The notes under the pieces: model-generated
Told to the model about the DNA's origin: nothing
Seen by the model: the letters and a program-made list of their open reading frames with translations, nothing else
The model's database searches: none
IMG/VR virus record: IMGVR_UViG_3300006098_000001
From: a virus
Length of the DNA: 64,000 nt
Reading direction: 5' to 3' (one strand)
Shown here: in pieces, positions 1 to 64,000 of the stretch
Layout: the number at the start of each line of letters is the position of its first letter
Position numbering within the stretch: position 1 is the first letter of the stretch
Made by a program: the position numbers and the translations under genes

Positions 1-751
1 GATAATTCTTAAAATCGTCTAATTGCCGTGGAACTAACACTTTATTATGATGATCCCAGGCGATTTCCTGCTGGGCCTTTAAGAACCGACGACTACGCAA
101 TTTCTCCCAACGATACAACTTTTTACGGTATTTGTCTTCAAAATGATTGATCGGTTCCTTGCATCCATCTGAAAGATTAAGTAATGACTTAAGTCCTAAA
201 TCGCCACCAATATATTTACTTGTTTTAGGAAGAGTTTGGTTTTCGCTTTCCACTAAAACAGTAATGTAATATTGACCAGCAACGTTCAGACGAACAGTGA
301 CATTCTTAATTTTACCCATTGGCAATCGACCAGCTCTAAAATAGACGATACCGAGTTTTGGTAACTTTATATGATGGCAATCTAAAACTTTAATATTGCC
401 ATTAACGTACTTTGAATTGTAGCTCTGAGAATATTTTCTGGATTTAAATCGAGGGAACTTATTTTGACCTTTAAAAAAGCGTTGAAAAGCATCGGCTAAA
501 TTGCGATTAGCACTTTGCAAAGCAGTTGATTCTGCTTGTTTCAACCAAGGATACTCAACCTTAAGTTGTTTCAACAGATTATTCATCCCAAAGACATTCA
601 CAAATTTAGCTTCCGGATTGTTCTTGCGCCGTTCAATTTGCATATTAAGCATTTGATTCCATACAAAACGAACACAACCGAAGGTTTGCCAGAGCTGATT
701 TCGTTGTGCTGAATTTGGATAGATGCGCATTTTAACGGCTTTTAGAACCAT
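1..751 (-). CDS. tnpB: TnpB-like RNA-guided endonuclease (IS605 OrfB family), N-terminal ~250 aa only; gene continues past window start
   Basis: Own translation from ATG 751..749: MVLKAVKMRIYPNSAQRNQLWQTFGCVRFVWN...YIGGDLGLKSLL (OrfB N-terminal region, RuvC-I Asp motif). Start overlaps tnpA stop (TAATG). Open to position 1. Confidence 0.85.
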   Translation of the reverse strand, partial: MVLKAVKMRIYPNSAQRNQLWQTFGCVRFVWNQMLNMQIERRKNNPEAKFVNVFGMNNLLKQLKVEYPWLKQAESTALQSANRNLADAFQRFFKGQNKFPRFKSRKYSQSYNSKYVNGNIKVLDCHHIKLPKLGIVYFRAGRLPMGKIKNVTVRLNVAGQYYITVLVESENQTLPKTSKYIGGDLGLKSLLNLSDGCKEPINHFEDKYRKKLYRWEKLRSRRFLKAQQEIAWDHHNKVLVPRQLDDFKNY

Positions 752-1161
752 TATTTTCTCCCTTGACTTTCAATATATCGTTTTAAAACTTCTAAAGGCG
801 CTCCACCAGTGCTAATTAAGCAATAGCTTTGTGTCCAAAAAGCTGATTTCCAAAGATACTGCTTGATTTCTGGAAATTGTTTTTTGACCATTCTGGAGCT
901 AGACGATTTGTAAGCATTTAAAAATTTAGCCATTTCCGTATGAGGCGTTGCTCTAAACAAAACATGTACGTGGTCCTGATCATGATTCCATTCTTGCAAA
1001 TTAACGCCGTATGCTTGTCCCACAACTACAAAACGATGTTTAAGATATTCAGATATTTCATCGTTAATTACTTTTCGACGATACTTAACCACCATTACCA
1101 AATGGTAATTAAGTAAGTATACTGAATGCTGATTTCTATCTAATTCTATTGTTATCACCAC
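751..1161 (-). CDS. tnpA: IS200/IS605-family Y1 (HUH) transposase TnpA
   Basis: 136 aa; HUH motif in DQDHVHVLF; catalytic Tyr context LKRYIESQ; typical size. Confidence 0.9.
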   Translation of the reverse strand: MVITIELDRNQHSVYLLNYHLVMVVKYRRKVINDEISEYLKHRFVVVGQAYGVNLQEWNHDQDHVHVLFRATPHTEMAKFLNAYKSSSSRMVKKQFPEIKQYLWKSAFWTQSYCLISTGGAPLEVLKRYIESQGRK

Positions 1162-1299
1162 ATTTTATAGATATATACTAAATATATCATAGAACAAAAG
1201 AAAAAGCACTAACGTGCTTTAAGAGAGCGATTCATCCCCTACTTATAGAAGTGGGGGTATTCTCGCAAATTTATGGATAAAATGTCTCTTTTATAAGGA

Positions 1300-1476
1300 T
1301 CACCGTTCCTCTCTTGGGGTATCTAAATAGTCCCACAATAGCTGTTTTACAAATGGTGGAGCCGCATTAAAGTTAATTGCTGGTCGAATTAGCACATCTT
1401 TATTATCGCAAATACTAACCTCGACCTGTCCTCCAGCCATTTGTTCTAATCGTTGTTTAAATTCAGTTGCTAACAA
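1300..1476 (-). CDS. small hypothetical protein (58 aa, TTG start)
   Basis: Own translation; GGAGG 7 nt upstream of TTG. Below the ORF-track size cutoff. Confidence 0.3.
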   Translation of the reverse strand: MLATEFKQRLEQMAGGQVEVSICDNKDVLIRPAINFNAAPPFVKQLLWDYLDTPREER

Positions 1477-1487
1477 TTAACAACCTC

Positions 1488-1628
1488 CTAACTAACTTCT
1501 TTAACTAAGAATCCTGTTGCAATGATAATTGGGACAATAATAAATAGGCTGATACCACCATATGCAATAGTAGATACGCCTAAAAACGCCAATATTACTA
1601 ATAATGAAATAATTGCTGTGTAACTCAT
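1488..1628 (-). CDS. small membrane protein (46 aa)
   Basis: Own translation MSYTAIISLLVILAFLGVSTIAYGGISLFIIVPIIIATGFLVKEVS. ATG overlaps the upstream stop (TAATG). Confidence 0.4.
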   Translation of the reverse strand: MSYTAIISLLVILAFLGVSTIAYGGISLFIIVPIIIATGFLVKEVS

Positions 1629-1903
1629 TACGCCACCGCCCAATTAAATGTTTTTGCTTTTGACCGCAAATAATCTAGCTTTCCCCACATCATTTGTTTG
1701 TAATGTTTAGTAGCGTTAATTCCACAAAGATAATCTTTCGCGTCTTGAAACGAATCAAAAAACTCGTATTCACAGCACATAGTAGATAAGTTTTCTATGA
1801 AATGATAGAGCTCTAATGGATTCTCTGTATTTACCACGTCCCAATAATCTCTTTTAAGGTACGATGGACTTTCTGAAGTGGGCTGGACTAAAATAATTTT
1901 CAT
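1628..1903 (-). CDS. hypothetical protein
   Basis: ORF track; packed same-strand array; no motif recognised. Confidence 0.55.
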   Translation of the reverse strand: MKIILVQPTSESPSYLKRDYWDVVNTENPLELYHFIENLSTMCCEYEFFDSFQDAKDYLCGINATKHYKQMMWGKLDYLRSKAKTFNWAVA

Positions 1904-1910
1904 AATCTAC

Positions 1911-2129
1911 CTACCGTCTTACTACTTCGCCATCTACAATAATCTTGTAATGGTCCTCGTCAGTATATAAGCGAATAATCCCATCAGACATTTCTAGACG
2001 GACACCATTCATATTAACGATACTGCTGCCACATGAGTGGTATTGATTTAAGTTTTTGCCAGTACCCATGTTAATTGAAATTGCTTCTTGATCTAATACG
2101 TTTTTGATTTTTGTAAATAAGTTTTTCAA
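1911..2129 (-). CDS. hypothetical protein
   Basis: ORF track; packed same-strand array. Confidence 0.5.
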   Translation of the reverse strand: MKNLFTKIKNVLDQEAISINMGTGKNLNQYHSCGSSIVNMNGVRLEMSDGIIRLYTDEDHYKIIVDGEVVRR

Positions 2130-2146
2130 AGTCTCTCTCCTTTCTA

Positions 2147-2488
2147 TTAACTTGCTTGAATGATTAAGAAAACTAGTGTAAAAACTACTTCTACAAGAAA
2201 AATGCCTATAATAACAATTCCAAGTTTTTCGTCTTTATCAGACATTTGGTTACTAGAATTCTCATGCTCTCCTTCGCCTTGTTCTATGTTATCTGGATTT
2301 AACGGTGAGGCAGGATTAGCAGGATTAAGTGGGCTAATAGGACTCGCTGGGTTGCTTGGATTAGTTAAGCTTGTTGGACTAGCTGGATTAGATGGTGACA
2401 TCATATCAGCATGTACAGTTGAACTTGGATAAAAAGAAAAGCCAATAATGACTAAAATTACTGTTAAGGTTGTAATTATTTTCTTCAA
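2147..2488 (-). CDS. secreted/membrane-anchored protein with Pro-rich NPASP repeats
   Basis: N-terminal signal-like segment, four NPASP-type repeats, C-terminal hydrophobic helix. Confidence 0.6.
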   Translation of the reverse strand: MKKIITTLTVILVIIGFSFYPSSTVHADMMSPSNPASPTSLTNPSNPASPISPLNPANPASPLNPDNIEQGEGEHENSSNQMSDKDEKLGIVIIGIFLVEVVFTLVFLIIQAS

Positions 2489-2838
2489 GAGATATCTTCC
2501 TCGTCTTTTGACGTCTCTTCAGGTTTAACAGTGAGAATAATTACTTTGCGAAGGTCAATCCCAACACCAGATGCGTCCTTAGTTGCGTACTGGAAAATAC
2601 CTTCTGAGCCCTTATTCTTATGAGCAACTATCCATCCGACATCCTCTTTGTTCTGATGTGATAGATCGTATTCAGCGCCGTTTTCAAAAACTAAATGAAT
2701 GGTGAAGAGCTTTTCGTTATCAAAATCGGAATAGCAATCAATAATGCCTTGTTTCGAAGCCTCAAAAGGTGATAACTCCTCTTTTTTCTCTAGTTCTTTT
2801 GCAGCCACATTTTCTGCTTTCTTATGAAAGAATCTCAT
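2485..2838 (-). CDS. hypothetical protein
   Basis: ORF track; overlaps neighbour by 4 nt (translational coupling). Confidence 0.6.
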   Translation of the reverse strand: MRFFHKKAENVAAKELEKKEELSPFEASKQGIIDCYSDFDNEKLFTIHLVFENGAEYDLSHQNKEDVGWIVAHKNKGSEGIFQYATKDASGVGIDLRKVIILTVKPEETSKDEEDIS

Positions 2839-2841
2839 GTA

Positions 2842-3165
2842 TTACTCCTCTTTATTTTTACTACTCTTTGCTTTTTTGAACGCATTTTTATCCTGACTTA
2901 AAATAAGCTGAGATATTTTTTTATAATTTTTCCAGCGACCTACCATGTCTCTACCCTTAACTCTTATGGAGCCACGATCTCCTCCTGGACGGTAGAAAAT
3001 TCGAATATAGTTGAAACAATGATCAACATAAATCCACTCGTTATTATCGGTATCGTTAACCCAGTACCATGGCCGATTTCTGCGATCAACTTCTTGGCTA
3101 TATCGCTTTTTTCTTCGCTCAATTCTAGCAAGACGTTTCTTCTTTAATCGTTCTTTTTTTCCCAT
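2842..3165 (-). CDS. hypothetical protein (very basic N-terminus)
   Basis: ORF track; packed array. Confidence 0.55.
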   Translation of the reverse strand: MGKKERLKKKRLARIERRKKRYSQEVDRRNRPWYWVNDTDNNEWIYVDHCFNYIRIFYRPGGDRGSIRVKGRDMVGRWKNYKKISQLILSQDKNAFKKAKSSKNKEE

Positions 3166-3185
3166 AAAATATCCGTTTTATCTAA

Positions 3186-3593
3186 TTAGAACACCTTCCC
3201 GTCGTAAGGCTTGAACATAACATCGTGGAAATCAAAATCTCTCGCTTCGCTTAATGTAATAATTCGAGTATTGCCACAACCGACCATCAAATTAAGCGGA
3301 ATATCTTTTTCATCATCAGGAATGATCAAAATATTTGGCTTGTGTAAAGCGTAAAGTACCCCTTGTTCATACGTCTGACCAACGTCTGGTTTACTTGGCA
3401 TAAATAATCCAATACCCATTTCCATGCCATACATTGCGTGCATATCCATTTGGTATGTATTCTGTTGCCATTCACGGTCTCCCATTACTTCTGGGTGTTC
3501 ATTTACATCAATGTCATTGTATTGATGGCTTAATGGGTGGTGACTGTATTGCAATGAAACCGATGGATTTTGGCCTAATACTTCATTACTCAT
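3186..3593 (-). CDS. hypothetical protein
   Basis: ORF track; packed array. Confidence 0.55.
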   Translation of the reverse strand: MSNEVLGQNPSVSLQYSHHPLSHQYNDIDVNEHPEVMGDREWQQNTYQMDMHAMYGMEMGIGLFMPSKPDVGQTYEQGVLYALHKPNILIIPDDEKDIPLNLMVGCGNTRIITLSEARDFDFHDVMFKPYDGKVF

Positions 3594-3943
3594 GACCAGG
3601 GTTCCACATATGGTCCCGATTCAACACTAAAACTGTTACCTTTCCAAATCTTCTCTAACGCATCTTTCATCTCGGCATTAACCATAATCGGGTCACAACC
3701 GAAAACCGTAAGCTTGTATCTGCGTTCATTGTCCTGTGATAACTCTTTTTCTGCGTCACGTCTAAATCTATATTCTTGACCATCTAGTTTGATATAGATA
3801 TTTTGGTCGTAATTATTCTTTGGTACTTGTTCAAAGAACTTTTTTCGCTCGCCTGCGTCAGCAAACAGATCAACATTATTATCATAAGCACTGGCTAACA
3901 ATACTTTGTTACCCTTAGTATCTTTGTAATATACAGTAATCAT
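3590..3943 (-). CDS. hypothetical protein
   Basis: ORF track; 4-nt overlap with the downstream gene. Confidence 0.6.
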   Translation of the reverse strand: MITVYYKDTKGNKVLLASAYDNNVDLFADAGERKKFFEQVPKNNYDQNIYIKLDGQEYRFRRDAEKELSQDNERRYKLTVFGCDPIMVNAEMKDALEKIWKGNSFSVESGPYVEPWS

Positions 3944-3969
3944 TTTTATCCTCCTTAAAAACTGATATG

Positions 3970-4164
3970 CTACTTAAGTCTTAATCCCGCTTTAATAGAT
4001 TGCTCAATGCCGTAATTACTTAAATCTAACTTACGCACTCGTTTATGTTTACCACATTTACTACACTGATAGATTTCTGACATATTGCTACCGTCCCAGT
4101 AGGGGTAATAGATGTCGTCTAACCACTTATAATCATGTTTACAAAATAACTGTTTAAGCTGCAT
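3970..4164 (-). CDS. small zinc-ribbon-like protein
   Basis: 64 aa; CKH...CSKC cysteine pairs. Confidence 0.45.
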   Translation of the reverse strand: MQLKQLFCKHDYKWLDDIYYPYWDGSNMSEIYQCSKCGKHKRVRKLDLSNYGIEQSIKAGLRLK

Positions 4165-4492
4165 TTTTCTTAACCTTTACAAATTTATCCTGAGTCGCTG
4201 ACCCTTCATATATTGTTTCATCATACTCAAATTCATTTCTATACATTTCAATATTCCCGACAACTTTTTCTGCTTCAGATAAGTATCGGTTGTATCTATT
4301 AAGTTGATATCTGCGAATACGAATTGTGTCATGATCAAACCAATAACGCTCATCATTATTAGTTGCTTCCGCTTCCTTGTCAGCATAACTTAACGCTAAT
4401 TCATATGAATCAGTAACACCAACTACATATTCTGCATAATCGCTATACCAACCACTAGCGTGAATTACTACATAAATGTCTTTTGTTTTCAT
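4154..4492 (-). CDS. hypothetical protein
   Basis: ORF track; packed array. Confidence 0.55.
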   Translation of the reverse strand: MKTKDIYVVIHASGWYSDYAEYVVGVTDSYELALSYADKEAEATNNDERYWFDHDTIRIRRYQLNRYNRYLSEAEKVVGNIEMYRNEFEYDETIYEGSATQDKFVKVKKNAA

Positions 4493-4520
4493 TTATTCTC
4501 CTTTTGAACTGGCATTTTAC

Positions 4521-4709
4521 TTAAAATGGCATGAAAGACATAATGCCATAAATGCCCAAAATAATAGGCGCTGATAGCATTACAACACTTTCAGCGTTAC
4601 TCTTTGCATGATTTTCTGATCCGTTATCAACTATTCTTATAGCGAGATACATCGTCACTTCAATTACGAACGTTGCAATAATTGGAATTAATAAGTGTTC
4701 AATCATCAA
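4521..4709 (-). CDS. small membrane protein
   Basis: 62 aa with two hydrophobic segments. Confidence 0.5.
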   Translation of the reverse strand: MMIEHLLIPIIATFVIEVTMYLAIRIVDNGSENHAKSNAESVVMLSAPIILGIYGIMSFMPF

Positions 4710-5076
4710 AATTCACCGTTCTATCCTTATCTAAGTAGACCAATCTTGGCTTAACAGAAATATCAGTTGCTCCCTCTTCACGTTGCTTTAAGACGAAAGC
4801 CCATGCGTCTTCTTCTCTTGAAAAGACATCGGTTTCGCGTAATGGACCATAATCATCATGGGTCGTGTACTCGGCAATGTAAACACGTTGCATGCCTTGT
4901 TCTGTACGTTTCCATTTTGGGCGATCTTCTGATGCCTCATAAGTAATTTTTACACCTACACCCTCAGCAGATTGAATTACTGTACTTACAATCCTGTCAA
5001 TGGCCTTTCCGTCAAAATAATCATCTTGACTAGGTTGAATTTTAATCATAGCTGTCTTTACTTCATCACTTAACAT
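4699..5076 (-). CDS. hypothetical protein
   Basis: ORF track; packed array. Confidence 0.55.
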   Translation of the reverse strand: MLSDEVKTAMIKIQPSQDDYFDGKAIDRIVSTVIQSAEGVGVKITYEASEDRPKWKRTEQGMQRVYIAEYTTHDDYGPLRETDVFSREEDAWAFVLKQREEGATDISVKPRLVYLDKDRTVNFDD

Positions 5077-5078
5077 AT

Positions 5079-5603
5079 TTAACCCTCCGCAATCTTTTGC
5101 TTAGCCTCAGAAATAACCTGCATACTTCCGTCCAGTGTTTTCCTAATTTCACTGAATTCTTTCAATAACTGTTCCCAAGCAACATCAGCAAAACGGTGAT
5201 TAACATGAGGACTCTTCATTCGTTCACAATAATCCATCATCGCTTGAATATTGTCGTAGATTTTACCGGCAGTTCGAACTTTCTTCTGCTTTACTAACAA
5301 ATCTAATGCTTCATTAATAGCTGATTTAACTTCTGGATTGGTATTCACCTTGAAACCATTATCGTCATGCTCATTCTCTGAATAAACAGTAATAACTTGC
5401 TTTTGGCGTGTATCAATGACAAACACAATATCGTGTAGTCGATACTTTTCACGATTATTATTCTGTTTCTCAACGAATTCACCTTGAGATAATAAACGAC
5501 TCATCCAGCCATCAAATTCAGTTTTAGTGATATTGAATCTTGTTAAGATTCGTTCTTTGGCATGTTCTGTTACTTTATAAAGCGGAAAGTTCTTAACTCC
5601 CAT
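5079..5603 (-). CDS. hypothetical protein
   Basis: ORF track; packed array. Confidence 0.6.
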   Translation of the reverse strand: MGVKNFPLYKVTEHAKERILTRFNITKTEFDGWMSRLLSQGEFVEKQNNNREKYRLHDIVFVIDTRQKQVITVYSENEHDDNGFKVNTNPEVKSAINEALDLLVKQKKVRTAGKIYDNIQAMMDYCERMKSPHVNHRFADVAWEQLLKEFSEIRKTLDGSMQVISEAKQKIAEG

Positions 5604-5619
5604 CTAAAATCCTCCATTA

Positions 5620-5853
5620 TTACATTTTCATTATGTTAGACAACATCATTGGCGTTGTTGTAATACTGTTTAAGTCATCAAGTTTACAAGTGAAAGACCC
5701 ATCTTTTCCAAAGTCAATCGTGCATACTCCCTTAATTGGTTCGGTAATATTCTCAACTTTACCCGGAAATGACATAAGTGCTTGATGTTTCAGGTTGATT
5801 GTCGTTAGCCATGAAAAATCACCTGATACTGGTCTTCCTCGAAATGCTTTCAT
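5620..5853 (-). CDS. hypothetical protein
   Basis: ORF track. Confidence 0.5.
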   Translation of the reverse strand: MKAFRGRPVSGDFSWLTTINLKHQALMSFPGKVENITEPIKGVCTIDFGKDGSFTCKLDDLNSITTTPMMLSNIMKM

Positions 5854-5865
5854 TTAAGGCGCTCC

Positions 5866-6081
5866 TTAATTAATAATCGTTTCTTCGGCATAATCATTTG
5901 GGTCAATTGGACTACTAGCCGCAAAGTCACTTGTTTTATAACGCTCAAAACCAGCCATATCATTACAGCTATTTACTACTAGGCGTACTGCATTTTCTGG
6001 CGCTCTAGCAATTACCACGCTACTTTCAATTCCTTTAAACGCAATATTATCTTTAAGTGCTACCACTTCGTAAATGTGCAT
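5866..6081 (-). CDS. hypothetical protein
   Basis: ORF track; ATG overlaps the upstream stop (TAATG). Confidence 0.5.
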   Translation of the reverse strand: MHIYEVVALKDNIAFKGIESSVVIARAPENAVRLVVNSCNDMAGFERYKTSDFAASSPIDPNDYAEETIIN

Positions 6082-6197
6082 TAATCTTCCTCCCTTACTG
6101 GTTCAATAATTGCTTTATCCCAGTCGATTGCTAAATCTTTTCGTTCTTTTAACTTATCAATTTCTTCTTGAGTGAAATGAGTTTGGATTGTTTCCAT
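6081..6197 (-). CDS. small hypothetical protein (38 aa)
   Basis: Own translation METIQTHFTQEEIDKLKERKDLAIDWDKAIIEPVREED. Stop overlaps the next ATG. Confidence 0.3.
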   Translation of the reverse strand: METIQTHFTQEEIDKLKERKDLAIDWDKAIIEPVREED

Positions 6198-6528
6198 AAC
6201 CCACACCTAAGCCGTTAGGATTGATGCCTAGGTAATTAGCATCGCCATCCCGATCTACTCCGAGAGGAAGAATATATTTTTGCTGATTTTCTCGTTCATT
6301 TAAGTATTTACGAATGATTTCAAGTGCCTCAATCGCACCATCATTAAGATGTTGAGCTAAAATAGTACCGTCAATATACCCGTCTCCATAGAGATCATTT
6401 GATCTTAAGTTAAATCGTACAAAATAATCACCATCACTCTTTTGACGGATATATCAATAATCGCCCTCAGCCTCTGCATAAAATTCATCTAGTTCGTTAA
6501 TCTTCTTAGTTAACTTTGAAAGCTTCAT
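6157..6528 (-). pseudogene. 123-codon ORF interrupted by one in-frame TGA (6454-6456); nonsense pseudogene or UGA read-through gene
   Basis: AGGAGG 7 nt upstream of ATG 6528. Codon 25 is TGA (D Y * Y I). No in-frame ATG in the 98 codons after it. Confidence 0.5.
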
Positions 6529-6600
6529 TGATTTTTCCTCCTATGGATTATTATGTATAAGGGGAAGAACCCCTTGTTGTGTGTATATGTTTATTGCCTG

Positions 6601-7338
6601 CTAAGCTGCGACTGGAGCTGGATCGTTAAACTTTTCAGCGCGTTCAGCCTTAATTTGTTCAAATTCTGATTGAGTCAACTTACCAAGTTCGACTAAGCGT
6701 TGTTCAATCAGATCCAGTACAGCATTACGATCACTGTCGCTGTTTACAAAGTCATACTTTCTCATGTCAATTCTTAAAACAGAAGACTGAGAGTATCCTT
6801 GGTACCAATGGCTGTACGTCTCCCAAACCGATCTGTAATAATCAACTAATTTAGGATCTTCTGTTTCCATTTCTCGGCCACGCAGTTTAATATGATCTAA
6901 CATAACTTCAAATGGCGCATCTAGATAAATAATTAGGTCTGGAATTCCATTAAATGGATGGGCAGCCACATCAGAAATCATATTTTGGTTAAGTTCAATA
7001 TAGAGATCAAACATTGTTTGAGGAAATTCTCCACGTTTATAAAGATTAAAGGCCATTAGAGAATCGCTAAGCAAAGAACTGTCATAAACTGTGTTTACCA
7101 TATTTTCATGTTCAGCAAGATATAACCCCTCTTTCAGTTGCTTAAACCGATAATTTAAAAACGCTATTTGTAAAGCAAAACTTAAATCGTTTCTACTCTT
7201 ATTCCCATCAGCATAAAACTCCTTTAGCATTGGGATATTTTCAACGTCTTCATAAAATCCTTTTGTCCCCAAATCCTTGGTTAAAATGCGGGTTAAACTT
7301 GTCTTCCCAATTCCGATTGGTGCGTTAATAAAAATCAT
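6601..7338 (-). CDS. deoxynucleoside kinase (dAK/dGK/dCK family)
   Basis: P-loop APIGIGKTS at the N-terminus; YDSSLLSD and LRGREME motifs typical of dNK family; 245 aa. Confidence 0.8.
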   Translation of the reverse strand: MIFINAPIGIGKTSLTRILTKDLGTKGFYEDVENIPMLKEFYADGNKSRNDLSFALQIAFLNYRFKQLKEGLYLAEHENMVNTVYDSSLLSDSLMAFNLYKRGEFPQTMFDLYIELNQNMISDVAAHPFNGIPDLIIYLDAPFEVMLDHIKLRGREMETEDPKLVDYYRSVWETYSHWYQGYSQSSVLRIDMRKYDFVNSDSDRNAVLDLIEQRLVELGKLTQSEFEQIKAERAEKFNDPAPVAA

Positions 7339-8048
7339 GCTGCCGTTAATTCCTTTCTTTTATGTGACATATTTTCATTAATAGGAGCAATTAACTCTTC
7401 GTTCCTTTTACCATGTTTATATCGGGCGTAGAGAGTTAGTCTGTCTATTCCAGTTTCCCTTGCCAACTCGCCATATGTGTAATACTTTCCGCAAACTTTA
7501 ATATAGACATTATTGCGTTTATTATTAGCTTGAACATATCTGTCAACCCATCTACAATTTTGGGGTTCATAATTGCCGTTAACGTCTATTCGATCAATAG
7601 ATTGTTCGATACCTGTTTTATTAATATCAAATCCATTTTCTAGTGCCCATTTCTTAAAGTTCTTATAGTCGTTCCATTCAGTACATACGCTAATTCCTCG
7701 CCCACCATATTTTGGATAGGCTTTGTCATTGGAGTTCATACACCGCTGTCGCATATGAGCCCAAGTATGATAAAGACGGTGATATTTACTATCTTTTTGG
7801 CTATCTGCTGTCTTATATTTTTTATGAAAATTATTACCTTGTACGAGCTCTGCATTATAGCAACCACACGATAATGTCGATCGACTTTTATTCACACCTA
7901 GTCCATCGGTTCGAAACACCTTTTCAGTACCGCAATCACAGCGACATAGCCAACCGCCCCTTGTGTAACGACCATTAGGAATTCTTCTCTTCTCAATCAA
8001 CGTCAGCCTTCCAACTCTTTTACCTGGATAGCATTCAGCCTCTTTCAC
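7335..8048 (-). CDS. HNH-like endonuclease/DNA-binding protein with C-terminal HTH
   Basis: Cys clusters (CRCDCG, SCGC); GGRGISVC...SIDRIDVNGNYEPQNCRWV (degenerate HNH core); C-terminal YTYGELARETGIDRLTLYARY. Confidence 0.55.
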   Translation of the reverse strand: MKEAECYPGKRVGRLTLIEKRRIPNGRYTRGGWLCRCDCGTEKVFRTDGLGVNKSRSTLSCGCYNAELVQGNNFHKKYKTADSQKDSKYHRLYHTWAHMRQRCMNSNDKAYPKYGGRGISVCTEWNDYKNFKKWALENGFDINKTGIEQSIDRIDVNGNYEPQNCRWVDRYVQANNKRNNVYIKVCGKYYTYGELARETGIDRLTLYARYKHGKRNEELIAPINENMSHKRKELTAA

Positions 8049-8081
8049 TCAATCCCTCCTCTTAAATTTTTGTATACAAAA

Positions 8082-8120
8082 AGCGTCACCAGATTCTAAT
8101 CAATCTCGCAAAGTGACGCT
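8082..8120 (-). terminator. intrinsic terminator closing the RNA island
   Basis: AGCGTCAC (8120-8113) / GTGACGCT (8089-8082), followed on the minus strand by TTTTTGT. Confidence 0.7.
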
Positions 8121-8174
8121 TATTTATATGTCTCGTTATAAATACGTAATAAAGAATTTCGCTAATTATAGCTA

Positions 8175-8239
8175 TGGGACGGGTGGGATTCGAACCCACG
8201 ACATTGTGCACTTGTTCTACCAAACTGAACTACCGACCC
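8175..8239 (-). ncRNA. tRNA-like element lacking an anticodon arm (65 nt)
   Basis: GGGTCGG-TA-GTTC/AGTTTGGTA/GAAC, then only 14 nt (AAGTGCACAATGTC), then GTGGG/TTCGAAT/CCCAC-CCGTCCC-A. Acceptor has a T:T mismatch at pair 4. Confidence 0.35.
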
Positions 8240-8468
8240 TGCTTGCTTTAGTACATTCAGAAAGCATTCCAAAGATCTTATTTTAAGCTCACAAATTTAT
8301 TACACGGATAGGAGCTAGGTTCTACGTTTACCTGAATCGCCGTGGTTTCTATAAGAAATTTCTAACAACGAGGGAGCTACCCTCCGGCTACATATTAACG
8401 GTGGTGTAACCTTAGATGCCACGTTTCCATTTCAATTAAGAAGGTTGATAAAAACCTTTCATCACTGC

Positions 8469-13839: not shown

Positions 13840-14648
13840 TACTTGTTACCTGTTTGATCTACAATCACACCATTTGCACCTTGAACAGTAACGAAACCAT
13901 GCTTAAGGTGTGCTTGTGCTTCCATGTATTGAATATTCTTATCAGTGATTGAATCAGAAATCTTCTTATTTGCCTTAGCTTCCCCTTCTGCACGTGCAAT
14001 CTTTGCATTTGCATCAGCTTCGGCCTCGGTCTTCTTAGTCTTCGCTTCTAACTTAGCCCGTTCGTTATCTTGACTGGCCTTAATTAAATCATCAATTGAT
14101 TTTTGAGTTTGAGCATCAACATCAGGAACGCCGAAACTTAAATCTTCAACAATGAATCCTTGGTCTTCAACTGACTTTTGGAAGTCCTTCAAAATAGCGC
14201 CTTGGACCTTAGCAGAGCCAGAACCCATTAAATCAAGCAAGCTATACTTAGATAATTCATCACGACTAGCTTTTTGAAGCTTTTGATTAAGCCAACCATT
14301 TTCAATTGACTTAATATCTGCTGATCCAAATTTCTTATATACCTTAGTGGCTTTAGTTGGATCTACATGGTAAGCGTAAGTAATGTTAACAGTAGTCTTC
14401 TTCCCATCTTTAGTAGCAGACCCAACCTTTTGTTTAACAGTTTGACTGCAAATAGGGTACTGAGTAACCTTATCTAACCCAACGAATCGTACTCCCTGGC
14501 CTAAACTTTCGTCACGAACCCCTCCCGACATCGAATAACGAATACCAACGTTACCATTATCAATCTTCTCAAAGAATCGGAAGCCTCCAATAGTGACACC
14601 CAATAATACAACAACTGCTCCAATAGACCATTTAACTGATTTTTCCAT
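13839..14648 (-). CDS. SPFH/band-7 (prohibitin/HflC-like) membrane protein
   Basis: N-terminal TM helix; core VGIRYSMSGGVRDESLGQGVRFVGL...; C-terminal Ala/Lys/Glu coiled coil. Confidence 0.75.
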   Translation of the reverse strand: MEKSVKWSIGAVVVLLGVTIGGFRFFEKIDNGNVGIRYSMSGGVRDESLGQGVRFVGLDKVTQYPICSQTVKQKVGSATKDGKKTTVNITYAYHVDPTKATKVYKKFGSADIKSIENGWLNQKLQKASRDELSKYSLLDLMGSGSAKVQGAILKDFQKSVEDQGFIVEDLSFGVPDVDAQTQKSIDDLIKASQDNERAKLEAKTKKTEAEADANAKIARAEGEAKANKKISDSITDKNIQYMEAQAHLKHGFVTVQGANGVIVDQTGNK

Positions 14649-14853
14649 TTACTTCCTCCCTATTTGGTAATACATGAATTTTACTTACAACAATTTTCTT
14701 TGCAGGCAATCCAGTCATTTCACGCCCTGTTCTAACATTAATTGCATCAATAAACTGAACTGTCCCACTATCACCATCTACTTCCCACTGATTAGTAGGA
14801 ATAATTTGAATTCCTTTATAGTAAAAATACATAGGTTCTCTATTTAACTTCAC
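14632..14853 (-). CDS. hypothetical protein
   Basis: ORF track; overlapping neighbours. Confidence 0.5.
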   Translation of the reverse strand: MKLNREPMYFYYKGIQIIPTNQWEVDGDSGTVQFIDAINVRTGREMTGLPAKKIVVSKIHVLPNREEVNGKIS

Positions 14854-15181
14854 TTATCTTGTATCCTTTATGTGTTTTTACTACGCCTTCAAGACAATTT
14901 TGAATCATTGCTTTATTTAATTTATTATCGGCAACAAACTTTTCGTATTCGTTAGAGTCTAACCAAAAGATATATTCCTCATCGCCCTTTGAAAAACGAA
15001 TTCTAGGAACTCTTTTTTCAACTACAGCTTTCTTTTTTATTGCTTTCTTCTTACCTAAATCCTCAACTGGAATACTTTCAAAGTCTTCTCCAGCTTGATT
15101 ACGCAAATCTACATATTGATTATTATCAACTTTATAAGCACGAATAACACGCATAGATTCGCCGTTATACTCTTTCATCAT
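14840..15181 (-). CDS. hypothetical protein
   Basis: ORF track. Confidence 0.55.
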   Translation of the reverse strand: MMKEYNGESMRVIRAYKVDNNQYVDLRNQAGEDFESIPVEDLGKKKAIKKKAVVEKRVPRIRFSKGDEEYIFWLDSNEYEKFVADNKLNKAMIQNCLEGVVKTHKGYKISEVK

Positions 15182-17432
15182 ATTGCTTCTCCTCCCTCTT
15201 TAATAACAATTCTAGATTACTATGATGAACAGTCTCACCAGTTTTTTTAACAGTTGATTTAAGTGATTTTGTTGATGTAAGCAAGAAACAAAGCTCACTG
15301 GCTCGGGTCAAAGCCGTATATAATAATTCCCGATTATTTAGCATGTAATGGAATGGCAACACCACAATCACACATGGAATAGTAGACCCTTGAGACTTAT
15401 GAACTGTCATCGCGTACCCTAATTGGATAGTCTCAAGCTCCTTATCTCTAAGAAATACTTTACCGACCCCGTCGAAATCAATAACGGCCTCAACATGGCT
15501 AACGCCACCTTTGCTATTAAATTCAAGGTCTATACTTTCAATAATTCCTGTGTTCCCGTTGAAAATAGGGCGATACATCTGATGATTCTCTGCCGCTGTT
15601 GCTCGATAGTTATTTGACGTGTTAAGAACTTTATCGCCTTCACGTAGAATATAAGCATCAGCACTATTAGCTTTGACCTTGTACTGGTTCTTAGTAGGAC
15701 TCTTAGGGTTAGCAATTGTTTGCGCTAAGTCATTAATACGAGTACAACCACTAACTGTCTGAGTGAGTATTTGAATATCGCTAACATCATACTTATTTAA
15801 CGCCTGGGCAAAAATCCTATAAGCATCTGTGTTTAGCTTCTCTTCTTCTGCCGAATCTTCAAACACATAGCCTAGATCGTTCTTATTACCTAGCATTGTC
15901 CAACTATCTTTCGGGCTAACCTTAGGCATCTTGCCCATTCGATATTGTAATGAATGAGTAATAATTGCTGAATCCTGTGCTTGACGATGAATCTTAGTCA
16001 AAGAAACAGTAGGGACAATTTTAGAAGAAATAATATCTCTCATAACCCCAACACCAATAGAATCTAATTGAGCGATATCACCGACCATAATAAATTTAGT
16101 ACCATCGCCCAAAGCATTAACTAGCGCCTCAAATAAGCTATCATTAACCATTGACACCTCATCTAAGATAACCACATCAACTGGCAATGGATTTTCTTCA
16201 TGTTCAAAACCGCCAAATGGATCACCGATTCCAAGCAAACGGTGAATAGTCTGTCCTCGTTTACCTGTTAATTGAGTAAGATTATCAGCTGCCTTCCCAG
16301 ACAATGCACAGGTAGCTACCTGGTAGTCATTCTCCTGTAATACTTTAATCACGGCATTTAAGGCGGTAGATTTACCTGTACCGGCTAATCCCTGTAACAT
16401 TGATACATTTTTATCAAGCATCATATTAATTGCTTCGGTCTGTTCGTCTGAGTATTTCCAACCTTGTTCTTCTTGAATTCTGTCGATAATTTTATCGCGC
16501 TCTTTATACTCAAATTTATTTTCAGAGTGAAGTAATCTCAATAGATTCTTTGCAATAGATTTTTCGGTGTTATACAAACGCTTAGTAGCCACTCGTCTTA
16601 CATCATCAGCTTCATAAATGACAAACTCATCGCTATCGTTAATCCATTGAAGTGTCTCTTCAACGTCACAATCAAACACCTCTTGGCGAAGATATTTCAT
16701 CAAATCTATTTCTTTTGTCCAGGAGCTTCCATCCATAGCCAATTTATCAAAGTAATCTTTTACAAAAGCATGGACACGACGTGGATCATTAGATGGAATA
16801 CCAAAGTTAAGCGCCTTTTCATCTATAGTCTTAAAACCTACTCCCGGAACGTCCATAAACTCATAAGGATCTTTATTAAGCATTTCGATAGCACCTTCCA
16901 CTGAATGAACGTGGCGCACTAATTTTCGTGTCATATGAGGGTTAAAGCCCCACTTACCAAAAGCAACATAGGCTTCGCTATAATCTTTTTGCTCTTCATA
17001 GGCGTTAATCAACTTGTCAGCACTGACAGGTCCAATGCCCTTGATAGCCATCAATTCTTTTACCCTATGCTCTTGAAAAATAGGTCGAGGATCATCAAAT
17101 TGAGCATTAACAAGTACCCCTTTGGGGGAGATATCAGTAAGGAATTGCCGGAAGTCTTCTCGAGACATACCTTCAATTGGATCTCGACGCTTGCTACTAA
17201 TGTATTGATATTGCGGGCCATATTTTTCATCGTTAATAAATTCACCGCGAATAATATATTCGTTCTGAGGAATGAGTGACATCTCACCCTTGAACACTAC
17301 ATCGCCAAAAGAATTTTTAACAATATTCCCTTCTCGTACCTCTGACACCCTCATCGTAGCAATTTTGAATAATGAATCGTTGGCGGCAAACCTTATGCGT
17401 TGAATTGAACCTACAATTTCTACTTCGGCCAT
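15165..17432 (-). CDS. RecD2-like SF1B DNA helicase
   Basis: Walker A GLAGTGKST, Walker B VVILDEVSM, motif VI-like MTVHKSQGS, N-terminal HhH region; 755 aa. Confidence 0.85.
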   Translation of the reverse strand: MAEVEIVGSIQRIRFAANDSLFKIATMRVSEVREGNIVKNSFGDVVFKGEMSLIPQNEYIIRGEFINDEKYGPQYQYISSKRRDPIEGMSREDFRQFLTDISPKGVLVNAQFDDPRPIFQEHRVKELMAIKGIGPVSADKLINAYEEQKDYSEAYVAFGKWGFNPHMTRKLVRHVHSVEGAIEMLNKDPYEFMDVPGVGFKTIDEKALNFGIPSNDPRRVHAFVKDYFDKLAMDGSSWTKEIDLMKYLRQEVFDCDVEETLQWINDSDEFVIYEADDVRRVATKRLYNTEKSIAKNLLRLLHSENKFEYKERDKIIDRIQEEQGWKYSDEQTEAINMMLDKNVSMLQGLAGTGKSTALNAVIKVLQENDYQVATCALSGKAADNLTQLTGKRGQTIHRLLGIGDPFGGFEHEENPLPVDVVILDEVSMVNDSLFEALVNALGDGTKFIMVGDIAQLDSIGVGVMRDIISSKIVPTVSLTKIHRQAQDSAIITHSLQYRMGKMPKVSPKDSWTMLGNKNDLGYVFEDSAEEEKLNTDAYRIFAQALNKYDVSDIQILTQTVSGCTRINDLAQTIANPKSPTKNQYKVKANSADAYILREGDKVLNTSNNYRATAAENHQMYRPIFNGNTGIIESIDLEFNSKGGVSHVEAVIDFDGVGKVFLRDKELETIQLGYAMTVHKSQGSTIPCVIVVLPFHYMLNNRELLYTALTRASELCFLLTSTKSLKSTVKKTGETVHHSNLELLLKREEKQYDERV

Positions 17433-17737
17433 TAATATTTCACCACCAAGTTCAGTAATTCGAATTCATCGGGATAATTATATGCATCTAATTTACTATT
17501 GGCTTCATAATAAATTAGGGTTTTACGACCAGCCTCAATAAGCTTCTCCACATCTTCTTGCGCTAAGTTAATATTATCTTTTAGCTTCACATTAGAAGTT
17601 GTGTTGGTGCGGACTAATTCTTTTGATAATTCAGTCTTAGTTCTAAATGCTTCATCGGGTTTTGCTTTTAGTAAAAAACCAGTCATATTGAAGTCGTTTT
17701 TTAACGTAAAAGTAAATGGCTTCTTGGACACTTCCAT
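17432..17737 (-). CDS. hypothetical protein
   Basis: ORF track; ATG overlaps the upstream stop. Confidence 0.55.
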   Translation of the reverse strand: MEVSKKPFTFTLKNDFNMTGFLLKAKPDEAFRTKTELSKELVRTNTTSNVKLKDNINLAQEDVEKLIEAGRKTLIYYEANSKLDAYNYPDEFELLNLVVKY

Positions 17738-17740
17738 AGA

Positions 17741-18268
17741 TTACGCTACCTCCTCAAGATTGAATTCAGGGTGTTGTTCCTTCCAGACATCAGTCTTATA
17801 TAAATGACGACCGTTTCGCATCACTCTATGACCTTCAAGATTAACGAATGACCGTCTACTTAGTTCAGGTGCAACTCTTAAGCCATGAGAAATACTCTTA
17901 ACGAATACCGGATTATCATTATTCTTATCAGTAATCACATAACCGACTTTCGCATAGTACGCAAGACGTTGTTTTCTTAGCAGGTCATACTTAACTAATA
18001 GATTGTGCATCTTACGTACCGATAATTCTAAATCATCGGCAATTTCTTTAATCGTAACCAGTCCACGACTAATGCAATTGTTAAGCATTCTTTCTAGCCG
18101 ATCATGACTATATTCGTCAAATAAATTATTTTCTTTAATATAATTGCGTATCCAAATTAAATCCGGGTTATTTTTGTCAGCTTTTCGTGACCAGCTCTCG
18201 CCAACCTTGTTATATGATTCCAAACGGTACAAATGATTGTAAAATTCGTCTGAGTATGTTTGCTTCAT
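17741..18268 (-). CDS. putative HTH DNA-binding protein
   Basis: VTIKEIADDLELSVRKMHNLL helix-turn-helix-like segment. Confidence 0.45.
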   Translation of the reverse strand: MKQTYSDEFYNHLYRLESYNKVGESWSRKADKNNPDLIWIRNYIKENNLFDEYSHDRLERMLNNCISRGLVTIKEIADDLELSVRKMHNLLVKYDLLRKQRLAYYAKVGYVITDKNNDNPVFVKSISHGLRVAPELSRRSFVNLEGHRVMRNGRHLYKTDVWKEQHPEFNLEEVA

Positions 18269-18331
18269 GCCTTCCAGCCTTTCTAAACTAAAATACTACT
18301 TTATTTTATTTTCAACTAAAATCAATATAAA

Positions 18332-18350
18332 ATATTTTTGTTGTGATTAA
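18332..18350 (-). promoter_or_regulatory. copy of conserved phage intergenic motif
   Basis: ATATTTTTGTTGTGATTAA, about 65 nt upstream of the 17741..18268 operon start. Confidence 0.45.
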
Positions 18351-18400
18351 CAATATACATAATATCATACAACCCAAGTCCATGACACTAGAAAAATAAA

Positions 18401-19885
18401 TTATTCTAAATCATTATTAATTTGTGTTTTTCCAACATCACGAATAAGATTAAGGCCGCGATCGACCTCCAGAACAACCTGTCGATTAGTCTGACCTTGT
18501 CGGTTTTTATCCCAGAAAACAATCATGTAATCATTATCTTCGTCTAACATTTCTGAGTGTCCCTTTGAGTTAACTACCTTAATAGCATTCTTCCCACTCA
18601 CCTCTGATTGAGAGGCCATACGTACTAAAATCAATGACGATACTACGTCGGTAATATTCTTCGCCATTCCAATCATGCTTTGATCTAAATAACGCGCTCG
18701 TCGATTAGTCTTGGTCATCTGTGTAGTAACCCAAACATGGACGTTCAAATTACTAGGCTTAATCACGTTATATAGCTTCACCATATTCTGTTGTAATTGT
18801 AGCCAAGAACTATCGTTGACCCGACTATATGTATCGTTATCCAATTTCAATGTATCAAGGATAAAATACCGTACATCATATAATCGAGCATACTTCTTAA
18901 TAAGTCGAATTGTCTTTGCCATACTAAACTCATTCATATTAACAAAACGGACTAGACCTTCTGACACCTTTCTCAAATACCATTCTTTGGCCTCGTTTAA
19001 ATATTCCCATTCTTCATCGGTAAAACTACCTCGCAAGAACCTATTCTTGTTAAACATGGCACCCTTATGGCGAGCGTTAATATAAGCTGTTAGTAATCCT
19101 TGAACATATCGGCTTTTTTCTTCTTCATTAGCGATAATTAAGACAGGTTCCTCGTTGTTAATTGAACTTTGAATATGCAAAAGGGTAGTGAGAAACGTCT
19201 TCCCTACCCCCGAATTAGCAGCTAACATTGTAATATTTCCTAGTGCTAACCCGTTTTGAATTGAATCCATTAATGGACTTCCTAATGGTAGTCCTTGTGC
19301 AATACCCTCATCTGCCTCTTTAAGCATTTCATCAACATCATCAAACATTTCTTCAACTCGGTCATTTCCAAATTGAGAATCTACAAATGCCTCTGCTATA
19401 AGACCTTCTAATACTTCATTGAGGGTTTCCAGGTCCATTTCCTGGTATTTATCCCAGTTCTGCTTAATAGGAAATCCCATCTCAGTCAGTTTCATTAACG
19501 TTTTATAACGTTGCAATTCGTTGTAATAACTATCGACATTTTCTTTTTCGACAATGGCGATACCCTTTTCAATGGTTTCGTAACCACCAGCTTCTGAATA
19601 TGCTTTTTGAATTTTCTCTTCTTTGGAATTTACGTAGGCACCTACGGATACTGCATCCAAAGTTTTAAGCCCACGATCCTCGACCATCTCTTTCAGCATA
19701 TGATAGTAGAAACGCCACATCGAATTAGAAATATCGTTTGGATTTACAGGGTAATCAAAAAAGTAATTTGTATCACCATAAAGAGAAAAAATTAATTGAC
19801 TCTCGATGATACCTCTTTGAGTTTTCAGCTCTTTATAAAAGTCAGATTTTATAATGGTATTTTCTTGTTTTACCTTTTCTGCCAA
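18401..19885 (-). CDS. DnaB-like replicative helicase
   Basis: 494 aa; Walker A AANSGVGKT, Walker B-like FILDTLK; N-terminal DnaB-like domain. Confidence 0.8.
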   Translation of the reverse strand: MAEKVKQENTIIKSDFYKELKTQRGIIESQLIFSLYGDTNYFFDYPVNPNDISNSMWRFYYHMLKEMVEDRGLKTLDAVSVGAYVNSKEEKIQKAYSEAGGYETIEKGIAIVEKENVDSYYNELQRYKTLMKLTEMGFPIKQNWDKYQEMDLETLNEVLEGLIAEAFVDSQFGNDRVEEMFDDVDEMLKEADEGIAQGLPLGSPLMDSIQNGLALGNITMLAANSGVGKTFLTTLLHIQSSINNEEPVLIIANEEEKSRYVQGLLTAYINARHKGAMFNKNRFLRGSFTDEEWEYLNEAKEWYLRKVSEGLVRFVNMNEFSMAKTIRLIKKYARLYDVRYFILDTLKLDNDTYSRVNDSSWLQLQQNMVKLYNVIKPSNLNVHVWVTTQMTKTNRRARYLDQSMIGMAKNITDVVSSLILVRMASQSEVSGKNAIKVVNSKGHSEMLDEDNDYMIVFWDKNRQGQTNRQVVLEVDRGLNLIRDVGKTQINNDLE

Positions 19886-19897
19886 TCGCCGAACCCC

Positions 19898-20188
19898 CTA
19901 ATTATTAATAACTTTCAACCCTACCAAACTTTTCTCTTCTGAGATAAATCTATCAACTTCGCTTAATCTAAACTGTTTGAATTGAGAATCAGCAAGATAA
20001 CGCTCACGTAATTCGTCAAAAAAGATTGTTACATTTTCGATTGCGCTCCCTGGCATTTCTCTTATAATCTTTAGAATCAATGGAAGCTTTAATTTTGATT
20101 TCAATAGACCTTGAAAACCAAATGAGGCCATTAATACATGTTTATGCTCTTCGATTTTTTGATCTACCCACATGTGTTTATCTTTCAT
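19898..20188 (-). CDS. hypothetical protein
   Basis: ORF track. Confidence 0.55.
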   Translation of the reverse strand: MKDKHMWVDQKIEEHKHVLMASFGFQGLLKSKLKLPLILKIIREMPGSAIENVTIFFDELRERYLADSQFKQFRLSEVDRFISEEKSLVGLKVINN

Positions 20189-20802
20189 TAAATAAAATCA
20201 ACCTTCCGTCTCCCGGAGCCTTTGCGCTTGTAAGCGACTGTAGGCTGTTCGATCTTCTTCTTTTCCTCTTTACTAATTTTCTCTACTTTTTTCCGCTCTT
20301 TATCCAAAGCATCTAACCTTCTCTGAATAAAATTAATATTTCCTGTCACGATTTTCATGATGTAATTAATTTCATGTTCTTCGTTGTTAAATTCAACTGT
20401 TTTCTGCGCTTTTTTTATGGCGTCATAAGAATATAACAGCGTATAATAAATTGTTTTGAACGAGTATCCCTGCTTATTCCCACGAACATTTGTGCTCGCG
20501 GGTCTAAATTTACCTACTCTCAATCCCAACAGGCGCTCAACGCAATATTTTGATAGGTTAGCACCAGCAGGAAGATTTAATATTTCTGACTTGAAATATT
20601 GATAAACTTGATCCCAATCACTATTTTCCTGTTCCCTAAACTTGATATCTTCATGTTCTTTAAGATATTTGGGTAAGCAGTCAATATGGAATTTACGCTT
20701 ATAATTTCTGTACCCGCTCTTAGTTTTTAGCGGAATTGGTTTGATTACCATATCTTCTTCATTTAATGGATTGGCACAGTAATAGCACTTTTGAATAGCC
20801 AT
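20188..20802 (-). CDS. hypothetical protein with N-terminal zinc-ribbon-like CYYC...HIDC
   Basis: ORF track; Cys/His pattern only. Confidence 0.5.
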   Translation of the reverse strand: MAIQKCYYCANPLNEEDMVIKPIPLKTKSGYRNYKRKFHIDCLPKYLKEHEDIKFREQENSDWDQVYQYFKSEILNLPAGANLSKYCVERLLGLRVGKFRPASTNVRGNKQGYSFKTIYYTLLYSYDAIKKAQKTVEFNNEEHEINYIMKIVTGNINFIQRRLDALDKERKKVEKISKEEKKKIEQPTVAYKRKGSGRRKVDFI

Positions 20803-22052
20803 TATAGTTTAACCTTTCGAATTTCAAATTCATTTTGGTTAACTAAAACTACACCTTGAGAACGACTAGATTTCGCACTTATTTTTTTGCTGTATTCATC
20901 CATTCCTTTGATCGATCCAAAAGTTGCTTGGAAACGATTATCACCCACTTCTAACATTGAGAAACGATGTAAATGTCCTCCAAGAACTGCATCATAATGA
21001 CGATCATATTGTTCTCCCAATTCAGCTAATGTAGTCTTTTTATTCAAATTATTTCTATCACCATGTACAAATGCAAAATTCCAACCTTGTACATTAATGT
21101 CTGTAAAATAGCTATCTGAATCAATAAATTCTACGTCTGATCCTGATAATTCAATCCACATCTTAATAATCTGATTGCTAATATTTACTGCATGATCTGA
21201 ATTTAGATTAGAATTTTTGTCTCCTTGCATACGGTCGTGATTACCAGCAATTCCACGATAAGTAATTAGCTCTACATGTTGCCGAATTCGTTGAATAAAA
21301 TCAATAATTAATTTTGTTACATGAACGATTTGTTCAGACAAAGTTTCTTCCGAGTCGTATAAGTTCTGGTTACGCATGTAAGCATGTTCTACAATGTCAC
21401 CAAGATTAACAATATCAACGCTATAAACTTTATTTTCTTCGATAAGTTTAATGACTTTATCAGCATATTTAATTAATAAACCTTCAACCACTTGTGTATC
21501 ATAATAGTTTTCTGGCATATCAACATATGCACCATAATGAATGTCAGATAAACAAACGATCATTGCGCTATTTGTATCCTGTCCAGCGTCAGGAAGAATT
21601 ACTGGATTTTCCGCTAAAACAAAATCGGTCTTTTCTAACGCTGACTTAATTTCATTAATAAACAACAGATCTTTATTAGTTTGACGAACTAATCGCCGAA
21701 TTACTCGACCCTGCTCTTGCGTTTCCAGCTTCTTACTATTCAATTGACCAATTGCATTCTGAATACTTTGTAACTTATTATCTGCAATCAAGTCCGCATG
21801 AGTAGTTGCATCTTTTAAACGACCAGAATCTTTTTGAAACCGTTTAATAAGCCCACGATAGTTTTCGTTAGTATCACTATCATAGAACCCTTCTTGTTCC
21901 ATCATCTTCTTGTGCTTAGGCCATGAGCAACGTCTCGATGGGGACGTTTTTTGTAATTCTTCTTTTATTTCACTAGCTACATTTAAATGTTGGTGAGTAA
22001 CATTAATATGTTCTCCCTTTTTATTAACATAGCTGTATTCTTTTGTAGCGAT
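20802..22052 (-). CDS. Mre11/SbcD-like calcineurin-family metallophosphoesterase; probable ATC start (track start ATG 21905)
   Basis: Motifs SDIHYG, GDIVEH, GNHDR, FVHGD, GGHLHR. The frame stays open 147 nt upstream of the ATG to an ATC placed 8 nt after GGAGGG. Confidence 0.75.
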   Translation of the reverse strand: MATKEYSYVNKKGEHINVTHQHLNVASEIKEELQKTSPSRRCSWPKHKKMMEQEGFYDSDTNENYRGLIKRFQKDSGRLKDATTHADLIADNKLQSIQNAIGQLNSKKLETQEQGRVIRRLVRQTNKDLLFINEIKSALEKTDFVLAENPVILPDAGQDTNSAMIVCLSDIHYGAYVDMPENYYDTQVVEGLLIKYADKVIKLIEENKVYSVDIVNLGDIVEHAYMRNQNLYDSEETLSEQIVHVTKLIIDFIQRIRQHVELITYRGIAGNHDRMQGDKNSNLNSDHAVNISNQIIKMWIELSGSDVEFIDSDSYFTDINVQGWNFAFVHGDRNNLNKKTTLAELGEQYDRHYDAVLGGHLHRFSMLEVGDNRFQATFGSIKGMDEYSKKISAKSSRSQGVVLVNQNEFEIRKVKL

Positions 22053-22128
22053 ACTAATTACCCTCCATAGTTTTAGTTTTATATATGTACACGAGGAAAA
22101 TCCTCGTAATTAAATATGTTATGTGTTA

Positions 22129-23124
22129 TTAAGCTGCTACCGGTGTTTCGTCTAAAATTTTCACCTTTTGTTCATTCATATACTTAATAACCTTATTTTG
22201 TTGTTCTTTAGTTAATGCGCTTAAAGTCTTGCTTCCAGTCATCTCTTTAACTTTAGTAGCAAATTCTTGCTTCTTATCTTGACCTTCTAACAAAGATAAG
22301 AAATCTGCCACTTGATCTTCAAACGGCATTTCAGAAGTAATACTTTCTTCATATGCGACCTTGGCCTTTTTCTTATCCTTACTAAAGTCTTTAACAATAA
22401 CATTACCCTTGTTGTCATCTGCTTCTAAGCGTTTGGCCCAGTTGACATACGAAGGATTTTCGATTTCGGCTCCCCGAGCATAGGTATCAGTACGGTCTTT
22501 TTCAACTACACCAAAGTACTTATTATCACGAGTAAATAATCGAAGAACCACGTCGTAATCGAATGGCGCCTTCTTTGCCATATCCGGCTTCTCGCCAGTC
22601 TTAACACGGACACCGCCACCTGCATCTTTCATTACATCTGAAGCCTGAGCAATTGACACAATATTAATTCCTTGACTTGCTAATTTAAGTTTTAAGTTCT
22701 GCAAGCGACTCGCTAATTGCTTAATCTTTCCCCATGAACGTACAGACAAATTAGCATCAAGTACATCTTTTCCCTTACGAATCGCACGAGATTCTTCAAC
22801 TTCTTGAAGGGCCTCTTGAATGTTTTCGTAAATCTTAGTTTCTGAATCAATAATTAATGTCTTGAAGTCGTCCACATTTTCATCTAATTCATCAATTAAA
22901 TTAGCTAAATCATCAAATGATTGGGAATCAACAATTCCTAATAAATTCTTGGCCCGTTCTGTTCCTTCGTACCACGCATACCCGTCTTCACTATCCATTG
23001 CAATTATTTCCGGGAATGAAAGACCAAAAACAGTCTTACCAACACCTGTTGGTCCGTATACTAAAATTTTCAAGCCCTTTTTACGGCTGTTAGGCTTTCG
23101 CAACATATCCAAATCCAATGCCAT
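22129..23124 (-). CDS. Sak4-like/RecA-fold AAA ATPase
   Basis: Walker A VYGPTGVGKT; Walker B LIIDSET; 331 aa. Confidence 0.7.
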   Translation of the reverse strand: MALDLDMLRKPNSRKKGLKILVYGPTGVGKTVFGLSFPEIIAMDSEDGYAWYEGTERAKNLLGIVDSQSFDDLANLIDELDENVDDFKTLIIDSETKIYENIQEALQEVEESRAIRKGKDVLDANLSVRSWGKIKQLASRLQNLKLKLASQGINIVSIAQASDVMKDAGGGVRVKTGEKPDMAKKAPFDYDVVLRLFTRDNKYFGVVEKDRTDTYARGAEIENPSYVNWAKRLEADDNKGNVIVKDFSKDKKKAKVAYEESITSEMPFEDQVADFLSLLEGQDKKQEFATKVKEMTGSKTLSALTKEQQNKVIKYMNEQKVKILDETPVAA

Positions 23125-23152
23125 ACAATAACTCCTTTAATTAATATCATTT

Positions 23153-23172
23153 CGTATTTTTGTTGTGGTTGA
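23153..23172 (-). promoter_or_regulatory. copy of conserved phage intergenic motif (variant)
   Basis: CGTATTTTTGTTGTGGTTGA, 29 nt upstream of the ATPase gene start. Confidence 0.4.
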
Positions 23173-23182
23173 TGAAAAATTT

Positions 23183-24334
23183 TTATTTAAATAAACCGCC
23201 AAACATATCATCGACGCCAGATTCTTCTTCTTCCTTGTTGTCGTCCTCATTGAATACGCTGGTATTTTCTTCAATATCTTCATCATCTTCAACAACAATC
23301 AAGGCCTCTGGAGAATACTTATCAGCCAACATGAAATCGGACTTTTCGCCATCGACGTTCATTAATGGCATCTTAAAAATAACCTTGTCAACACTGCGGT
23401 CACCAATTGTTTCTTCGTTTTCAATTTGTTCTTCGGTCATAATACCAAGTTGAATCAATTCCATAACCTGCTTACTTCGTTGAATCTTACCCGTACTCTT
23501 TTCATAACCGTGAACAATATTATTCTTAAGACCAATTTCACGAACTACGCCTTTCTTAACCTTAAAAAGCGTTTCGATAGCCTTGGTCATCATATCTACT
23601 TTTTCTTCCGTAGTTTGAATAGTAAATTGTTGTGGGAAGGCAAGCGTCTTTTTAATTTCCTTGCCATTTTCTTTGCCAATGTATTGTGGGACAAGGGCAT
23701 TAACAACAATTTCGTTTCTTTCCTTTAATGTCTTTTCCCAATCTCGTGGCAACGCCGTACTTTCAAGCAAGTAGGTTTGACGCATTTCTGCCTTTTCTTC
23801 TACTTCTTCATTATCCTTACCGTCATACAAGCCAATATTTGTAATATTAAAACTACGACTGATCTTTCCATCGTAACGTTGATATTCAATATTCCCACTA
23901 ACATAAATTTCTTGGCCGTCATGTAAGTGTTCGTCCATGTAATTAATAGCATCTAGCTCAGACAAGAAACGTTTTCGGATTAACTTCCCTTTTTCGTCAC
24001 GTTCAAGGGCAACGTTAATAAATGAGAACTCAGCAACATTTTCAAGAGCATCTTCGTTATCACGTAGGTCCCAATCAAGTTCCATATGTTGATTAGTATC
24101 CTTGTTAAATACATGAACAACTGGCTTGCGCTTTGAGTAGCCACCCATCATTTGCACATAAATCGAATTGCTATCACTAATCTTAACTGGGAAGCCCACT
24201 CGTTTATATACCCAACCTGACTTAGATTCAGTAGTTTGTGCAGGGAATGTGTCGCTTGAAATAGAAGCTCGTCCACGAGCAGTAAAACGAGCAATTCCCG
24301 GTTTTAATTCTTTTTCTAACTTAGCCTTTGGCAT
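23183..24334 (-). CDS. putative ssDNA-binding/recombination-associated protein
   Basis: Sits in the replication module. Long acidic C-terminal tail ending DDMFGGLFK, reminiscent of SSB tips. No firm motif. Confidence 0.3.
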   Translation of the reverse strand: MPKAKLEKELKPGIARFTARGRASISSDTFPAQTTESKSGWVYKRVGFPVKISDSNSIYVQMMGGYSKRKPVVHVFNKDTNQHMELDWDLRDNEDALENVAEFSFINVALERDEKGKLIRKRFLSELDAINYMDEHLHDGQEIYVSGNIEYQRYDGKISRSFNITNIGLYDGKDNEEVEEKAEMRQTYLLESTALPRDWEKTLKERNEIVVNALVPQYIGKENGKEIKKTLAFPQQFTIQTTEEKVDMMTKAIETLFKVKKGVVREIGLKNNIVHGYEKSTGKIQRSKQVMELIQLGIMTEEQIENEETIGDRSVDKVIFKMPLMNVDGEKSDFMLADKYSPEALIVVEDDEDIEENTSVFNEDDNKEEEESGVDDMFGGLFK

Positions 24335-24920
24335 TAACTAGTTCCTCCTTAGAAATTTTCTTAAATTGTAATTGTTGTTTTTCAGGATCTGTATACGAGA
24401 TCAGTATTACTCCATCATTTAACTCTTCAAAGTTAAATTCCATTTCATCATCTAATCCAGCTTCTTTGCGGATAACATCAAAATTGGGAGCAATACTAAT
24501 GTAGGCTGCATCAATATCCACCTTGATAATTTCTCCATCATTATCAGAAATCTTTTTCTGCTCATCCTTTAAAAGTGAAACTAGCGCACTACTAAATTCT
24601 TCAAGGCTTAATTGGTTACCTTTTTGTTTACTGCTAGATCCACGATCTGTAGCTTCATTTAAAGGTGACGTACTTGTACTTTTTTGTTCGTCACGATCTC
24701 TTCCTTCAATTCTTGAGAATCCCGCTCGAATAACTTCAAAGCCAGCCTCTTGCAATGCTTGGACTAATTTTTGGTATCTATCTTCTGCAATAGCACTCAA
24801 GAGCTCATTATCGTTATCAACACCTAAATAGGCTTTAATACCAGGAATAGCTTCTGGAGTAAGAATTTTAGTCAAATCTAATCCAACTTGTATGTCATAC
24901 TTGTGTGTAAAATTACTCAT
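24321..24920 (-). CDS. hypothetical protein
   Basis: ORF track. Confidence 0.55.
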   Translation of the reverse strand: MSNFTHKYDIQVGLDLTKILTPEAIPGIKAYLGVDNDNELLSAIAEDRYQKLVQALQEAGFEVIRAGFSRIEGRDRDEQKSTSTSPLNEATDRGSSSKQKGNQLSLEEFSSALVSLLKDEQKKISDNDGEIIKVDIDAAYISIAPNFDVIRKEAGLDDEMEFNFEELNDGVILISYTDPEKQQLQFKKISKEELVNAKG

Positions 24921-25506
24921 GAATCAATTCCCACCATTCATTTAATTGCCGATACGTATCTTGGAGTGAACCCGAGTTATCAATAACATAAATTTCACTG
25001 AATGGATATGGTGCATTTAATTGTGTAACGAAACGTTTAGGGAATTGTTCACGGCCATATTCTTGTAAGAAATCCATTTGTCGTTCAATATTCTTTCCTA
25101 AATCTTCTTCGTTATAACCACCATCCCGATCTTTCAGTCTCTTTTTTGCGACTTCTGGGTCGGTATAAACATACAAGGGCTTAAAACCCTTTTCGATGCA
25201 GTAATGTGAATATTCTAATAATTTGCGAATATCTGGGATTATTAACGGTGTATCAATACTGCCATATTTTTCGTCAAGTAGATTAATCCACGCTTCATGA
25301 CCGAAAATACTTCTGATACTTTCTCCCAAATCTTGCAGGTGATGACGCTGTACCTTGTCCCCGGCAAATTGCTCAGCTAATTCATGAATAGGTTCTCCTA
25401 ATGCGTGTTTAACAGCACGGCCGTTAAACAAATTATCTTTAATATAATTTGCCACTGTATCTTTACCTGCACCACCACTAGAACCCATAATGGCTATATT
25501 TAAGAT
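24913..25506 (-). CDS. dNMP kinase-like P-loop protein; probable ATC start (track start ATG 25488)
   Basis: P-loop GSSGGAGKDT. In-frame ATC 7 nt after GGAGG would add LNIAI, the beta strand normally preceding a P-loop. Confidence 0.6.
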   Translation of the reverse strand: MLNIAIMGSSGGAGKDTVANYIKDNLFNGRAVKHALGEPIHELAEQFAGDKVQRHHLQDLGESIRSIFGHEAWINLLDEKYGSIDTPLIIPDIRKLLEYSHYCIEKGFKPLYVYTDPEVAKKRLKDRDGGYNEEDLGKNIERQMDFLQEYGREQFPKRFVTQLNAPYPFSEIYVIDNSGSLQDTYRQLNEWWELIHE

Positions 25507-25532
25507 AGATATTCCTCCTTTTGATATATATT

Positions 25533-25552
25533 AGTATTTTTGTTGTGATTAA
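25533..25552 (-). promoter_or_regulatory. copy of conserved phage intergenic motif
   Basis: AGTATTTTTGTTGTGATTAA, just upstream of the RBS of the dNMP kinase gene. Confidence 0.45.
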
Positions 25553-25583
25553 TAATGCTCAGTTATCATATCAAAAAAGATAT

Positions 25584-25620
25584 AAGCAAGTCATAAAATT
25601 GCATCTACCGGTAACGTTTT
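25584..25620 (-). repeat. conserved element AAAAACGTTACCGGTAGATGCA + hairpin (copy 1 of 3)
   Basis: Reverse complement matches 46797-46835 and 47865-47903. Hairpin GCAA/TTGC. Confidence 0.6.
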
Positions 25621-25638
25621 TTTGAAGAAACTAAAAAA

Positions 25639-25670
25639 AGCAGTAGTTACACTGCAAAATAACTACTGCT
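25639..25670 (-). terminator. intrinsic terminator of the recombinase gene
   Basis: 11-bp stem AGCAGTAGTTA/TAACTACTGCT followed on the minus strand by T7. Overlaps the stop codon. Confidence 0.7.
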
Positions 25671-26931
25671 TGATTTTCATTAAGTTTTCTCTATCGTGAT
25701 AGTACATAAGTCCACGATGCCAAATTGAGTTTGCGAATTTTTGAGAAGAAATAGCTTCTTTAATCTTATCTTCTGGATAGTCGCCAACCTCACCAAATAC
25801 CTCTACAATCTCAGTCACCACGTCAGATTGATGTTCTGGTTGTAAAGTACCATATTTGGCTATCAATCTACGATTAACCAGGTCAATTATACCAGATATT
25901 CTTAATTTATTAGCGCTAACCTTTGAATCCTTACCATACACAGTTTTCCACGCCTCATTAAGTCTCTTGTTAAGAGTCCAATGTCCAAGTGGAGTTTCTT
26001 CACTACTTAAAAATTTTAATTTACGAAATAGGTAAGAGTCTTGTGTTACAGGTATAAAGTATTTGTCAGTTTGAGGACTGGCCCCTCCTCCATTCTTCAC
26101 CTTAACTTCCTTTATCCCTAAATTTATCCACTCCATTTCTTTTGGAGTAAACTTAACTATTCTATCACCATATTTACCATGGACAGTTAATTCATTTCCG
26201 TTAAAGTCTTTTAGTTTAATGCGAGCAATTTCGCTATCTTCCGTTTCTCTAGCAAGATATATACCTTTAAATAGAAATAGAGCAATTAAGTTTTCTGGAC
26301 TTGGCGATTCCGGCATAAAATTGTCCATAAGCTCATTATAGGTAATTAATTGTAATTTTCTAGGCTTCCATTTATGCGAGTGTAAAGCCCAATTATCTTC
26401 GATCGCTATTTTCTTGTCGTTATATTTTGATAACAGGTCATTAATTGATCGCACTAAAGTACGACAATAGCCCAATTTATTATTGACCGTCTTTTCGTTC
26501 AGTTGCTTCTCTTCAAGTAAATATTTGCGAAATTCTTTTATCTGAGCTTTATTGAATTCCCAAAATGGAATGTTATACTTTTTTTCGATTGTTTCTACAT
26601 CGGTCAACGCAGCATTAGCACCTGCCGCACTTATTTCGTTATGCCGTTCTGCATAGTAATACCATGATAATTGTTTTATGTTATTCCCAATCTCATATTT
26701 AGGATTAAAAGACCTATATTTTTCAATTCGATATGTTCGGAGTTGAAGGTATTTATTTAACTTATCATTCATAAAGTTATTAAAAAACACATGGAATATA
26801 ATTTCAACCTGTTCTGAATTATATTCCACTGACAATAACAATTCACTAATTTCTTTCTGATCTTTCTCCCCTAGATCATTAATTATCTCATTAAGATTAC
26901 CGATTCTGTCTAATATTATCTTATTTTCCAT
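25663..26931 (-). CDS. tyrosine recombinase-like protein (divergent, 422 aa)
   Basis: Core-binding-like segment KTVNNKLGYCRTLV. C-terminal LARE...ANKLRISG...MYYH resembles degenerate R..H/K-R..Y boxes. Confidence 0.5.
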   Translation of the reverse strand: MENKIILDRIGNLNEIINDLGEKDQKEISELLLSVEYNSEQVEIIFHVFFNNFMNDKLNKYLQLRTYRIEKYRSFNPKYEIGNNIKQLSWYYYAERHNEISAAGANAALTDVETIEKKYNIPFWEFNKAQIKEFRKYLLEEKQLNEKTVNNKLGYCRTLVRSINDLLSKYNDKKIAIEDNWALHSHKWKPRKLQLITYNELMDNFMPESPSPENLIALFLFKGIYLARETEDSEIARIKLKDFNGNELTVHGKYGDRIVKFTPKEMEWINLGIKEVKVKNGGGASPQTDKYFIPVTQDSYLFRKLKFLSSEETPLGHWTLNKRLNEAWKTVYGKDSKVSANKLRISGIIDLVNRRLIAKYGTLQPEHQSDVVTEIVEVFGEVGDYPEDKIKEAISSQKFANSIWHRGLMYYHDRENLMKIKQ

Positions 26932-27097
26932 GTTCTTCCCCTATATGCCTGTCCTAATTAATCTAAACAATTGTATTATACCTTTAGTTATAGCTTAAAT
27001 CCATACATCAAATACAATTGTGTTGTTATATTAACACTTTCTTATATTATAGCAAGCAGAATAGGCTATTAATTTACCCCAACCAGATATTAGTGAA

Positions 27098-28138
27098 TTA
27101 TTTTAGTACTTTGTGCTCCTTACCAGTACGATAAACTGTATTTTCTATTTCTGGACGTGAGTGAATTAACATTAATAATTGTTCTTTTGAGAGCTTATCA
27201 ATTTCTGTGTAATCATAATTGGTTGTTAGCATTGCTGCTCCAGTCATTGTTGGGTCTTGTTGTGAATGGATATATTTTTCTGTGTTCACGATACTCTCGT
27301 GATCTAGGAAATCTTTTACTAACATAATATCTTTAGTTTGGTAATAAAGAGTAGTGGCAGCTCCTGCACGCAATGAGTGTGGTGTTAATTGGTGATTTAT
27401 TTTCTTACTAAATTCTCTAAGCGCATTCTTTAATGTTTCATGCGAAAGAGAGTTAAATACGAATTCATTTTTATCTCCGTTAAACAATTTTTCTTTTAAC
27501 TTATTGTAATAACTCAATTCAAGATATTTAGTATTTAATTTTTTCCCTTTATCAATAACGTCTAATCGTGCAAAACGTGTTCCATCATGTGCAATGACGA
27601 ATTGAAAATCTTCCCATTTGATCGAAAATATCGCTGAAACACGGACGCCTGTTCTAAACATAAAATCTACTAATAACGCATATTTTATTCCTAACGTTTC
27701 ATCGGGATCATTACGATATCTTCTCTCTTTTAAAAATTCTTTTAATTGTTCTAACTCTTCACGAGAAATTGCCTCATGGTGCTTAACGTCATTTGTCTTT
27801 AATGATTTATTTGTTAAAACGTAATTATTTAAATCGTCAATATTTACACTTTTATAAATTCCCTCCTTCTTAATCATTTTCATAAGTGAACGAACTGCTA
27901 TCAAGTGACCTTTAATCGTTGAATCCTTAATGTCTTTTTCTCGTAAAGGTGCAATAAATTTATTTAATACATCACTGAACCGAAGATGATTTAGGTCATA
28001 TTCGCTAATCTCAACTGGCTCTTTATTAAACACCATTTTGCTGAAAAGCGTTACTGATGTTTTGTAATTGTGAATTGTATTAGCTGTAGCCAACGAATTA
28101 ATCCAAGTTAAGTATACTTCGTGCATTTCTCTTTCCAT
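27098..28138 (-). CDS. tyrosine recombinase (XerC/D/integrase family)
   Basis: FRTGVRVSAIFSIKWEDF (box I Arg); TPHSLRAGAAT; LDHESIVNTEKYIH (box II with catalytic Tyr). Start moved to MEREMH (GGAGG 7 nt upstream). Confidence 0.85.
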   Translation of the reverse strand: MEREMHEVYLTWINSLATANTIHNYKTSVTLFSKMVFNKEPVEISEYDLNHLRFSDVLNKFIAPLREKDIKDSTIKGHLIAVRSLMKMIKKEGIYKSVNIDDLNNYVLTNKSLKTNDVKHHEAISREELEQLKEFLKERRYRNDPDETLGIKYALLVDFMFRTGVRVSAIFSIKWEDFQFVIAHDGTRFARLDVIDKGKKLNTKYLELSYYNKLKEKLFNGDKNEFVFNSLSHETLKNALREFSKKINHQLTPHSLRAGAATTLYYQTKDIMLVKDFLDHESIVNTEKYIHSQQDPTMTGAAMLTTNYDYTEIDKLSKEQLLMLIHSRPEIENTVYRTGKEHKVLK

Positions 28139-28166
28139 TGTAATTCCTCCATATCTCCTATAACAC

Positions 28167-28182
28167 AATGCGGATTTTATAA
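28167..28182. repeat. left arm of a perfect 16-bp inverted repeat
   Basis: AATGCGGATTTTATAA; reverse complement at 28353-28368. Confidence 0.85.
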
Positions 28183-28290
28183 ATCAATACTAAAAACAGA
28201 TAATTTTTATAGCACCTACAAATAAGTCAATTTCGAGCATTTAATTTTACTTACTCTTAAATAAATGATATAAAAGCTATAATAAAAAAA

Positions 28291-28313
28291 CGGAGCCATT
28301 TAATACAGCTCCG
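28291..28313. terminator. bidirectional intrinsic terminator
   Basis: CGGAGC-(11 nt)-GCTCCG flanked by A7 and T6. Confidence 0.7.
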
Positions 28314-28352
28314 TTTTTTCAATATCAAGTGTATAAATATTTTAATTAAATA

Positions 28353-28368
28353 TTATAAAATCCGCATT
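28353..28368. repeat. right arm of a perfect 16-bp inverted repeat
   Basis: TTATAAAATCCGCATT. Confidence 0.85.
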
Positions 28369-28382
28369 TTATTTCGTTTTTC

Positions 28383-28910
28383 TTACCATTGAAATTTATA
28401 TTGTTGTGGTGACAGTTGATACGTGTAAGTCTCAACTATATTTCTATCCTTGTCGATTACATAATCTACTGTAAAATTATTCGGATCATCACCATTGATT
28501 TTGCACCACTTAGGCCCATTCTGACCATCAAGTTTTATTTTATCTCCAGATTTCGTATGTTTTATTTTCATCCATCCTTCTTTTACTGGATAAAAGTCAC
28601 TGTCGTCACTTTGCTTTTTATTATAGCCATTTTTGCTAGATAGCATATTGTTGTAATCTTTCTTTTCATTAGAGTTTAGTTTTGACTCGTCTATATTGTT
28701 ATTCCCATCTACTTCAGCAACAAATTGACGATAACCAGTTCCTTTTCCGTTAAATAAAATGACAATACGTCGATTTTCTGATTTCGGACTACTACGTAAG
28801 TAGATTTTTCCTGCTAAGTCCTTATTAGACATAGCATGAACATCATTAGGAATAATAACTATCCCAATTGCCACTAAAAATGCAATAATAATTCCAAAAT
28901 ATTTTTTCAT
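28383..28910 (-). CDS. secreted protein (signal peptide)
   Basis: MKKYFGIIIAFLVAIGIVIIPNDVHA signal-like N-terminus. Confidence 0.6.
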   Translation of the reverse strand: MKKYFGIIIAFLVAIGIVIIPNDVHAMSNKDLAGKIYLRSSPKSENRRIVILFNGKGTGYRQFVAEVDGNNNIDESKLNSNEKKDYNNMLSSKNGYNKKQSDDSDFYPVKEGWMKIKHTKSGDKIKLDGQNGPKWCKINGDDPNNFTVDYVIDKDRNIVETYTYQLSPQQYKFQW

Positions 28911-28933
28911 AGTAAATTTTCTCCTGTCGCTAA

Positions 28934-29593
28934 CTATAGGTCTTGAAGTTCTTCTACATGGTCAGCTACTTTTTGGTCCAATTCATTATGCTTATCCATA
29001 AAGTCATCGTAGCTTCCACTAATATTCGTAGCATGGTTAGCAAAATGTTTTGCGTCTAAATAAGCATTATGAATTTTCTCTTTGTCTGAATCGTCAACAG
29101 AATCATTTTTCTGAATCTTCTGGTCTAAGTCATGAAGATCGCTAAGTTTACTATCAACATCATCAATCTCATCAGTATGATTATTTTGAATAGTATCAAT
29201 TGTAGAATCTACATCAAAATCATCGTCAGAATTTTCTATAGCATCATTCCATTCGTTACCTTCTTTGGAAGATAATTGTTCTACCTTGTGACCAAGTGCA
29301 AAGTATTGAGTAGCAAATTCTTCTTTATCATCTTTGTAATTTGATTTGTTTTTCTTCTGTTGTTGGGCTGTTTCTGCCTGCTCTTCCGCTTCATCGGCAC
29401 TATTTTGAGCCATTCCACCGAAAATAAATGTACATACAACTACTACACACGTAATGATAAATTTCTTTTTGCTTTTCTTAAACTGATCGCTCTCTTTATC
29501 TTTTCTTTGTTTAAACCACTTAACACCGTAGACTATTGCAACAATAAATGAGACTAAAAACGCCAATTCTAATAAGCCAGCTAAAGTTTCCAT
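28934..29593 (-). CDS. membrane-anchored acidic protein
   Basis: Two N-terminal hydrophobic helices; Asp/Glu-rich remainder. Confidence 0.6.
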   Translation of the reverse strand: METLAGLLELAFLVSFIVAIVYGVKWFKQRKDKESDQFKKSKKKFIITCVVVVCTFIFGGMAQNSADEAEEQAETAQQQKKNKSNYKDDKEEFATQYFALGHKVEQLSSKEGNEWNDAIENSDDDFDVDSTIDTIQNNHTDEIDDVDSKLSDLHDLDQKIQKNDSVDDSDKEKIHNAYLDAKHFANHATNISGSYDDFMDKHNELDQKVADHVEELQDL

Positions 29594-29710
29594 AATATAA
29601 ATATCCTCCTAATTACACAAAAATGGTCAATCAGCGTAGCTAATTGCGTCGATTGACCATTTAGTTTTAAAACTCCTTTATTTTACCAAAAATTTCTTTC
29701 GCTGAAAACG

Positions 29711-30058
29711 CTATATACAAAAGTCATTAATTACTTTACTAAGTTGTCTTTTAACCTTGTTGAAATCTTCTAGTCGTAATTTATCCATTGGTAAAGAACG
29801 CACTCTTTCACGAGAATAACAATGTATTTGTGTTGCATTTACTCGACCATATATATTTGCATAGCCCTGTAAATTAACGTAACCATTAAAATAAGTTCCA
29901 CCAGAAGTGATTGGTGCTACCATAAGATAATTTGTATTGCGATTATATCGATCGTTAGAAATAATTACCGCTGGATGAATACCTTCCATCTCAGTATCTA
30001 TAGCCGGACTAAAGTCTAAATAGATAATATCTCCCTGTTTATACTGTACTTTACTCAT
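29711..30058 (-). CDS. MazF/PemK-family endoribonuclease toxin
   Basis: GDIIYLDFSPAIDTEMEGIHPAVIISND...MVAPITSG. Start set at MSKVQ (GGAG 7 nt upstream). Confidence 0.8.
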   Translation of the reverse strand: MSKVQYKQGDIIYLDFSPAIDTEMEGIHPAVIISNDRYNRNTNYLMVAPITSGGTYFNGYVNLQGYANIYGRVNATQIHCYSRERVRSLPMDKLRLEDFNKVKRQLSKVINDFCI

Positions 30059-30108
30059 AATTTTCTCCATTCTACATTGTAAAAATGTCATTTTAACGAC
30101 TGCTTATT

Positions 30109-30252
30109 CTAAAAAGAGGATCGCCTAGAATGACGACCCCCTTTTTGGTTGATTTTATTTTTCTTTCCAATTTTTGGAGGAAAATTTCCTTCCCACCAAT
30201 CAATACAAATTGCTATTAAGAAACAAATTCCGATAATAATTAAATGTGTCAT
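30109..30252 (-). CDS. small membrane protein (47 aa)
   Basis: Own translation MTHLIIIGICFLIAICIDWWEGNFPPKIGKKNKINQKGGRHSRRSSF. Confidence 0.35.
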   Translation of the reverse strand: MTHLIIIGICFLIAICIDWWEGNFPPKIGKKNKINQKGGRHSRRSSF

Positions 30253-30260
30253 ACATTCTC

Positions 30261-30626
30261 CTATAATTTCATATATCCTCTAGAAACAGTTAGATCAGCT
30301 AATTTAATACTAAAATTATCAAAATAATCTCGATCATTAATACTTAAATCAGAATATGGAGTACTATCAAGCCCACCAAATGATAATTTTGAAATAATAT
30401 CTTTAGTAATTTCCACGCGTGTATTATTTTTATCCCAGCCAGCAGCAATATTCTCTAACCAATCATCATTTAATTCGTAAGCACGAACTCCACCTTCGGG
30501 AGCAATAACGCAAAGAAAATTTTTTCCAACATTACTATTCAAAATTTTCCCAGTTACGCCCATATAGCCACATAGGTTACTAAAAATCTCTACTGCATCA
30601 TCAATTAATGTTCTATGTTTCCACAT
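30261..30626 (-). CDS. hypothetical protein
   Basis: ORF track. Confidence 0.55.
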   Translation of the reverse strand: MWKHRTLIDDAVEIFSNLCGYMGVTGKILNSNVGKNFLCVIAPEGGVRAYELNDDWLENIAAGWDKNNTRVEITKDIISKLSFGGLDSTPYSDLSINDRDYFDNFSIKLADLTVSRGYMKL

Positions 30627-30895
30627 AATTTTCTCCTCCTACATAAATAAATCTGCAATTGCTACCAATAAGCACGTTAACAATAATCCGACCTTTACAA
30701 AATTAAAGGCAAAGCCTAATTCTTCACCGATCCGATTAATTAAATTCATAATATATTTCCTCCTAAATAATAAAGACTTCATTTGAATGCTGCCTAGTTT
30801 CCTCACTAAACATAATTCAAATGAAGTCTTTTAACTTCTATTAAAATTTCTTTTGCAAAAAACGTTTTATAAAGAAAGACCACCGTTGATATAAA

Positions 30896-31309
30896 TTAGT
30901 GGTGGTCTTGCTCTTTGATTCGACTTGAATGTTCTTTTAAGAACTTTGCTACTTTAAGCATAATTTCTTCGGTATCATCCTGTGTAGTAATACCAAGCAT
31001 TAAAGCTATACCCTCATCCTTAGTAACTTTGAGATGATAATCATTTTTCATTAAGAACAGCTTTGTAGCAACGTAAGCTGTTCTTTTATTTCCATCAGAA
31101 AATATATGCTTTTTTGTAATCTTCTGCATTACATACGCGGCTTTAACCCAAATTGTTGGGTATAATTCCGCACCAAAAACAACCATCTGTGGCTGTTCAA
31201 CTACTAAACTTAAACCTTCCGGGTATTGTAGCCCATAAACTCCTTCACCCGCTTTTCTAATCACTTGTTTATTTACAGCTAAAATTTCTTTTTCTGTTAA
31301 ATATTCCAT
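30896..31309 (-). CDS. doc: Doc (death-on-curing) Fic-fold toxin
   Basis: Fic/Doc motif HIFSDGNKRTAYV; 137 aa. Confidence 0.85.
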   Translation of the reverse strand: MEYLTEKEILAVNKQVIRKAGEGVYGLQYPEGLSLVVEQPQMVVFGAELYPTIWVKAAYVMQKITKKHIFSDGNKRTAYVATKLFLMKNDYHLKVTKDEGIALMLGITTQDDTEEIMLKVAKFLKEHSSRIKEQDHH

Positions 31310-31310
31310 A

Positions 31311-31556
31311 CTACAAATCCTTGAGAGCGTCTATTAAATCGGAGTCTTCATCGAAAATTTTATCTATCATTTTCTGTGTATCTTTACTTATACTTTCTTT
31401 CTTTTTAAATGTTATTACTCGACCATCGGAAGAAATATCTTTTTCATATTCGTCACCTGGTTGAGCGTGCATTTTTTCTTTGTCACTCTTGGTCAATCGT
31501 AAACCAAATGAATTTCCAGACTTAAAAAATTTTGAATTTTCATGAATTTCTTGCAT
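31311..31556 (-). CDS. AbrB/SpoVT-type antitoxin (Phd functional analogue)
   Basis: FKSGNSFGLRLTKSD swapped-hairpin motif. Lies directly upstream of doc with a 1-nt gap. Confidence 0.7.
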   Translation of the reverse strand: MQEIHENSKFFKSGNSFGLRLTKSDKEKMHAQPGDEYEKDISSDGRVITFKKKESISKDTQKMIDKIFDEDSDLIDALKDL

Positions 31557-31640
31557 AATATCACCTCGTAATTACATTATAGCATATTAGTGATTACAAT
31601 TTCTCCAATTCTTACTTTTGTAAAAGACGTGTTTTATAAG

Positions 31641-31958
31641 TTAAGCGATTTCTTCCCAAGTGGACCAATCATCGTAGTAATCAACAATTCCGTCAACGTA
31701 ATTGTCGATTTCCTTATCTTCACCGCCGTTTTCCCAATAATTATCAAATTGTTCTTCAGTCCAATTTAAGTCATACATATAATAATCAATAGCGGAGTCG
31801 TACACTACCCCTGATAAACCAGTGTGAGCGATAACAAGTTCTTTTTCTTCTTTACCACGTTGCATTGTCAAAATGGCCTCGCCATAAGTTGTTTCCACAA
31901 GACTCACTAATTCGGTTTTTGCATTATCTGTTAAAATTTTCATAATAATTTCCTCCAA
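31641..31958 (-). CDS. small acidic protein
   Basis: ORF track; Asp/Glu/Tyr/Trp-rich. Confidence 0.55.
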   Translation of the reverse strand: MEEIIMKILTDNAKTELVSLVETTYGEAILTMQRGKEEKELVIAHTGLSGVVYDSAIDYYMYDLNWTEEQFDNYWENGGEDKEIDNYVDGIVDYYDDWSTWEEIA

Positions 31959-31984
31959 TTCTTACCTTTTCTAAAATATCTGTT

Positions 31985-32287
31985 TTATAAATCAATCCAA
32001 ATTTCATTCATATCTTCGTCGTAGAATAACGCTTGCCATTTATCGGCGTTTCCTTCAAAATCAACTAGCCAAACAATTGAGTCATGTTCTGCGCTTAATT
32101 GATCCAAAAATTCATCGGTTGCATACTTTGTTTCTAAAACCCGAAAAATTTCGTCTAGTTCCGAGTTAGTAATTAAATTTTCTGTACTATTACCAATGCT
32201 GTACCAGCCTTCTGTAAGATAGGTAACATTTAATTCATCTAGTCGTGCTAATGCGTCTTTTGCTGTTAAAATTTCCATTTTATTCAC
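31985..32287 (-). CDS. small acidic protein
   Basis: ORF track. Confidence 0.55.
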   Translation of the reverse strand: MNKMEILTAKDALARLDELNVTYLTEGWYSIGNSTENLITNSELDEIFRVLETKYATDEFLDQLSAEHDSIVWLVDFEGNADKWQALFYDEDMNEIWIDL

Positions 32288-32466
32288 TCTCCTAAAATTT
32301 CTTTTTCTTTTAACTGTTCTACTTTGTACCCAACATTTTCTAATGCTTCAATTGCCTCGGATAATGTCATTTCTATACCAATTCCAAATGACTCTCCCCA
32401 TTTAATTAACTCTTGTTCATTAACTCGTTCACGAAATCCGTCGTGAGTGTCAATTAAAAATCTCAC
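32284..32466 (-). CDS. small hypothetical protein (start revised to GTG)
   Basis: The track ORF overlaps the upstream gene by 74 nt. GTG at 32466 has GGAGATG 8 nt upstream. Confidence 0.4.
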   Translation of the reverse strand: MRFLIDTHDGFRERVNEQELIKWGESFGIGIEMTLSEAIEALENVGYKVEQLKEKEILGE

Positions 32467-32491
32467 TCTAAAATCATCTCCAAATTTTCTT

Positions 32492-33304
32492 TTAGTGCAA
32501 ACGAATAGGGCAAACCAAACCAAGCCCACCATTTTCTCGTGAAATTGTGAATGGACGGTAAGCATTTTGGTAGAATCTAAATGTTAGATTTTCTCGACTA
32601 CTAAGATGTTGTAAACGTTGCTTTAATTTTTTCATGTTGAAATTAATTTCAAACTCACCTTCTACTTCTACATTAGTGACTGCGAGTGGGAACTCTAAAT
32701 CTTTTCTCCCATCAAAGTATTCAAGTTTTACTACATTACCTTTTACCAAAAGTGCTCCTACATCAGACTTTTTTACTATTTCTTTCAACACTGGAAAAAT
32801 TTCTTTTTGTTGTACATCAAACTTAACGGTTGCATCATTAAGATATGGTGTAACTCGTACTAAATCTGGATAACCAAACACACTTATATTTCCTCGGCTG
32901 TCATCAATAAATTCTTCACCACCGCCAACGATTGAAATAATTCCCTTGTACTTTCCATCATTAAATTGAGGGTAAACTCCCAATGTCTTCCCGTATTTCG
33001 TCGGTGTCTTAGATAAATTCTTTGCAAACTTACCATCAATTAAAAATTCTTTACCAACTAACTCAGATGGAATACTTGCTGCCACGTGTGAACGTTCTAA
33101 TACATGGCTATCTGTTGCTTCTAAGATCAAGTTATTTTCTGTAATCCGAACATGAACAAATGTAAGGTTAGGACGATGGTCAGATGGCTTAGCAACAGCA
33201 GTCGCCACTTGACGTAACTTTTGTAAAAATTCTTTTGCGTTTACAAAAATACCGTTATCTTTATTAATAGTTGCTACATTGTTTAATAGTGTTTGTGTAT
33301 TCAT
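32492..33304 (-). CDS. sliding-clamp-like (DnaN-like) protein
   Basis: N-terminus FVNAKEFLQKLRQVATAV...RPNLTFVHVRITENNLILEATDSHVLE resembles the DnaN domain I pattern; 270 aa. Confidence 0.4.
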   Translation of the reverse strand: MNTQTLLNNVATINKDNGIFVNAKEFLQKLRQVATAVAKPSDHRPNLTFVHVRITENNLILEATDSHVLERSHVAASIPSELVGKEFLIDGKFAKNLSKTPTKYGKTLGVYPQFNDGKYKGIISIVGGGEEFIDDSRGNISVFGYPDLVRVTPYLNDATVKFDVQQKEIFPVLKEIVKKSDVGALLVKGNVVKLEYFDGRKDLEFPLAVTNVEVEGEFEINFNMKKLKQRLQHLSSRENLTFRFYQNAYRPFTISRENGGLGLVCPIRLH

Positions 33305-33368
33305 GATAATTACCTCTTAATAGTGAATTTATTTTTAATAGTGTATTTGTTATGAGAATTTCTTTTGA

Positions 33369-33704
33369 TTAGTACGATAGCGGGTGTTTATACATATCGA
33401 TTGCCTTATCTTTCTTACCAGCCTTCCATGCGTTCATAATTTTTTCACCCATGCAGCTTTCCATGGTATGGAAATAATTGCAACTATAGAAATCAACATT
33501 ACTTTTTTCTTCCTCGGTCAAACTTTCAATTAACGCCTTATGGAATTCCTCGGTTTCACTCAAAGCAATTGCACATTTGGCTTCAATTATCGCTAACGGC
33601 TCGCCTAACTTATAAGCGACGGCTTTCTTCAAATGCAACTTTACTACCCTGTCTAATTCTTTCTTAAATGACTTTTCATCAAAATTTGCATCAAAATAAC
33701 TCAT
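33369..33704 (-). CDS. hypothetical protein
   Basis: ORF track. Confidence 0.55.
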   Translation of the reverse strand: MSYFDANFDEKSFKKELDRVVKLHLKKAVAYKLGEPLAIIEAKCAIALSETEEFHKALIESLTEEEKSNVDFYSCNYFHTMESCMGEKIMNAWKAGKKDKAIDMYKHPLSY

Positions 33705-33727
33705 TTTCTATTTCCTCCAAAAATTTT

Positions 33728-33922
33728 TTACTGTGATACCTTACAAATTCCACATTCCTGTAATGCTTCATTCAATTCTTCAATGCTTACTGGACTAATT
33801 CCAACACTTTCAATAAATTCCTGAACAGTTTCACCAATATGGTCAATTCCACCTGTAACCGTTGCGTCATCTTTTAATTCAATTCCCAAAGTCTTTTTTG
33901 ATAACATTTCTATTTCCTCCAA
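33728..33922 (-). CDS. small acidic protein
   Basis: ORF track. Confidence 0.5.
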   Translation of the reverse strand: MEEIEMLSKKTLGIELKDDATVTGGIDHIGETVQEFIESVGISPVSIEELNEALQECGICKVSQ

Positions 33923-33986
33923 TTCATAAATACCGTTATATCAACGTTTCTAGCATCTGAATTTCTTTATAAAATACATATTTTAT

Positions 33987-34256
33987 CTAATCTTCTGCTT
34001 CGCTCAGTAATTCGTTTAGATTAATTCCAAATGTTATCCTTGGTTTCAAAGCATCAATTTCTTGCTCCCAAATTTCGATACTATTATTTAATTCTTGCCC
34101 AAAATCTACTGCGCTATATTCGTTGAATTGTAGATATTGAACTAATAATTTCTTTGCCTTGTCTAACGTGGTTGCTGTAGTAATGTAATCAGTCGGTTCC
34201 TGCCAAAACTCTTGATGATCGACAATAACAACAACATAAACTTTTTTATTTTCCAT
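33987..34256 (-). CDS. small acidic protein
   Basis: ORF track. Confidence 0.55.
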   Translation of the reverse strand: MENKKVYVVVIVDHQEFWQEPTDYITTATTLDKAKKLLVQYLQFNEYSAVDFGQELNNSIEIWEQEIDALKPRITFGINLNELLSEAED

Positions 34257-34282
34257 CTTTATTTCCTCCGTTTATCTAATTT

Positions 34283-34555
34283 TTAATATTGGGCACCAAT
34301 CAACCACCATTTACTTCCGGGCAAATCTTCATCATCTCGCCAATTTTCTGACTGGCTATCAATAAATGAACGATAATCACTATCGTTTTCATATTGTTCC
34401 TGATCCACTTCCTCACAACCAATTGCTCCATATTCATACCCTAAATAACCAGCATTTACGATTTTGGTTGCTAATTCTTCGTCACCACTAACTTCCCACT
34501 GTACCAACCAATCGAATAAGGCTTTCTGGGTTTTCGTCCAAATTGATTTACTCAT
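34283..34555 (-). CDS. small acidic Trp-rich protein
   Basis: ORF track. Confidence 0.55.
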   Translation of the reverse strand: MSKSIWTKTQKALFDWLVQWEVSGDEELATKIVNAGYLGYEYGAIGCEEVDQEQYENDSDYRSFIDSQSENWRDDEDLPGSKWWLIGAQY

Positions 34556-34682
34556 CTTAATTTCCTCCGTTTATTGAAAAATTCTTTTCGTATCTACCAA
34601 ATAGGAAAAACATATTTTTCTTTAACAATAGTTGTTTGACTAACTGGCATTCCTCCTGCAATACCAACTAATTCATGCTTTT

Positions 34683-34883
34683 CTACACTTTCACCATCTT
34701 CAAGTGGATAAAAGACTCAATCATTTCGTTTTCATCATAGAAACCTTCAAGCTCATTGCCGAACCAATCGCAAACACTGAAATACCAAGACTTACGAATT
34801 AGCTCACCATCAAAGTAGTCGTCTGGCTTAATCCATTTGAAAGTAACTGGATAGTTTTCTCGGCGATAGTGTAATTTCTTCAT
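34683..34883 (-). CDS. hypothetical protein
   Basis: ORF track. Confidence 0.5.
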   Translation of the reverse strand: MKKLHYRRENYPVTFKWIKPDDYFDGELIRKSWYFSVCDWFGNELEGFYDENEMIESFIHLKMVKV

Positions 34884-34910
34884 GATTATTTTCTCCTCAA
34901 TAATTTTTTC

Positions 34911-35135
34911 TTAGTGTTCGATACGTAGGCACCACCAGTAGTTATCAACTACCGCTTGATTGATTACGTCATACTCCCACAACTTGTTGAATGTAAAAAC
35001 TGCGATTGCGTCATTACATAAGCTCGCAATTCTAATACCCTTTTTGTCAGCTTTCGTTAAGACAAGTTCGATAAACTTATCAAGTTTCTTCTGGCTCGCT
35101 TTTGTCTTAAATTCATTCATTTTTATTTCCTCCAA
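34911..35135 (-). CDS. hypothetical protein
   Basis: ORF track. Confidence 0.5.
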   Translation of the reverse strand: MEEIKMNEFKTKASQKKLDKFIELVLTKADKKGIRIASLCNDAIAVFTFNKLWEYDVINQAVVDNYWWCLRIEH

Positions 35136-35162
35136 GTGGTTAATTTATTTTCTGTTCAGTAA

Positions 35163-35510
35163 TTAATAGTGATAATTTCTTTTATTCTTAACGTTGACCA
35201 ATTCAATACCATCAGCACCTTCACCTTGTTGACCCACAATTTTTTGTGATTTATCAGTAGGAACAACAACGAGGTTGTAGTCACCATTGCCTTGGTCGTG
35301 GTACTCAACCTCGAAATTCTGAGTTTTAATAGTGTCGTCATTCTTGAGCGATAAATTTTTCTGTTTGTGACCAATAGTCTTACTAATAATTTTTGCCTCA
35401 CTGTGCATTGTGATTGCGTTTGAGTTGGCTTCATGCTTTGACATAATCCAGCCGGTAACGCTTACGATAGTTGTTAGGGTTAATACGATTAGTGCAATAT
35501 TTTTCTTCAT
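35163..35510 (-). CDS. secreted/membrane-anchored protein
   Basis: MKKNIALIVLTLTTIVSVTGWIM signal/anchor. Confidence 0.6.
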   Translation of the reverse strand: MKKNIALIVLTLTTIVSVTGWIMSKHEANSNAITMHSEAKIISKTIGHKQKNLSLKNDDTIKTQNFEVEYHDQGNGDYNLVVVPTDKSQKIVGQQGEGADGIELVNVKNKRNYHY

Positions 35511-35550
35511 GGTTATTTATCCTCCGAGTGGTTGTATTGTGTGGTTGTGG

Positions 35551-35907
35551 TTAGTCTTCTAATTCTTCGATAGCATCATCAATCGCTTGACTTAATACAT
35601 AGCAACGCAAGGAAACATCAATTGATTCATAGCAATCATCAAGCCACCATTCAGCAGTTTTTTGACGGTCCATAAACCCTTCATCAATTGCTTCGCGGAT
35701 TAAGTCCTTGTTATCATCAACGTATTCCTTGGCTTTGTTGGCGTTGAAAGTATATGATCCTGAGCCATTACCAGTTACAGAATCTTCGATCCAAAGTTGT
35801 TCGTTGAGTTCTTCACGATCAACCTCGTTGACATTGATTTCGTTGTCCTTGATGAAGTCGATTACATCGTTCTTAACATTTTCAAAGTAGTCATATTGTT
35901 GTGTCAT
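35551..35907 (-). CDS. acidic protein (possible DNA mimic/anti-restriction type; speculative)
   Basis: 118 aa, strongly Asp/Glu-rich; first gene after a conserved promoter motif. Confidence 0.5.
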   Translation of the reverse strand: MTQQYDYFENVKNDVIDFIKDNEINVNEVDREELNEQLWIEDSVTGNGSGSYTFNANKAKEYVDDNKDLIREAIDEGFMDRQKTAEWWLDDCYESIDVSLRCYVLSQAIDDAIEELED

Positions 35908-35935
35908 GATATTTACCCCTCAATTAATATATTTT

Positions 35936-35955
35936 AGTATTTTTGTTGTGATTAA
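35936..35955 (-). promoter_or_regulatory. copy of conserved phage intergenic motif
   Basis: AGTATTTTTGTTGTGATTAA, 29 nt upstream of the ATG at 35907. Confidence 0.45.
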
Positions 35956-35970
35956 TAGTGTAAGATTACA

Positions 35971-36183
35971 TTAGTTTAGCAAGTTCGTCAATAGTACCCG
36001 TAGAAGTGGTAAGGTCACTGCAATAACAATAACTGTAATGAATACAGCTAAAATACTGTACTTCTTGAACCTGATTAGCCTTTCGCTATCTCGTTCTAAC
36101 TGCTTAATGTATTCAGGATCAACCAACTTGTAATCCTGTTCAGCGTATTTCTGTAGTTCCTTTTGTGACATCATAATTATCAA
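35971..36183 (-). CDS. small protein with C-terminal TM helix
   Basis: ORF track; ILAVFITVIVIAVTLPLL. Confidence 0.55.
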   Translation of the reverse strand: MIIMMSQKELQKYAEQDYKLVDPEYIKQLERDSERLIRFKKYSILAVFITVIVIAVTLPLLRVLLTNLLN

Positions 36184-36189
36184 AACCTT

Positions 36190-36700
36190 TCTAATTTGCT
36201 TCAGCGGTTATTATTAATCGCTTTATATAGAGTCTTATCGTGTTGATAAGGCTCTCTAAAAACAATTAATAGTGTCTTTTTCACTTTCACAGGCTTAAAC
36301 CAAGGAATATTAGCAAGTCCCTGCTGGTAGTATCACGGTGCCTTTATCTACTATTGATTAGGCGGTTGACGTGGAATCACCTACCCCTACCGTACCGGGT
36401 TATTTACCAACTTTTGATATTGCGGAGTTGTTCTCAGTTCTACTGAAAGATTGAACCGCCGTTATTTTGTTTTCAAAGTTCAGCATATGTTGGTTTGAAA
36501 GTGATTGAGTATGCTCTCGCTCACACTGTCCGCCACCTTAACTTTTAGCTTGAATACAGTTATGGCTTTATCCTGCCCTAGGTGATATATGGAATCCTAC
36601 ACCCTTGCGGTTTATCAAGTTATTATGTTAAGCCTGTTCAGCCCGTTGACTTTTGCGACTTGTTAACGTTTTTTGAATTGGTAACTTTCCAATTAGTTTG
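36190..36700 (-). ncRNA. candidate structured leader/ncRNA (about 500 nt, ORF-free)
   Basis: Downstream of four tandem consensus promoters. Long-range pair GGCGGTT (36361-36367) / AACCGCC (36455-36461) on the plus strand. Duplicated TGGAATC(A)CTACNCC at 36372 and 36591. Many hairpins. Confidence 0.25.
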
Positions 36701-36797
36701 AACAATTTTATATAACATCGTAAGTTATATAAGGATAACCTTTTATTTCTTAATCGCTTCAAGGCTTGCGATTGCCTGCTCCTTTATCGTGTCTTTA

Positions 36798-36826
36798 TTA
36801 TAACTTCCGATGTTATAATTGTCAAG
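36798..36826 (-). promoter_or_regulatory. consensus sigma70 promoter with embedded palindromic operator (P4)
   Basis: Minus strand TTGACA-17-TATAAT. Spacer carries TTATAAC-N7-GTTATAA (36799-36819). Confidence 0.7.
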
Positions 36827-36922
36827 ACTTAATTTTTTGAATTGTAGCGGTTGACCTTGAAGTCAAAGTTAGATACTCAAGTGAACTCACTTTCAATCCA
36901 TTTATTAAGTTTGTGCTTTTTA

Positions 36923-36952
36923 TTATAACTTCGTAAGTTATAAATTGTCAAG
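36923..36952 (-). promoter_or_regulatory. consensus sigma70 promoter with operator (P3)
   Basis: TTGACA-18-TATAAT; operator TTATAACTTCGTAAGTTATAA. Confidence 0.65.
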
Positions 36953-37038
36953 AAGTAAATTTGATTAATTTTTAATCACCTAGGCTAGTTCGATGACTGC
37001 TCTTTATTGTGATTGTCCTAATCAACTTTACGGCTTTA

Positions 37039-37067
37039 TTATAACTTCCGATGTTATAAATGTCAAT
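37039..37067 (-). promoter_or_regulatory. consensus sigma70 promoter with operator (P2)
   Basis: TTGACA-17-TATAAT; operator TTATAACTTCCGATGTTATAA. Confidence 0.7.
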
Positions 37068-37129
37068 ACCTTTTTCAAATTATTTTTGATACCTGGTATT
37101 TATTGCCGTTGTCCTTTTGACGATTCCAA

Positions 37130-37157
37130 TTATAACATCGCAAGTTATAAAGTCAAC
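37130..37157 (-). promoter_or_regulatory. sigma70 promoter with operator (P1)
   Basis: TTGACT-16-TATAAT; operator TTATAACATCGCAAGTTATAA. Confidence 0.65.
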
Positions 37158-37192
37158 TATTTTTTGTAAAAAAATAAGAGTAGTTATAATAA

Positions 37193-37423
37193 CTACTCTT
37201 GTAATTCTTTTAGGCGCTTATCTAATTCAATTTTAAACTCTTTCAAATCACTGATATAAGTATCTCTTATATCTATATTAGATTTTATTAATTGATATAA
37301 TCTTGTTTTAGATGATGGGCGAATAAAGCCCCCCGCCTCACTCTTACGCTTCCAATAGTAAGCTTTATCTGGATTAGCTTTTTCATAATTCTTTTTTGCT
37401 TGTTTTTGTGCTTCACTAACCAA
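37193..37423 (-). CDS. small basic protein (76 aa, TTG start); candidate regulator, paralog-like to 38701..38898
   Basis: AAGGAGGTG RBS. Shares ...K(K/R)Y...(R/Q)KKS.A..F...RLKEL architecture with the 65-aa protein. Confidence 0.6.
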   Translation of the reverse strand: MVSEAQKQAKKNYEKANPDKAYYWKRKSEAGGFIRPSSKTRLYQLIKSNIDIRDTYISDLKEFKIELDKRLKELQE

Positions 37424-37443
37424 GACTTCACCTCCTTTTTACT

Positions 37444-37472
37444 TTATAACATGGTAAGTTATAAGTATTATA
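37444..37472 (-). promoter_or_regulatory. promoter (-10 TATAAT with TG) plus sixth operator copy
   Basis: Minus strand TGGTATAAT, then TTATAACTTACCATGTTATAA between the -10 and the RBS. Confidence 0.6.
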
Positions 37473-37508
37473 CCATACTCAACAGAAATAAAACTACACA
37501 ATCAGTAA

Positions 37509-37537
37509 TTGACTATTACAATACTTAAGTTTAAAAT
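37509..37537 (+). promoter_or_regulatory. sigma70 promoter for the 32-aa peptide gene
   Basis: TTGACT-17-TAAAAT. Confidence 0.6.
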
Positions 37538-37569
37538 TGTTATATCTCCTTGAGTAAGGAGGTGACAAC

Positions 37570-37668
37570 ATGAAACATAATGAAAAAGAAAAGAAACAAC
37601 CCTATAAGGCTTTTTACTTTGAGTGTAGCCTAATAAAGTTATTTCTTAAAATCATCATTATAAAGTAG
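37570..37668 (+). CDS. 32-aa basic/hydrophobic peptide (type I toxin-like candidate)
   Basis: AAGGAGGTG RBS; MKHNEKEKKQPYKAFYFECSLIKLFLKIIIIK; followed by hairpin + T-run. Confidence 0.5.
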   Translation: MKHNEKEKKQPYKAFYFECSLIKLFLKIIIIK

Positions 37669-37766
37669 TGTAATCACTTCCCTGAGTTGTTGTGTGACGG
37701 CTCAACCCAGGGAGATTTTTATTACAATTACATTATATCACAATTTATTGTGGTATTATATATTTG

Positions 37767-37795
37767 TTGATATGATATTACTAGATTGTTATAAT
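37767..37795 (+). promoter_or_regulatory. sigma70 promoter reading antisense into the 31-aa peptide gene
   Basis: TTGATA-17-TATAAT. Confidence 0.55.
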
Positions 37796-37811
37796 ATAGA
37801 TACAAGAAAAC

Positions 37812-37848
37812 CCCTAAAGGTTGTTAACTTGTCCGTTAACCTTTAGGG
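37812..37848 (-). terminator. terminator of the 31-aa peptide gene
   Basis: 11-bp stem CCCTAAAGGTT/AACCTTTAGGG, followed on the minus strand by GTTTTCTT. Confidence 0.6.
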
Positions 37849-37862
37849 CGGTGAGTTATTCA

Positions 37863-37958
37863 CTACTTAATAATAAAGAATTTAAAGAATAATCTTAAAA
37901 GGCTGAACTCGCAATATACAACCTTAAAAGATTGTTCTTTTTTCTTTTTATTGTTCAT
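37863..37958 (-). CDS. 31-aa peptide, paralog of 37570..37668
   Basis: AAAGGGGGTGGG RBS; MNNKKKKEQSFKVVYCEFSLLRLFFKFFIIK. Confidence 0.5.
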   Translation of the reverse strand: MNNKKKKEQSFKVVYCEFSLLRLFFKFFIIK

Positions 37959-38345
37959 GTTCCCACCCCCTTTCCTTAAGGGGTTAAAATAATTTAAACA
38001 TCGTTATTTCTGAAAGTCAATAATTGAAAAAGAAAAAGCCAAAACGCAAAAGTAAAAAACGTTAAGGCTTAAAGGCTTAAAAGCTTACATATTGAGGGAA
38101 CGTGGCGCCGTTCCCTTTTTGTATAATTATCATATCATACTTACAACCCTAACAGAATAGAAAAATAACACCCCTTTATTTTTCTATATAAGGAAGAAAA
38201 AACATAATAAAAAAACGATAAAGAAAAAAATAAATATACATGTTGACAACATGAAGAATTGTGTTATTATAATATACGTAAGCTATTAATATAGTTTACA
38301 AGGCGACACACTAACAACAAATAATAAAGGTTTGAGGTGGTCAAA

Positions 38346-38486
38346 TTGTATTCTATATTGTTGCATGCTGCAACCTTGTTTAGTTTGGTAAGTGGTGGAA
38401 TTCTGGCGATAGTAACATCAATCGAAAAAGTTCTTATCATAAAAGAAAAAGCCCACAAGTCAGATAAGGACAAGGGGCAAAAATAA
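38346..38486 (+). CDS. 46-aa single-TM peptide with Lys-rich tail (TTG start)
   Basis: GAGGTG RBS; (M)YSILLHAATLFSLVSGGILAIVTSIEKVLIIKEKAHKSDKDKGQK; own promoter TTGACA at 38243 and its own terminator. Confidence 0.5.
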   Translation: MYSILLHAATLFSLVSGGILAIVTSIEKVLIIKEKAHKSDKDKGQK

Positions 38487-38505
38487 CTTACATTTATGAA
38501 TATTT

Positions 38506-38533
38506 GGGAAGTGTTGCGACCACTTCCCTTTTT
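38506..38533 (+). terminator. intrinsic terminator
   Basis: GGGAAGTG-(7 nt)-CACTTCCC + TTTTT. Confidence 0.7.
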
Positions 38534-38573
38534 CTACAGTGTTATAATAACATAATAAAAAGGGTGTGACAAT

Positions 38574-38681
38574 ATGAAATGGATCATATTAATTGGTCTA
38601 TATCTTTTCGGGTTTGTTTGTCTAACGGTTGCGATCAAAAAGGCGAGAAAAATATATAATACTTTAAAGCATAATAAATAA
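38574..38681 (+). CDS. 35-aa single-TM peptide
   Basis: AAAGGGTG RBS; MKWIILIGLYLFGFVCLTVAIKKARKIYNTLKHNK. Confidence 0.45.
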   Translation: MKWIILIGLYLFGFVCLTVAIKKARKIYNTLKHNK

Positions 38682-38700
38682 TTAAAATAAATATAGAATT

Positions 38701-38898
38701 ATGGAAAACAAACAAAACAAAACAAGTAAAGCAAAATTACAAGCAAATAAACGCTATCAAGAAAGACATAAAAAAGAAGTTTATCGCAATCAGAAAAAAT
38801 CTAGGGCGAAAAATTTTCTATTGAATGATGCAAGGATTGACGAACTAGAATTTTTTTCTGAATTAATTTCTGAAAGATTGAAAGAATTAAAAAAATAA
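38701..38898 (+). CDS. small basic protein (65 aa); paralog-like to 37193..37423
   Basis: ORF track. Followed by the hairpin GGGTAATGCG/CGTGTTGCCC + TTTTG. Confidence 0.6.
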   Translation: MENKQNKTSKAKLQANKRYQERHKKEVYRNQKKSRAKNFLLNDARIDELEFFSELISERLKELKK

Positions 38899-38929
38899 TA
38901 ATAGTAATTAGGGTAATGCGTTAGTGTTT

Positions 38930-39600
38930 AGCGTGTTGCCCTTTTGCATTGTGGTTATATGATAACGCTTACATAGTGATGTATAGCAGTGTATAGGTAT
39001 TACAGTGATATGTATATAGTAGCGTGCATAGTGTTGTTATGATAGTGATATATAGTAGTGTTATTTGTGTCTGTGTATAGATGTATATAGGTTAGTGAGT
39101 GAGTAGTGTTACATAGTGATATGCATAGTGAAGTAATATGATAGTGTAGTGATGTATATAATGTATTGAGTTAGTAACTGATTTACGTTTGTAGATATTA
39201 GATTGTCAAGGCTGAGAGTGAGTGCGGTGTATGGGGTGTAGTGTGATTAGTATGTTTGATATATGATAATGTTTTCATATGTTATTGTAATGATATAGTA
39301 AGTGAGTAGTATATTGATATGTATGTATTGAGTGAGTAAGTAGGCGGATTGCGTGAGTGTGTTTGGTTAGTTAGTTATTATATTAGGGGTGTGTATTAAG
39401 TTACGTTTGTAAATTTTAAATTGTCAAGAGTGAATTTTTATGGTCTGGGTTTATTATTGTGTTGGTTGTGATATGTATTAGTTAGATTTTATTTATTAGG
39501 GGTGTGGGTGAATTATTGGGCGGTGTTAGGTTAGGTAAACGGTTATTATATTAATTTATTGGGTGTTTGGTGTGGTGTGTGAGTATGTGTGAACATTTGT
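38930..39600. repeat. C-depleted (G/T/A-only) repeat-rich arm
   Basis: About 25 C in 660 nt by hand count. Many (C/G)ATAGTGA(T/A) units. Two copies of TTACGTTTGTA-N8-ATTGTCAAG (39183-39210, 39401-39428). Confidence 0.7.
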
Positions 39601-40085
39601 TCATAGCAGATTATAATATATGAAATTTTGTTCATATGAATTAGTGAAAAGTACCCTACCCAGCCCACCAAAATAAATATATTAAGTTTACAACTGTAGC
39701 CCCTTATAAATAAAATTACCCCTTATCAAAAGATAGGGGCTTTCTTTTTCGATATTAAAATATTCTTGTAACCGTTTACACATAACAACAACTATTATTG
39801 TGTCTTAAATTTGCAAATAGGCGGGGGTTATTTTACTCAAAACGCCTTAATTTTTAGGGAAAATTTTAGGGTAGTTGCTTCACTCACACACCACAAAATT
39901 TTTTCCATTCACCCCATTTCTCGCACCCTATCACCCCTCAAATATCCCAATAAATTAATACCAAATTTAACCTTTTCAAAACTATGAAAATATCTTTCAT
40001 AATCTTTCAACACAATATCCCTACCCATTCCTCTCACCCTTTCCCATTCAACTATAAATAAAGAGCCTAGGAATTACCCTAGACT

Positions 40086-40412
40086 CTAATTCATCTCATT
40101 ATTAATATACTCTTCTAACCCAACTCTGGTCTCGTCATCTAAATTGGCAACATACTCCCTATATTTACTCAAATAGCCCTCATTAATACTACTAATTACA
40201 TATAATATATACCCTTCGTATAGACCATCTGGACACTTTAATAATCGCTGCATCAGTCTCATTAAATAGTAATACTGTTCATCATAACCATCATTCATAT
40301 ATTTATTCTCAAATATATAATATGCAGTCCAAATAATATTATCGTCCCTATTTTCTAAACTGGATATACCCCATAGTTCCTTAATTATAGTATCTAGTTT
40401 AATAATCTCCAC
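40086..40412 (-). CDS. hypothetical protein (GTG start)
   Basis: ORF track; Tyr/Asn/Glu-rich; sits alone in an ORF-poor region. Confidence 0.45.
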   Translation of the reverse strand: MEIIKLDTIIKELWGISSLENRDDNIIWTAYYIFENKYMNDGYDEQYYYLMRLMQRLLKCPDGLYEGYILYVISSINEGYLSKYREYVANLDDETRVGLEEYINNEMN

Positions 40413-41650
40413 TGTCGTTTCCCCATTCTTATATTAAACGTATGTTCCCTTGTTATAATACACGAACGAATGTTCTTTATCAAGTATTATCAGTAAATAG
40501 ATACATATATCGCTTTATAGTACATTTTTATATTTATGTTCTTAATGCCATATACCTAATTATTCTGATTTATGAAAATATTGCGCACCCAAAATAGCCA
40601 TTTTTTGAAACAAAGAAAATTGCCTCTCGCTTTCATAACAATTATTTTCATAAAATTACTCAAAACTACCCTATTTTGCACCCAATAAAATCTTCGAAAC
40701 TCCCTATGAGGAATTCCTCAATTCACAAACTTTCGACTTCTACACAAACAACATTACTGAATTTAATTATACTTTGTGAATTTTTCTTCACTAATTCAAG
40801 AATTCAATTCTAAATAACTAAAATATGAACAAAAATTGTTATGAAAACATCGTTTTATGCATACCTAACTTATTTACGAAATAATCTGTCTTATTGTACA
40901 AAACTAAAAATTCATCATTCTTAATATTTCGCACCCTACTACTCATGTAACTAACCCTATCGAAACTCCCTATTTTTCATTTTGATATTTTTACTCAAAT
41001 CACTGAATTTTTAACCAAAAAAAATGAACTAATACCAAATCCTATTTAATAGGATCTAGTAGTACTTTTTTATAATTATTATTCACTTGAGACATTTATT
41101 AGTACATCTTCGATAATACAAGGGGTTTCAAACATCTAATTCCAGAAAATTTCACAAACTTAAAAAGGGTGCGGGGTATTTTTACTCTAATAACCTATAA
41201 TTATATGTTTCGTATTGGTTCATTATTTCCACTCAGACTATTTTTCATAATTCCGCCGCCATCTATCCATTGTAATAGGAAGAAAACCTCTATTTTCTAT
41301 CACTGCTTTTATTGTCGCTTGTGAAGTCATCAAAAAATGCTGTTTCATTTTTATGTAACTATTCTCGCCTTCTTTTTCTCTTTAAACACAGCCAAACACC
41401 AACGTAGAATGGAGTTAACGGGTCATAAATCAAAATTACATTAATTTATCTAAATCAGCTCTTAGCCCCATTATTCATTGTTCGTTTTGATTATTTATGA
41501 GCAATAATTATGTAGGTCAATTATTAAAACAGCTATTCCACAAGTTCCTTTAAATAAAAAACAGCGACAGTAAATACCACCGCTGAAATAATTACGGATT
41601 ACTTACATAACCACTTACTAATCTTTTTAATTAAATGTTTAACGTGCTTA

Positions 41651-41748
41651 TTAGGCACAATCAATATTATTAGACACCAATGCGTCATAAAGGAGTTGCC
41701 TCCTTTCTGCACTAGTCGGGTTTCCTAAGCCCGCTCAAATGTGCCTAA
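41651..41748. other. about 100-nt multi-hairpin element
   Basis: TTAGGCACA (41651-59) pairs with TGTGCCTAA (41740-48). Encloses AAGGAG-TTGC-CTCCTT and CGGG-TTTCCTAAG-CCCG. Confidence 0.35.
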
Positions 41749-41785
41749 TTATTGTATCATATTTATTTTATGCTATAATATAGTT

Positions 41786-41873
41786 ATCAATATTATTAGG
41801 CCGTGTGATGTGGGTGCTTCCTAGCTCACGCATTGGTTTAACGTGGGGCGCCCTGATAGGCGCTCTTTTTTTT
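41786..41873 (+). ncRNA. candidate small RNA (about 85 nt)
   Basis: Extended -10 TGCTATAAT (41771-41779). Strong terminator GGGGCGCC-CTGATA-GGCGCTC + T8. No ORF. Confidence 0.45.
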
Positions 41874-41882
41874 ATTTAAAAT

Positions 41883-41922
41883 AAAAGCCACAGTAACTAG
41901 TTTATCTGTTACTGTGGCTTTT
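41883..41922. terminator. bidirectional terminator (ends the parMR operon)
   Basis: 14-bp stem AAAGCCACAGTAAC/GTTACTGTGGCTTT with flanking A/T runs. Confidence 0.75.
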
Positions 41923-41983
41923 CACATTTTATATTACTTTATATGTTTAATTCCGATTAAATCATATATAATCAGATTAAGTA

Positions 41984-42373
41984 TTACGATAACATGTCTA
42001 AATTAGGCCTGTTTTTCAATTTAGAACTCAAAGAACTGTCATCAGTTTTAGAGTCATTATCGTTTTTCTTATTTCCAATTCTTGTCCTTAATTTGCGCTT
42101 GGGCTTTTCTTCAACATCGACATCATCATTCTCTTCTACCGACGTCTTTTCTTCTAGTTTTGAAACTGAGTTAATAGTACCTAACTGTCCATCTAAGCTT
42201 GCACTATCTAAAATAGCTTGGATAAGATCACCAGTTCCATATTTCCTAACTACCATTTCTAATGCCCTAATAGCAGCCGGAGAAAATTGTGACTGGTTTT
42301 TAGACCATTCTGCAACTTTTGAATCCTCGGGAATAAGGATAGTTTTTCTAATCATTTTCGCCATAAAAATCAC
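41984..42373 (-). CDS. ParR-like centromere-binding adaptor (candidate)
   Basis: Directly downstream of parM. N-terminal RHH-like KMIRKTILIPEDSKVAEW; charged disordered C-terminus. Confidence 0.45.
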   Translation of the reverse strand: MIFMAKMIRKTILIPEDSKVAEWSKNQSQFSPAAIRALEMVVRKYGTGDLIQAILDSASLDGQLGTINSVSKLEEKTSVEENDDVDVEEKPKRKLRTRIGNKKNDNDSKTDDSSLSSKLKNRPNLDMLS

Positions 42374-42378
42374 ACTCT

Positions 42379-43590
42379 CTATAAGGCTTCAACAATTACT
42401 TGTAATCCTAATTCATTTAAATATTGTGCATATTCCTTATCAATCCAAATTACTGGAACATCATATCCACCACTGAAGCTCTTAAGTTTTTCGTTCAATA
42501 CTTCGCGAAGATTACTCTCATCTAGCATTGGAATGGAACCACCACCATATACGTAAACAAGTTCAGTATCCTTAGCGATACGCATTGTTTGACTAACTGT
42601 ATCGATAATCTTGTCAGCTAATGGTTCTAATTGGTCGTAAACAACTTGACGTACTTTATCTTGGCGAGCTCGACGCAATGGACTGACCTTTTCAGATAAG
42701 AAACTCTGTAATTGTGAACGTTCCTCAAAATTCATTTGTTGATCTTGAAGAACACGCACTGCATCTTGTAATACATTTCCGTATCCTTGTGGTAACGAAG
42801 CTGATGCTGCTGGATTAGCTTTACCGTTAATAATTGCTACTACATCAGTAGTCCCTTCTCCGATATCAATTCCAAGTACATTTCGTGAATTAATAAGGTC
42901 GTCAGCTCCAACTTCATCCTTCATTTCTGAATAGTTCTTATCAAAGTCTTCCTTAATTTTATCTGTTAATCCATCATAATCGGAGGAAATAAGCATTTGG
43001 GCTGTTTCACCTTCTAATGCAACATATACTTTATTAAATTCAATGGTTACATTAATTGGATCCTTAAAGTTATGGAAAGTTACTGTATGCGTACTACCCA
43101 TGTAACGTTCTTTGTAACGATCTTTTGCATTATTAACCTTACCTTCTGAAATAGGTAACGCAGTCGCCATATTAACTTTTACCTTTAGAGTCTCCTTTAA
43201 GTCTTGTCCAGCTTCATATGCTTCTTTTACTTTCTTCCCAGCTATCAAACTTAAAGTAAGAATAATTGCTAAATCTGTTTCTGATTTACCAGTAAAGTCA
43301 TTAACATCAAAAGCCCTCATAGATAGACCACTGTCGATCGCAGCATTACCAATTAAAAATCTTCCAGAGGTTTTTACTGCATTACTTGACACACTAACGT
43401 CCATGTTATTAAGAAAGTTCTTCATATATGTATCTTGATCTTGTTTAGAATCAAATTCCATAGGAGCTTGTACATCTTGTGGACGTTCTGCTGCTATAAC
43501 TGACGGAAACTTAATATTTTCACCATCAACATTTGCTTTTACAGAACCATATCCCAAATCATTTGCAACCTTCATAATCTTCTCAACCAT
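42379..43590 (-). CDS. parM: ParM/Alp-family actin-like segregation ATPase
   Basis: Phosphate-1 NDLGYGSVK, phosphate-2 LGIDIGEGTTDV, adenosine-like VYGGGS; 403 aa. Confidence 0.8.
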   Translation of the reverse strand: MVEKIMKVANDLGYGSVKANVDGENIKFPSVIAAERPQDVQAPMEFDSKQDQDTYMKNFLNNMDVSVSSNAVKTSGRFLIGNAAIDSGLSMRAFDVNDFTGKSETDLAIILTLSLIAGKKVKEAYEAGQDLKETLKVKVNMATALPISEGKVNNAKDRYKERYMGSTHTVTFHNFKDPINVTIEFNKVYVALEGETAQMLISSDYDGLTDKIKEDFDKNYSEMKDEVGADDLINSRNVLGIDIGEGTTDVVAIINGKANPAASASLPQGYGNVLQDAVRVLQDQQMNFEERSQLQSFLSEKVSPLRRARQDKVRQVVYDQLEPLADKIIDTVSQTMRIAKDTELVYVYGGGSIPMLDESNLREVLNEKLKSFSGGYDVPVIWIDKEYAQYLNELGLQVIVEAL

Positions 43591-43811
43591 TATTTCTACC
43601 TCCGATTTATAACATAATCATATTATATCATACTTAATACAAATTTAAGTGTAACTAAATAAGATATTTTATTTTTTTATATGATATAATCTTCTTTTTG
43701 ATTACCACAATGTTAATAATACTATGTATTTAACATAATGTAAATAACATTTAACACTTTTAGAAAGTTTTATGAAGGCAAATAAAAAACGCTTTGGTAG
43801 CGTTTCATAGT

Positions 43812-44141
43812 TTACTTAAGGCTTTTAGACATGTAGTCCTTTTGCTCTAATATATTATACATTCTATCAAATCGAGTTTTTTCACTCTCGTTTAATTCAG
43901 CAATTTCACTCTCAATCATATGTTCGACAACTGCCTTTGCATTTTTTGCAACACCAAGATTAATTAAGGCAGAAACCTTATTACGAATATGATTGTCAAC
44001 ACGTATATTAACTGGAAAGGACACTTCTTTATTGTCTGTTAAGATGTCTTCTTTTTTTGTTATCTCCTTGAATGATGGCTTTGCATCTACCTCACTATTT
44101 TTCAAGGAATTCTTTGATTTAGCTGGCTTTGATATTGCCAT
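43812..44141 (-). CDS. small RHH-type partition protein (ParG/omega-like)
   Basis: 109 aa immediately downstream of parA (ATGA overlap). FPVNIRVDNHIRNKVSALINLG ribbon-helix-helix-like. Confidence 0.5.
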   Translation of the reverse strand: MAISKPAKSKNSLKNSEVDAKPSFKEITKKEDILTDNKEVSFPVNIRVDNHIRNKVSALINLGVAKNAKAVVEHMIESEIAELNESEKTRFDRMYNILEQKDYMSKSLK

Positions 44142-44953
44142 TATTCATGTGCCTCCTTAATACGCCCTAAAAGTTCAACTGCAACTTCTTTATAAACATT
44201 GAGAGTTTTTTTGTCCCATGCATCTCTATCTTCTGTAATACCTGTGACGTCATAATTTTTAGCTCTTTCCATAATCCTAATATGACTATTAAAAACGTCA
44301 GCTCCCCATTCTTCTCTTGATTTTTCCAAAATCAATTGATCGACTTTAGCATTGTCTTTAGATAAAACAGGAACAACTGCTAATACTTCTGTGTCAGCAA
44401 TATACTCATCAATTATGTCGTCTTGAATATATTCAATAAAGTCTTTTGCATCGTCAAAAGCTCTTTGTTGAGTTTGAAGAACAATTACTAATTCGTCACA
44501 AGCATACAAAGCTGTATCATTTTGTAAACTCAACGTAGGACTAACATCTATAAAAATGTAATCATACTTGTCCTTTATATCACTTAGCTTATTTTTAAAG
44601 GATGCGACACGCTCCTTTTCATTAAGATAAGCATGTTCAAGATATCTAGGATATAGATAAAAATCACTAGCAGTTGGGACAAGATAAAGATTATCCATTA
44701 CCTGAACTGTAACATTATCCAAACTTTCATTATCTTTAATAGCGCTCATTAGCGTCTTGTTAAATGATAAAATCTCATCAGACTTTTGACTCTTTGTCTT
44801 TACCATCAATGTTGTCAAATCTGCCTGTGGATCAAAATCAATTAATAATACCTTATTCCCCATTTTTGCCAAACTATACGCTACCAATGCAGTGGTCGTT
44901 GTCTTACCAACACCACCCTTTTGATTACACATTGAAATTACTTTTGCACTCAT
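44141..44953 (-). CDS. parA: ParA/Soj-family partition ATPase (type Ib size)
   Basis: Deviant Walker A NQKGGVGKTTT; 270 aa. Confidence 0.85.
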   Translation of the reverse strand: MSAKVISMCNQKGGVGKTTTTALVAYSLAKMGNKVLLIDFDPQADLTTLMVKTKSQKSDEILSFNKTLMSAIKDNESLDNVTVQVMDNLYLVPTASDFYLYPRYLEHAYLNEKERVASFKNKLSDIKDKYDYIFIDVSPTLSLQNDTALYACDELVIVLQTQQRAFDDAKDFIEYIQDDIIDEYIADTEVLAVVPVLSKDNAKVDQLILEKSREEWGADVFNSHIRIMERAKNYDVTGITEDRDAWDKKTLNVYKEVAVELLGRIKEAHE

Positions 44954-45129
44954 TTCAATTCCACCTCACCTATTTATTAAGTACTATAATATCAAACCTT
45001 TCGGATTGTGTTAAGTGTAATATGTAATGTATATTATATGAATCGCATAAAACTACACAAAAGTGTTAAATGTGATTTATATAATGCATAATGTGAAATA
45101 TATTATTAATTATAAATTATGTATAAAAC

Positions 45130-45177
45130 ATATCCCATTATATATAATGTTTTTAATACTATACATAATGGGATATA
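45130..45177. repeat. 12-bp inverted repeat upstream of parA (parS/operator candidate)
   Basis: ATATCCCATTAT ... ATAATGGGATAT. Nearby TGTTAA(A/G)TGT(A/G)AT repeats at about 45009 and 45063. Confidence 0.5.
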
Positions 45178-45533
45178 CACGACTTATTAATATCTATTGA
45201 CTTTTTAGGTTTTTGATGGGATTATCTACTTGTAACAACAAACTATCCAAATGTGTTACAGGTGAGAGTTATTTATATGATTGGCTCACACAAAACAATT
45301 TTATATCTGCCCGAAAATAAGTCACTATCAAAGTATATGTTCGTGAGATAGTGTTATTTAAGCGTGATTTAATATGGTTCACGCAAAATATATTGAACAT
45401 TATTGTTATATTGCTATTTAAATTCGGGTATGGTATCTTATATTACATACCACAATAAGTGGTATTTTAGGCGAACCAAGTTTGAGAAGGATTAGGCACC
45501 CTTTGATAACTATTACAACTGAATAAAGAGTAT

Positions 45534-45600
45534 AAAAAAAGACCCAACCATTAGGCATTTGGTTAGATCGACAAAAAAAACTTTTATTCATATATTGTAT
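45534..45600 (-). ncRNA. candidate countertranscript (ctRNA) opposite the repA promoter/leader
   Basis: Minus-strand promoter TTGATT (45634-29), 16 nt spacer, TATTAT (45612-07). Hairpin AACCAAATGCCTAATGGTT + T7 ends near 45534. Confidence 0.4.
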
Positions 45601-45693
45601 GTATTTATAATACCATACTTTGTCGATTAATCAATAGGTTGAGCTTGTTTTCTTATACTCATTTTCAAATAAATGAATTAAGGAGAAACTACA

Positions 45694-46779
45694 ATGAATA
45701 ACCAAAAAGCATTTCTAGGTATCAACCTAGATTTACTCGAAAATCCAAAATATAAGAATTTAGACTCCCGTGCAATGATGTTGTACGCTCTTTACGCTGA
45801 CCGCTATTCTGCATCAATGAATAACGCTCGTTTAGGGAATACTGCATTCGTTGATGACATGGGAGTCTTTATTCGTTTTACTAATGAATTAGCCGCTAAG
45901 GTACTTCACACAACAGCCAAAATGATTAGCAAATTTCGTAAGCAATTAGAATCAGAGAATTTAATTAAGATTGTTCGTGAAGGACTTAAGGGTTACAAAA
46001 TCTATGTTTACCCAGTTCAACAAACACCAAATAATGTTGAGCTTCTTTTGCCATGGAAAAATCATACCATCACTGTACAAAAGACTATTTCTGACTGGAC
46101 TATTGCATCCAAGCTTGAATTCAGTAAAACTCTTAAATTATCTTCTCAAACCATTGATATGACTGTGAAGTCCCAACGGGAATACACGTGCAACCAAAAA
46201 GGGAATACTAGTTTATCTCACTCTAGTTTATCTCATGTATTTTTAAATAATAATGGATTGGATGATAACGCGCGTACGCGTAAGGAAAATGAAATTCAAC
46301 CCAATCAATCAAACAAGAATCCATATCACTCTTTACCAGAAAAGATAAAGAATTCATTTGGTGATGTATTTGGTTTTATTACAAAGCCTATGGCTATTGA
46401 ACTACATTCTCTAATCAGTCAAGCTAACGAAGACATGGTTAACTACGTAATTACAAGCAGCAAAGGTCATAAGGTTACTAATGCTATCGCATATATCAAA
46501 GCCGCTATTACCAATGCTATTAAACGAGGGGATAAGTGCGCCCAAGATATGATTGACTTTTATAACAACAACGTAAAAACTACGTTCTCTAGTTACAAGA
46601 AAAAGCCAGCAAAGCGTTTTATGTCTGAAGAAGAAGTAAATGCTATGGTTGCAAAAGACGAAGAAGAAATGCGCCAAAACAATCCGAAGCTTTACACTCG
46701 TATACAGGAAATTAAGCGTCGCAGCGCAGAAAAGGCACAGAATCGTCCAGAAATTCCAATCTATAAGCTTGAGTTTTAA
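45694..46779 (+). CDS. RepA_N-family plasmid replication initiator with DnaD-like C-terminal region
   Basis: N-terminus FLGINLDLLENPKYKNLDSRAMMLYALYADRYSASMNN...FIRFTNELAAKVLHTTAKMISKFRKQLESENLI matches the RepA_N pattern. Confidence 0.75.
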   Translation: MNNQKAFLGINLDLLENPKYKNLDSRAMMLYALYADRYSASMNNARLGNTAFVDDMGVFIRFTNELAAKVLHTTAKMISKFRKQLESENLIKIVREGLKGYKIYVYPVQQTPNNVELLLPWKNHTITVQKTISDWTIASKLEFSKTLKLSSQTIDMTVKSQREYTCNQKGNTSLSHSSLSHVFLNNNGLDDNARTRKENEIQPNQSNKNPYHSLPEKIKNSFGDVFGFITKPMAIELHSLISQANEDMVNYVITSSKGHKVTNAIAYIKAAITNAIKRGDKCAQDMIDFYNNNVKTTFSSYKKKPAKRFMSEEEVNAMVAKDEEEMRQNNPKLYTRIQEIKRRSAEKAQNRPEIPIYKLEF

Positions 46780-46796
46780 AACAAATCCAGGATTAT

Positions 46797-46835
46797 AAAA
46801 ACGTTACTGGTAGGTGCAAATCTGTGACTTGCTCA
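46797..46835 (+). repeat. conserved element AAAAACGTTACTGGTAGGTGCA + hairpin (copy 2 of 3)
   Basis: Hairpin GCAA-ATCTGTGAC-TTGC. Compensatory change relative to copy 3. Confidence 0.6.
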
Positions 46836-46923
46836 TGCTATTTTTGGTAAGATAACCTCCAGAATGTTGATATGACGCCAAACTCAAAAAGGTAAGAAAA
46901 TCTACATCTTTTTTTGTTGAAGT

Positions 46924-46981
46924 GACCACGAAAAGGTGTAGATTTTCTACCGCCTCGACCACGAAAGGGTGTAGATTTTCT
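46924..46981 (+). repeat. two 25-bp direct iterons (33-bp period) with flanking inverted partial copies; origin candidate
   Basis: GACCACGAAA(A/G)GGTGTAGATTTTCT twice. Inverted AGAAAATCTACAT at 46895-46907 and CGTGGTC at 46990-46996. Confidence 0.7.
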
Positions 46982-47101
46982 TATCAATGCGTGGTCCTTA
47001 TTAATATATAAATATATAAATAAGAAAAGGTATATGAGTAATAGGGAAATAAAAGCCCGCGCGTAGGCGGAGCTTTTCAGAACATATATCACAGGAGGAT
47101 A

Positions 47102-47848
47102 TTGATGAATCTAATCACGAAATACGATAGTTACAAAGAAGGATTGCCAAAAACAGAAATATATGGGATCGTTGACAAGAACATATTCCAAATCAATTTC
47201 GATCTTGAAGTTAATGATAAACTAACCTTTGACGAAATTAGCTTATTTATATATCTGTCTTATATGTCTTCACGAGCAACTATATATAATGGCAAGAGAA
47301 CAGTTATTGGCGCAGATGATGTAAGCCTATATAAACTAATTTATAAAACTAGTAAATTAGCAGGACGTTATCAGGAAAAAATTAGTAAAATCCACAAGTC
47401 ATTAAATCATCTTAAACGTCTTAGACTTATCAAATCGATGTTATACATAGACCGAGAAGATATTATTATACCTGATGTCGAAGATAACTATGGGAGGCTC
47501 TCCCCGGTAACGGTAGAATCAATTATTAAAATCTCTAAGGGCGACGCTTTATTAAAACATATTGGGGTGTATGCTGCTATGAAATCTACTGTTTATGCGG
47601 GAAGCACAAACACCTCTGTAGTTGAAAAAAATTCAAAATATATTGCCCATATGCTAAATACAACTAGTACAACTGTTGACCGACATCTTAAATGGCTGAG
47701 GGATAATAAACTAATTTGTTATTTTCTTTGTGCCTCAGAAAAAGGTACAGTTCGTAAATATTATTATGCCGATCTTCCTGATTGGGAAAATCTAAGAGAT
47801 AATATAAAGACAAAAATCAAAAGGGAACATATTCAATTAATTGCATAA
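47102..47848 (+). CDS. putative replication-associated winged-helix protein
   Basis: Follows the iterons. HTH-like NSKYIAHMLNTTSTTVDRHLKWLRDNKLI. Confidence 0.4.
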   Translation: MMNLITKYDSYKEGLPKTEIYGIVDKNIFQINFDLEVNDKLTFDEISLFIYLSYMSSRATIYNGKRTVIGADDVSLYKLIYKTSKLAGRYQEKISKIHKSLNHLKRLRLIKSMLYIDREDIIIPDVEDNYGRLSPVTVESIIKISKGDALLKHIGVYAAMKSTVYAGSTNTSVVEKNSKYIAHMLNTTSTTVDRHLKWLRDNKLICYFLCASEKGTVRKYYYADLPDWENLRDNIKTKIKREHIQLIA

Positions 47849-47864
47849 ACAGCTTGACTTTCAA

Positions 47865-47903
47865 AAAAACGTTACCGGTAGATGCAGATCTGTGACCTGC
47901 CCA
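47865..47903 (+). repeat. conserved element AAAAACGTTACCGGTAGATGCA + hairpin (copy 3 of 3)
   Basis: Hairpin GCAG-ATCTGTGAC-CTGC. Followed by the terminator CCGTGTTC...GAACACGG + T5. Confidence 0.6.
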
Positions 47904-47955
47904 CCGTGTTCTTGGTACAATAACACCAGCGAACACGGTTTTTATTTTTTAAAAA

Positions 47956-47974
47956 TAATCACAACGAAAATACT
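47956..47974 (+). promoter_or_regulatory. copy of conserved phage intergenic motif (plus orientation)
   Basis: TAATCACAACGAAAATACT, 45 nt upstream of the sigma-like gene. Confidence 0.45.
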
Positions 47975-48018
47975 AAAATAAATTTATTTGATATAAAGAG
48001 AGGGGATACAAAGACAAG

Positions 48019-48741
48019 GTGAACAAAACACTATTTAAAACTGAATTAATGACGTACAAAGAGAGAAAAGAGAACATTGATAAAGAATTGAACCCCAACT
48101 TCTTTGAGGAATTTAATCGTGATGATATCGATAAGGGTAAGACAATGGCAGAAAGCTATTCGGGCTGGTTCAATGATCGAATTGTTCAATACTTAGTACA
48201 CGGGCGCAATATAGATAATCCCAAGGAAACAGATTATCCATTTTATGCGAGTGATTATGATTATTACAGAACAAGAATGGCTAAAGCCACATTGCTAACT
48301 GCGCAGATTGATGATTGGGTTAATCCGATTATGTCAAAGGATTATGAAATAAAAAATCAGGAAAATAAAAAAGAATATATTGAACGCTTATTTGATACAA
48401 ACAATTTAGAAGTTAATGACTTAAGAAATTTTATTAAATTAGGGCTTCACAAGGATCTGAAAAGGTTAAATTTTGAAGATTATTCTTTTGATTTATTACG
48501 AAATCTGCAAGAATTACAAAAAATTGTTTGGATGGGCTGTACAAAAAACACTGATCAAATATTCTTGAATTATTTTGATGGGAAAAGATCAATTAATGAA
48601 ATAAGCGTTATTTATGGTGTTACTCATCAGAATGTTTCAAAAAAATTAACAAGAATTTGCAAAAATGCCTTAAAAAAGTTGCGCGCACATGAAGGGTGCG
48701 CTTGTCTTAATGAGGAAGTAGATAATAAATTATCTGCTTAG
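48019..48741 (+). CDS. sigma-factor-like protein (region 4 HTH), GTG start
   Basis: C-terminal RSINEISVIYGVTHQNVSKKLTRICKNALKKLR resembles sigma70 region 4.2. Confidence 0.5.
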   Translation: MNKTLFKTELMTYKERKENIDKELNPNFFEEFNRDDIDKGKTMAESYSGWFNDRIVQYLVHGRNIDNPKETDYPFYASDYDYYRTRMAKATLLTAQIDDWVNPIMSKDYEIKNQENKKEYIERLFDTNNLEVNDLRNFIKLGLHKDLKRLNFEDYSFDLLRNLQELQKIVWMGCTKNTDQIFLNYFDGKRSINEISVIYGVTHQNVSKKLTRICKNALKKLRAHEGCACLNEEVDNKLSA

Positions 48742-48810
48742 TCGTAAAATACTTGCGTTTGTACCATTTTTCTTCGCGGTTGTTGCGAACCGCGGAGTTA
48801 TGAGGATTAA

Positions 48811-48841
48811 GGGTATTAGTCAGTTCGACTCTGACATATCC
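48811..48841 (+). other. T-loop (TTCGACT) minihelix-like hairpin
   Basis: GGGTAT-(TA)-GTCAG/TTCGACT/CTGAC-ATATCC. Confidence 0.5.
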
Positions 48842-48888
48842 TCACCGTATAAAATAAACATTTTAACAAGAGAGCGAGAGAGAAAAAT

Positions 48889-49155
48889 ATGTTAAACAAG
48901 AAAGATTTAATTGAAATTATTGCAAAGCAACAAGAAACTACAAAGGTTGAAGCTAAGAAGATTGTGGAAGCCTTTACTGATGGTATCAAGTCAATTATGA
49001 AGGATAACAAGTCAGTAAACATTACAGGCTTTGCTAAGTTTGAAAGTAAGTACAAGGAAGCTTACAAGCGTGTGTTTGGTGTAACTGGTGAATTAATTGA
49101 AGTTCCAGCACATCACGTACACAAGGCAACTTTATCAAAGAAGATTGCTGAATAA
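48889..49155 (+). CDS. HU/IHF-family DNA-binding protein (SPO1 TF1-like)
   Basis: MLNKKDLIEIIAKQQETTKVEAKKIVEAFTDGI...ITGFAKFE canonical HU pattern; 88 aa. Confidence 0.85.
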   Translation: MLNKKDLIEIIAKQQETTKVEAKKIVEAFTDGIKSIMKDNKSVNITGFAKFESKYKEAYKRVFGVTGELIEVPAHHVHKATLSKKIAE

Positions 49156-49392
49156 TTAAGTTAACAGTTCATCCGTTAGTCCATGGAGCTATAAAAACCC
49201 ACGATCGAATGGGCTGTTGGGTTGGTTAAGCAGTCCGAACTAAATAATGTCACACGGAAGCGCTCGTGTGATTTTCAAAGCAGATAATAACCAGTGAAAA
49301 CCTCCTTAATAACAAATAAAAAATGAAACTGAGATTATTGTCTGTTGTGAAAACTACACGAGCGTAAGTTATGTGACGAAGGGGACAATCAT

Positions 49393-49563
49393 ATGAATTT
49401 AGATATTGATGTCGCCCTCAAGAAGCATGTTGAGTTCGTGCTTAGAAAAATGGACGAAATTGAAGCGTGCGAAGAACTATCAATTCATAACATGGCAGAC
49501 CTTGACCGGTATGCTCACATATTAAGAAATCTAGCACAAACTCACGAAGCAATTATGAAGTAG
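49393..49563 (+). CDS. small hypothetical protein (56 aa)
   Basis: Own translation MNLDIDVALKKHVEFVLRKMDEIEACEEL...; AAGGGGA RBS. Confidence 0.4.
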   Translation: MNLDIDVALKKHVEFVLRKMDEIEACEELSIHNMADLDRYAHILRNLAQTHEAIMK

Positions 49564-49575
49564 AGAGGTGAGTCA

Positions 49576-50352
49576 ATGGCAGGGAAAATATGTGTCATCT
49601 GTGGTAAAGAAAAAAGGTCTAACCAACTTTTAAGACACAAGAACTTATTATTCGACAATGGTTTTTCTATTTGTCGTGATTGTGCCAATACGGTAGCGGA
49701 TTTTAGTAATGAGGATTCGGTTATTGAAATGGCACAATTCGCAAATATTCCCTTTGTCAAGAACCTTTACATCGATGTAAAGAGAACAAGTAAGAATCCT
49801 AATTTTGGAGAATACTTAAAGAAAATAGCTCCGTATAAGAATTTCAAGACCTTCTCTGATTCTGTATTCACAACAGATCATGCCGAGGAAACAGTAAGCA
49901 TTACCCCCGAATTAGAAAGTAGATGGGGTAAGGGATATAACGAAGAAGAATATGCTTATTTTGAGAATGTGCTACAAGGTCTTATTGCAATTAAACCGGC
50001 AACAACGGCATTTGAGATTCAGAGATATGTTGCCAATGTAAAGTTGAAGGACGCATTGGATAAGGCGTTTATGGATGGAGACTCTAAGGCGATCACTGCC
50101 TTACGTAAAGCATATTCAGAAGATTCAAAGGATTTAGGGTTTGACGCTGTACTTAGTGGGAATGATGACAGTGGAAAGACGTTGGGTCAAAGAATTCAAG
50201 GTTGGGAACTTAGTGAACCTGTTCCAGATAGCGATAAATACGAAGACGCTGCTGGCCTAAAGAAGTACATTGAAAAATGGTTCGTGATTCCTATGAAGAG
50301 AACCTTTGGTGTCGCCTCTGAAAAGGAGGTTGAAAGTCTATATGAAGACTGA
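49576..50352 (+). CDS. putative terminase small subunit (by position) with N-terminal zinc ribbon
   Basis: CVICGKE...CRDC. Immediately upstream of and overlapping terL. Confidence 0.35.
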   Translation: MAGKICVICGKEKRSNQLLRHKNLLFDNGFSICRDCANTVADFSNEDSVIEMAQFANIPFVKNLYIDVKRTSKNPNFGEYLKKIAPYKNFKTFSDSVFTTDHAEETVSITPELESRWGKGYNEEEYAYFENVLQGLIAIKPATTAFEIQRYVANVKLKDALDKAFMDGDSKAITALRKAYSEDSKDLGFDAVLSGNDDSGKTLGQRIQGWELSEPVPDSDKYEDAAGLKKYIEKWFVIPMKRTFGVASEKEVESLYED

Positions 50353-50632
50353 AAAGACACAACAAAAGTCTAGCTATTTTGAAAAACGAGAACGCAACCT
50401 GATGAAATGGGTTGGATATTGGCGAAGAAACCCACAGATATTCGTAAAAGATTATCTTGGAGTTAACCTGAAGCCTTATCAGAAATTGTTGTTTTACATG
50501 ATGAATAAGGTTGATTTCTTCATGTATATTGCGGCGAGAGGTCAGGGAAAAAGTTTCCTTATTGCTTTGTACTGTATTGTCCGGTGTATTTTATATCCTG
50601 GAACAAAAATAGTATTGGCTTCAGGTAAAAAA
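50342..50632 (+). CDS. terL: terminase large subunit, exon 1 (3' boundary approximate, +/-30 nt)
   Basis: Walker A AARGQGKS. Homology-like sequence ends near LASGKK, then reads into a stop at 50714-16. Confidence 0.7.
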
Positions 50633-51748
50633 GAAACGTATATATTTTGGGAGGATACATATCGTAAGAGTAATGAAGAGATGGACCGTAGAGGAAGAGA
50701 AGTTCCTCAAGGATAATTACGGGAAAATGACATGCCGAGAAATAGGCGATTGTTTGGAGAGATCTGTAGGATCTATAAGAAAACATCTTCCATATTTAGG
50801 CTTAAGGCGATCAAGATACAAATACAGCTTTAATGCTTCGTATTTCAATACAATTGATACGCCAGAAAAAGCATATTGGCTAGGATTCATTGCTGCTGAT
50901 GGATGCATTATAGATACAAGCTCTGAAAAGGGTTCACAGAAGCGTCTTAAAATTGGGTTACAAAAAAGTGATGATGAACACCTTAAAAAATTCAGAGAAT
51001 GTATTAACGGAAATCACCCAATTACATACTATGAATCAGTAAACAAAAAGCGAAATATTTGTTCTGAAGAATGTCAAATCGTTATTTATTCAGCAAGCAT
51101 GGTTGAGGATTTAGAGAGACTTGGATTATATCCAAGAAAAACATATTCTTTGCCATTCCCAACAGAAGAGCAAGTTTCTATAGGACTTATGCCACATTAC
51201 ATTCGAGGTTTTATAGATGGAGATGGAGCTTTTACTTCGCGTATCCGTAATGATCGTAATAGGCGCGTTGCCGAGTTTACAGTTACGGGTGCAGATAAAT
51301 CGTTCTTATTTGCTATGAAACAATTTTTTGAGTCTACGTTAGATGTACGTGTGGGATTATATGGGAAGTCTGATGGTAATTGGCGAATAACATCGTCTGC
51401 CATCTCTGATGTTTTAAAAATATTAGATTACGCATATAAGGCTGAAGGAATTACTTATAATTCAGTACTCAATAGAAAATACCTAAAATATATACGATCA
51501 AGAAAAGAATTTGCCGTCTGTGTTGGCAACAATACAGATAATAAACCCGGAAAAAGCTGGAAGCCTAAACTTGATATAAGCATGGTAATCAGAGCGGAAG
51601 GTCGCGAGAAAGCGAACACGTGCAGAGCATAGATTCTGAAATAATGAATCCACGAGGCCGGGTCATCTCTCAGAGATGAAAAGATATGCCGAGCTTATGA
51701 GAAATCATAAGAAGTAGAGGATAAAAAGCCTTTACGATAACAAAACTG
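50633..51748 (+). mobile_element. intron (probably group I) carrying a LAGLIDADG homing endonuclease; boundaries approximate
   Basis: About 1.1 kb separates the terL Walker A and Walker B exons. The insert ORF is in a different frame and stops occur in the exon frames, so it is not an intein. Confidence 0.6.
50673..51632 (+). CDS. LAGLIDADG homing endonuclease (two-motif, monomeric type)
   Basis: YWLGFIAADGCI and YIRGFIDGDGAF motifs about 100 aa apart. Confidence 0.85.
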   Translation: MKRWTVEEEKFLKDNYGKMTCREIGDCLERSVGSIRKHLPYLGLRRSRYKYSFNASYFNTIDTPEKAYWLGFIAADGCIIDTSSEKGSQKRLKIGLQKSDDEHLKKFRECINGNHPITYYESVNKKRNICSEECQIVIYSASMVEDLERLGLYPRKTYSLPFPTEEQVSIGLMPHYIRGFIDGDGAFTSRIRNDRNRRVAEFTVTGADKSFLFAMKQFFESTLDVRVGLYGKSDGNWRITSSAISDVLKILDYAYKAEGITYNSVLNRKYLKYIRSRKEFAVCVGNNTDNKPGKSWKPKLDISMVIRAEGREKANTCRA

Positions 51749-53218
51749 ACAAGAAGCCAAGCTGCAAATATCATTTCACAAAAGATAGTGGACTTTTACG
51801 ATCAATCAGCAGCAGTTCGATACGAAATAGGTTACAAGAAGGACCATATTAAAACGACGGTCAATGAGGCAAAGGTTGAGTTTAAGAATGGATCGAGGAT
51901 CTTTGCCGCTACATCTGGTGAAAGTGCTCGTGGTTTACGTTGTAATATCTTAATCTGTGACGAATTTCGTCTGATTAAGAAAGAAACATTGGATAAGATT
52001 CTAAAACCGATGCTTAACGTTTACCGCCAGCCACCATATTTATCGAAACCAGAATATAGTCACTTAAAGCGAGAGGAAAACAAACAGATTTACATTTCTT
52101 CTGCTTGGTATAAGTCGCATTGGATATGGGACGAATTCAAGAGCTATTTTAAGAAAATGACCAATTCGGATAAGCGTTATTTCGTTTCAATTCTCCCATA
52201 TCAATTATCGGTTAAGAGCGGATTACTTTCACAGAGTGCGGTTGATGCCGAAAGAACGAGTGACACATTCGATCAAACGAGTTTTGATATGGAATATGAA
52301 ACTATATTTGTTGGTGAAAATGATAAAGCCTACTTCAAGCTTGATCCATTAAACAAGATTAGAACGGTGGGAAAGACGTTTAGACCTCCAACTAATCAAG
52401 AATTCGTTGAAAATCAACATAGATCAAAACCAAGAACGTTGTCGAATTTCAAACGTGTCGATAAAGTAAATGAAATTAGAATAGTAGCCCTTGATATTGC
52501 CTTAATGGGTGGAAATAAGCTCGTTAAGAACGATACATCAGCATTTACGTTGATGAGGTTAATTCGTGAGGGTGATGAATATAAGCGCCAGGTTGTCTAT
52601 TTGGAAAGTATTCAAGAGTCAATTTCTTCGGAGAACTTAGCTATTCGTTTAAAACAACTATATTACGACTTTGAAGCCGATTATGTAGTTATGGATGCGA
52701 ATGGTAATGGGTTAGGAGTATTTGATGCTTGTACAACCGTCCTTACAGATAAAGATCGTGATATAGAATATCCAGCCTGGGCTTGTATCAATGATGACGA
52801 AACAAACGATAGAACAAAAACTAAGGGAATTAAATGTGTATATACGGTTAAGGCAAATGCGGCTTTCAACCACGAAATTGCAGTTTCCCTAAAGAATGTC
52901 ATTGAATCTGGAAAACTCAGATTACCTATGAATGACATTCAAAAGCGCGAAGAATTACAGGAAGATAAGGAATATCGAAAGTTGCCGGCCGAAGAACAAA
53001 TTAAGGTCTTATATCCATATGTTCAAGCGACTGCATTGGTCAACGAGTTGGTAAACCTTGAATATACCGTTAGAACTGGATATATCAAGATTTACGAAGT
53101 CGGAACCACAACAAAAGATAGGTATAGTTCGATCGCCTACTGTAATTATTACGCGAATGAATTAGAAAAAGATTTAAAAGAAGAAGCAGCTGACAATTTT
53201 AGCTACTTTATGATCTAA
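51749..53218 (+). CDS. terL: terminase large subunit, exon 2 (5' boundary approximate)
   Basis: Frame open from 51725. ...QAANIISQKI..., Walker B LRCNILICDEF, C-terminal nuclease-like region. Confidence 0.75.
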   Translation, partial: TRSQAANIISQKIVDFYDQSAAVRYEIGYKKDHIKTTVNEAKVEFKNGSRIFAATSGESARGLRCNILICDEFRLIKKETLDKILKPMLNVYRQPPYLSKPEYSHLKREENKQIYISSAWYKSHWIWDEFKSYFKKMTNSDKRYFVSILPYQLSVKSGLLSQSAVDAERTSDTFDQTSFDMEYETIFVGENDKAYFKLDPLNKIRTVGKTFRPPTNQEFVENQHRSKPRTLSNFKRVDKVNEIRIVALDIALMGGNKLVKNDTSAFTLMRLIREGDEYKRQVVYLESIQESISSENLAIRLKQLYYDFEADYVVMDANGNGLGVFDACTTVLTDKDRDIEYPAWACINDDETNDRTKTKGIKCVYTVKANAAFNHEIAVSLKNVIESGKLRLPMNDIQKREELQEDKEYRKLPAEEQIKVLYPYVQATALVNELVNLEYTVRTGYIKIYEVGTTTKDRYSSIAYCNYYANELEKDLKEEAADNFSYFMI

Positions 53219-53233
53219 ATAGGCGGTGGAGTT

Positions 53234-54799
53234 TTGGCGAATAGACGCAGAAATATGCGAGGAAAACGACGCACCTATGAGCGAAATATAGCAGCTATCC
53301 GTAGAAGAAATGCTGAATATGCTTCTGTTTTAGCTGATCCAAAAAGTCGGTTTAAGCCAAGTACAAGTGCAGCGACCGAAAAAAGTAATATTAAGAGCTA
53401 CTTACAGAGACCTGCTGATAACTTTGCACAAATAGCGGCAACCTTACGGCAGGCATATTTAAACAGCGGAATTGTAAGCGGTGTCATAGACTATTACGTT
53501 GCTCATCCAACATATAATTATTCAATTTATCCTGTCTTGGGTAATAAGCAATATGCCATTGGTGGCAACATGCAAGAAGATTATATCGATGTGGCATATC
53601 AATTAAATTTATTGAATATAAATTATTGGGCACCAAAATTCTTTAAGGATACCTTGCTAGATGGGGTTACCTTTTATATCAAGATCGAAGATTCTACTGG
53701 AATAGCATATATGAAGCTCCCTCCTGAGTGGTGTCGTATTTCTAATTTAGAAAATGGAGTATATCGATTTAGAATCGACATTTCTAAATTAAAGCAAGAA
53801 CAATACGATGAACTACCTAATGAACTTCAGCAAGCTTACGACAAATATCATGGGAGCGGCATAAGCGACGATGACCAAGATTGGTATGACCGTAAATGGT
53901 ACCTGGTATCAGACGACGGTGTTGCTTTTACTTTTGACCATAATGCTATCAACAATGGTGGAACGGCGGTTTCTCCATTCGCAAGCGTATTGGCAGATAG
54001 TCTTTCCCTAGACGCTGCTAAAGACAATATTGATATAAAAGATAAGCTCGATACAGTACGACTAATTCATTCAAAAATACCAACTGACAGTAATGGGACA
54101 CCATCGTTAGATTTAAAGACAGCTCGTAATTTTGATGATCAAATGAGGTCAAGATTACCAGAAGGTGTTGTTGCTATTACTAGTCCTTCTTCATTGGACA
54201 ACATTCCTTTGAAAGGATCGGGTAATGAAGGAATTTACGATACTGTAAACAATGGATTAGAACAATTATTTTATGACCTGGGTATCAGCTCATCATTATT
54301 TGGTGGGAAAACTACGAGTTCTAACATCGTAAAAGAATCCGTTAAAAAGGACTCCAATTGGATTTATACAAACTTATTTCCGATGTTGGAAGCTTATTAC
54401 AACTTTGAACTTAGCCAGGTAAAAACGAAAAGTAAGATTCCGTGGAACTTGAAGTTCATTAGGGAATCAAACTTCACCTTAAAAGAAGATATTGCTAATT
54501 ATAAAGATCAACTTAGCTACGGTGGTTCAAGACTTGATTATTTGGCTTCTGTTGGATTTACACCAGATCAAATAATCTCTCAATTAACCTTTGAGCAACA
54601 AGCGCTTGATATTGATTCAATTATGGTTGTTAAGCCAACGTCAAATACCATATCAAGCAAAGAAGCCTCGACAGGTAGTGGGAAGACAATAGTTAAATCA
54701 CCTAATAGCAATATAAATAATCCAAATAAAGGCAACGTAGGACGACCAGAAACGGATAATCCAACTGATGACACTGATCGTTTGAGTGATGCCGCATAG
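53234..54799 (+). CDS. portal protein (by position and size)
   Basis: 521 aa directly after terL. Confidence 0.55.
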   Translation: MANRRRNMRGKRRTYERNIAAIRRRNAEYASVLADPKSRFKPSTSAATEKSNIKSYLQRPADNFAQIAATLRQAYLNSGIVSGVIDYYVAHPTYNYSIYPVLGNKQYAIGGNMQEDYIDVAYQLNLLNINYWAPKFFKDTLLDGVTFYIKIEDSTGIAYMKLPPEWCRISNLENGVYRFRIDISKLKQEQYDELPNELQQAYDKYHGSGISDDDQDWYDRKWYLVSDDGVAFTFDHNAINNGGTAVSPFASVLADSLSLDAAKDNIDIKDKLDTVRLIHSKIPTDSNGTPSLDLKTARNFDDQMRSRLPEGVVAITSPSSLDNIPLKGSGNEGIYDTVNNGLEQLFYDLGISSSLFGGKTTSSNIVKESVKKDSNWIYTNLFPMLEAYYNFELSQVKTKSKIPWNLKFIRESNFTLKEDIANYKDQLSYGGSRLDYLASVGFTPDQIISQLTFEQQALDIDSIMVVKPTSNTISSKEASTGSGKTIVKSPNSNINNPNKGNVGRPETDNPTDDTDRLSDAA

Positions 54800-54812
54800 G
54801 TGAGGTTAAAAA

Positions 54813-56474
54813 ATGATTGATGTAACTACGGTAAATCTACCGACTCACTTTGAAGAAATTGAGAGTTGTAATGATTCGAGATTTCAAAAGGTGAAAATTT
54901 ATATCGCTCATACCGGAGAGAACTTAAATAAATCGATTTTCTCACGAGAAGTTCTTGAAAATATGATCCCATCTCTTTCACATATTCCAATTTTAGGACT
55001 GATCAGTGAAAAAGATAACGGTGATAAAGATTTTAGAGGTCATGAGAAGAACCTATCGTTGGAAGATGGAAAATTCAAAATTAAGTTTAATACTCATGCG
55101 TATGGGTTTGTTCCAGAAGATAACAACGCTCATTTCGAGATAACTGGCGGTAAAGAATGGCTAGTTACTGATGGTTATCTTTGGACAAGATTTATTGATG
55201 CCATGGAACTCTTCAATGATGCAAGTGGTTCTAAAGGACAGTCAATGGAAGTGGGAGACGTTGAAGGTTATACAGATAATCGAGGAAGATTAGTATTTAC
55301 CAATGCTGTATTTACTGGATTATGTATTCTTGGTGACGATGTACCGCCTGCAATGACTGGCTCAACGGTATCAACAGTATTTAGTAAGCAAGACTTTAAG
55401 TCGAGTTTTGAAGAAATGTTAGCCGAATTCACGGCTGAGAAAGGAGAAAAAGCTTTGGCAACTAAGAAAAAGCAAAATGATGAACCAGCAGTAGCAACAA
55501 CGATTACAGAACCAGAAAGTTCTGCAAGTACTGAACCGGCTAAACCAGCTACGCCTGCCTCATCAGCTAATACCAGTAGCGCTTCTAAACCAGCCGCAGA
55601 ACCTGCAAAAGCAGATGACAAGACAAAGGCTAGTCCTGCTTCACCAGACAGCTCTACATCTGATGATAAGCCATCAACAAGTGATACAAGTGCCGGACCA
55701 GCAAGTGGTGAAAGCAGTGATTCAACTGATGAAAATGCTGAGATGTCTAGTAAGAAGGACGACAAAGATACTAATTTTTTAAACAAAAATGAAAGCGCTT
55801 TCAAAAAGGATGAAGAGGAAGACGAACCCGACTCCGAGGATGCGGAAGATGACAAGGAAGACAAGAATAGGTTCTCCCAATTCGAACTCAGTCTTTCAGA
55901 TCGGGAACGCGCATTGAGCGACGCCGTTCGCCAAAGATACGAAGACGACATTGTTGTAGAAGGAGTTTGGCCGGTAGATATCTTTGAAGATTACGGAATT
56001 TTCAAATTCGTTAACTGGTCTAACGACAACAGACAACTGTTCCGCATCGCATACAGCGTTAATACTGATGACTCAATCAAATTAGGTGATAAAACAGAGA
56101 TTTTCTCAATGTATGTCACTCAAGAAGAGAAAAACAAGATTGAGGACAATCGGGCGAAATTAGCTGATTTAGAAACTAAGATCGCTGAACTTACTGAGTA
56201 CAAGAACAACATTGAAATGTCTAAGAAAGAGAAGGCATTGGACGAGGTTAAGGCTTCATTAACAGCTGAACAAATGAAGAATATCCGGGGCAAGTTTACA
56301 GAAATGTCTGTAGAAGACGTTGAACGAGAAATTGCCTACGCGATGTACTCAGCTAATAAACAAGAATTTACACACTCCAAGCGTGGAGGGGTTCGGACCA
56401 CGAATTTCAACGCTAAGCAAGAGAGTGATTTTGGCTATGGAACGGCAGATGACCTGTTCCGTAAACGATATTAA
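54813..56474 (+). CDS. scaffold-like protein (possible protease-scaffold fusion) with a long Pro/Ala/Ser/Asp disordered linker and C-terminal coiled coil
   Basis: Sits between portal and capsid. Low-complexity segment at aa 220-350. Heptad-like C-terminus. Confidence 0.4.
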   Translation: MIDVTTVNLPTHFEEIESCNDSRFQKVKIYIAHTGENLNKSIFSREVLENMIPSLSHIPILGLISEKDNGDKDFRGHEKNLSLEDGKFKIKFNTHAYGFVPEDNNAHFEITGGKEWLVTDGYLWTRFIDAMELFNDASGSKGQSMEVGDVEGYTDNRGRLVFTNAVFTGLCILGDDVPPAMTGSTVSTVFSKQDFKSSFEEMLAEFTAEKGEKALATKKKQNDEPAVATTITEPESSASTEPAKPATPASSANTSSASKPAAEPAKADDKTKASPASPDSSTSDDKPSTSDTSAGPASGESSDSTDENAEMSSKKDDKDTNFLNKNESAFKKDEEEDEPDSEDAEDDKEDKNRFSQFELSLSDRERALSDAVRQRYEDDIVVEGVWPVDIFEDYGIFKFVNWSNDNRQLFRIAYSVNTDDSIKLGDKTEIFSMYVTQEEKNKIEDNRAKLADLETKIAELTEYKNNIEMSKKEKALDEVKASLTAEQMKNIRGKFTEMSVEDVEREIAYAMYSANKQEFTHSKRGGVRTTNFNAKQESDFGYGTADDLFRKRY

Positions 56475-56499
56475 TCAAATGAGAGAAAGAGGTTAAAGA

Positions 56500-56940
56500 A
56501 TGGCTGAAGTTATTTTAGACAAGATTAGTGCTACTGCGCATATTGATAGCGTTGTGGCCGAAGAAGATCTAAAGAACGGTCAATGGTTAACTTTGGGCCT
56601 TCTTGATGCAGACGGTGAACGTCGTTTAGCAACAAAGGCAGCAAAGGAAGAAGAAGCAGATGTACTTCTTGTAACTAGTTTTACTAAGTATGACCCTAAC
56701 ACAGATTTCGCAGATTACGTAACTAAGAGAGGTCAAACAGGACGTGGATTCCACATGATTTCTGGTGACGTTATCTCTGTAACTAAGGATTTAGTTGCTG
56801 GAGCTAAGAAGGGTGACAGCCTAACCATTGGTGACGATGGATTAGGTTTCAAGAAGGCAGAAGGTCGCGGTATCGCTCAAATTATTGGCGAAGAAAATCA
56901 AGGCTTTTACGGCGACATGTTTGTGATCGCAATTCGCTAA
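56500..56940 (+). CDS. head-associated protein (decoration/auxiliary; by position)
   Basis: 146 aa immediately upstream of the capsid gene. Confidence 0.3.
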   Translation: MAEVILDKISATAHIDSVVAEEDLKNGQWLTLGLLDADGERRLATKAAKEEEADVLLVTSFTKYDPNTDFADYVTKRGQTGRGFHMISGDVISVTKDLVAGAKKGDSLTIGDDGLGFKKAEGRGIAQIIGEENQGFYGDMFVIAIR

Positions 56941-56960
56941 TAAGGAAACGAGGTAAATTA

Positions 56961-57944
56961 ATGGAAAAGAATGATTTTATGAAATTTGCTCGCGACCTCT
57001 ACTTCCACAAGGAATTTACAAAAGGCGAAGTTTCAGGTCAAGAAGCAATGCGTAACGCTATTTTAGATGCTCTTGGTGGCGAATTTACCCCAACTTCATG
57101 GGGCAAGAATAAATACGATGTTTTCGAATTGATTTCAGAAGCAGTTGATGCTGTTGTTCCACGTTTGTTAACTGATCAATTTGCAAACATTGCCGATGTT
57201 CGGACAGTTGCACTTGGTGAAAAACCAATTTTCCAAGTGAAAGATCCAAAGGCTATTCGAGTTGGTCGTGTAGCTGCTGGTGACCAAGACATTCGTCGGC
57301 AAACAATTAAGGATACTCATTACTCAATTGAAACAGAAGACTTTGGTGCATCTGTATATACAGAACTTCATCAATTCATGACTGGAACAGTTGATTGGAG
57401 CGACTTAATTGATCGGGTTGCGCAAGCTTTTACCAACCACATTCAAGCAACTATTGCAGAAGCCTTAAATGATAGTTACTCATTGCTTGACGCAACTGAC
57501 AAGATTACTGGTAAAGCAACTCTTGATCAAATTGTTAAGTTAGCAGAACGAATTCAAGTTAAGTCTAACAGTAATGTAGAAGTTTACGGCACTAAGGCTG
57601 CTTTAAGTAAATTAGCAGAAATGGCTAATGTGAACCTTTACTCAGGATCAATGAAAGATGAATTAAATCAAAAGGGCTACCTAGGTGTTGTGCGTGGCTT
57701 GAAGTTAAATGAAATTCCACAGGCATTTAAGGTTAATAAAGATGAGTTTGCCCTTGACGACAACAAGCTTTTGATCCTTCCAGAAGGTGAAAAGATTGTT
57801 GGTGTAGTCATGGAAGGTGACGCTATTACAGTTGAACCAGATTACACAGGACGTAATGATTTACAAATGGGCTTTAAGACGATCGAACGGATTGGAATTA
57901 TGGCTCTTCAAATGAAAGTGTACGGTATGGCCGACTTAGGCTAA
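56961..57944 (+). CDS. major capsid protein (by position and size)
   Basis: 327 aa after the scaffold-like gene; strong RBS. Confidence 0.55.
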   Translation: MEKNDFMKFARDLYFHKEFTKGEVSGQEAMRNAILDALGGEFTPTSWGKNKYDVFELISEAVDAVVPRLLTDQFANIADVRTVALGEKPIFQVKDPKAIRVGRVAAGDQDIRRQTIKDTHYSIETEDFGASVYTELHQFMTGTVDWSDLIDRVAQAFTNHIQATIAEALNDSYSLLDATDKITGKATLDQIVKLAERIQVKSNSNVEVYGTKAALSKLAEMANVNLYSGSMKDELNQKGYLGVVRGLKLNEIPQAFKVNKDEFALDDNKLLILPEGEKIVGVVMEGDAITVEPDYTGRNDLQMGFKTIERIGIMALQMKVYGMADLG

Positions 57945-57950
57945 TCGTTT

Positions 57951-57981
57951 AGCTGAATGGGGTTCGACTCCCTATTTAGTT
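57951..57981 (+). other. T-loop (TTCGACT) minihelix-like hairpin directly after the capsid gene
   Basis: AGCTGAATGGGG/TTCGACT/CCCTATTTAGTT; 12 pairs including G:U. Confidence 0.55.
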
Positions 57982-58014
57982 GTAGTGACTAAGTACGAGA
58001 GAGAGGTTTTGAGA

Positions 58015-58578
58015 ATGTCACGTGAACAAAAGCGCCGGAAGCGCAAAATTATTGACCCCTCAACCGAAATAGTAGTGGCAAATAATACATATGGAATATT
58101 TGCTTATGAATCAAATAATGGGGCCCTTTCTTTTGTTTTGGAAGAAAACGGTGATGAAGAATATATCACATATGCCGAAGCAAGAAAGTTAAAGAAATAC
58201 TTTGAAAATATGTCTTTATTAATAATTGACGTCAACTCCGAGGAAGACATTTCAATTATGGATGTAGTTCGTGGATTGAGATTAACTGATGTTTATAAAT
58301 CATATCTTGAGCTAGTTGAAGGTTTCGAAGAAGACGAGTTTGACGAAGTAGAAGCGTTATATGCAGAGGCATTAGCAGATTTCTGCTTAGACTCTGAACT
58401 TGACGACTTCAAGAAGGCATTAAAAACACCTTTAAGAAACGCAGTTATTATGACGACTGTTGAAATGTATAAGCAACGGCGGTTATCTGATCGTGATAAA
58501 CAAGACCTTGTAAATACCAGAGGTGAAGACTTCTGGGCCGATATTGATGTATCGGTTCGTGCAGCAGAAGGTCGCTAA
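58015..58578 (+). CDS. hypothetical head/connector-region protein
   Basis: ORF track; start moved to the ATG with a GAGAGAGAGG RBS. Confidence 0.5.
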   Translation: MSREQKRRKRKIIDPSTEIVVANNTYGIFAYESNNGALSFVLEENGDEEYITYAEARKLKKYFENMSLLIIDVNSEEDISIMDVVRGLRLTDVYKSYLELVEGFEEDEFDEVEALYAEALADFCLDSELDDFKKALKTPLRNAVIMTTVEMYKQRRLSDRDKQDLVNTRGEDFWADIDVSVRAAEGR

Positions 58579-58603
58579 ATCTTGTTTGGAAGGGGAATCT
58601 TTC

Positions 58604-59062
58604 ATGGCAAATGAGAGCAATGACCCGAAATATACATATTATGAAGAAGTCTATAAGGCGTTCTTGAATACTGTTGATTCATATGATCTTCCACGATTGG
58701 ATGATGATGAATTGGCAGATGTCCTTTACGGGTATATGGACGCGGGTCGTTTGATGTTTAGCACTTATATTGCTAAAGATTTCATGGATGATGACCCAGA
58801 AAATAAGCGTTTCAACTTTAAGATGACCAGGATTGAGATCACTCTTTTAGCCCAAGCAATGAAACTTGAATGGGTTAGGGAACACTTGAATTCCGAAGAA
58901 TTGATGAGAAAAGCAATCGGTGACCGAGATTACACAACAGTGCAAGGTTATCAGTATATCGACAGATTGCAAAATATGGAAAAGCAATTGAGCCGTGAAA
59001 TTACTGCGCAAATCAATCGTTTGGAATATTCAAATTCAGAGCTCTATGGAGAAATGAAATGA
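58604..59062 (+). CDS. hypothetical head-tail joining region protein
   Basis: ORF track; start moved to MANESND (GGAAGGGG RBS). Confidence 0.5.
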   Translation: MANESNDPKYTYYEEVYKAFLNTVDSYDLPRLDDDELADVLYGYMDAGRLMFSTYIAKDFMDDDPENKRFNFKMTRIEITLLAQAMKLEWVREHLNSEELMRKAIGDRDYTTVQGYQYIDRLQNMEKQLSREITAQINRLEYSNSELYGEMK

Positions 59063-60120
59063 GTAGTTTTTCAACATCTTATCGTAGAAAACAAAAAGTC
59101 CTCGGAGATAACAGGGTTACAAGAAATTATAACCGTCGACTTGAGGAATTTAATTTGTTCTATCGGGATACGTTGACAAGGCATGATTGTGTAATTGATG
59201 GTGTCCCAACGCAGGCGGTCTTTCAAGATCATTCACAAAGTAACAATAAAGATTTGTCTGATGACAAGTACGTTGTTGTCCCAAATTCAGTTGAAGTTGG
59301 TGTGGGCTCATATATTGAATGGGCGGACGAAACATGGATGGTTTTTACAGAAGAATATAAGACCATTCCCACCCATCAACAATTAAAGATAAAGCATACG
59401 AATAGACGGCTTAAGTGGTTGACGAACAAGAACAGTAAGCTGATTTGCAACTTTGGGAAAGGTTGGCCTGCTTATGTACAGAACCAGACGCTTTATACAT
59501 TAGGGGTGTCATTCGCAGGACAAAATATCGCATTAGCGAATGCAAAGATGTCTGTCTATATCAAAGATATTCCTGAAACGCGTGCAGTTAAGGTTGGGAC
59601 CAGATTATGGATAGCTGGGCAAGTCTATAAGGTTGAATTCGCTGACTACGTATCAAGACCGGGATTAGTTAACTGGTTATTAGACGAAGATACAAAGAAT
59701 CCGGAAACCGATAATTCTGACTTAGAAATAGCTGATTATTGGAATTCTGGAGGTAAAGACGAAGATGATTCCATAAAAGACGTATCTAAGTCGACTGTGC
59801 CTACAAACGGCTCTGGCAGCAGCCATTCTGAGGACGAAAAGCCGAAAGCTGAATGGAACATCGAAGGAACAATTAAAGCTCGCCTAGGGCATACCTATGT
59901 CTATACAGCGATGAATTCTGATGGAACTAAGGCAGATGTCTCCGAATGGATGATTGGAACCCTTGAAGACTCTCCATTTTATGTAAAAGAAAAAGATAAT
60001 CATAGCATTACTGTGACCGTGAAAGACATCTATAAGCTAGTTGGACAAACAGTAACAATCACAGCAAAAGCCAATGACGAAATAAAAAATATTGCAATAA
60101 AAATTATAAAGAAGTTCTAG
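59059..60120 (+). CDS. structural protein (unknown role)
   Basis: ORF track; 4-nt overlap coupling. Confidence 0.55.
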   Translation: MSSFSTSYRRKQKVLGDNRVTRNYNRRLEEFNLFYRDTLTRHDCVIDGVPTQAVFQDHSQSNNKDLSDDKYVVVPNSVEVGVGSYIEWADETWMVFTEEYKTIPTHQQLKIKHTNRRLKWLTNKNSKLICNFGKGWPAYVQNQTLYTLGVSFAGQNIALANAKMSVYIKDIPETRAVKVGTRLWIAGQVYKVEFADYVSRPGLVNWLLDEDTKNPETDNSDLEIADYWNSGGKDEDDSIKDVSKSTVPTNGSGSSHSEDEKPKAEWNIEGTIKARLGHTYVYTAMNSDGTKADVSEWMIGTLEDSPFYVKEKDNHSITVTVKDIYKLVGQTVTITAKANDEIKNIAIKIIKKF

Positions 60121-60123
60121 GGA

Positions 60124-60687
60124 GTGAATGAGAGAGTGCCCGCAAAGGAAATTACAAATGAGGCTCCAAAACATGTGTCTTCAGTTATGAAGATTAGTGA
60201 GTGGAAACAGCAAATGATGGAAACAATGGCAATGGATGATGATTTAGCAAAATTACTTTATTATGACTCATCTGATGCATTAAGCCGTCCTGATTTAACC
60301 GAGGAGCAAAAATATGAACTGGTAACAGAGGGAGAAGAAAAGCGTCGGATTTATCCAACAAGATATAAGCCTGGGGTCGTTATGGACCAGCAATCATTTA
60401 TTGGTATGGCAATTTCTAATTTCTCATTTCCAGAAATTCATTATCACGTAGATAGTGATTTCGTGATGGGGTACTTATACTTCTTTATCCTTGTTGATAA
60501 CAAAATTATGGATATCGATGAAGGACAAAGGCAAGATCAAATACTCGCTAGAATTTATGACTTATTCTCCGATTCTAGAAGATACGGAATCGGGACTGTA
60601 AAAATTGGCCAACTTTCCGAATTATGGGAGCAAAACAATAAGTTTGGCGGCTACCAACTAATGATGAGAGTATACGACTTTAAGTAA
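60124..60687 (+). CDS. structural protein (unknown role)
   Basis: ORF track. Confidence 0.55.
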   Translation: MNERVPAKEITNEAPKHVSSVMKISEWKQQMMETMAMDDDLAKLLYYDSSDALSRPDLTEEQKYELVTEGEEKRRIYPTRYKPGVVMDQQSFIGMAISNFSFPEIHYHVDSDFVMGYLYFFILVDNKIMDIDEGQRQDQILARIYDLFSDSRRYGIGTVKIGQLSELWEQNNKFGGYQLMMRVYDFK

Positions 60688-60699
60688 AGGACGTCTGCT

Positions 60700-61503
60700 A
60701 TGAGAATTAACTATTCTTACGTGATTCTCGGGAAAGATATACCCATAAACGATAAGGTAACTTTTCATATTCCCACAATTGGCGAACTAGCAGAAGCAGA
60801 AAACAATGACTTTAGTGATTGTACTCGTGTTTTTGTAACAGGGGTTCGGGAACAATTTAGTGGTGTTCCTGAGCAGGTTGATCTGATAGAAGAAAGATTC
60901 CCGTCTCTATGGGATATGGCTTTTGACGATGAAATGAATGACCTTGTTGGAGAGGCCATGTTTGGTAAGGGCGCTACTTTATTACGACAATTTTTGAAAG
61001 CGATTTCGTACTGGACTAGGACGAAAGAAGAACAGTACAAAATCCTGAGTAATAAAAAGATCGTAAGCGAAGAACTGGATTGGATTATCGACAGGGAAAC
61101 ATACATTGACCTATCCAACCTAATCAAAGCAGTTACTTTGTCAAAGCCCAATAGGGATTTGATTGCACCCAAGGGTGTGGGAAGTAATCCGAGAAAGATT
61201 CAAATGTGGAAAAACACATACAAAGGTCGATTACAACAAGCCATGAAAAGAAAAGGAACGGAATTAGGAGATCAAATCCTTCAGCTAGAAGTATTTGCGC
61301 CTGGATACATTAGCTTTGCTGATATTCAAGGTATGACCTACTACCAGTTTTCAAATCTTTTATCTGCTTACACCGCTAAGTATTCATCAGAAAAACAGTA
61401 TCAGATTTACACATCAGAAAAGTTCGATACGAAAGATATGAAGATGCCTGATCTAAACGAAGAAATAAAACTAATCAAATTTGATGAAAAAAATAAAGAC
61501 TAA
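60700..61503 (+). CDS. structural protein (unknown role)
   Basis: ORF track. Confidence 0.55.
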   Translation: MRINYSYVILGKDIPINDKVTFHIPTIGELAEAENNDFSDCTRVFVTGVREQFSGVPEQVDLIEERFPSLWDMAFDDEMNDLVGEAMFGKGATLLRQFLKAISYWTRTKEEQYKILSNKKIVSEELDWIIDRETYIDLSNLIKAVTLSKPNRDLIAPKGVGSNPRKIQMWKNTYKGRLQQAMKRKGTELGDQILQLEVFAPGYISFADIQGMTYYQFSNLLSAYTAKYSSEKQYQIYTSEKFDTKDMKMPDLNEEIKLIKFDEKNKD

Positions 61504-61526
61504 ATACGAAAGGAGACATTGATTAT

Positions 61527-62633
61527 ATGTCTACTTATGGTTTGAAGGATGCGTCAAATATCACATTTGTAAAGCGTGGTACTACTACTCCCGTTTTATA
61601 CATTGATTACGCAAACCAAACAAATACTCAATGGCAATCTAACCGTGTATATGCCAAGAAGAAGGGTACACAAGCAATTGCATGGGACTCTGCACGGACT
61701 GGTAAGTTAACCATTCAAACTGAAATGTTTGATCTTCGGCTCTTAGCAATGATGGCCGGTGATGATGACTTACATAAGGGAACAAACACTATCTTTAAGC
61801 GAAAAGTATTCCAATTACGAGGAGATCGCTTAATTGATTTAGGCGCAAAGCCAGTTGAAGGTTCTGTATCTGTGTTCCGTGTAGACGACAAGGATAAGCG
61901 TGAACACATTACTGAAATCCCTATGTTAGTTTCTGGAGACGCTGGTTCAGTTCCACAAATGGTAACTGATGTTGCTGTTTCTGCCAAGGATACAACTGCA
62001 ACAATTACTTGGAGTTCTACAGCCAATGCAACTAGTTATGTTGTTTACCGAAATGGAGTAGCTACTGGATACCCTGTTGGTACTTCATTTAACGACTCAA
62101 ACTTAACTCCTGAAACAGAATACAAGTACACAGTTGTTGCTAAGAATGAGGCAGGACAATCAGTTCAATCTGCTGAAGTAGTTATTACTACTGCTACATC
62201 AGGTACTAAAGAGGCCGGCGCTGCTGTTAAGGCAACTGAAGATGCAATCAAGAAGGCACAAGAAAATGCTAGTGGGGCCAACTTAAATGGCTTGTACTTC
62301 AAGATGACTGATGGTGGAAACGGAATTCAACTTTCTGATGAAGCCGTTGTCGGTGCTGCTTACGCAGTGTACTACGTTGTAAAGCAAGACGGTGTATCTT
62401 CCTACACTATCAATGCACTTAAGTTTGCAACTAACTACGAAATTTACGCCGATGCCGTAATTCGTTCCCAAGACGGTGAAGATAAGTTTGCGCAAATTCA
62501 CTTTACTAATGTAAAGCCCGCTGCAAATGTAACATTCAACCAAAACTCAGAACAAGTAACTTCCCTTTCATTAGAATTTGACTTGTTAGCTGATGAAAAT
62601 AACGACCAAGCTATTTACGAATACATCGAATAG
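61527..62633 (+). CDS. major tail-type protein with an inserted fibronectin type III (Ig-like) domain
   Basis: TATITWSSTANATSYVVYRNGVATGYPVGTSFNDSNLTPETEYKYTVVAKNEAGQS is a clear FN3 signature. Strong RBS; followed by hairpin and terminator. Confidence 0.5.
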   Translation: MSTYGLKDASNITFVKRGTTTPVLYIDYANQTNTQWQSNRVYAKKKGTQAIAWDSARTGKLTIQTEMFDLRLLAMMAGDDDLHKGTNTIFKRKVFQLRGDRLIDLGAKPVEGSVSVFRVDDKDKREHITEIPMLVSGDAGSVPQMVTDVAVSAKDTTATITWSSTANATSYVVYRNGVATGYPVGTSFNDSNLTPETEYKYTVVAKNEAGQSVQSAEVVITTATSGTKEAGAAVKATEDAIKKAQENASGANLNGLYFKMTDGGNGIQLSDEAVVGAAYAVYYVVKQDGVSSYTINALKFATNYEIYADAVIRSQDGEDKFAQIHFTNVKPAANVTFNQNSEQVTSLSLEFDLLADENNDQAIYEYIE

Positions 62634-62638
62634 CTATT

Positions 62639-62669
62639 AGCTGGATGGGGTTCGACTCCCCATTCAGCT
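62639..62669 (+). other. T-loop minihelix-like hairpin (12-bp stem + TTCGACT loop) directly after the tail gene
   Basis: AGCTGGATGGGG/TTCGACT/CCCCATTCAGCT, the same geometry as a tRNA acceptor-T minihelix. Confidence 0.6.
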
Positions 62670-62720
62670 TTCAACTAAGTAGATTAAATTAATCCATTTA
62701 TACGGTTATGAATGGACAGA

Positions 62721-62748
62721 AAGTCCGAAACCTCGGGCTTTATTTTTT
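62721..62748 (+). terminator. intrinsic terminator
   Basis: AAGTCCGA-AACC-TCGGGCTT + TATTTTTT. Confidence 0.7.
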
Positions 62749-62785
62749 CAAGAATTTATAGATTTTACAAAAAGGGGAATCGTTG

Positions 62786-64000
62786 ATGGAGAAAACGATT
62801 AAGTATTTAGAAAACGGAGAATACCATTATGCTACAGTTCGCTCTGTTGGTGATTTGGCACAATTAAAGACTGATTCAAAGGAAACACTTGTCGAAGCCA
62901 TCAACGAGCTCTGGAATGGTGGAGGTAATGCTGATCCAAGTAAAGCACCAAAACCAGAAGGCTATGACCAATTAGTTCAAGATGTTGCTGATGCTGTAAA
63001 GAATCAACAAGAAATCAGTCAACAATGGATTGAGTGGCAAAACGAAGAAGCTCAATTAACGGAAGAACGAAAACAAGCTTATCTTCAAGCAATGAAAGAA
63101 ATGCAAGAAGCCATTGATAAGGCTAAAGCAGATGCAGCGGCTCTTGATGATAAGACAGCTAAATTGGACGAACAAATTACTAAGACCTTTAGTGATCTTG
63201 ATACATCAATCCAAAATATGCATGAACAGCTTCAAAAAGAAGCAGATCGCATGAATAAAGATTTACAAGACACTAAGGGAACCTTGTCAACCCTTCGTAC
63301 CGATTTGCAAAATACGCAAATGGATAATGGGAAAATTCATGACGAGCTAACTAATATTAATGGGAAATTTGAACACAAAGTTTGGCAAACAGATTTGGAT
63401 CCATTAAAGGAGCAGATCGACAGAGCAGAAACCAGTGTTCAACAGACCAAAGATGAGTTACTTGGAAAGGCGAGTCGTCAAGACCTAGATACAGTAAGTA
63501 ACACTGTTTCTAAGCTTGATACGCAACTGAAAGAAACCGCTAAAGGTGTAGAAATCAGCGTTAAGAAAGCTGAACTTGGTGGTGAAATCGCTGAGGCGCT
63601 GACTAATAAAACGAACATTTTACTAGGTACAAGAAGATTCACTACTAATAACTGGCAGCAACGAGAGCATGTTGAAATATGTAGCGATCCTTGGAAGGGA
63701 TTCTTAGTAGCTAAGCAAAATAGTCCAATTGAGGGTATCCAACAAGCTTATGAAGCAAAAGCTGGAACTACCTATACCTTTAGTCTTTTTGCAAAGATGG
63801 ATACTTTGGACGATAGTAGCAAACCGCAAATTATTCTTGCCAAGAATAACCTTGATACTAGTCTAGATACCAAAATTGATGTATGGCGTAAAGAAATTGA
63901 TGATATTACCTCTGATTTCAAGAGATATGATTTGACCTTTACCCCAAGTGAAGATTGCACAATTTATCCTCATGTTATATCAAATAGCAATAATCCTATA
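62786..64000 (+). CDS. coiled-coil tail/fibre-type structural protein, 5' part (open to window end)
   Basis: Own translation MEKTIKYLENGEYHYATVRSVGDLAQLKTDSKETLVEAINELWNGGG... 405 codons with no stop. Long heptad-rich middle. Confidence 0.6.
   Translation, partial: MEKTIKYLENGEYHYATVRSVGDLAQLKTDSKETLVEAINELWNGGGNADPSKAPKPEGYDQLVQDVADAVKNQQEISQQWIEWQNEEAQLTEERKQAYLQAMKEMQEAIDKAKADAAALDDKTAKLDEQITKTFSDLDTSIQNMHEQLQKEADRMNKDLQDTKGTLSTLRTDLQNTQMDNGKIHDELTNINGKFEHKVWQTDLDPLKEQIDRAETSVQQTKDELLGKASRQDLDTVSNTVSKLDTQLKETAKGVEISVKKAELGGEIAEALTNKTNILLGTRRFTTNNWQQREHVEICSDPWKGFLVAKQNSPIEGIQQAYEAKAGTTYTFSLFAKMDTLDDSSKPQIILAKNNLDTSLDTKIDVWRKEIDDITSDFKRYDLTFTPSEDCTIYPHVISNSNNPI

Follow-up and report, generated by a model that had tools for sequence, protein, structure and literature searches.

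A putative heteroimmunity switch of consensus promoters with embedded operators in an SPbeta-like phage-plasmid of Limosilactobacillus reuteri

Promoters, operators, and genes at the locus

The locus lies in a 64,000-nt stretch of DNA, which is referred to here as the window. Leftwards along the minus strand, a gene encoding a small basic protein of 76 aa is followed by an intrinsic-terminator-like hairpin, four tandem promoters (P1 to P4), a solitary copy of the palindrome that each of these promoters carries, an ORF-free leader, and the first ORF of an early operon of ~25 kb that the array heads (Table 1).

Table 1. Positions of the promoters, operators, and neighboring features in the window
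Feature	Position	Strand	Description
76-aa gene promoter	37467..37475	-	Extended -10 (TGgTATAAT), weak -35; read from sequence
Operator O6	37445..37463	.	TATAAC-ATGGTAA-GTTATA; proposed autoregulation site of the 76-aa gene
76-aa small basic protein gene	37193..37423	-	TTG start, AAAGGAGGTGA RBS; proposed immunity repressor
Intrinsic-terminator-like hairpin	37176..37200	-	11-bp stem and T run; separates the 76-aa gene from the array
P1 promoter	37129..37156	-	TTGACT-16-TATAAT, TG-preceded (extended); contains O1 (37131-37149); 11/12
P2 promoter	37038..37066	-	TTGACA-17-TATAAT; contains O2 (37040-37058); 12/12
P3 promoter	36922..36951	-	TTGACA-18-TATAAT; contains O3 (36924-36942); 12/12
P4 promoter	36797..36825	-	TTGACA-17-TATAAT; contains O4 (36799-36817); 12/12
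Operator O5	36711..36729	.	No promoter; lies ~70-90 bp past the -10 of P4; may serve as a roadblock or auxiliary site
ORF-free leader	36184..36710	-	529 nt, from anchor CAAACTAATTGG to first start codon; candidate structured RNA
First ORF of leftward early operon	35971..36183	-	70 aa (68 aa from ATG); hydrophobic C-terminus

The four near-consensus minus-strand promoters that had been predicted are real at the sequence level. P1 to P4 all have sigma-70/sigma-A hexamers with 16- to 18-bp spacing, and P2, P3, and P4 are the only promoters in the 64 kb that match the consensus at 12/12 positions. In shuffles, the mean number of such promoters is 0.10, and 1 of 300 shuffles reaches three. The only three 12/12 promoters of a complete, 128,846-bp relative also sit in its array. 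The start-to-start distances are 91, 116, and 125 bp rather than the 105 to 125 bp originally given. The absence of genes between the promoters is correct: on the transcribed strand, the sole ORF of ≥30 aa that touches the array (36628-36762, with a TTG start 16 nt from AAGGAG) is not conserved in relatives. The inter-promoter segments are related to each other, as had been noticed, but weakly (31 nt at 74%); in relatives they are conserved modules that have been reshuffled as units. The hairpin at 37200-37176 is the sole minus-strand terminator-like site between 35500 and 39500, and relatives have an equivalent hairpin and T run downstream of the small gene. On the minus strand, terminator-like sites are absent from the inter-promoter segments and from the leader end, which argues against the multiple discrete short RNAs that had been suggested as a product of the array; a pure short-RNA role is unlikely.

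The palindrome TTATAAC-N7-GTTATAA occurs exactly at 36798, 36923, 37039, 37130, and 37444. Dinucleotide shuffles of the window contain a mean of 0.09 matches and 0 of 100 reach five, so that the repeated 21-bp palindrome is both real and clustered. When the 19-bp core TATAAC-N7-GTTATA is considered, the copy at 36711-36729 is added, giving six exact copies (36711-37463), and at ≤1 mismatch this core is found nowhere else in the 64-kb window. The complete 128,846-bp relative carries its own operator class six times, all within 31063-31796. Four of the copies are within the minus-strand promoters, where, like the dyad-symmetric operators of CI-type switches, they overlap the promoter spacer and the -10. 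The palindrome had been assigned to each spacer; the spacer does contain it, but not in full, as the promoter-proximal arm is part of the -10 hexamer (GTTATAAT). O5 had been described as a degenerate fifth promoter. It has neither a -35 nor a -10, but its operator is real and switches type with the others in relatives. O6, the copy that lies past the -10 but before the RBS of the 76-aa gene, is where the original prediction placed it and belongs to the same operator set; it begins 3 nt past the -10 of this promoter, the equivalent of which (TGTTATAAT) is conserved in relatives. The operator spacings of 88, 125, 116, and 91 bp are equal to 8.4, 11.9, 11.0, and 8.7 helical turns. Since these have no consistent phase, phased cooperative looping is unsupported.

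The earlier account of the array's output missed the long early operon, which is reached through the 529-nt leader. This operon contains small early proteins, Fic and PemK toxins, recombinases, and replication helicases, as well as anti-restriction-type genes in relatives, where the second gene, after the first ORF, encodes ArdA. The first ORF is kept in all relatives and served as the search anchor. Its ribosome-binding site directly follows the last hairpins of the leader. No ORF of ≥30 aa is wholly inside the leader on the transcribed strand. The leader is 529 to 552 nt in relatives, with whole blocks swapped, and has an MFE z-score of -2.06. Compensatory changes are found in 20 of 98 predicted pairs, compared with 4.0 ± 1.6 in shuffles and 4 to 9 in slid controls; the structure itself was derived from the same alignment, and two mosaic sequences, L014 and L021, contribute most of these changes. 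In L019 and L021, a small hairpin that follows P4 and another at the anchor are likewise compensated. A search of Rfam with the leader and the inter-promoter segments gave no relevant match at the gathering threshold or at E up to 10. For RNA biology, the structured leader is of interest in its own right.

The 76-aa protein matches phrog_2277, a family without assigned function, and has no Pfam match at E up to 0.1. An AlphaFold2 monomer model (pLDDT of 95) has four helices and no beta strand. Fold neighbors of this model were not found in the PDB or BFVD, and a PDB sequence profile search gave no meaningful match; the HTH (XRE/Cro-C1) domain of CI-type switches was thus not detected with Pfam, the PDB, or BFVD. 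A ribbon-helix-helix regulator of the omega, CopG, or ParR type was rejected because the N-terminal beta strand is absent from the four-helix model. The gene points in the same direction as the operon that it would repress and lies upstream of it. By sequence, it adjoins the operators and has an operator at its own promoter, and this arrangement is conserved in relatives.

The window covers part of an SPbeta-like phage-plasmid of ~127 kb from Limosilactobacillus reuteri, a gut bacterium in wide use as a probiotic and as a model of gut symbiosis. The terminase is 41 to 45% identical to those of SPbeta-group phages, and PHROG matches in the window include a portal protein and helicases. RepA_N, ParA with DUF5388, and an ALP_N actin-like (Alp7A-like) protein are encoded on the same ~127-kb contigs. 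The region is matched by L. reuteri "plasmids" of 51 to 138 kb, and the annotation of one relative, NZ_CP102426.1, combines a tape measure protein, a holin, and a terminase with replication and partition genes. DNA searches of a phage collection gave no match, whether run with 1.7 kb in distant mode or with 11.5 kb in near mode, and a tblastn search of phages with a 65-aa protein of the element was likewise negative. In collections, the element is filed among plasmids only. The original prediction missed that the whole element is a phage-plasmid. The L. reuteri "plasmids" of 50 to 138 kb carry plasmid annotation only, and our analysis places these replicons in an SPbeta-like phage-plasmid family. 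Strains that harbor such elements include ATCC 53608 (p53608_1), FN041, and YLR001. A related replicon of Ligilactobacillus salivarius has been reported as a candidate chromid (PMC4165912).

Concerted variation of the operators and the 76-aa protein

Among ~20 related elements, the -35 and -10 hexamers and the layout are kept and the palindrome differs. At least six classes are found: TATAAC-N7-GTTATA, TATAAC-N6-GTTATA, TATAA(A/G)C-N4, TATAG(A/C/T)C-N4, TATAGG(C/T)-N4, and TATAG(C/T)G-N4. The count of six is by half-site and spacing; the seven or eight types distinguished initially were too many, since types A and F share a half-site and spacing, as do types B and H. Within each element, the promoterless site and the site of the small gene itself change in step with those of the array and share their half-site and spacing; the exception is class G (L019), in which the gene's own site matches the array poorly. 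The equivalent of O5 is at the same position in every relative and is always of that element's operator class. Two distant family members (L029 and L040) have one palindrome upstream of the gene and a different one in the downstream promoter. The promoter copy number is 1 to 5 across relatives, with a single copy in NZ_CP065541.1, an apparently intact element of 132.6 kb.

The N-terminal 34 residues of the small protein track these classes. In pairwise comparisons, proteins with the same operator type are ≥86% identical over these residues and proteins with different types are ≤65% identical, a split that overstates how tightly identity follows class, since the N-termini of types A and F are 53 to 58% identical although half-site and spacing are shared, and since P0010 and P0011 (class A, with diverged N-termini) were left out of the identity table. 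No such correspondence holds for the C-terminal half, in which classes C and D are 83% identical and two class D proteins with identical N-termini and operators are only 76% identical. Because this nontracking C-terminal coding DNA separates the array from the N-terminal codons, the pattern is poorly explained by simple linkage. In addition, a 3-residue insertion before the last helix is present in all five protein lineages with 19-bp operators and absent from all lineages with 18-bp operators. For a further homolog, P0012, the operator TATAAC-N7-GTTATA was predicted blind from the protein sequence and was found at its locus. Independent protein/operator co-changes are few (~five), since classes C, D, E, and G are one N-terminal lineage each. 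The word-indexed protein search retrieved close relatives only (≥58% identical), and diverged homologs were obtained via synteny and the DNA anchor.

Other candidates for the determinant of specificity were considered. The 65-aa paralog, which had also been proposed to bind the palindrome, was rejected because it hardly varies among elements whose operators differ. An integrase-like protein (27098-28168), which keeps R, HxxR, and the C-terminal Y, was rejected because it is 97.5 to 98.6% identical among elements with different operators. A host factor is unlikely, since the operator differs between elements within one host species. The annotation of the complete relative contains no CI-type repressor, and its sole HTH regulator adjoins a RelE/ParE toxin gene. 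The 76-aa protein, one of the two candidates originally proposed, is, on sequence comparison, the best candidate binder of the palindrome, and we propose that its N-terminal two helices are the specificity determinant. At least six operator classes tracking the N-terminal 34 residues are the matched operator/repressor diversification that is the mark of heteroimmunity.

A possible immunity switch and its alternatives

Based on the anatomy of the locus and on this covariation, we consider it rather probable that the region is a heteroimmunity switch, in which one to five tandem early promoters have their -10 occluded by a small, helical, autoregulated repressor from a new protein family. The immunity role previously put forward fits the evidence, and the comparison of relatives supports the proposal that the operator-bearing promoters are under an element-encoded repressor. 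Four very strong promoters are probably each blocked by a small, previously undescribed repressor encoded alongside them. We infer transcription at the array and binding, dimerization, and repression by the protein as follows. P1 to P4, recognized by sigma-A, would fire leftwards and be read through the 529-nt leader into the early operon. The 76-aa protein, with its basic N-terminal helical hairpin, would bind all six sites, and a dimer on the 19-bp palindrome would hide the -10 from RNA polymerase. O5, just downstream of the promoters, may act as a roadblock or auxiliary site, and O6, which covers the start region of the 76-aa gene promoter, would bring about self-repression. The protein would keep the early operon off during plasmid carriage, and in a cell without it, the array would be at full strength. 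Relatives with matched pairs of repressor N-terminus and operator (at least six classes) would be heteroimmune, and the promoter copy number (1 to 5) may drift by recombination between the repeated promoter-operator units. Counting against such a switch are the lack of a recognizable DNA-binding domain in the 76-aa protein and the fact that its gene adjoins the array. The protein could be an early shut-off factor rather than a maintenance repressor. No inducer or antirepressor was identified, and LexA (Cheo) boxes, as a link to induction, are not significantly enriched (17 matches at ≤2 mismatches versus 13.4 expected). LexA-like sites are present at 39590 and 40463.

The analysis pinpoints one locus that probably decides between the quiet state and launch of the early programme. 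If the switch is real, it would provide at least six compact, mutually orthogonal repressor/operator pairs within perfect promoters, which could serve as genetic switches for lactic acid bacteria. It would also give a function to a small protein family without one (phrog_2277; 44 clusters among 1.8 billion representative proteins) and would be a testable case of operator spacing and half-site recognition co-evolving with a very small protein.

The same palindromes might instead be bound by another protein or complex, with the 76-aa gene as a regulated target encoding a shut-off factor, antirepressor, or adaptor. The 76-aa protein has no known DNA-binding fold or domain, its gene adjoins the array so that co-inheritance is expected, the own-promoter site of class G matches the array poorly, the upstream and downstream palindromes of the distant homologs differ, and the window holds part of a ~127-kb element in which another binder might be encoded. 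However, co-inheritance is a poor account of an N-terminus that tracks operator class across intervening C-terminal coding DNA that does not, and the blind prediction for P0012 was correct. The integrase-like protein and the 65-aa paralog are invariant with class, and the complete relative's annotation offers no other plausible regulator, bar the HTH protein of the toxin-antitoxin pair. We therefore regard a different binder as unlikely. Use of the array as a plasmid maintenance site, either the centromere of a partition system or a titrating operator bank for copy number or incompatibility, is very improbable. Repeated binding sites in arrays are a usual feature of centromeres (parC, parS), the element is itself a plasmid and has both a ParA/DUF5388 and an Alp7A-like system, and negative autoregulation with several sites per copy would couple repressor occupancy to copy number. 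Nevertheless, 5 to 8 kb separate the array from the two partition operons, which are each equipped with local repeats and an adaptor gene of their own, and the apparently intact 132-kb relative manages with a single promoter in a family that has one to five. For these reasons, the centromere-like site of the original prediction was rejected as the main role, and a centromere role is unlikely. Moreover, the array sites all form part of consensus promoters that face the early operon, and the site sequence diversifies like an immunity determinant.

The remaining alternatives concern the RNA. It is distinctly unlikely that the main product of the array is a noncoding RNA, either the leader of ~530 to 600 nt or processed short RNAs, with expression of downstream genes being secondary; the role could be, for example, that of an anti-defense decoy, a replication primer, or a processive antitermination element. 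The leader is conserved, ORF-free, and constant in length, with 20 compensated pairs, the hairpins after P4 and at the anchor are compensated in L019 and L021, and the inter-promoter modules are conserved and reshuffled as units. On the other hand, no terminator-like site ends such an RNA between the promoters or at the leader end, the RBS of the first ORF is placed directly after the last leader hairpins, Rfam has no match, and the compensatory changes are mostly those of L014 and L021, in a structure taken from the same alignment. A noncoding RNA is compatible with, not opposed to, the immunity switch. A further module that joins the two is also doubtful: immunity-gated consensus promoters would drive a ~530-nt structured noncoding RNA of an undescribed class with swappable domains, which would act independently on cell entry (for example, in anti-defense, replication priming, or processive antitermination of the 25-kb early operon), and the repressor would have a new minimal DNA-binding fold, in which the first helix sets half-site specificity and the 3-residue insertion sets spacing.

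Comparison with known regulatory systems

The immunity regions of temperate phages are well known from lambda CI/Cro (OR/OL), TP901-1 CI/MOR, r1t Rro, and Lactobacillus phage A2. Like these lambdoid and lactic acid bacterial phage regions, the locus has palindromic multicopy operators of ~17 to 21 bp over early promoters, an adjacent and apparently autoregulated gene for the candidate repressor, and apparent heteroimmune types that arise via matched operator and repressor changes. Unlike their CI proteins, the candidate is 76 aa long and predicted to be all-helical, without an HTH/XRE domain or fold neighbor. The gene is co-directional with and upstream of the promoters it would control, not divergent as in classic CI/Cro, no cro-like partner was identified, and every operator merges with the -10 of a complete consensus promoter of its own, a unit that is repeated one to five times.

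The T7 A1/A2/A3 and T5 early promoters are strong host-polymerase promoters arranged head to tail with no genes between them, and they serve immediate early transcription. The array is similar in having tandem, very strong promoters without intervening genes at the start of an early region. The T7 and T5 promoters are operator-free and unrepressed, since these phages are virulent, whereas the present element is temperate and carried as a plasmid, and each promoter of its array embeds a putative repressor site. Plasmid global repressors such as KorA/KorB (RK2), the ArdK/StbA type (IncW/IncN), and omega (pSM19035) allow transcriptional overshoot on entry. The locus resembles these systems in that a small, plasmid-borne, apparently autoregulated repressor gene is combined with operators in strong promoters of establishment and anti-restriction genes (ArdA in relatives), and a burst in a naive cell followed by shutdown would be expected. 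In contrast, those repressors act on several dispersed operons and have HTH or ribbon-helix-helix folds, while here there is a single target cluster and no beta strand is predicted. The stoperators of mycobacteriophage L5 are asymmetric 13-bp sites in ~30 copies genome-wide. O5 is comparable as a putative promoterless repressor site downstream of the starts that could block elongating polymerase, but it is a single palindrome of the same type as the operators within the promoters.

The element shares its phage chassis with SPbeta, including the SPbeta-like terminase and a large genome. In SPbeta and phi3T, the master repressor MrpR (YopR, SroF) silences early promoters via a repeated cis element, the SPBRE/Phi3TRE boxes (PMC10516654). 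SroF/MrpR has a tyrosine-recombinase fold without catalytic activity and binds as a monomer to a box of 24 to 26 bp; the boxes of this system are long (15 to 26 bp), non-palindromic, and found at about ten promoters scattered genome-wide (PMC10516654; bioRxiv 10.1101/2025.11.27.690993). The MrpR/SPBRE analogy was rejected because the integrase-like protein of the present element, which does not vary with operator class, keeps the catalytic residues (R, HxxR, and Y) and because the short palindrome is limited to a single cluster (750 bp in the window), as it also is in the complete relative.

Predicted promoters and operators of the array

The motif TTATAAC-N7-GTTATAA has five exact matches in the 64-kb window (starting at 36798, 36923, 37039, 37130, and 37444), compared with a mean of 0.09 in shuffled sequence, and its 19-bp core, TATAAC-N7-GTTATA, adds a sixth copy at 36711 to 36729. 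No further site in the window fits this core with one mismatch or fewer. The promoter-proximal arm (GTTATAAT) of each array palindrome contains the -10 hexamer, and array spacings are 91 to 125 bp. Three of the array promoters match the consensus at 12 of 12 positions and are the only ones in the window to do so (shuffle mean, 0.10; three or more in 1 of 300 shuffles). These exact sites and shuffle controls confirm the original observation of tandem near-consensus promoters, each with a palindromic operator. The array lies between the gene for the 76-aa protein, our proposed immunity repressor, and a ~25-kb run of minus-strand genes. The palindrome at the 76-aa gene itself begins 3 nt past that gene's extended -10 element.

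Coordinates of features in the window
Feature	Position	Strand	Remarks
Promoter-like sites (n = 4)	37156-36797	-	TTGACT-16-TATAAT, TTGACA-17-TATAAT, TTGACA-18-TATAAT, TTGACA-17-TATAAT
76-aa gene	37423-37193	-	TTG start, strong RBS
Extended -10 promoter of 76-aa gene	37475-37467	-	TGgTATAAT; read from sequence
Terminator-like hairpin 3' of 76-aa gene	37200-37176	-	Only such minus-strand site in 35500-39500
Leader, anchor to first start codon	36710-36184	-	529 nt; between last operator and first early gene
First ORF, 70 aa	36183-35971	-	Heads ~25-kb run
Fic-domain and PemK/MazF-family toxin genes	29711-31309	-	Within array-controlled early operon
Integrase-like protein gene	27098-28168		
65-aa paralog gene	38701-38898	+	
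G/T-rich stretch	38950-39600	+	650 bp; 24 C in 651 nt
Plasmid maintenance block	41984-46779		Inside phage genome
RepA_N initiator	45694-46779	+	Maintenance block
ParA with DUF5388 partner	44141-44953	-	Maintenance block
Alp7A/ParM-like actin with ~126-aa partner	42379-43590	-	Maintenance block
CATAATG(T/G)GA(A/T)AT-type repeats	45018-45200		Upstream of parA
tmRNA gene	8570-8947	-	Tag ANNHRVTALAA; Rfam 75 bits
Six tRNA genes (and the tmRNA gene)	8175-11935	-	ARAGORN calls three: Ile-TAT, Trp-CCA, Arg-TCT

Probing with the conserved first ORF, the conserved anchor of the leader, and the small protein, we gathered ~20 distinct homologous regions. All have the same layout: a small gene with its own palindrome-bearing promoter, a terminator, tandem TTGACA/TATAAT promoters each carrying a palindrome, and a promoterless palindrome ~30 bp before the anchor that starts the leader (CAAACTAATTGGAAAGTTACC), followed by the leader itself and the 70-aa ORF. 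Across relatives the -35 and -10 hexamers and their positions are kept, but the palindrome sequence is not. We delimited operator classes by half-site and spacing. The outer TATA is invariant across classes because one arm must double as the -10 hexamer.

Operator classes in the window and in homologous loci of relatives (L numbers)
Half-sites and spacing	Members
TATAAC-N7-GTTATA	window, L008, L009, L018, L034, L036, L038
TATAAC-N6-GTTATA	L010, L020, L021, L027
TATAA(A/G)C-N4-G(C/T)TTATA	L011, L022, L024, L026
TATAG(A/C/T)C-TTAA-G(N)CTATA	L012/L017, L013, L025, L028
TATAGG(C/T)-N4-(G/A)CCTATA	L015
TATAG(C/T)G-TTCA-C(G/A)CTATA	L019

In any one element, the palindromes of the array, the promoterless copy, and the copy at the small gene agree in half-site and spacing, with L019 as the sole poor match. 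The central spacer may differ between own and array sites (e.g., TATTTA versus CACACA in L010), and these sequences therefore suggest that what is recognized is the half-sites and the distance between them. The number of promoter copies is one in L011, three in L012, L018, L019, and L036, four in the window, L010, L013, L015, L022, and L034, and five in L020, while L013 has its inter-promoter modules in a different order. This variation is the pattern expected if recombination between promoter-operator repeats adds, removes, and reshuffles copies.

In a metagenome-assembled genome (L003; GCA_948646745.1, contig CAPKNZ010000004.1, positions 8526 to 12769), the 65-aa gene, the 76-aa gene, and the first array promoters occur twice in tandem, which is either a real duplication via the repeated promoters or an assembly artefact. 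In pLRI01 (53 kb; L028; NC_021503.1), an IS3 element interrupts the array past its first promoter, a 98-kb plasmid (L019; NZ_CP139476.1) has an IS30 element immediately upstream of the small gene, and an IS200/IS605 element with TnpB is near the locus in a 132-kb plasmid (L011; NZ_CP065541.1). Several "plasmids" of 51 to 98 kb appear to be degenerate derivatives in which the switch is retained.

The candidate operator-binding protein

In the complete related element NZ_CP102426.1, all six sites of the operator class are within positions 31063 to 31796, with none elsewhere in 128.8 kb, and the array holds the only three 12/12 promoters. The confinement of the class to one cluster indicates that the binding factor has one target locus. 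A host factor is unlikely to be the binder, since the operator class differs between elements of one species. The integrase-like protein, which would correspond to the repressor of SPbeta, retains R, HxxR, and Y and is 97.5 to 98.6% identical across elements of three operator classes. The 65-aa paralog, which had also been put forward as a candidate binder, is nearly invariant across classes, and that suggestion is wrong. The proposal that the element encodes the repressor of these operators, and that the 76-aa protein is a candidate for it, is broadly right, since the N terminus of this protein tracks operator class. With types (a finer split of the classes) assigned as in this study, residues 1 to 34 show identities of 86% or more within a type and of 65% or less between types.

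The C-terminal half does not track class: class C and class D proteins are up to 83% identical there, while two class D proteins with identical N termini and operators share only 76%. The C-terminal coding DNA separates the N-terminal codons from the array, and co-inheritance as a single block therefore does not account for the match between N terminus and operators. Residues 9 to 15 in helix 1 read A-K-x-(N/R)-Y-(E/Q)-(K/Q/A) in 7 of 7 lineages with the TATAAC half-site and deviate in each of the other four classes (four operator classes being represented by one protein lineage each). A 3-residue insertion before the last helix, which may reflect a single evolutionary event, is present in every lineage with a 19-bp operator and absent from every lineage with an 18-bp operator. 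For P0012, a further homolog, these two rules predicted TATAAC-N7-GTTATA before the locus was read, and its own and array sites conform. Proteins with N termini merely 53 to 58% identical can have the same operator class.

The 76-aa protein has no Pfam family, and its sole PHROG match is phrog_2277 (annotated as unknown function). In a profile search against 1.84 billion representative proteins, 44 clusters matched at E ≤ 0.001, nearly all of 60 to 90 aa. The AlphaFold2 model (pLDDT 95) has four helices (residues 4 to 16, 18 to 34, 41 to 48, and 50 to 75) and no neighbor in PDB or BFVD. The modeled basic N-terminal helical hairpin and long C-terminal helix would fit a palindrome-reading dimer. 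In the distant members L029 and L040, the gene is just upstream of a promoter whose palindrome recurs before the next RBS, and the palindrome upstream of the gene differs from that in the downstream promoter.

The 65-aa paralog is 34% identical to the 76-aa protein, shares its PHROG, and lacks the middle segment. Since it is nearly invariant among elements with differing operators, it presumably recognizes a different, conserved site. Immediately downstream of the paralog and its terminator is the G/T-rich stretch, with degenerate GTATAG/TAGTGA-type repeats; its counterparts in L009, L012, L018, and L021 resemble microsatellites (GTATGTATAG... or the complement). The stretch may represent an iteron, a centromere, or a hypervariable region, and the 65-aa protein might target it.

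The leader and the element

The leader has no ORF of ≥30 aa wholly inside it on the transcribed strand and no terminator-like site, and the RBS of the first ORF comes after its last hairpins. In relatives it is 529 to 552 nt long, with invariant blocks alternating with blocks swapped wholesale. RNAalifold predicts 98 to 105 pairs, of which 20 have changes on both sides that preserve pairing. Shuffling the columns gives 4.0 ± 1.6 (none of 500 shuffles has as many as 20), and sliding the partners by 1 to 3 columns gives 4 to 9. Two mosaic sequences contribute most of this covariation, and the alignment in which it was counted also yielded the structure. Folded as a single sequence, the leader has an MFE z-score of -2.06, and Rfam has no family for the leader even at E values up to 10. 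It is probably a structured 5' leader and a candidate new structured RNA.

The terminase shares 41 to 45% identity with its counterparts in SPbeta-group Bacillus phages and in a Lysinibacillus phage, and PHROG matches in the window include a portal protein, a DnaB-like helicase, a RecD/Dda-like helicase, and a clamp-like protein. The same contigs, two of them 126,918 bp each, carry RepA_N, ParA with DUF5388, and an ALP_N/Alp7A-like actin with a 126-aa gene downstream. DNA matches are solely to L. reuteri records filed as plasmids (51 to 138 kb), and a search of a phage collection with the region's DNA gave no match. NZ_CP102426.1 (128,846 bp) is annotated with terminase, tape measure protein, holin, and tail specificity protein as well as replication and partition genes. 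Based on the SPbeta-like terminase, the phage genes, the RepA_N and partition genes, and the L. reuteri plasmid matches, we conclude that the element is an SPbeta-like phage-plasmid of L. reuteri. The ~25-kb run includes Fic, PemK, two recombinase-like genes, and helicases, and ArdA is its second gene in relatives. The early operon of NZ_CP102426.1 additionally has a RelE/ParE toxin gene adjoining an HTH regulator gene. Homologs of the integrase-like protein (31 to 44% identity) are found on 108- to 138-kb plasmids (hits H40 to H45) of Limosilactobacillus mucosae, Ligilactobacillus salivarius (pMP1046B, published as a candidate chromid), Vagococcus fluvialis, and Bacillus wiedmannii, and similar phage-plasmids may therefore be widespread and misfiled.

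Known systems and a proposed mechanism

The system is of a known kind, with the logic of a temperate-phage immunity region, in a new variation. It differs in that the 76-aa protein has neither an HTH domain nor a fold neighbor, the candidate repressor gene is codirectional with its target, and every operator is joined to a consensus promoter of its own, which is repeated one to five times. New findings are most likely to come from the leader RNA and from the fold of the repressor. Similar arrangements are the early promoters of T7 and T5, which likewise stand in tandem, and the "overshoot" circuits that act when conjugative plasmids enter a cell. The array does not fit the originally suggested centromere-like site in either position or architecture. 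Nor is this the SPbeta MrpR/SroF-SPBRE system, in which a recombinase-fold monomer reads a nonpalindromic box of 24 to 26 bp that occurs at some ten dispersed promoters (PMC10516654; bioRxiv 10.1101/2025.11.27.690993), features that do not fit the array.

In the mechanism that we propose, all promoters would fire in a naive cell, and the early genes would be made at once. As repressor builds up, its dimers would occupy the palindromes of the four array promoters (O1 to O4) and hide the -10 hexamers, so that the operon is turned off and the element settles as a plasmid. The promoterless palindrome (O5) would be a roadblock or auxiliary site, the palindrome at the 76-aa gene (O6) would provide negative autoregulation, and operator classes would be heteroimmunity groups. 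Operator spacings have no consistent helical phase, and we therefore do not claim phased looping.

Two related 31- to 32-aa genes, at 37570 to 37668 (plus strand; MKHNEKEKKQPYKAFYFECSLIKLFLKIIIIK) and 37863 to 37958 (minus strand; MNNKKKKEQSFKVVYCEFSLLRLFFKFFIIK), sit in a 92-nt inverted repeat (72% complementary), each with a strong RBS. The former, divergent from the 76-aa gene, has a hairpin and T run 3' of it, and its peptide, the one of the pair that was scanned, has no Pfam match. Both genes may encode small membrane peptides or peptides resembling toxins. The window shows no enrichment of LexA-like boxes relative to chance. Two GAAC-N4-GTTC (LexA/Cheo-box-like) sites, at 39590 to 39603 and at 40463 to 40476, are only a lead on how induction might be wired; the latter is directly past an extended -10 element (TGTTATAAT) on the plus strand.

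Follow-up and report, generated by a model that had tools for sequence, protein, structure and literature searches.

What could lead a phage to all but exclude C from one strand of its DNA over several hundred nucleotides and, beyond a short centre, to all but exclude G from that same strand? It is rare for selection to keep a single base off a single strand across hundreds of nucleotides, and the case is directly testable in B. subtilis with SPbeta. The locus that raises this question lies near positions 38900–41200 of a 64-kb viral sequence (IMG/VR record IMGVR_UViG_3300006098_000001), the whole of which is referred to here as the window. The original prediction, made from the letters alone, had proposed as candidate roles a plasmid origin or incompatibility iteron field, a centromere for ParMR or ParA, a telomere or packaging region, or a source of sponge RNAs.

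Composition and parts of the locus

Base counts bore out the C-poor left block: 38941–39600 contains 170 A, 26 C, 186 G and 278 T in 660 nt. The scarcity of G claimed for 39901–40020 was likewise found (2 G counted), while the claim that it extends over 39900–41160 held for 39880–40060 (1–2% G, that is, 2 in 180 nt) and failed for 40100–41160, where G makes up 6–10%. Using a threshold of at most 6 per 150 nt, 38991–39650 is the sole C-poor segment of the window and 39871–40120 its main G-poor segment. The 300-nt intervals with the lowest C content of the entire 64 kb all fall inside 38950–39400, and those with the lowest G content inside 39826–40000. The bias is real and not an assembly artefact, as all 12 independent related assemblies retain the same arm composition. 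The locus is single-copy in the complete 138.5-kb relative p53608_1.

Structure prediction placed the G-free strands of both arms among the least-structured intervals of the 64 kb. The bottom strand of the left arm is G-free and essentially devoid of structure, and the right arm core is the least-structured plus-strand interval of all. YR steps make up a larger fraction of the left arm than of any other part of the window, and T exceeds A there; the right arm is not YR-rich and shows no T excess. Dense G tracts occupy the bottom strand of 39900–40050. The C-free, G/T-rich strand enters the centre 5' to 3' from both flanks, and this mirror-image, single-strand composition is new, having not been described before. 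The parts of the locus are as follows, with a strand where one applies.

38910–38942, plus strand: intrinsic-terminator-like hairpin, with a stem of 15 pairs leading into a T run, also conserved among the aligned relatives
38941–39590: left arm, top strand about 4% C and G/T-rich, with hypervariable short repeats ATAGTGA, GTGAGT and ATGTAT
39591–39878: centre of normal composition, about 290 bp, the predicted packaging-initiation or genome-opening block (left edge approximate, 39585–39600; right edge predicted from the cross-genus alignment)
39591–39602: perfect Cheo/LexA-type box GAAC-N4-GTTC (GAACATTTGTTC)
39720–39739: hairpin CCCTTATCAAAAGATAGGGG with T-rich tracts on each side, conserved in relatives L001–L003
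39823–39842, plus strand: conserved box, copy 1, GGGGGTTATTTTACTCAAAA, about 53 nt ahead of the G-free arm
39879–40060: right arm core, top strand G-free (2 G in 180 nt) with 33% C
40086–40412, minus strand: 108-aa ORF with a terminator-like hairpin (40087–40062), annotated in L001–L003
40413–41170: outer right region, 6–10% G, with directly oriented boxes
41171–41192, plus strand: second copy of the pac-type box, GCGGGGTATTTTTACTCTAATA

The hairpin at 38910–38942 terminates a small gene (38701–38898) and marks the outer limit of the left arm. Both predicted palindromes of the centre were located, GAACATTTGTTC at 39591–39602 and TTCATATGAA at 39631–39640. The first, an SOS-type box, overlaps promoter-like hexamers on the two strands (TGAACA-16-TATAAT on plus, TTCATA-16-TATTAT on minus); a four-way alignment shows it in the window and L001 but not in L002 or L003, and it is therefore not essential to the element. 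The hairpin at 39720–39739 looks like a bidirectional terminator. The right arm core carries the C tracts CACCCC, CGCACCCTATC and CCCATTC, and the 108-aa ORF beyond it, for which no Pfam or PHROG family match was found, is probably a real gene lying within the outer stretch of the right arm, where G is only moderately scarce.

Most of the repeats listed in the original prediction were recovered. TTTACTCAAA units all lie on the plus strand (exact at 39832, 40164 and 40990; one mismatch at 40655 and 41181), four CGCACCC units occur at 39922, 40584 and 40930 (plus) and 41167 (minus), the two-copy motif AAACTCCCTAT is at 40697 and 40963, directly oriented TCGAAACTCCCTAT copies lie in the outer right region (40694 and 40960), and the bracketing direct repeats span 39821–39840 and 41171–41190. 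The right side also holds nine TTTCATA/TATGAAA boxes in both orientations, and the left arm a 33-nt duplicate at 39183 and 39401. Two words are strongly enriched, AGTGAGT (40 observed, 1.1 expected) and ATGTAT (71 observed, 5.8 expected). Tandem arrays in the relatives have periods of 4, 12 and about 22 nt, including microsatellites in p53608_1, (TATG)n over about 200 nt and (TGAG)n; a single arm can contain five unrelated repeat families, every one of them C-free. No consistent helical period was detected in the left arm.

An SPbeta-like phage-plasmid and its predicted packaging start

By sequence comparison, the source of the window is a phage-plasmid of Limosilactobacillus reuteri, SPbeta-like and about 130 kb long. 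The region is 77–89% identical to 129–139-kb L. reuteri plasmids, whose circular records correspond to a circular plasmid. A terminase-like protein (51788–53218) shares 41–45% identity, over 93–99% coverage, with proteins of SPbeta-group and Lysinibacillus phages that are called terminase in two records. Genes are arranged as an early/ArdA operon with type-I-toxin-like genes, the arms, a plasmid module, and HU with structural genes. SPbeta (Goe11, SPBc2) has the same order minus the plasmid module, and in the window and p53608_1 the locus has the early cluster on one side and the HU/late structural cluster on the other, as in SPbeta-like genomes. Four consensus promoters (36797–37156) feed the operon that carries ardA in relatives, and the element encodes a PemK/MazF toxin. 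The genes next to the locus converge on the centre in the window and diverge from it in SPbeta; the polarity of the arms is unchanged. A blastn search of the L. reuteri region against phages gave no match, and tblastn with the phrog_2277 protein found no more distant relatives. Such arms were absent from L. salivarius pMP118, which has a related ParM, and from the first 50 kb of Lysinibacillus phage LC76P1.

The SPbeta pac site, or genome-opening fragment, is covered by the mapping of Fink & Zahler 1982, a preprint (bioRxiv 10.1101/2021.11.22.469490) and a review (PMC8270828). According to the preprint, the fragment is about 250 bp long and appears as a sharp coverage peak, representing the first packaged virion bases, in SPbeta, phi3T and Goe11–14; that this block holds the pac signal is, in Kohm et al. 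(bioRxiv 10.1101/2021.11.22.469490), speculation only. The fragments printed in their supplement 11 (251–252 bp) span GCTATGGGTACA to GGGAATCGAAG, and the GCTATGGGTACA–GGGAATCGAAG fragment, as given there, is base for base the inter-arm centre in the Bacillus phages. In these phages the starts of the arms coincide with the mapped ends of the block, and two GenBank records are linearized precisely at the two block ends. The available portions of the Bacillus SPbeta-like phage papers (bioRxiv 10.1101/2021.11.22.469490; PMC8270828) do not mention the arms.

The layout of a C-poor arm, a normal centre of about 250–300 bp and a G-poor arm is also found in SPbeta (SPBc2), phi3T, Goe11, BUCT082 and BUCT083 and, more weakly, in L. 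mucosae pLM1. Beyond this layout, the L. reuteri element and the SPbeta-like phages share a place that borders an early cluster with type I toxins on one side and the HU/late structural cluster on the other, an ordinary-composition block of about 250–290 bp, an SPbeta-type terminase, a GGGGGT..TTTAC..TC.AA box separated by some 53 nt from the edge nearer the late genes, a pyrimidine-rich arm beginning CCATTTC..CACCCTATC, and a toxin-side GT-rich arm with GTGAGTG and TATAGTGATGA. The start of the right arm, CCATTTC..CACCCTATC..CAAAT, is homologous to the late-proximal arm of the SPbeta-like phages. Copy 1 of the box is invariant across the L. reuteri family and recognizable in pLM1 and the Bacillus pac fragments, and its pattern has one match in the window against 0.05 expected. 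The element differs from SPbeta in its plasmid module (repA, parA/DUF5388, parM/parR) between the arms and the late genes, in its longer and more extreme arms (650 nt at 4% C compared with about 200–250 nt at 5–6% in Bacillus) and in an extra copy of the box at a distance of 1.35 kb. The block itself can mostly not be aligned with the Bacillus fragment: only about 25 of its roughly 290 nt do so, namely the box and the junction with the arm, and the match continues into the first ~40 nt of the right arm.

In the alignment, the box precedes the G-free arm by about 53 nt in three genera, and we therefore predict that the genome opening point of the L. reuteri element is at 39878/39879, the latter being the first base of the right arm core. 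In the Bacillus phages the block ends come from virion DNA, whereas in the L. reuteri element they are predicted by homology only. The second box complicates the location of the signal. Six relatives retain copy 2, at +1338 to +1359 relative to copy 1, and L018 has it at +451; it is followed by ATTTCCAC about 50 nt downstream and has no C-poor arm on its left side. Because it is nearer to the Bacillus box sequence than copy 1, the pac signal could be at 41171–41192, or could be bipartite.

Among the roles in the original prediction, the comparisons point to the telomere or packaging region, with the centre as the apparent counterpart of the mapped SPbeta fragment. Taken as a whole, the locus is probably the pac region of an SPbeta-like temperate phage-plasmid, flanked by composition-constrained subterminal arms. 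This provides a base-level predicted packaging start for phage-plasmids that form a family widespread in L. reuteri and L. mucosae. Such elements occur in probiotic and gut strains and carry anti-restriction, toxin–antitoxin, tRNA and tmRNA cargo, making the prediction relevant to transduction, to prophage induction in probiotics and to element engineering. It also means that the experimentally mapped SPbeta pac block is framed by mirror-image arms that each exclude one base, an arrangement kept across genera amid sequence turnover.

Constraint on the arms and competing explanations

The left arm is about 56–91% identical among relatives, with many indels, and microsatellites differ from one relative to the next. 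Only about 56% of it is alignable between elements whose packaging proteins are 98–99% identical (99% for the terminase-like protein and 98% for the 258-aa protein upstream). Its substitutions are nevertheless skewed: T<->C changes reach about 0.28 of A<->G changes and A<->C changes about 0.06 of G<->T changes, a deficit of T->C and A->C. The remaining Cs are located in conserved islands, and arms that are no longer repetitive still have 3–4% C. Judged from these comparisons, the constraint on the arms acts on strand composition, not on sequence. Metagenome contig ends are also scattered inside the left arm; they are most simply explained as assembly breaks at repeats and were, for that reason, not taken as evidence of a terminus.

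Such a constraint would be compatible with a property of RNA. Outward promoters in the centre could yield G-free, C-rich, unstructured, untranslatable RNAs serving as Rho-loading (rut) tracts or insulators, stable leaders or sponges; this is unlikely, and so is its insulator version, in which the device shields the early lytic operon and the plasmid-maintenance genes from each other. RNAs made outward would contain 1–4% G and 28–33% C, with no predicted structure and no start codons. There are terminator-like hairpins at 38910–38942, 39720–39739 and 40087–40062, a promoter-like site at the SOS box and, in L017–L019, an extended -10 (TGGTATAGA) directly upstream of the box. Regions of the rut 'C>G bubble' type are C-rich, G-poor, unstructured and untranslated, and the outward strands match in being C-rich, G-poor and unstructured. 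However, the locus is about ten times longer than a rut site, and its orientation is unfit for terminating incoming transcription, which argues against an insulator: transcripts entering the block would be C-free and G-rich, hence poor Rho substrates. Polarity is also equal whether the neighbouring genes are convergent (window) or divergent (SPbeta), the (CAUA)n tract of p53608_1 is without YC dinucleotides, a literature search did not confirm Rho in L. reuteri, and the mapped DNA ends of the Bacillus phages are exactly where the composition changes over. Conservation is lacking for the SOS box and the TTGACAAT units alike. The sponge RNAs of the original prediction were to start from TTGACAAT promoters; these have a perfect -35, lack an acceptable -10 and are absent from p53608_1, so such RNAs may exist but their promoters are weak and not conserved. 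Its statement that a G-free RNA cannot start translation is correct, yet the evidence does not make RNA the relevant level. A transcript running inward, G-rich, might instead form persistent RNA–DNA hybrids that prime replication at the centre, making the locus a lytic origin or R-loop zone. The G-rich non-template strands of inward transcripts, with the dense G tracts on the bottom strand of 39900–40050, fit this idea, as do a good rightward promoter at the outer left-arm edge of pLM1 (TTGACT-17-TATGAT), a weaker one at 38936–38963 in the window, and a region that is poor in ORFs and rich in repeats, like many phage origins. It is nonetheless very improbable, given that the skew switches with the sign expected at a terminus and not at an origin, and that the SPbeta block is a virion-DNA end and not a replication feature. 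Against this zone, and equally against the originally proposed origin or iteron field, 38900–41250 contains no DnaA box, and the cumulative-skew minimum, at about 45 kb and adjoining repA, is some 6 kb distant. In place of the near-identical 17–22-bp units of an iteron field, the repeats are short, heterogeneous and not conserved.

The repeats could alternatively be read as arrays that bind protein as duplex DNA, whether as iterons, as a centromere or as a platform of the pacL/pacR kind, coated or wrapped by the terminase small subunit, ParR/ParB or a phrog_2277 regulator, with the strand bias a by-product of C-free direct repeats. The enriched words, the tandem periods, the flexible YR-rich left arm, and the five TTTACTCAAA boxes in direct orientation and nine TTTCATA boxes in both on the right all speak for it, as does the flanking of cut sites by SPP1 pacL/pacR and lambda cosB. 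The C-free 8-bp iterons of Gram-positive ParA/RepC-type partition, such as AT[A]GTGTAA in pBMB165 (PMC1626470), are similar as well. We regard this reading as improbable even so. Five unrelated C-free families are possible in one arm, fixed helical phasing is absent, the motifs are not conserved despite the near-identical packaging proteins, the two arms differ in motif content and flexibility, and point substitutions avoid C, which duplex binding would not need. Nor does the arm co-vary with the ParAB or ParMR type. The proposed centromere is accordingly not supported: the window and L001 share 91% identity in the arm despite different ParA/ParB and ParM/ParR types, and ATAATGT-type repeats upstream of both the parA and the parM operon give each its own array. 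Finally, slippage-prone simple sequence could be biased by its seed repeats or by a local strand-specific mutation bias and have no function. Microsatellite-like tracts, frequent indels and a left-arm T>A excess resembling a C->T deamination signature are what such a by-product would leave. The chance of this is slight, as mirrored polarity and exact edges recur in Bacillus, L. mucosae and L. reuteri despite unrelated arm sequences, non-repetitive arms stay C-poor, the leftover Cs sit in conserved islands, and the right arm has no T excess.

Several narrower candidates were also rejected. An N15-type hairpin telomere or a cruciform would need a long, near-perfect inverted repeat across the centre, and the search for one yielded at best repeats of 14 nt (100%) and 29 nt (79%). 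The window folds at -164.6 kcal/mol compared with -140 ± 6.8 kcal/mol in arm-shuffled controls, and an inter-arm hairpin or cruciform was dismissed because complementarity beyond that due to composition marks the window alone (z = -2.9), the nine relatives scored having z values of -0.8 to +1.2. An invertible promoter segment is contradicted by a 14-nt inverted repeat that is not conserved and by the lack of any inverted relative where the terminator could be scored. A central small RNA is not favoured, with folds of 39622–39752 (plus) and 39690–39910 (minus) no better than shuffles; Rfam 15 gave nothing at the gathering threshold in the region, and matches with E <= 5 in 35900–42000 were at chance level only. 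Inspection by eye found no XerD-arm-like TTATGTAAA of a dif/Xer site in the centre. The resemblance of ACTCTAATA in the 41171 copy to a pT181-type nick site is a post-hoc match, with no Rep_trans gene seen, and a decoy for MazF (UACAU) would rest on (CAUA)n, found in p53608_1 only and not a general motif.

Proposed mechanism and known systems compared

In the packaging reading, the centre of about 290 bp (39591–39878) would correspond to the SPbeta block of about 250 bp, and packaging would initiate there, with the box at 39823–39842 as the likely terminase recognition signal and one cut at 39878/39879. The arms would be non-coding subterminal tracts that start at the block edges and are constrained in composition. 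Were terminase to open the DNA at those edges, the C-free strand would be the 3'-ending strand at each new end, giving a telomere-like end polarity. We infer a role for the arms from this geometry. A single strand exposed by resection, nick-extension or gap filling could form no G–C hairpins, whichever strand it was, and such structure-free ends may favour clean processing, be it duplication or annealing of the block (about 250–290 bp), circularization, or recombination-dependent replication. The mirror symmetry would orient both end-processing events, and simple repeats could be gained and lost by slippage and tolerated as long as the strand rule holds.

More tentatively, and with considerable doubt, the arms may represent an undescribed class of cis-element: telomere-like, strand-polar subterminal tracts that begin at the opening base, range from Bacillus to Lactobacillaceae and act single-stranded. 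The C-free 3' tails and G-free 5' strands, incapable of G–C structure, might direct or protect end processing, or escape end-sensing or base-specific defences. Function at the single-strand level would place selection on which base each strand lacks and not on any motif. If the arms do work in single-stranded form where the DNA ends, bacterial viruses would have their own analogue of the strand polarity of telomeres. End protection by Chi clusters was considered and rejected, since the SPbeta-type arms lack AGCGG, the known Chi of B. subtilis.

In the telomeric and subtelomeric repeats of eukaryotes and linear replicons, the G/T-rich strand runs 5' to 3' towards the end. The arms resemble them in consisting of short tandem repeats that turn over quickly, vary in length and include TG-rich or TTAGGG-like units, but the element is a circular plasmid whose ends would be transient or confined to the virion. 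The annotation of the circular p53608_1 includes neither a telomerase nor a protelomerase, and a long perfect palindrome was not found. SPP1 (pacL-pacC-pacR) and lambda (cosQ-cosN-cosB) have a cleavage region with non-coding flanks on both sides that terminase uses; these flanks are about 80–100 bp long, sequence-specific, conserved and not strand-polar, in contrast to the long, sequence-variable arms described here, which are defined by the base each strand lacks.

The concatemer junction of T7, reportedly described by Dunn and Studier in 1983, is said to consist of a 160-bp direct terminal repeat flanked by the SRL and SRR arrays. It shares with our locus a short terminal block bordered by non-coding short-repeat arrays, and in T7 161–400 the strand leading away from the left repeat is C/A-rich and G-poor (67 C and 26 G in 240 nt). 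The T7 repeats are a conserved heptamer, unlike the hypervariable arms, and the right-hand array has the same orientation and no strand bias (56 C, 49 G), hence no mirror image. Strong host-RNAP promoters follow in T7, with A1 and A2 positions annotated in the record, and then an anti-restriction gene, gene 0.3/Ocr; this arrangement resembles the promoters at 36797–37156 of the window and the operon that they feed, with ardA in the relatives.

Strand composition and conservation of the arms

The compositional anomaly is real, conserved and unique. C accounts for 26 of the 660 nt of the left arm (38941-39600; A 170, G 186, T 278), while in the right arm only two G were counted in 39901-40020, and two in the 180 nt of 39880-40060, where C reaches 33%. 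These counts agree with the depletion in 38941-39600 and 39901-40020 reported in the original prediction, and all the motifs it listed were found in place. Sliding windows across the 64 kb identified 38941-39600 and 39880-40060 as the C-poorest and G-poorest stretches. The G-poor block had been proposed to extend from 39900 to 41160. The plus strand is indeed nearly G-free over the first ~180 nt of the right arm, but not beyond 40100, where G amounts to 6-10% and a probable gene was found:

within 40100-41160, minus strand: probable 108-aa gene with its own terminator

When 150-nt windows were folded, the ten least-structured minus-strand windows of the 64 kb were of the G-free strand (0 to -4 kcal/mol; mean -26.4 ± 6.7 kcal/mol), as was the least-structured plus-strand window. 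C-free strands, as DNA, are likewise incapable of G-C pairing.

The succession of a C-poor arm, a normal centre and a G-poor arm was kept in 12 out of 12 related sequences recovered from plasmid records, IMG/VR and metagenomes. The complete Limosilactobacillus reuteri relative p53608_1 (138.5 kb) contains only one such locus, besides a single 160-nt C-poor window inside a gene. Left arms share 56-91% identity among relatives, with many indels: that of p53608_1 has 300 nt without any C, made of (TATG)n and (TGAG)n, and the pLr03 arm comprises five or more tandem-repeat families unrelated to one another, almost all of them without C. T<->C changes occur at ~0.28 of the A<->G rate and A<->C at ~0.06 of G<->T, where we estimate ~0.6-0.9 and 0.4, respectively, under strand-symmetric mutation; substitutions avoid C. 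Since the arm sequence turns over fast and C is avoided, while identity between the window and p53608_1 is 99% for the terminase-like protein and 98% for the 258-aa protein encoded upstream, the constraint is on strand composition rather than on sequence. The 85 nt at 39821-39905 are invariant across four aligned L. reuteri-family sequences.

Element identity and the SPbeta opening point

The anomalous region shares 77-89% identity with L. reuteri plasmids of 129-139 kb, and the terminase-like protein is 41-45% identical to proteins of SPbeta-group and Lysinibacillus phages. The window also encodes RepA_N, ParA with a DUF5388 protein, and an Alp7A/ParM actin with a putative adaptor. In p53608_1, structural, lysis and replication phage genes occupy one half, and small early genes, including an anti-restriction protein, the other. 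Because of this terminase likeness, the plasmid matches, the replication and partition genes and the p53608_1 layout, the element is an SPbeta-like phage-plasmid. The anomaly has the plasmid module to its right and the early side to its left, the latter with type-I-toxin-like small ORFs, two phrog_2277 proteins and four consensus sigma-A promoters with palindromic operators. In relatives, the early operon left of the anomaly contains ardA.

According to the SPbeta literature, genome opening and packaging start between yonR and yonP (PMC8270828), at a precise high-coverage block of ~250 bp whose sequence is printed for four phages (Kohm et al., 10.1101/2021.11.22.469490). The fragment as printed there, GCTATGGGTACA...GGGAATCGAAG, is exactly the inter-arm centre (251 bp in SPBc2 and 252 bp in phi3T). 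Between yonP and the yonT-like toxin, Bacillus phage Goe11 has an ORF-free gap made up of a C-poor arm (5-6 C per 100 nt), a ~250-bp centre and a G-poor arm (3-5 G per 100 nt) carrying CATCACACTCACAC; phi3T and SPBc2 share this layout, with a truncated G-poor arm in SPBc2. The two ends of the fragment are also the exact points of linearisation in two independent GenBank records: BUCT083 begins with GCTATGGG, and BUCT082 breaks directly 3' of AATCGAAG. In these phages, the composition flip coincides with the exact bases at which, by the published account, virion DNA is opened. The SPbeta pac (packaging initiation) fragment is the closest known system, and the block between the window's arms is probably a divergent member of that kind. 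The arms are not mentioned in the covered passages of the SPbeta papers, nor did the parts of the literature reached by our search describe mirror-image, base-excluding, hypervariable arms beginning at cut positions.

The late-proximal boundary could be aligned across genera. In Bacillus, L. reuteri and L. mucosae alike, the pyrimidine-rich arm begins ~53 nt from a conserved box (GGGGGT..TTTAC..TC.AA; 39823-39842 in the window, where the pattern has a single match), and SPbeta ...CCCATAGC|ACTTCCATTTCCACACCC aligns with ...GGTAGTTGC|TTCACTCACACACC in the window. This spacing and alignment predict that the genome opens at 39878/39879 and that the block spans ~290 bp, roughly 39591-39878. In both genera, the toxin-side arm is GT-rich (GTGAGT/ATAGTGA type) and the late-side arm is of the C-tract type (CCATTTC..CACCCTATC..CAAAT). 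The mirrored skew is also present, though weaker, in a 3.3-kb ORF-free gap of the L. mucosae plasmid pLM1, which is syntenic with the window; in pLM1 the box (GGGGG..TTTTACTCAAAA) is followed by CACACAYCACAAAA and a G-free tract. A packaging region was among the roles originally proposed, and synteny, layout and box spacing point to a counterpart of the SPbeta pac fragment; the locus is probably the packaging-opening region of the phage-plasmid.

A second box copy (GCGGGGTATTTTTACTCTAATA, 41171-41192) is kept in relatives and is more similar to the Bacillus box. It is followed after ~50 nt by ATTTCCAC and has no C-poor arm to its left; the copies lie in direct orientation, 1.35 kb apart. It could be a second cut or termination site, or a relic duplication.

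Proposed role of the arms

Everywhere, and on either side, the strand leading 5' to 3' into the block is G/T-rich and lacks C, with neighbouring genes pointing away from the block (SPbeta) or towards it (the window). Being independent of gene orientation, this polarity argues that the arms act at the DNA level and belong with the block, not with individual transcripts. If the DNA is opened at the edges of the block, each end would carry a C-free 3'-ending strand, a telomere-like polarity. From the polarity and the minimal structure of the G-free strands, we favour the reading that the arms would work as single strands in end processing, with block duplication or annealing, circularisation and recombination-dependent replication as candidate processes; mirror symmetry would give both end-processing events their orientation. 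Accessory DNA flanking the packaging cut is known for SPP1, lambda and T7. Base counts show that the T7 array beside the left terminal repeat is strand-biased in the way seen here, but the right-hand array is not mirrored.

An RNA-level device, such as a rut site, an insulator or stable leaders, is unlikely: the outward strands are suitable in composition but run the wrong way to halt incoming transcription, and the candidate promoters are not conserved. In the TTGACAAT promoters originally predicted, the -35 is perfect but a credible -10 is missing, and one relative lacks these promoters. Slightly less probable still are duplex protein-binding arrays. Words are enriched in the arms, and the C-free 8-bp iterons of Gram-positive ParA/RepC systems (PMC1626470) offer a precedent; however, the motifs are heterogeneous, unphased, unconserved and independent of the par cassette type.

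A replication origin, also among the roles first proposed, or an R-loop zone is very improbable, given that the skew polarity is that of a terminus, DnaA boxes are absent, and both repA and the skew minimum are 6 kb distant. Just as little weight can be given to neutral microsatellites, which are contradicted by the polarity and by exact edges conserved across genera. Readings as a hairpin, an inverton, a Chi cluster or a small RNA were each tested and dropped.

Other features of the element

Four tandem sigma-A promoters (36797-37156, minus strand) face left, three matching the consensus at 12/12 positions and one at 11/12. The palindrome TTATAAC-N7-GTTATAA overlaps each of them, with two extra copies at 36705-36735 and 37445-37465. 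Such a layout recalls a repressor-controlled battery of early promoters, in the manner of T7 A1-A3, ahead of the anti-restriction operon. Immediately downstream, an ORF-free stretch of raised GC (36200-36660; syntenic counterpart at 13100-13760 in pLM1, L021) has no Rfam match and might serve the early operon as a long structured leader or as an ncRNA. Two paralogous small basic phrog_2277 proteins, candidate regulators, lie between these promoters and the left arm (37193-37423, minus; 38701-38898, plus); p53608_1 and pLr03 retain the minus-strand copy only. The small ORFs at 38337-38486 and 38574-38681 (both plus), surrounded by strong promoters and terminators, encode a single hydrophobic helix followed by a Lys/Arg-rich tail; their predicted products are similar to type I toxins like YonT of SPbeta, found at the syntenic position in Goe11 (L023 13361-13537).

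ATAATGT/ACATTAT-type short repeats and palindromes 5' of parM and parA (43600-43810 and 44990-45200) are likely the true centromere/operator sites of both partition systems. Nine of the window's 30 TTTCATA/TATGAAA heptamers fall inside 39273-41249, several as TATGAAA-N5-TT(T)CATA palindromes, which also occur 3' of parR in pLM1 (L021 11140-11215); pLr03 has 22-bp-spaced TTTTCATAAAAT arrays of this type. The palindromes probably bind some dimeric protein.

The smaller L. reuteri plasmids pLRI01 (53 kb), pLr03 (84 kb) and L018 (98 kb) keep the same rep/par backbone, left arm and box, and may be deletion derivatives of the phage-plasmid. The pLRI01 arm is 92% identical to that of the window across 1.2 kb, with the adjoining early (ArdA-type) genes swapped for an IS3 element and gshAB. 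Cargo and maintenance genes of the window are:

751-1161 (-): IS200/IS605 TnpA
25663-28168 (-): two tyrosine-recombinase-like genes
29711-30091 (-): PemK/MazF toxin
30896-31309 (-): Fic/Doc toxin

The terminase large-subunit gene (50306-53218, plus) looks split into an N-terminal P-loop piece (50306-50716) and a C-terminal piece (51788-53218). The interrupting LAGLIDADG endonuclease ORF (50673-51632) and the unbroken gene in SPbeta-like Goe11 point to an intron or intein that carries a homing endonuclease. Two proteins encoded between repA and the structural genes (47102-47848 and 48019-48741, plus) have weak sigma-70 region 4/HTH matches and may be phage-specific transcription factors replacing the YonO RNA polymerase of SPbeta; pLM1 and p53608_1 encode two hypothetical proteins at the syntenic position. 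A tmRNA (tag ANNHRVTALAA) and a tRNA cluster occupy 8175-11935 (minus), with six tRNA genes called by cmscan and three by ARAGORN; some, at 85-96 nt, are longer than usual and may have introns.
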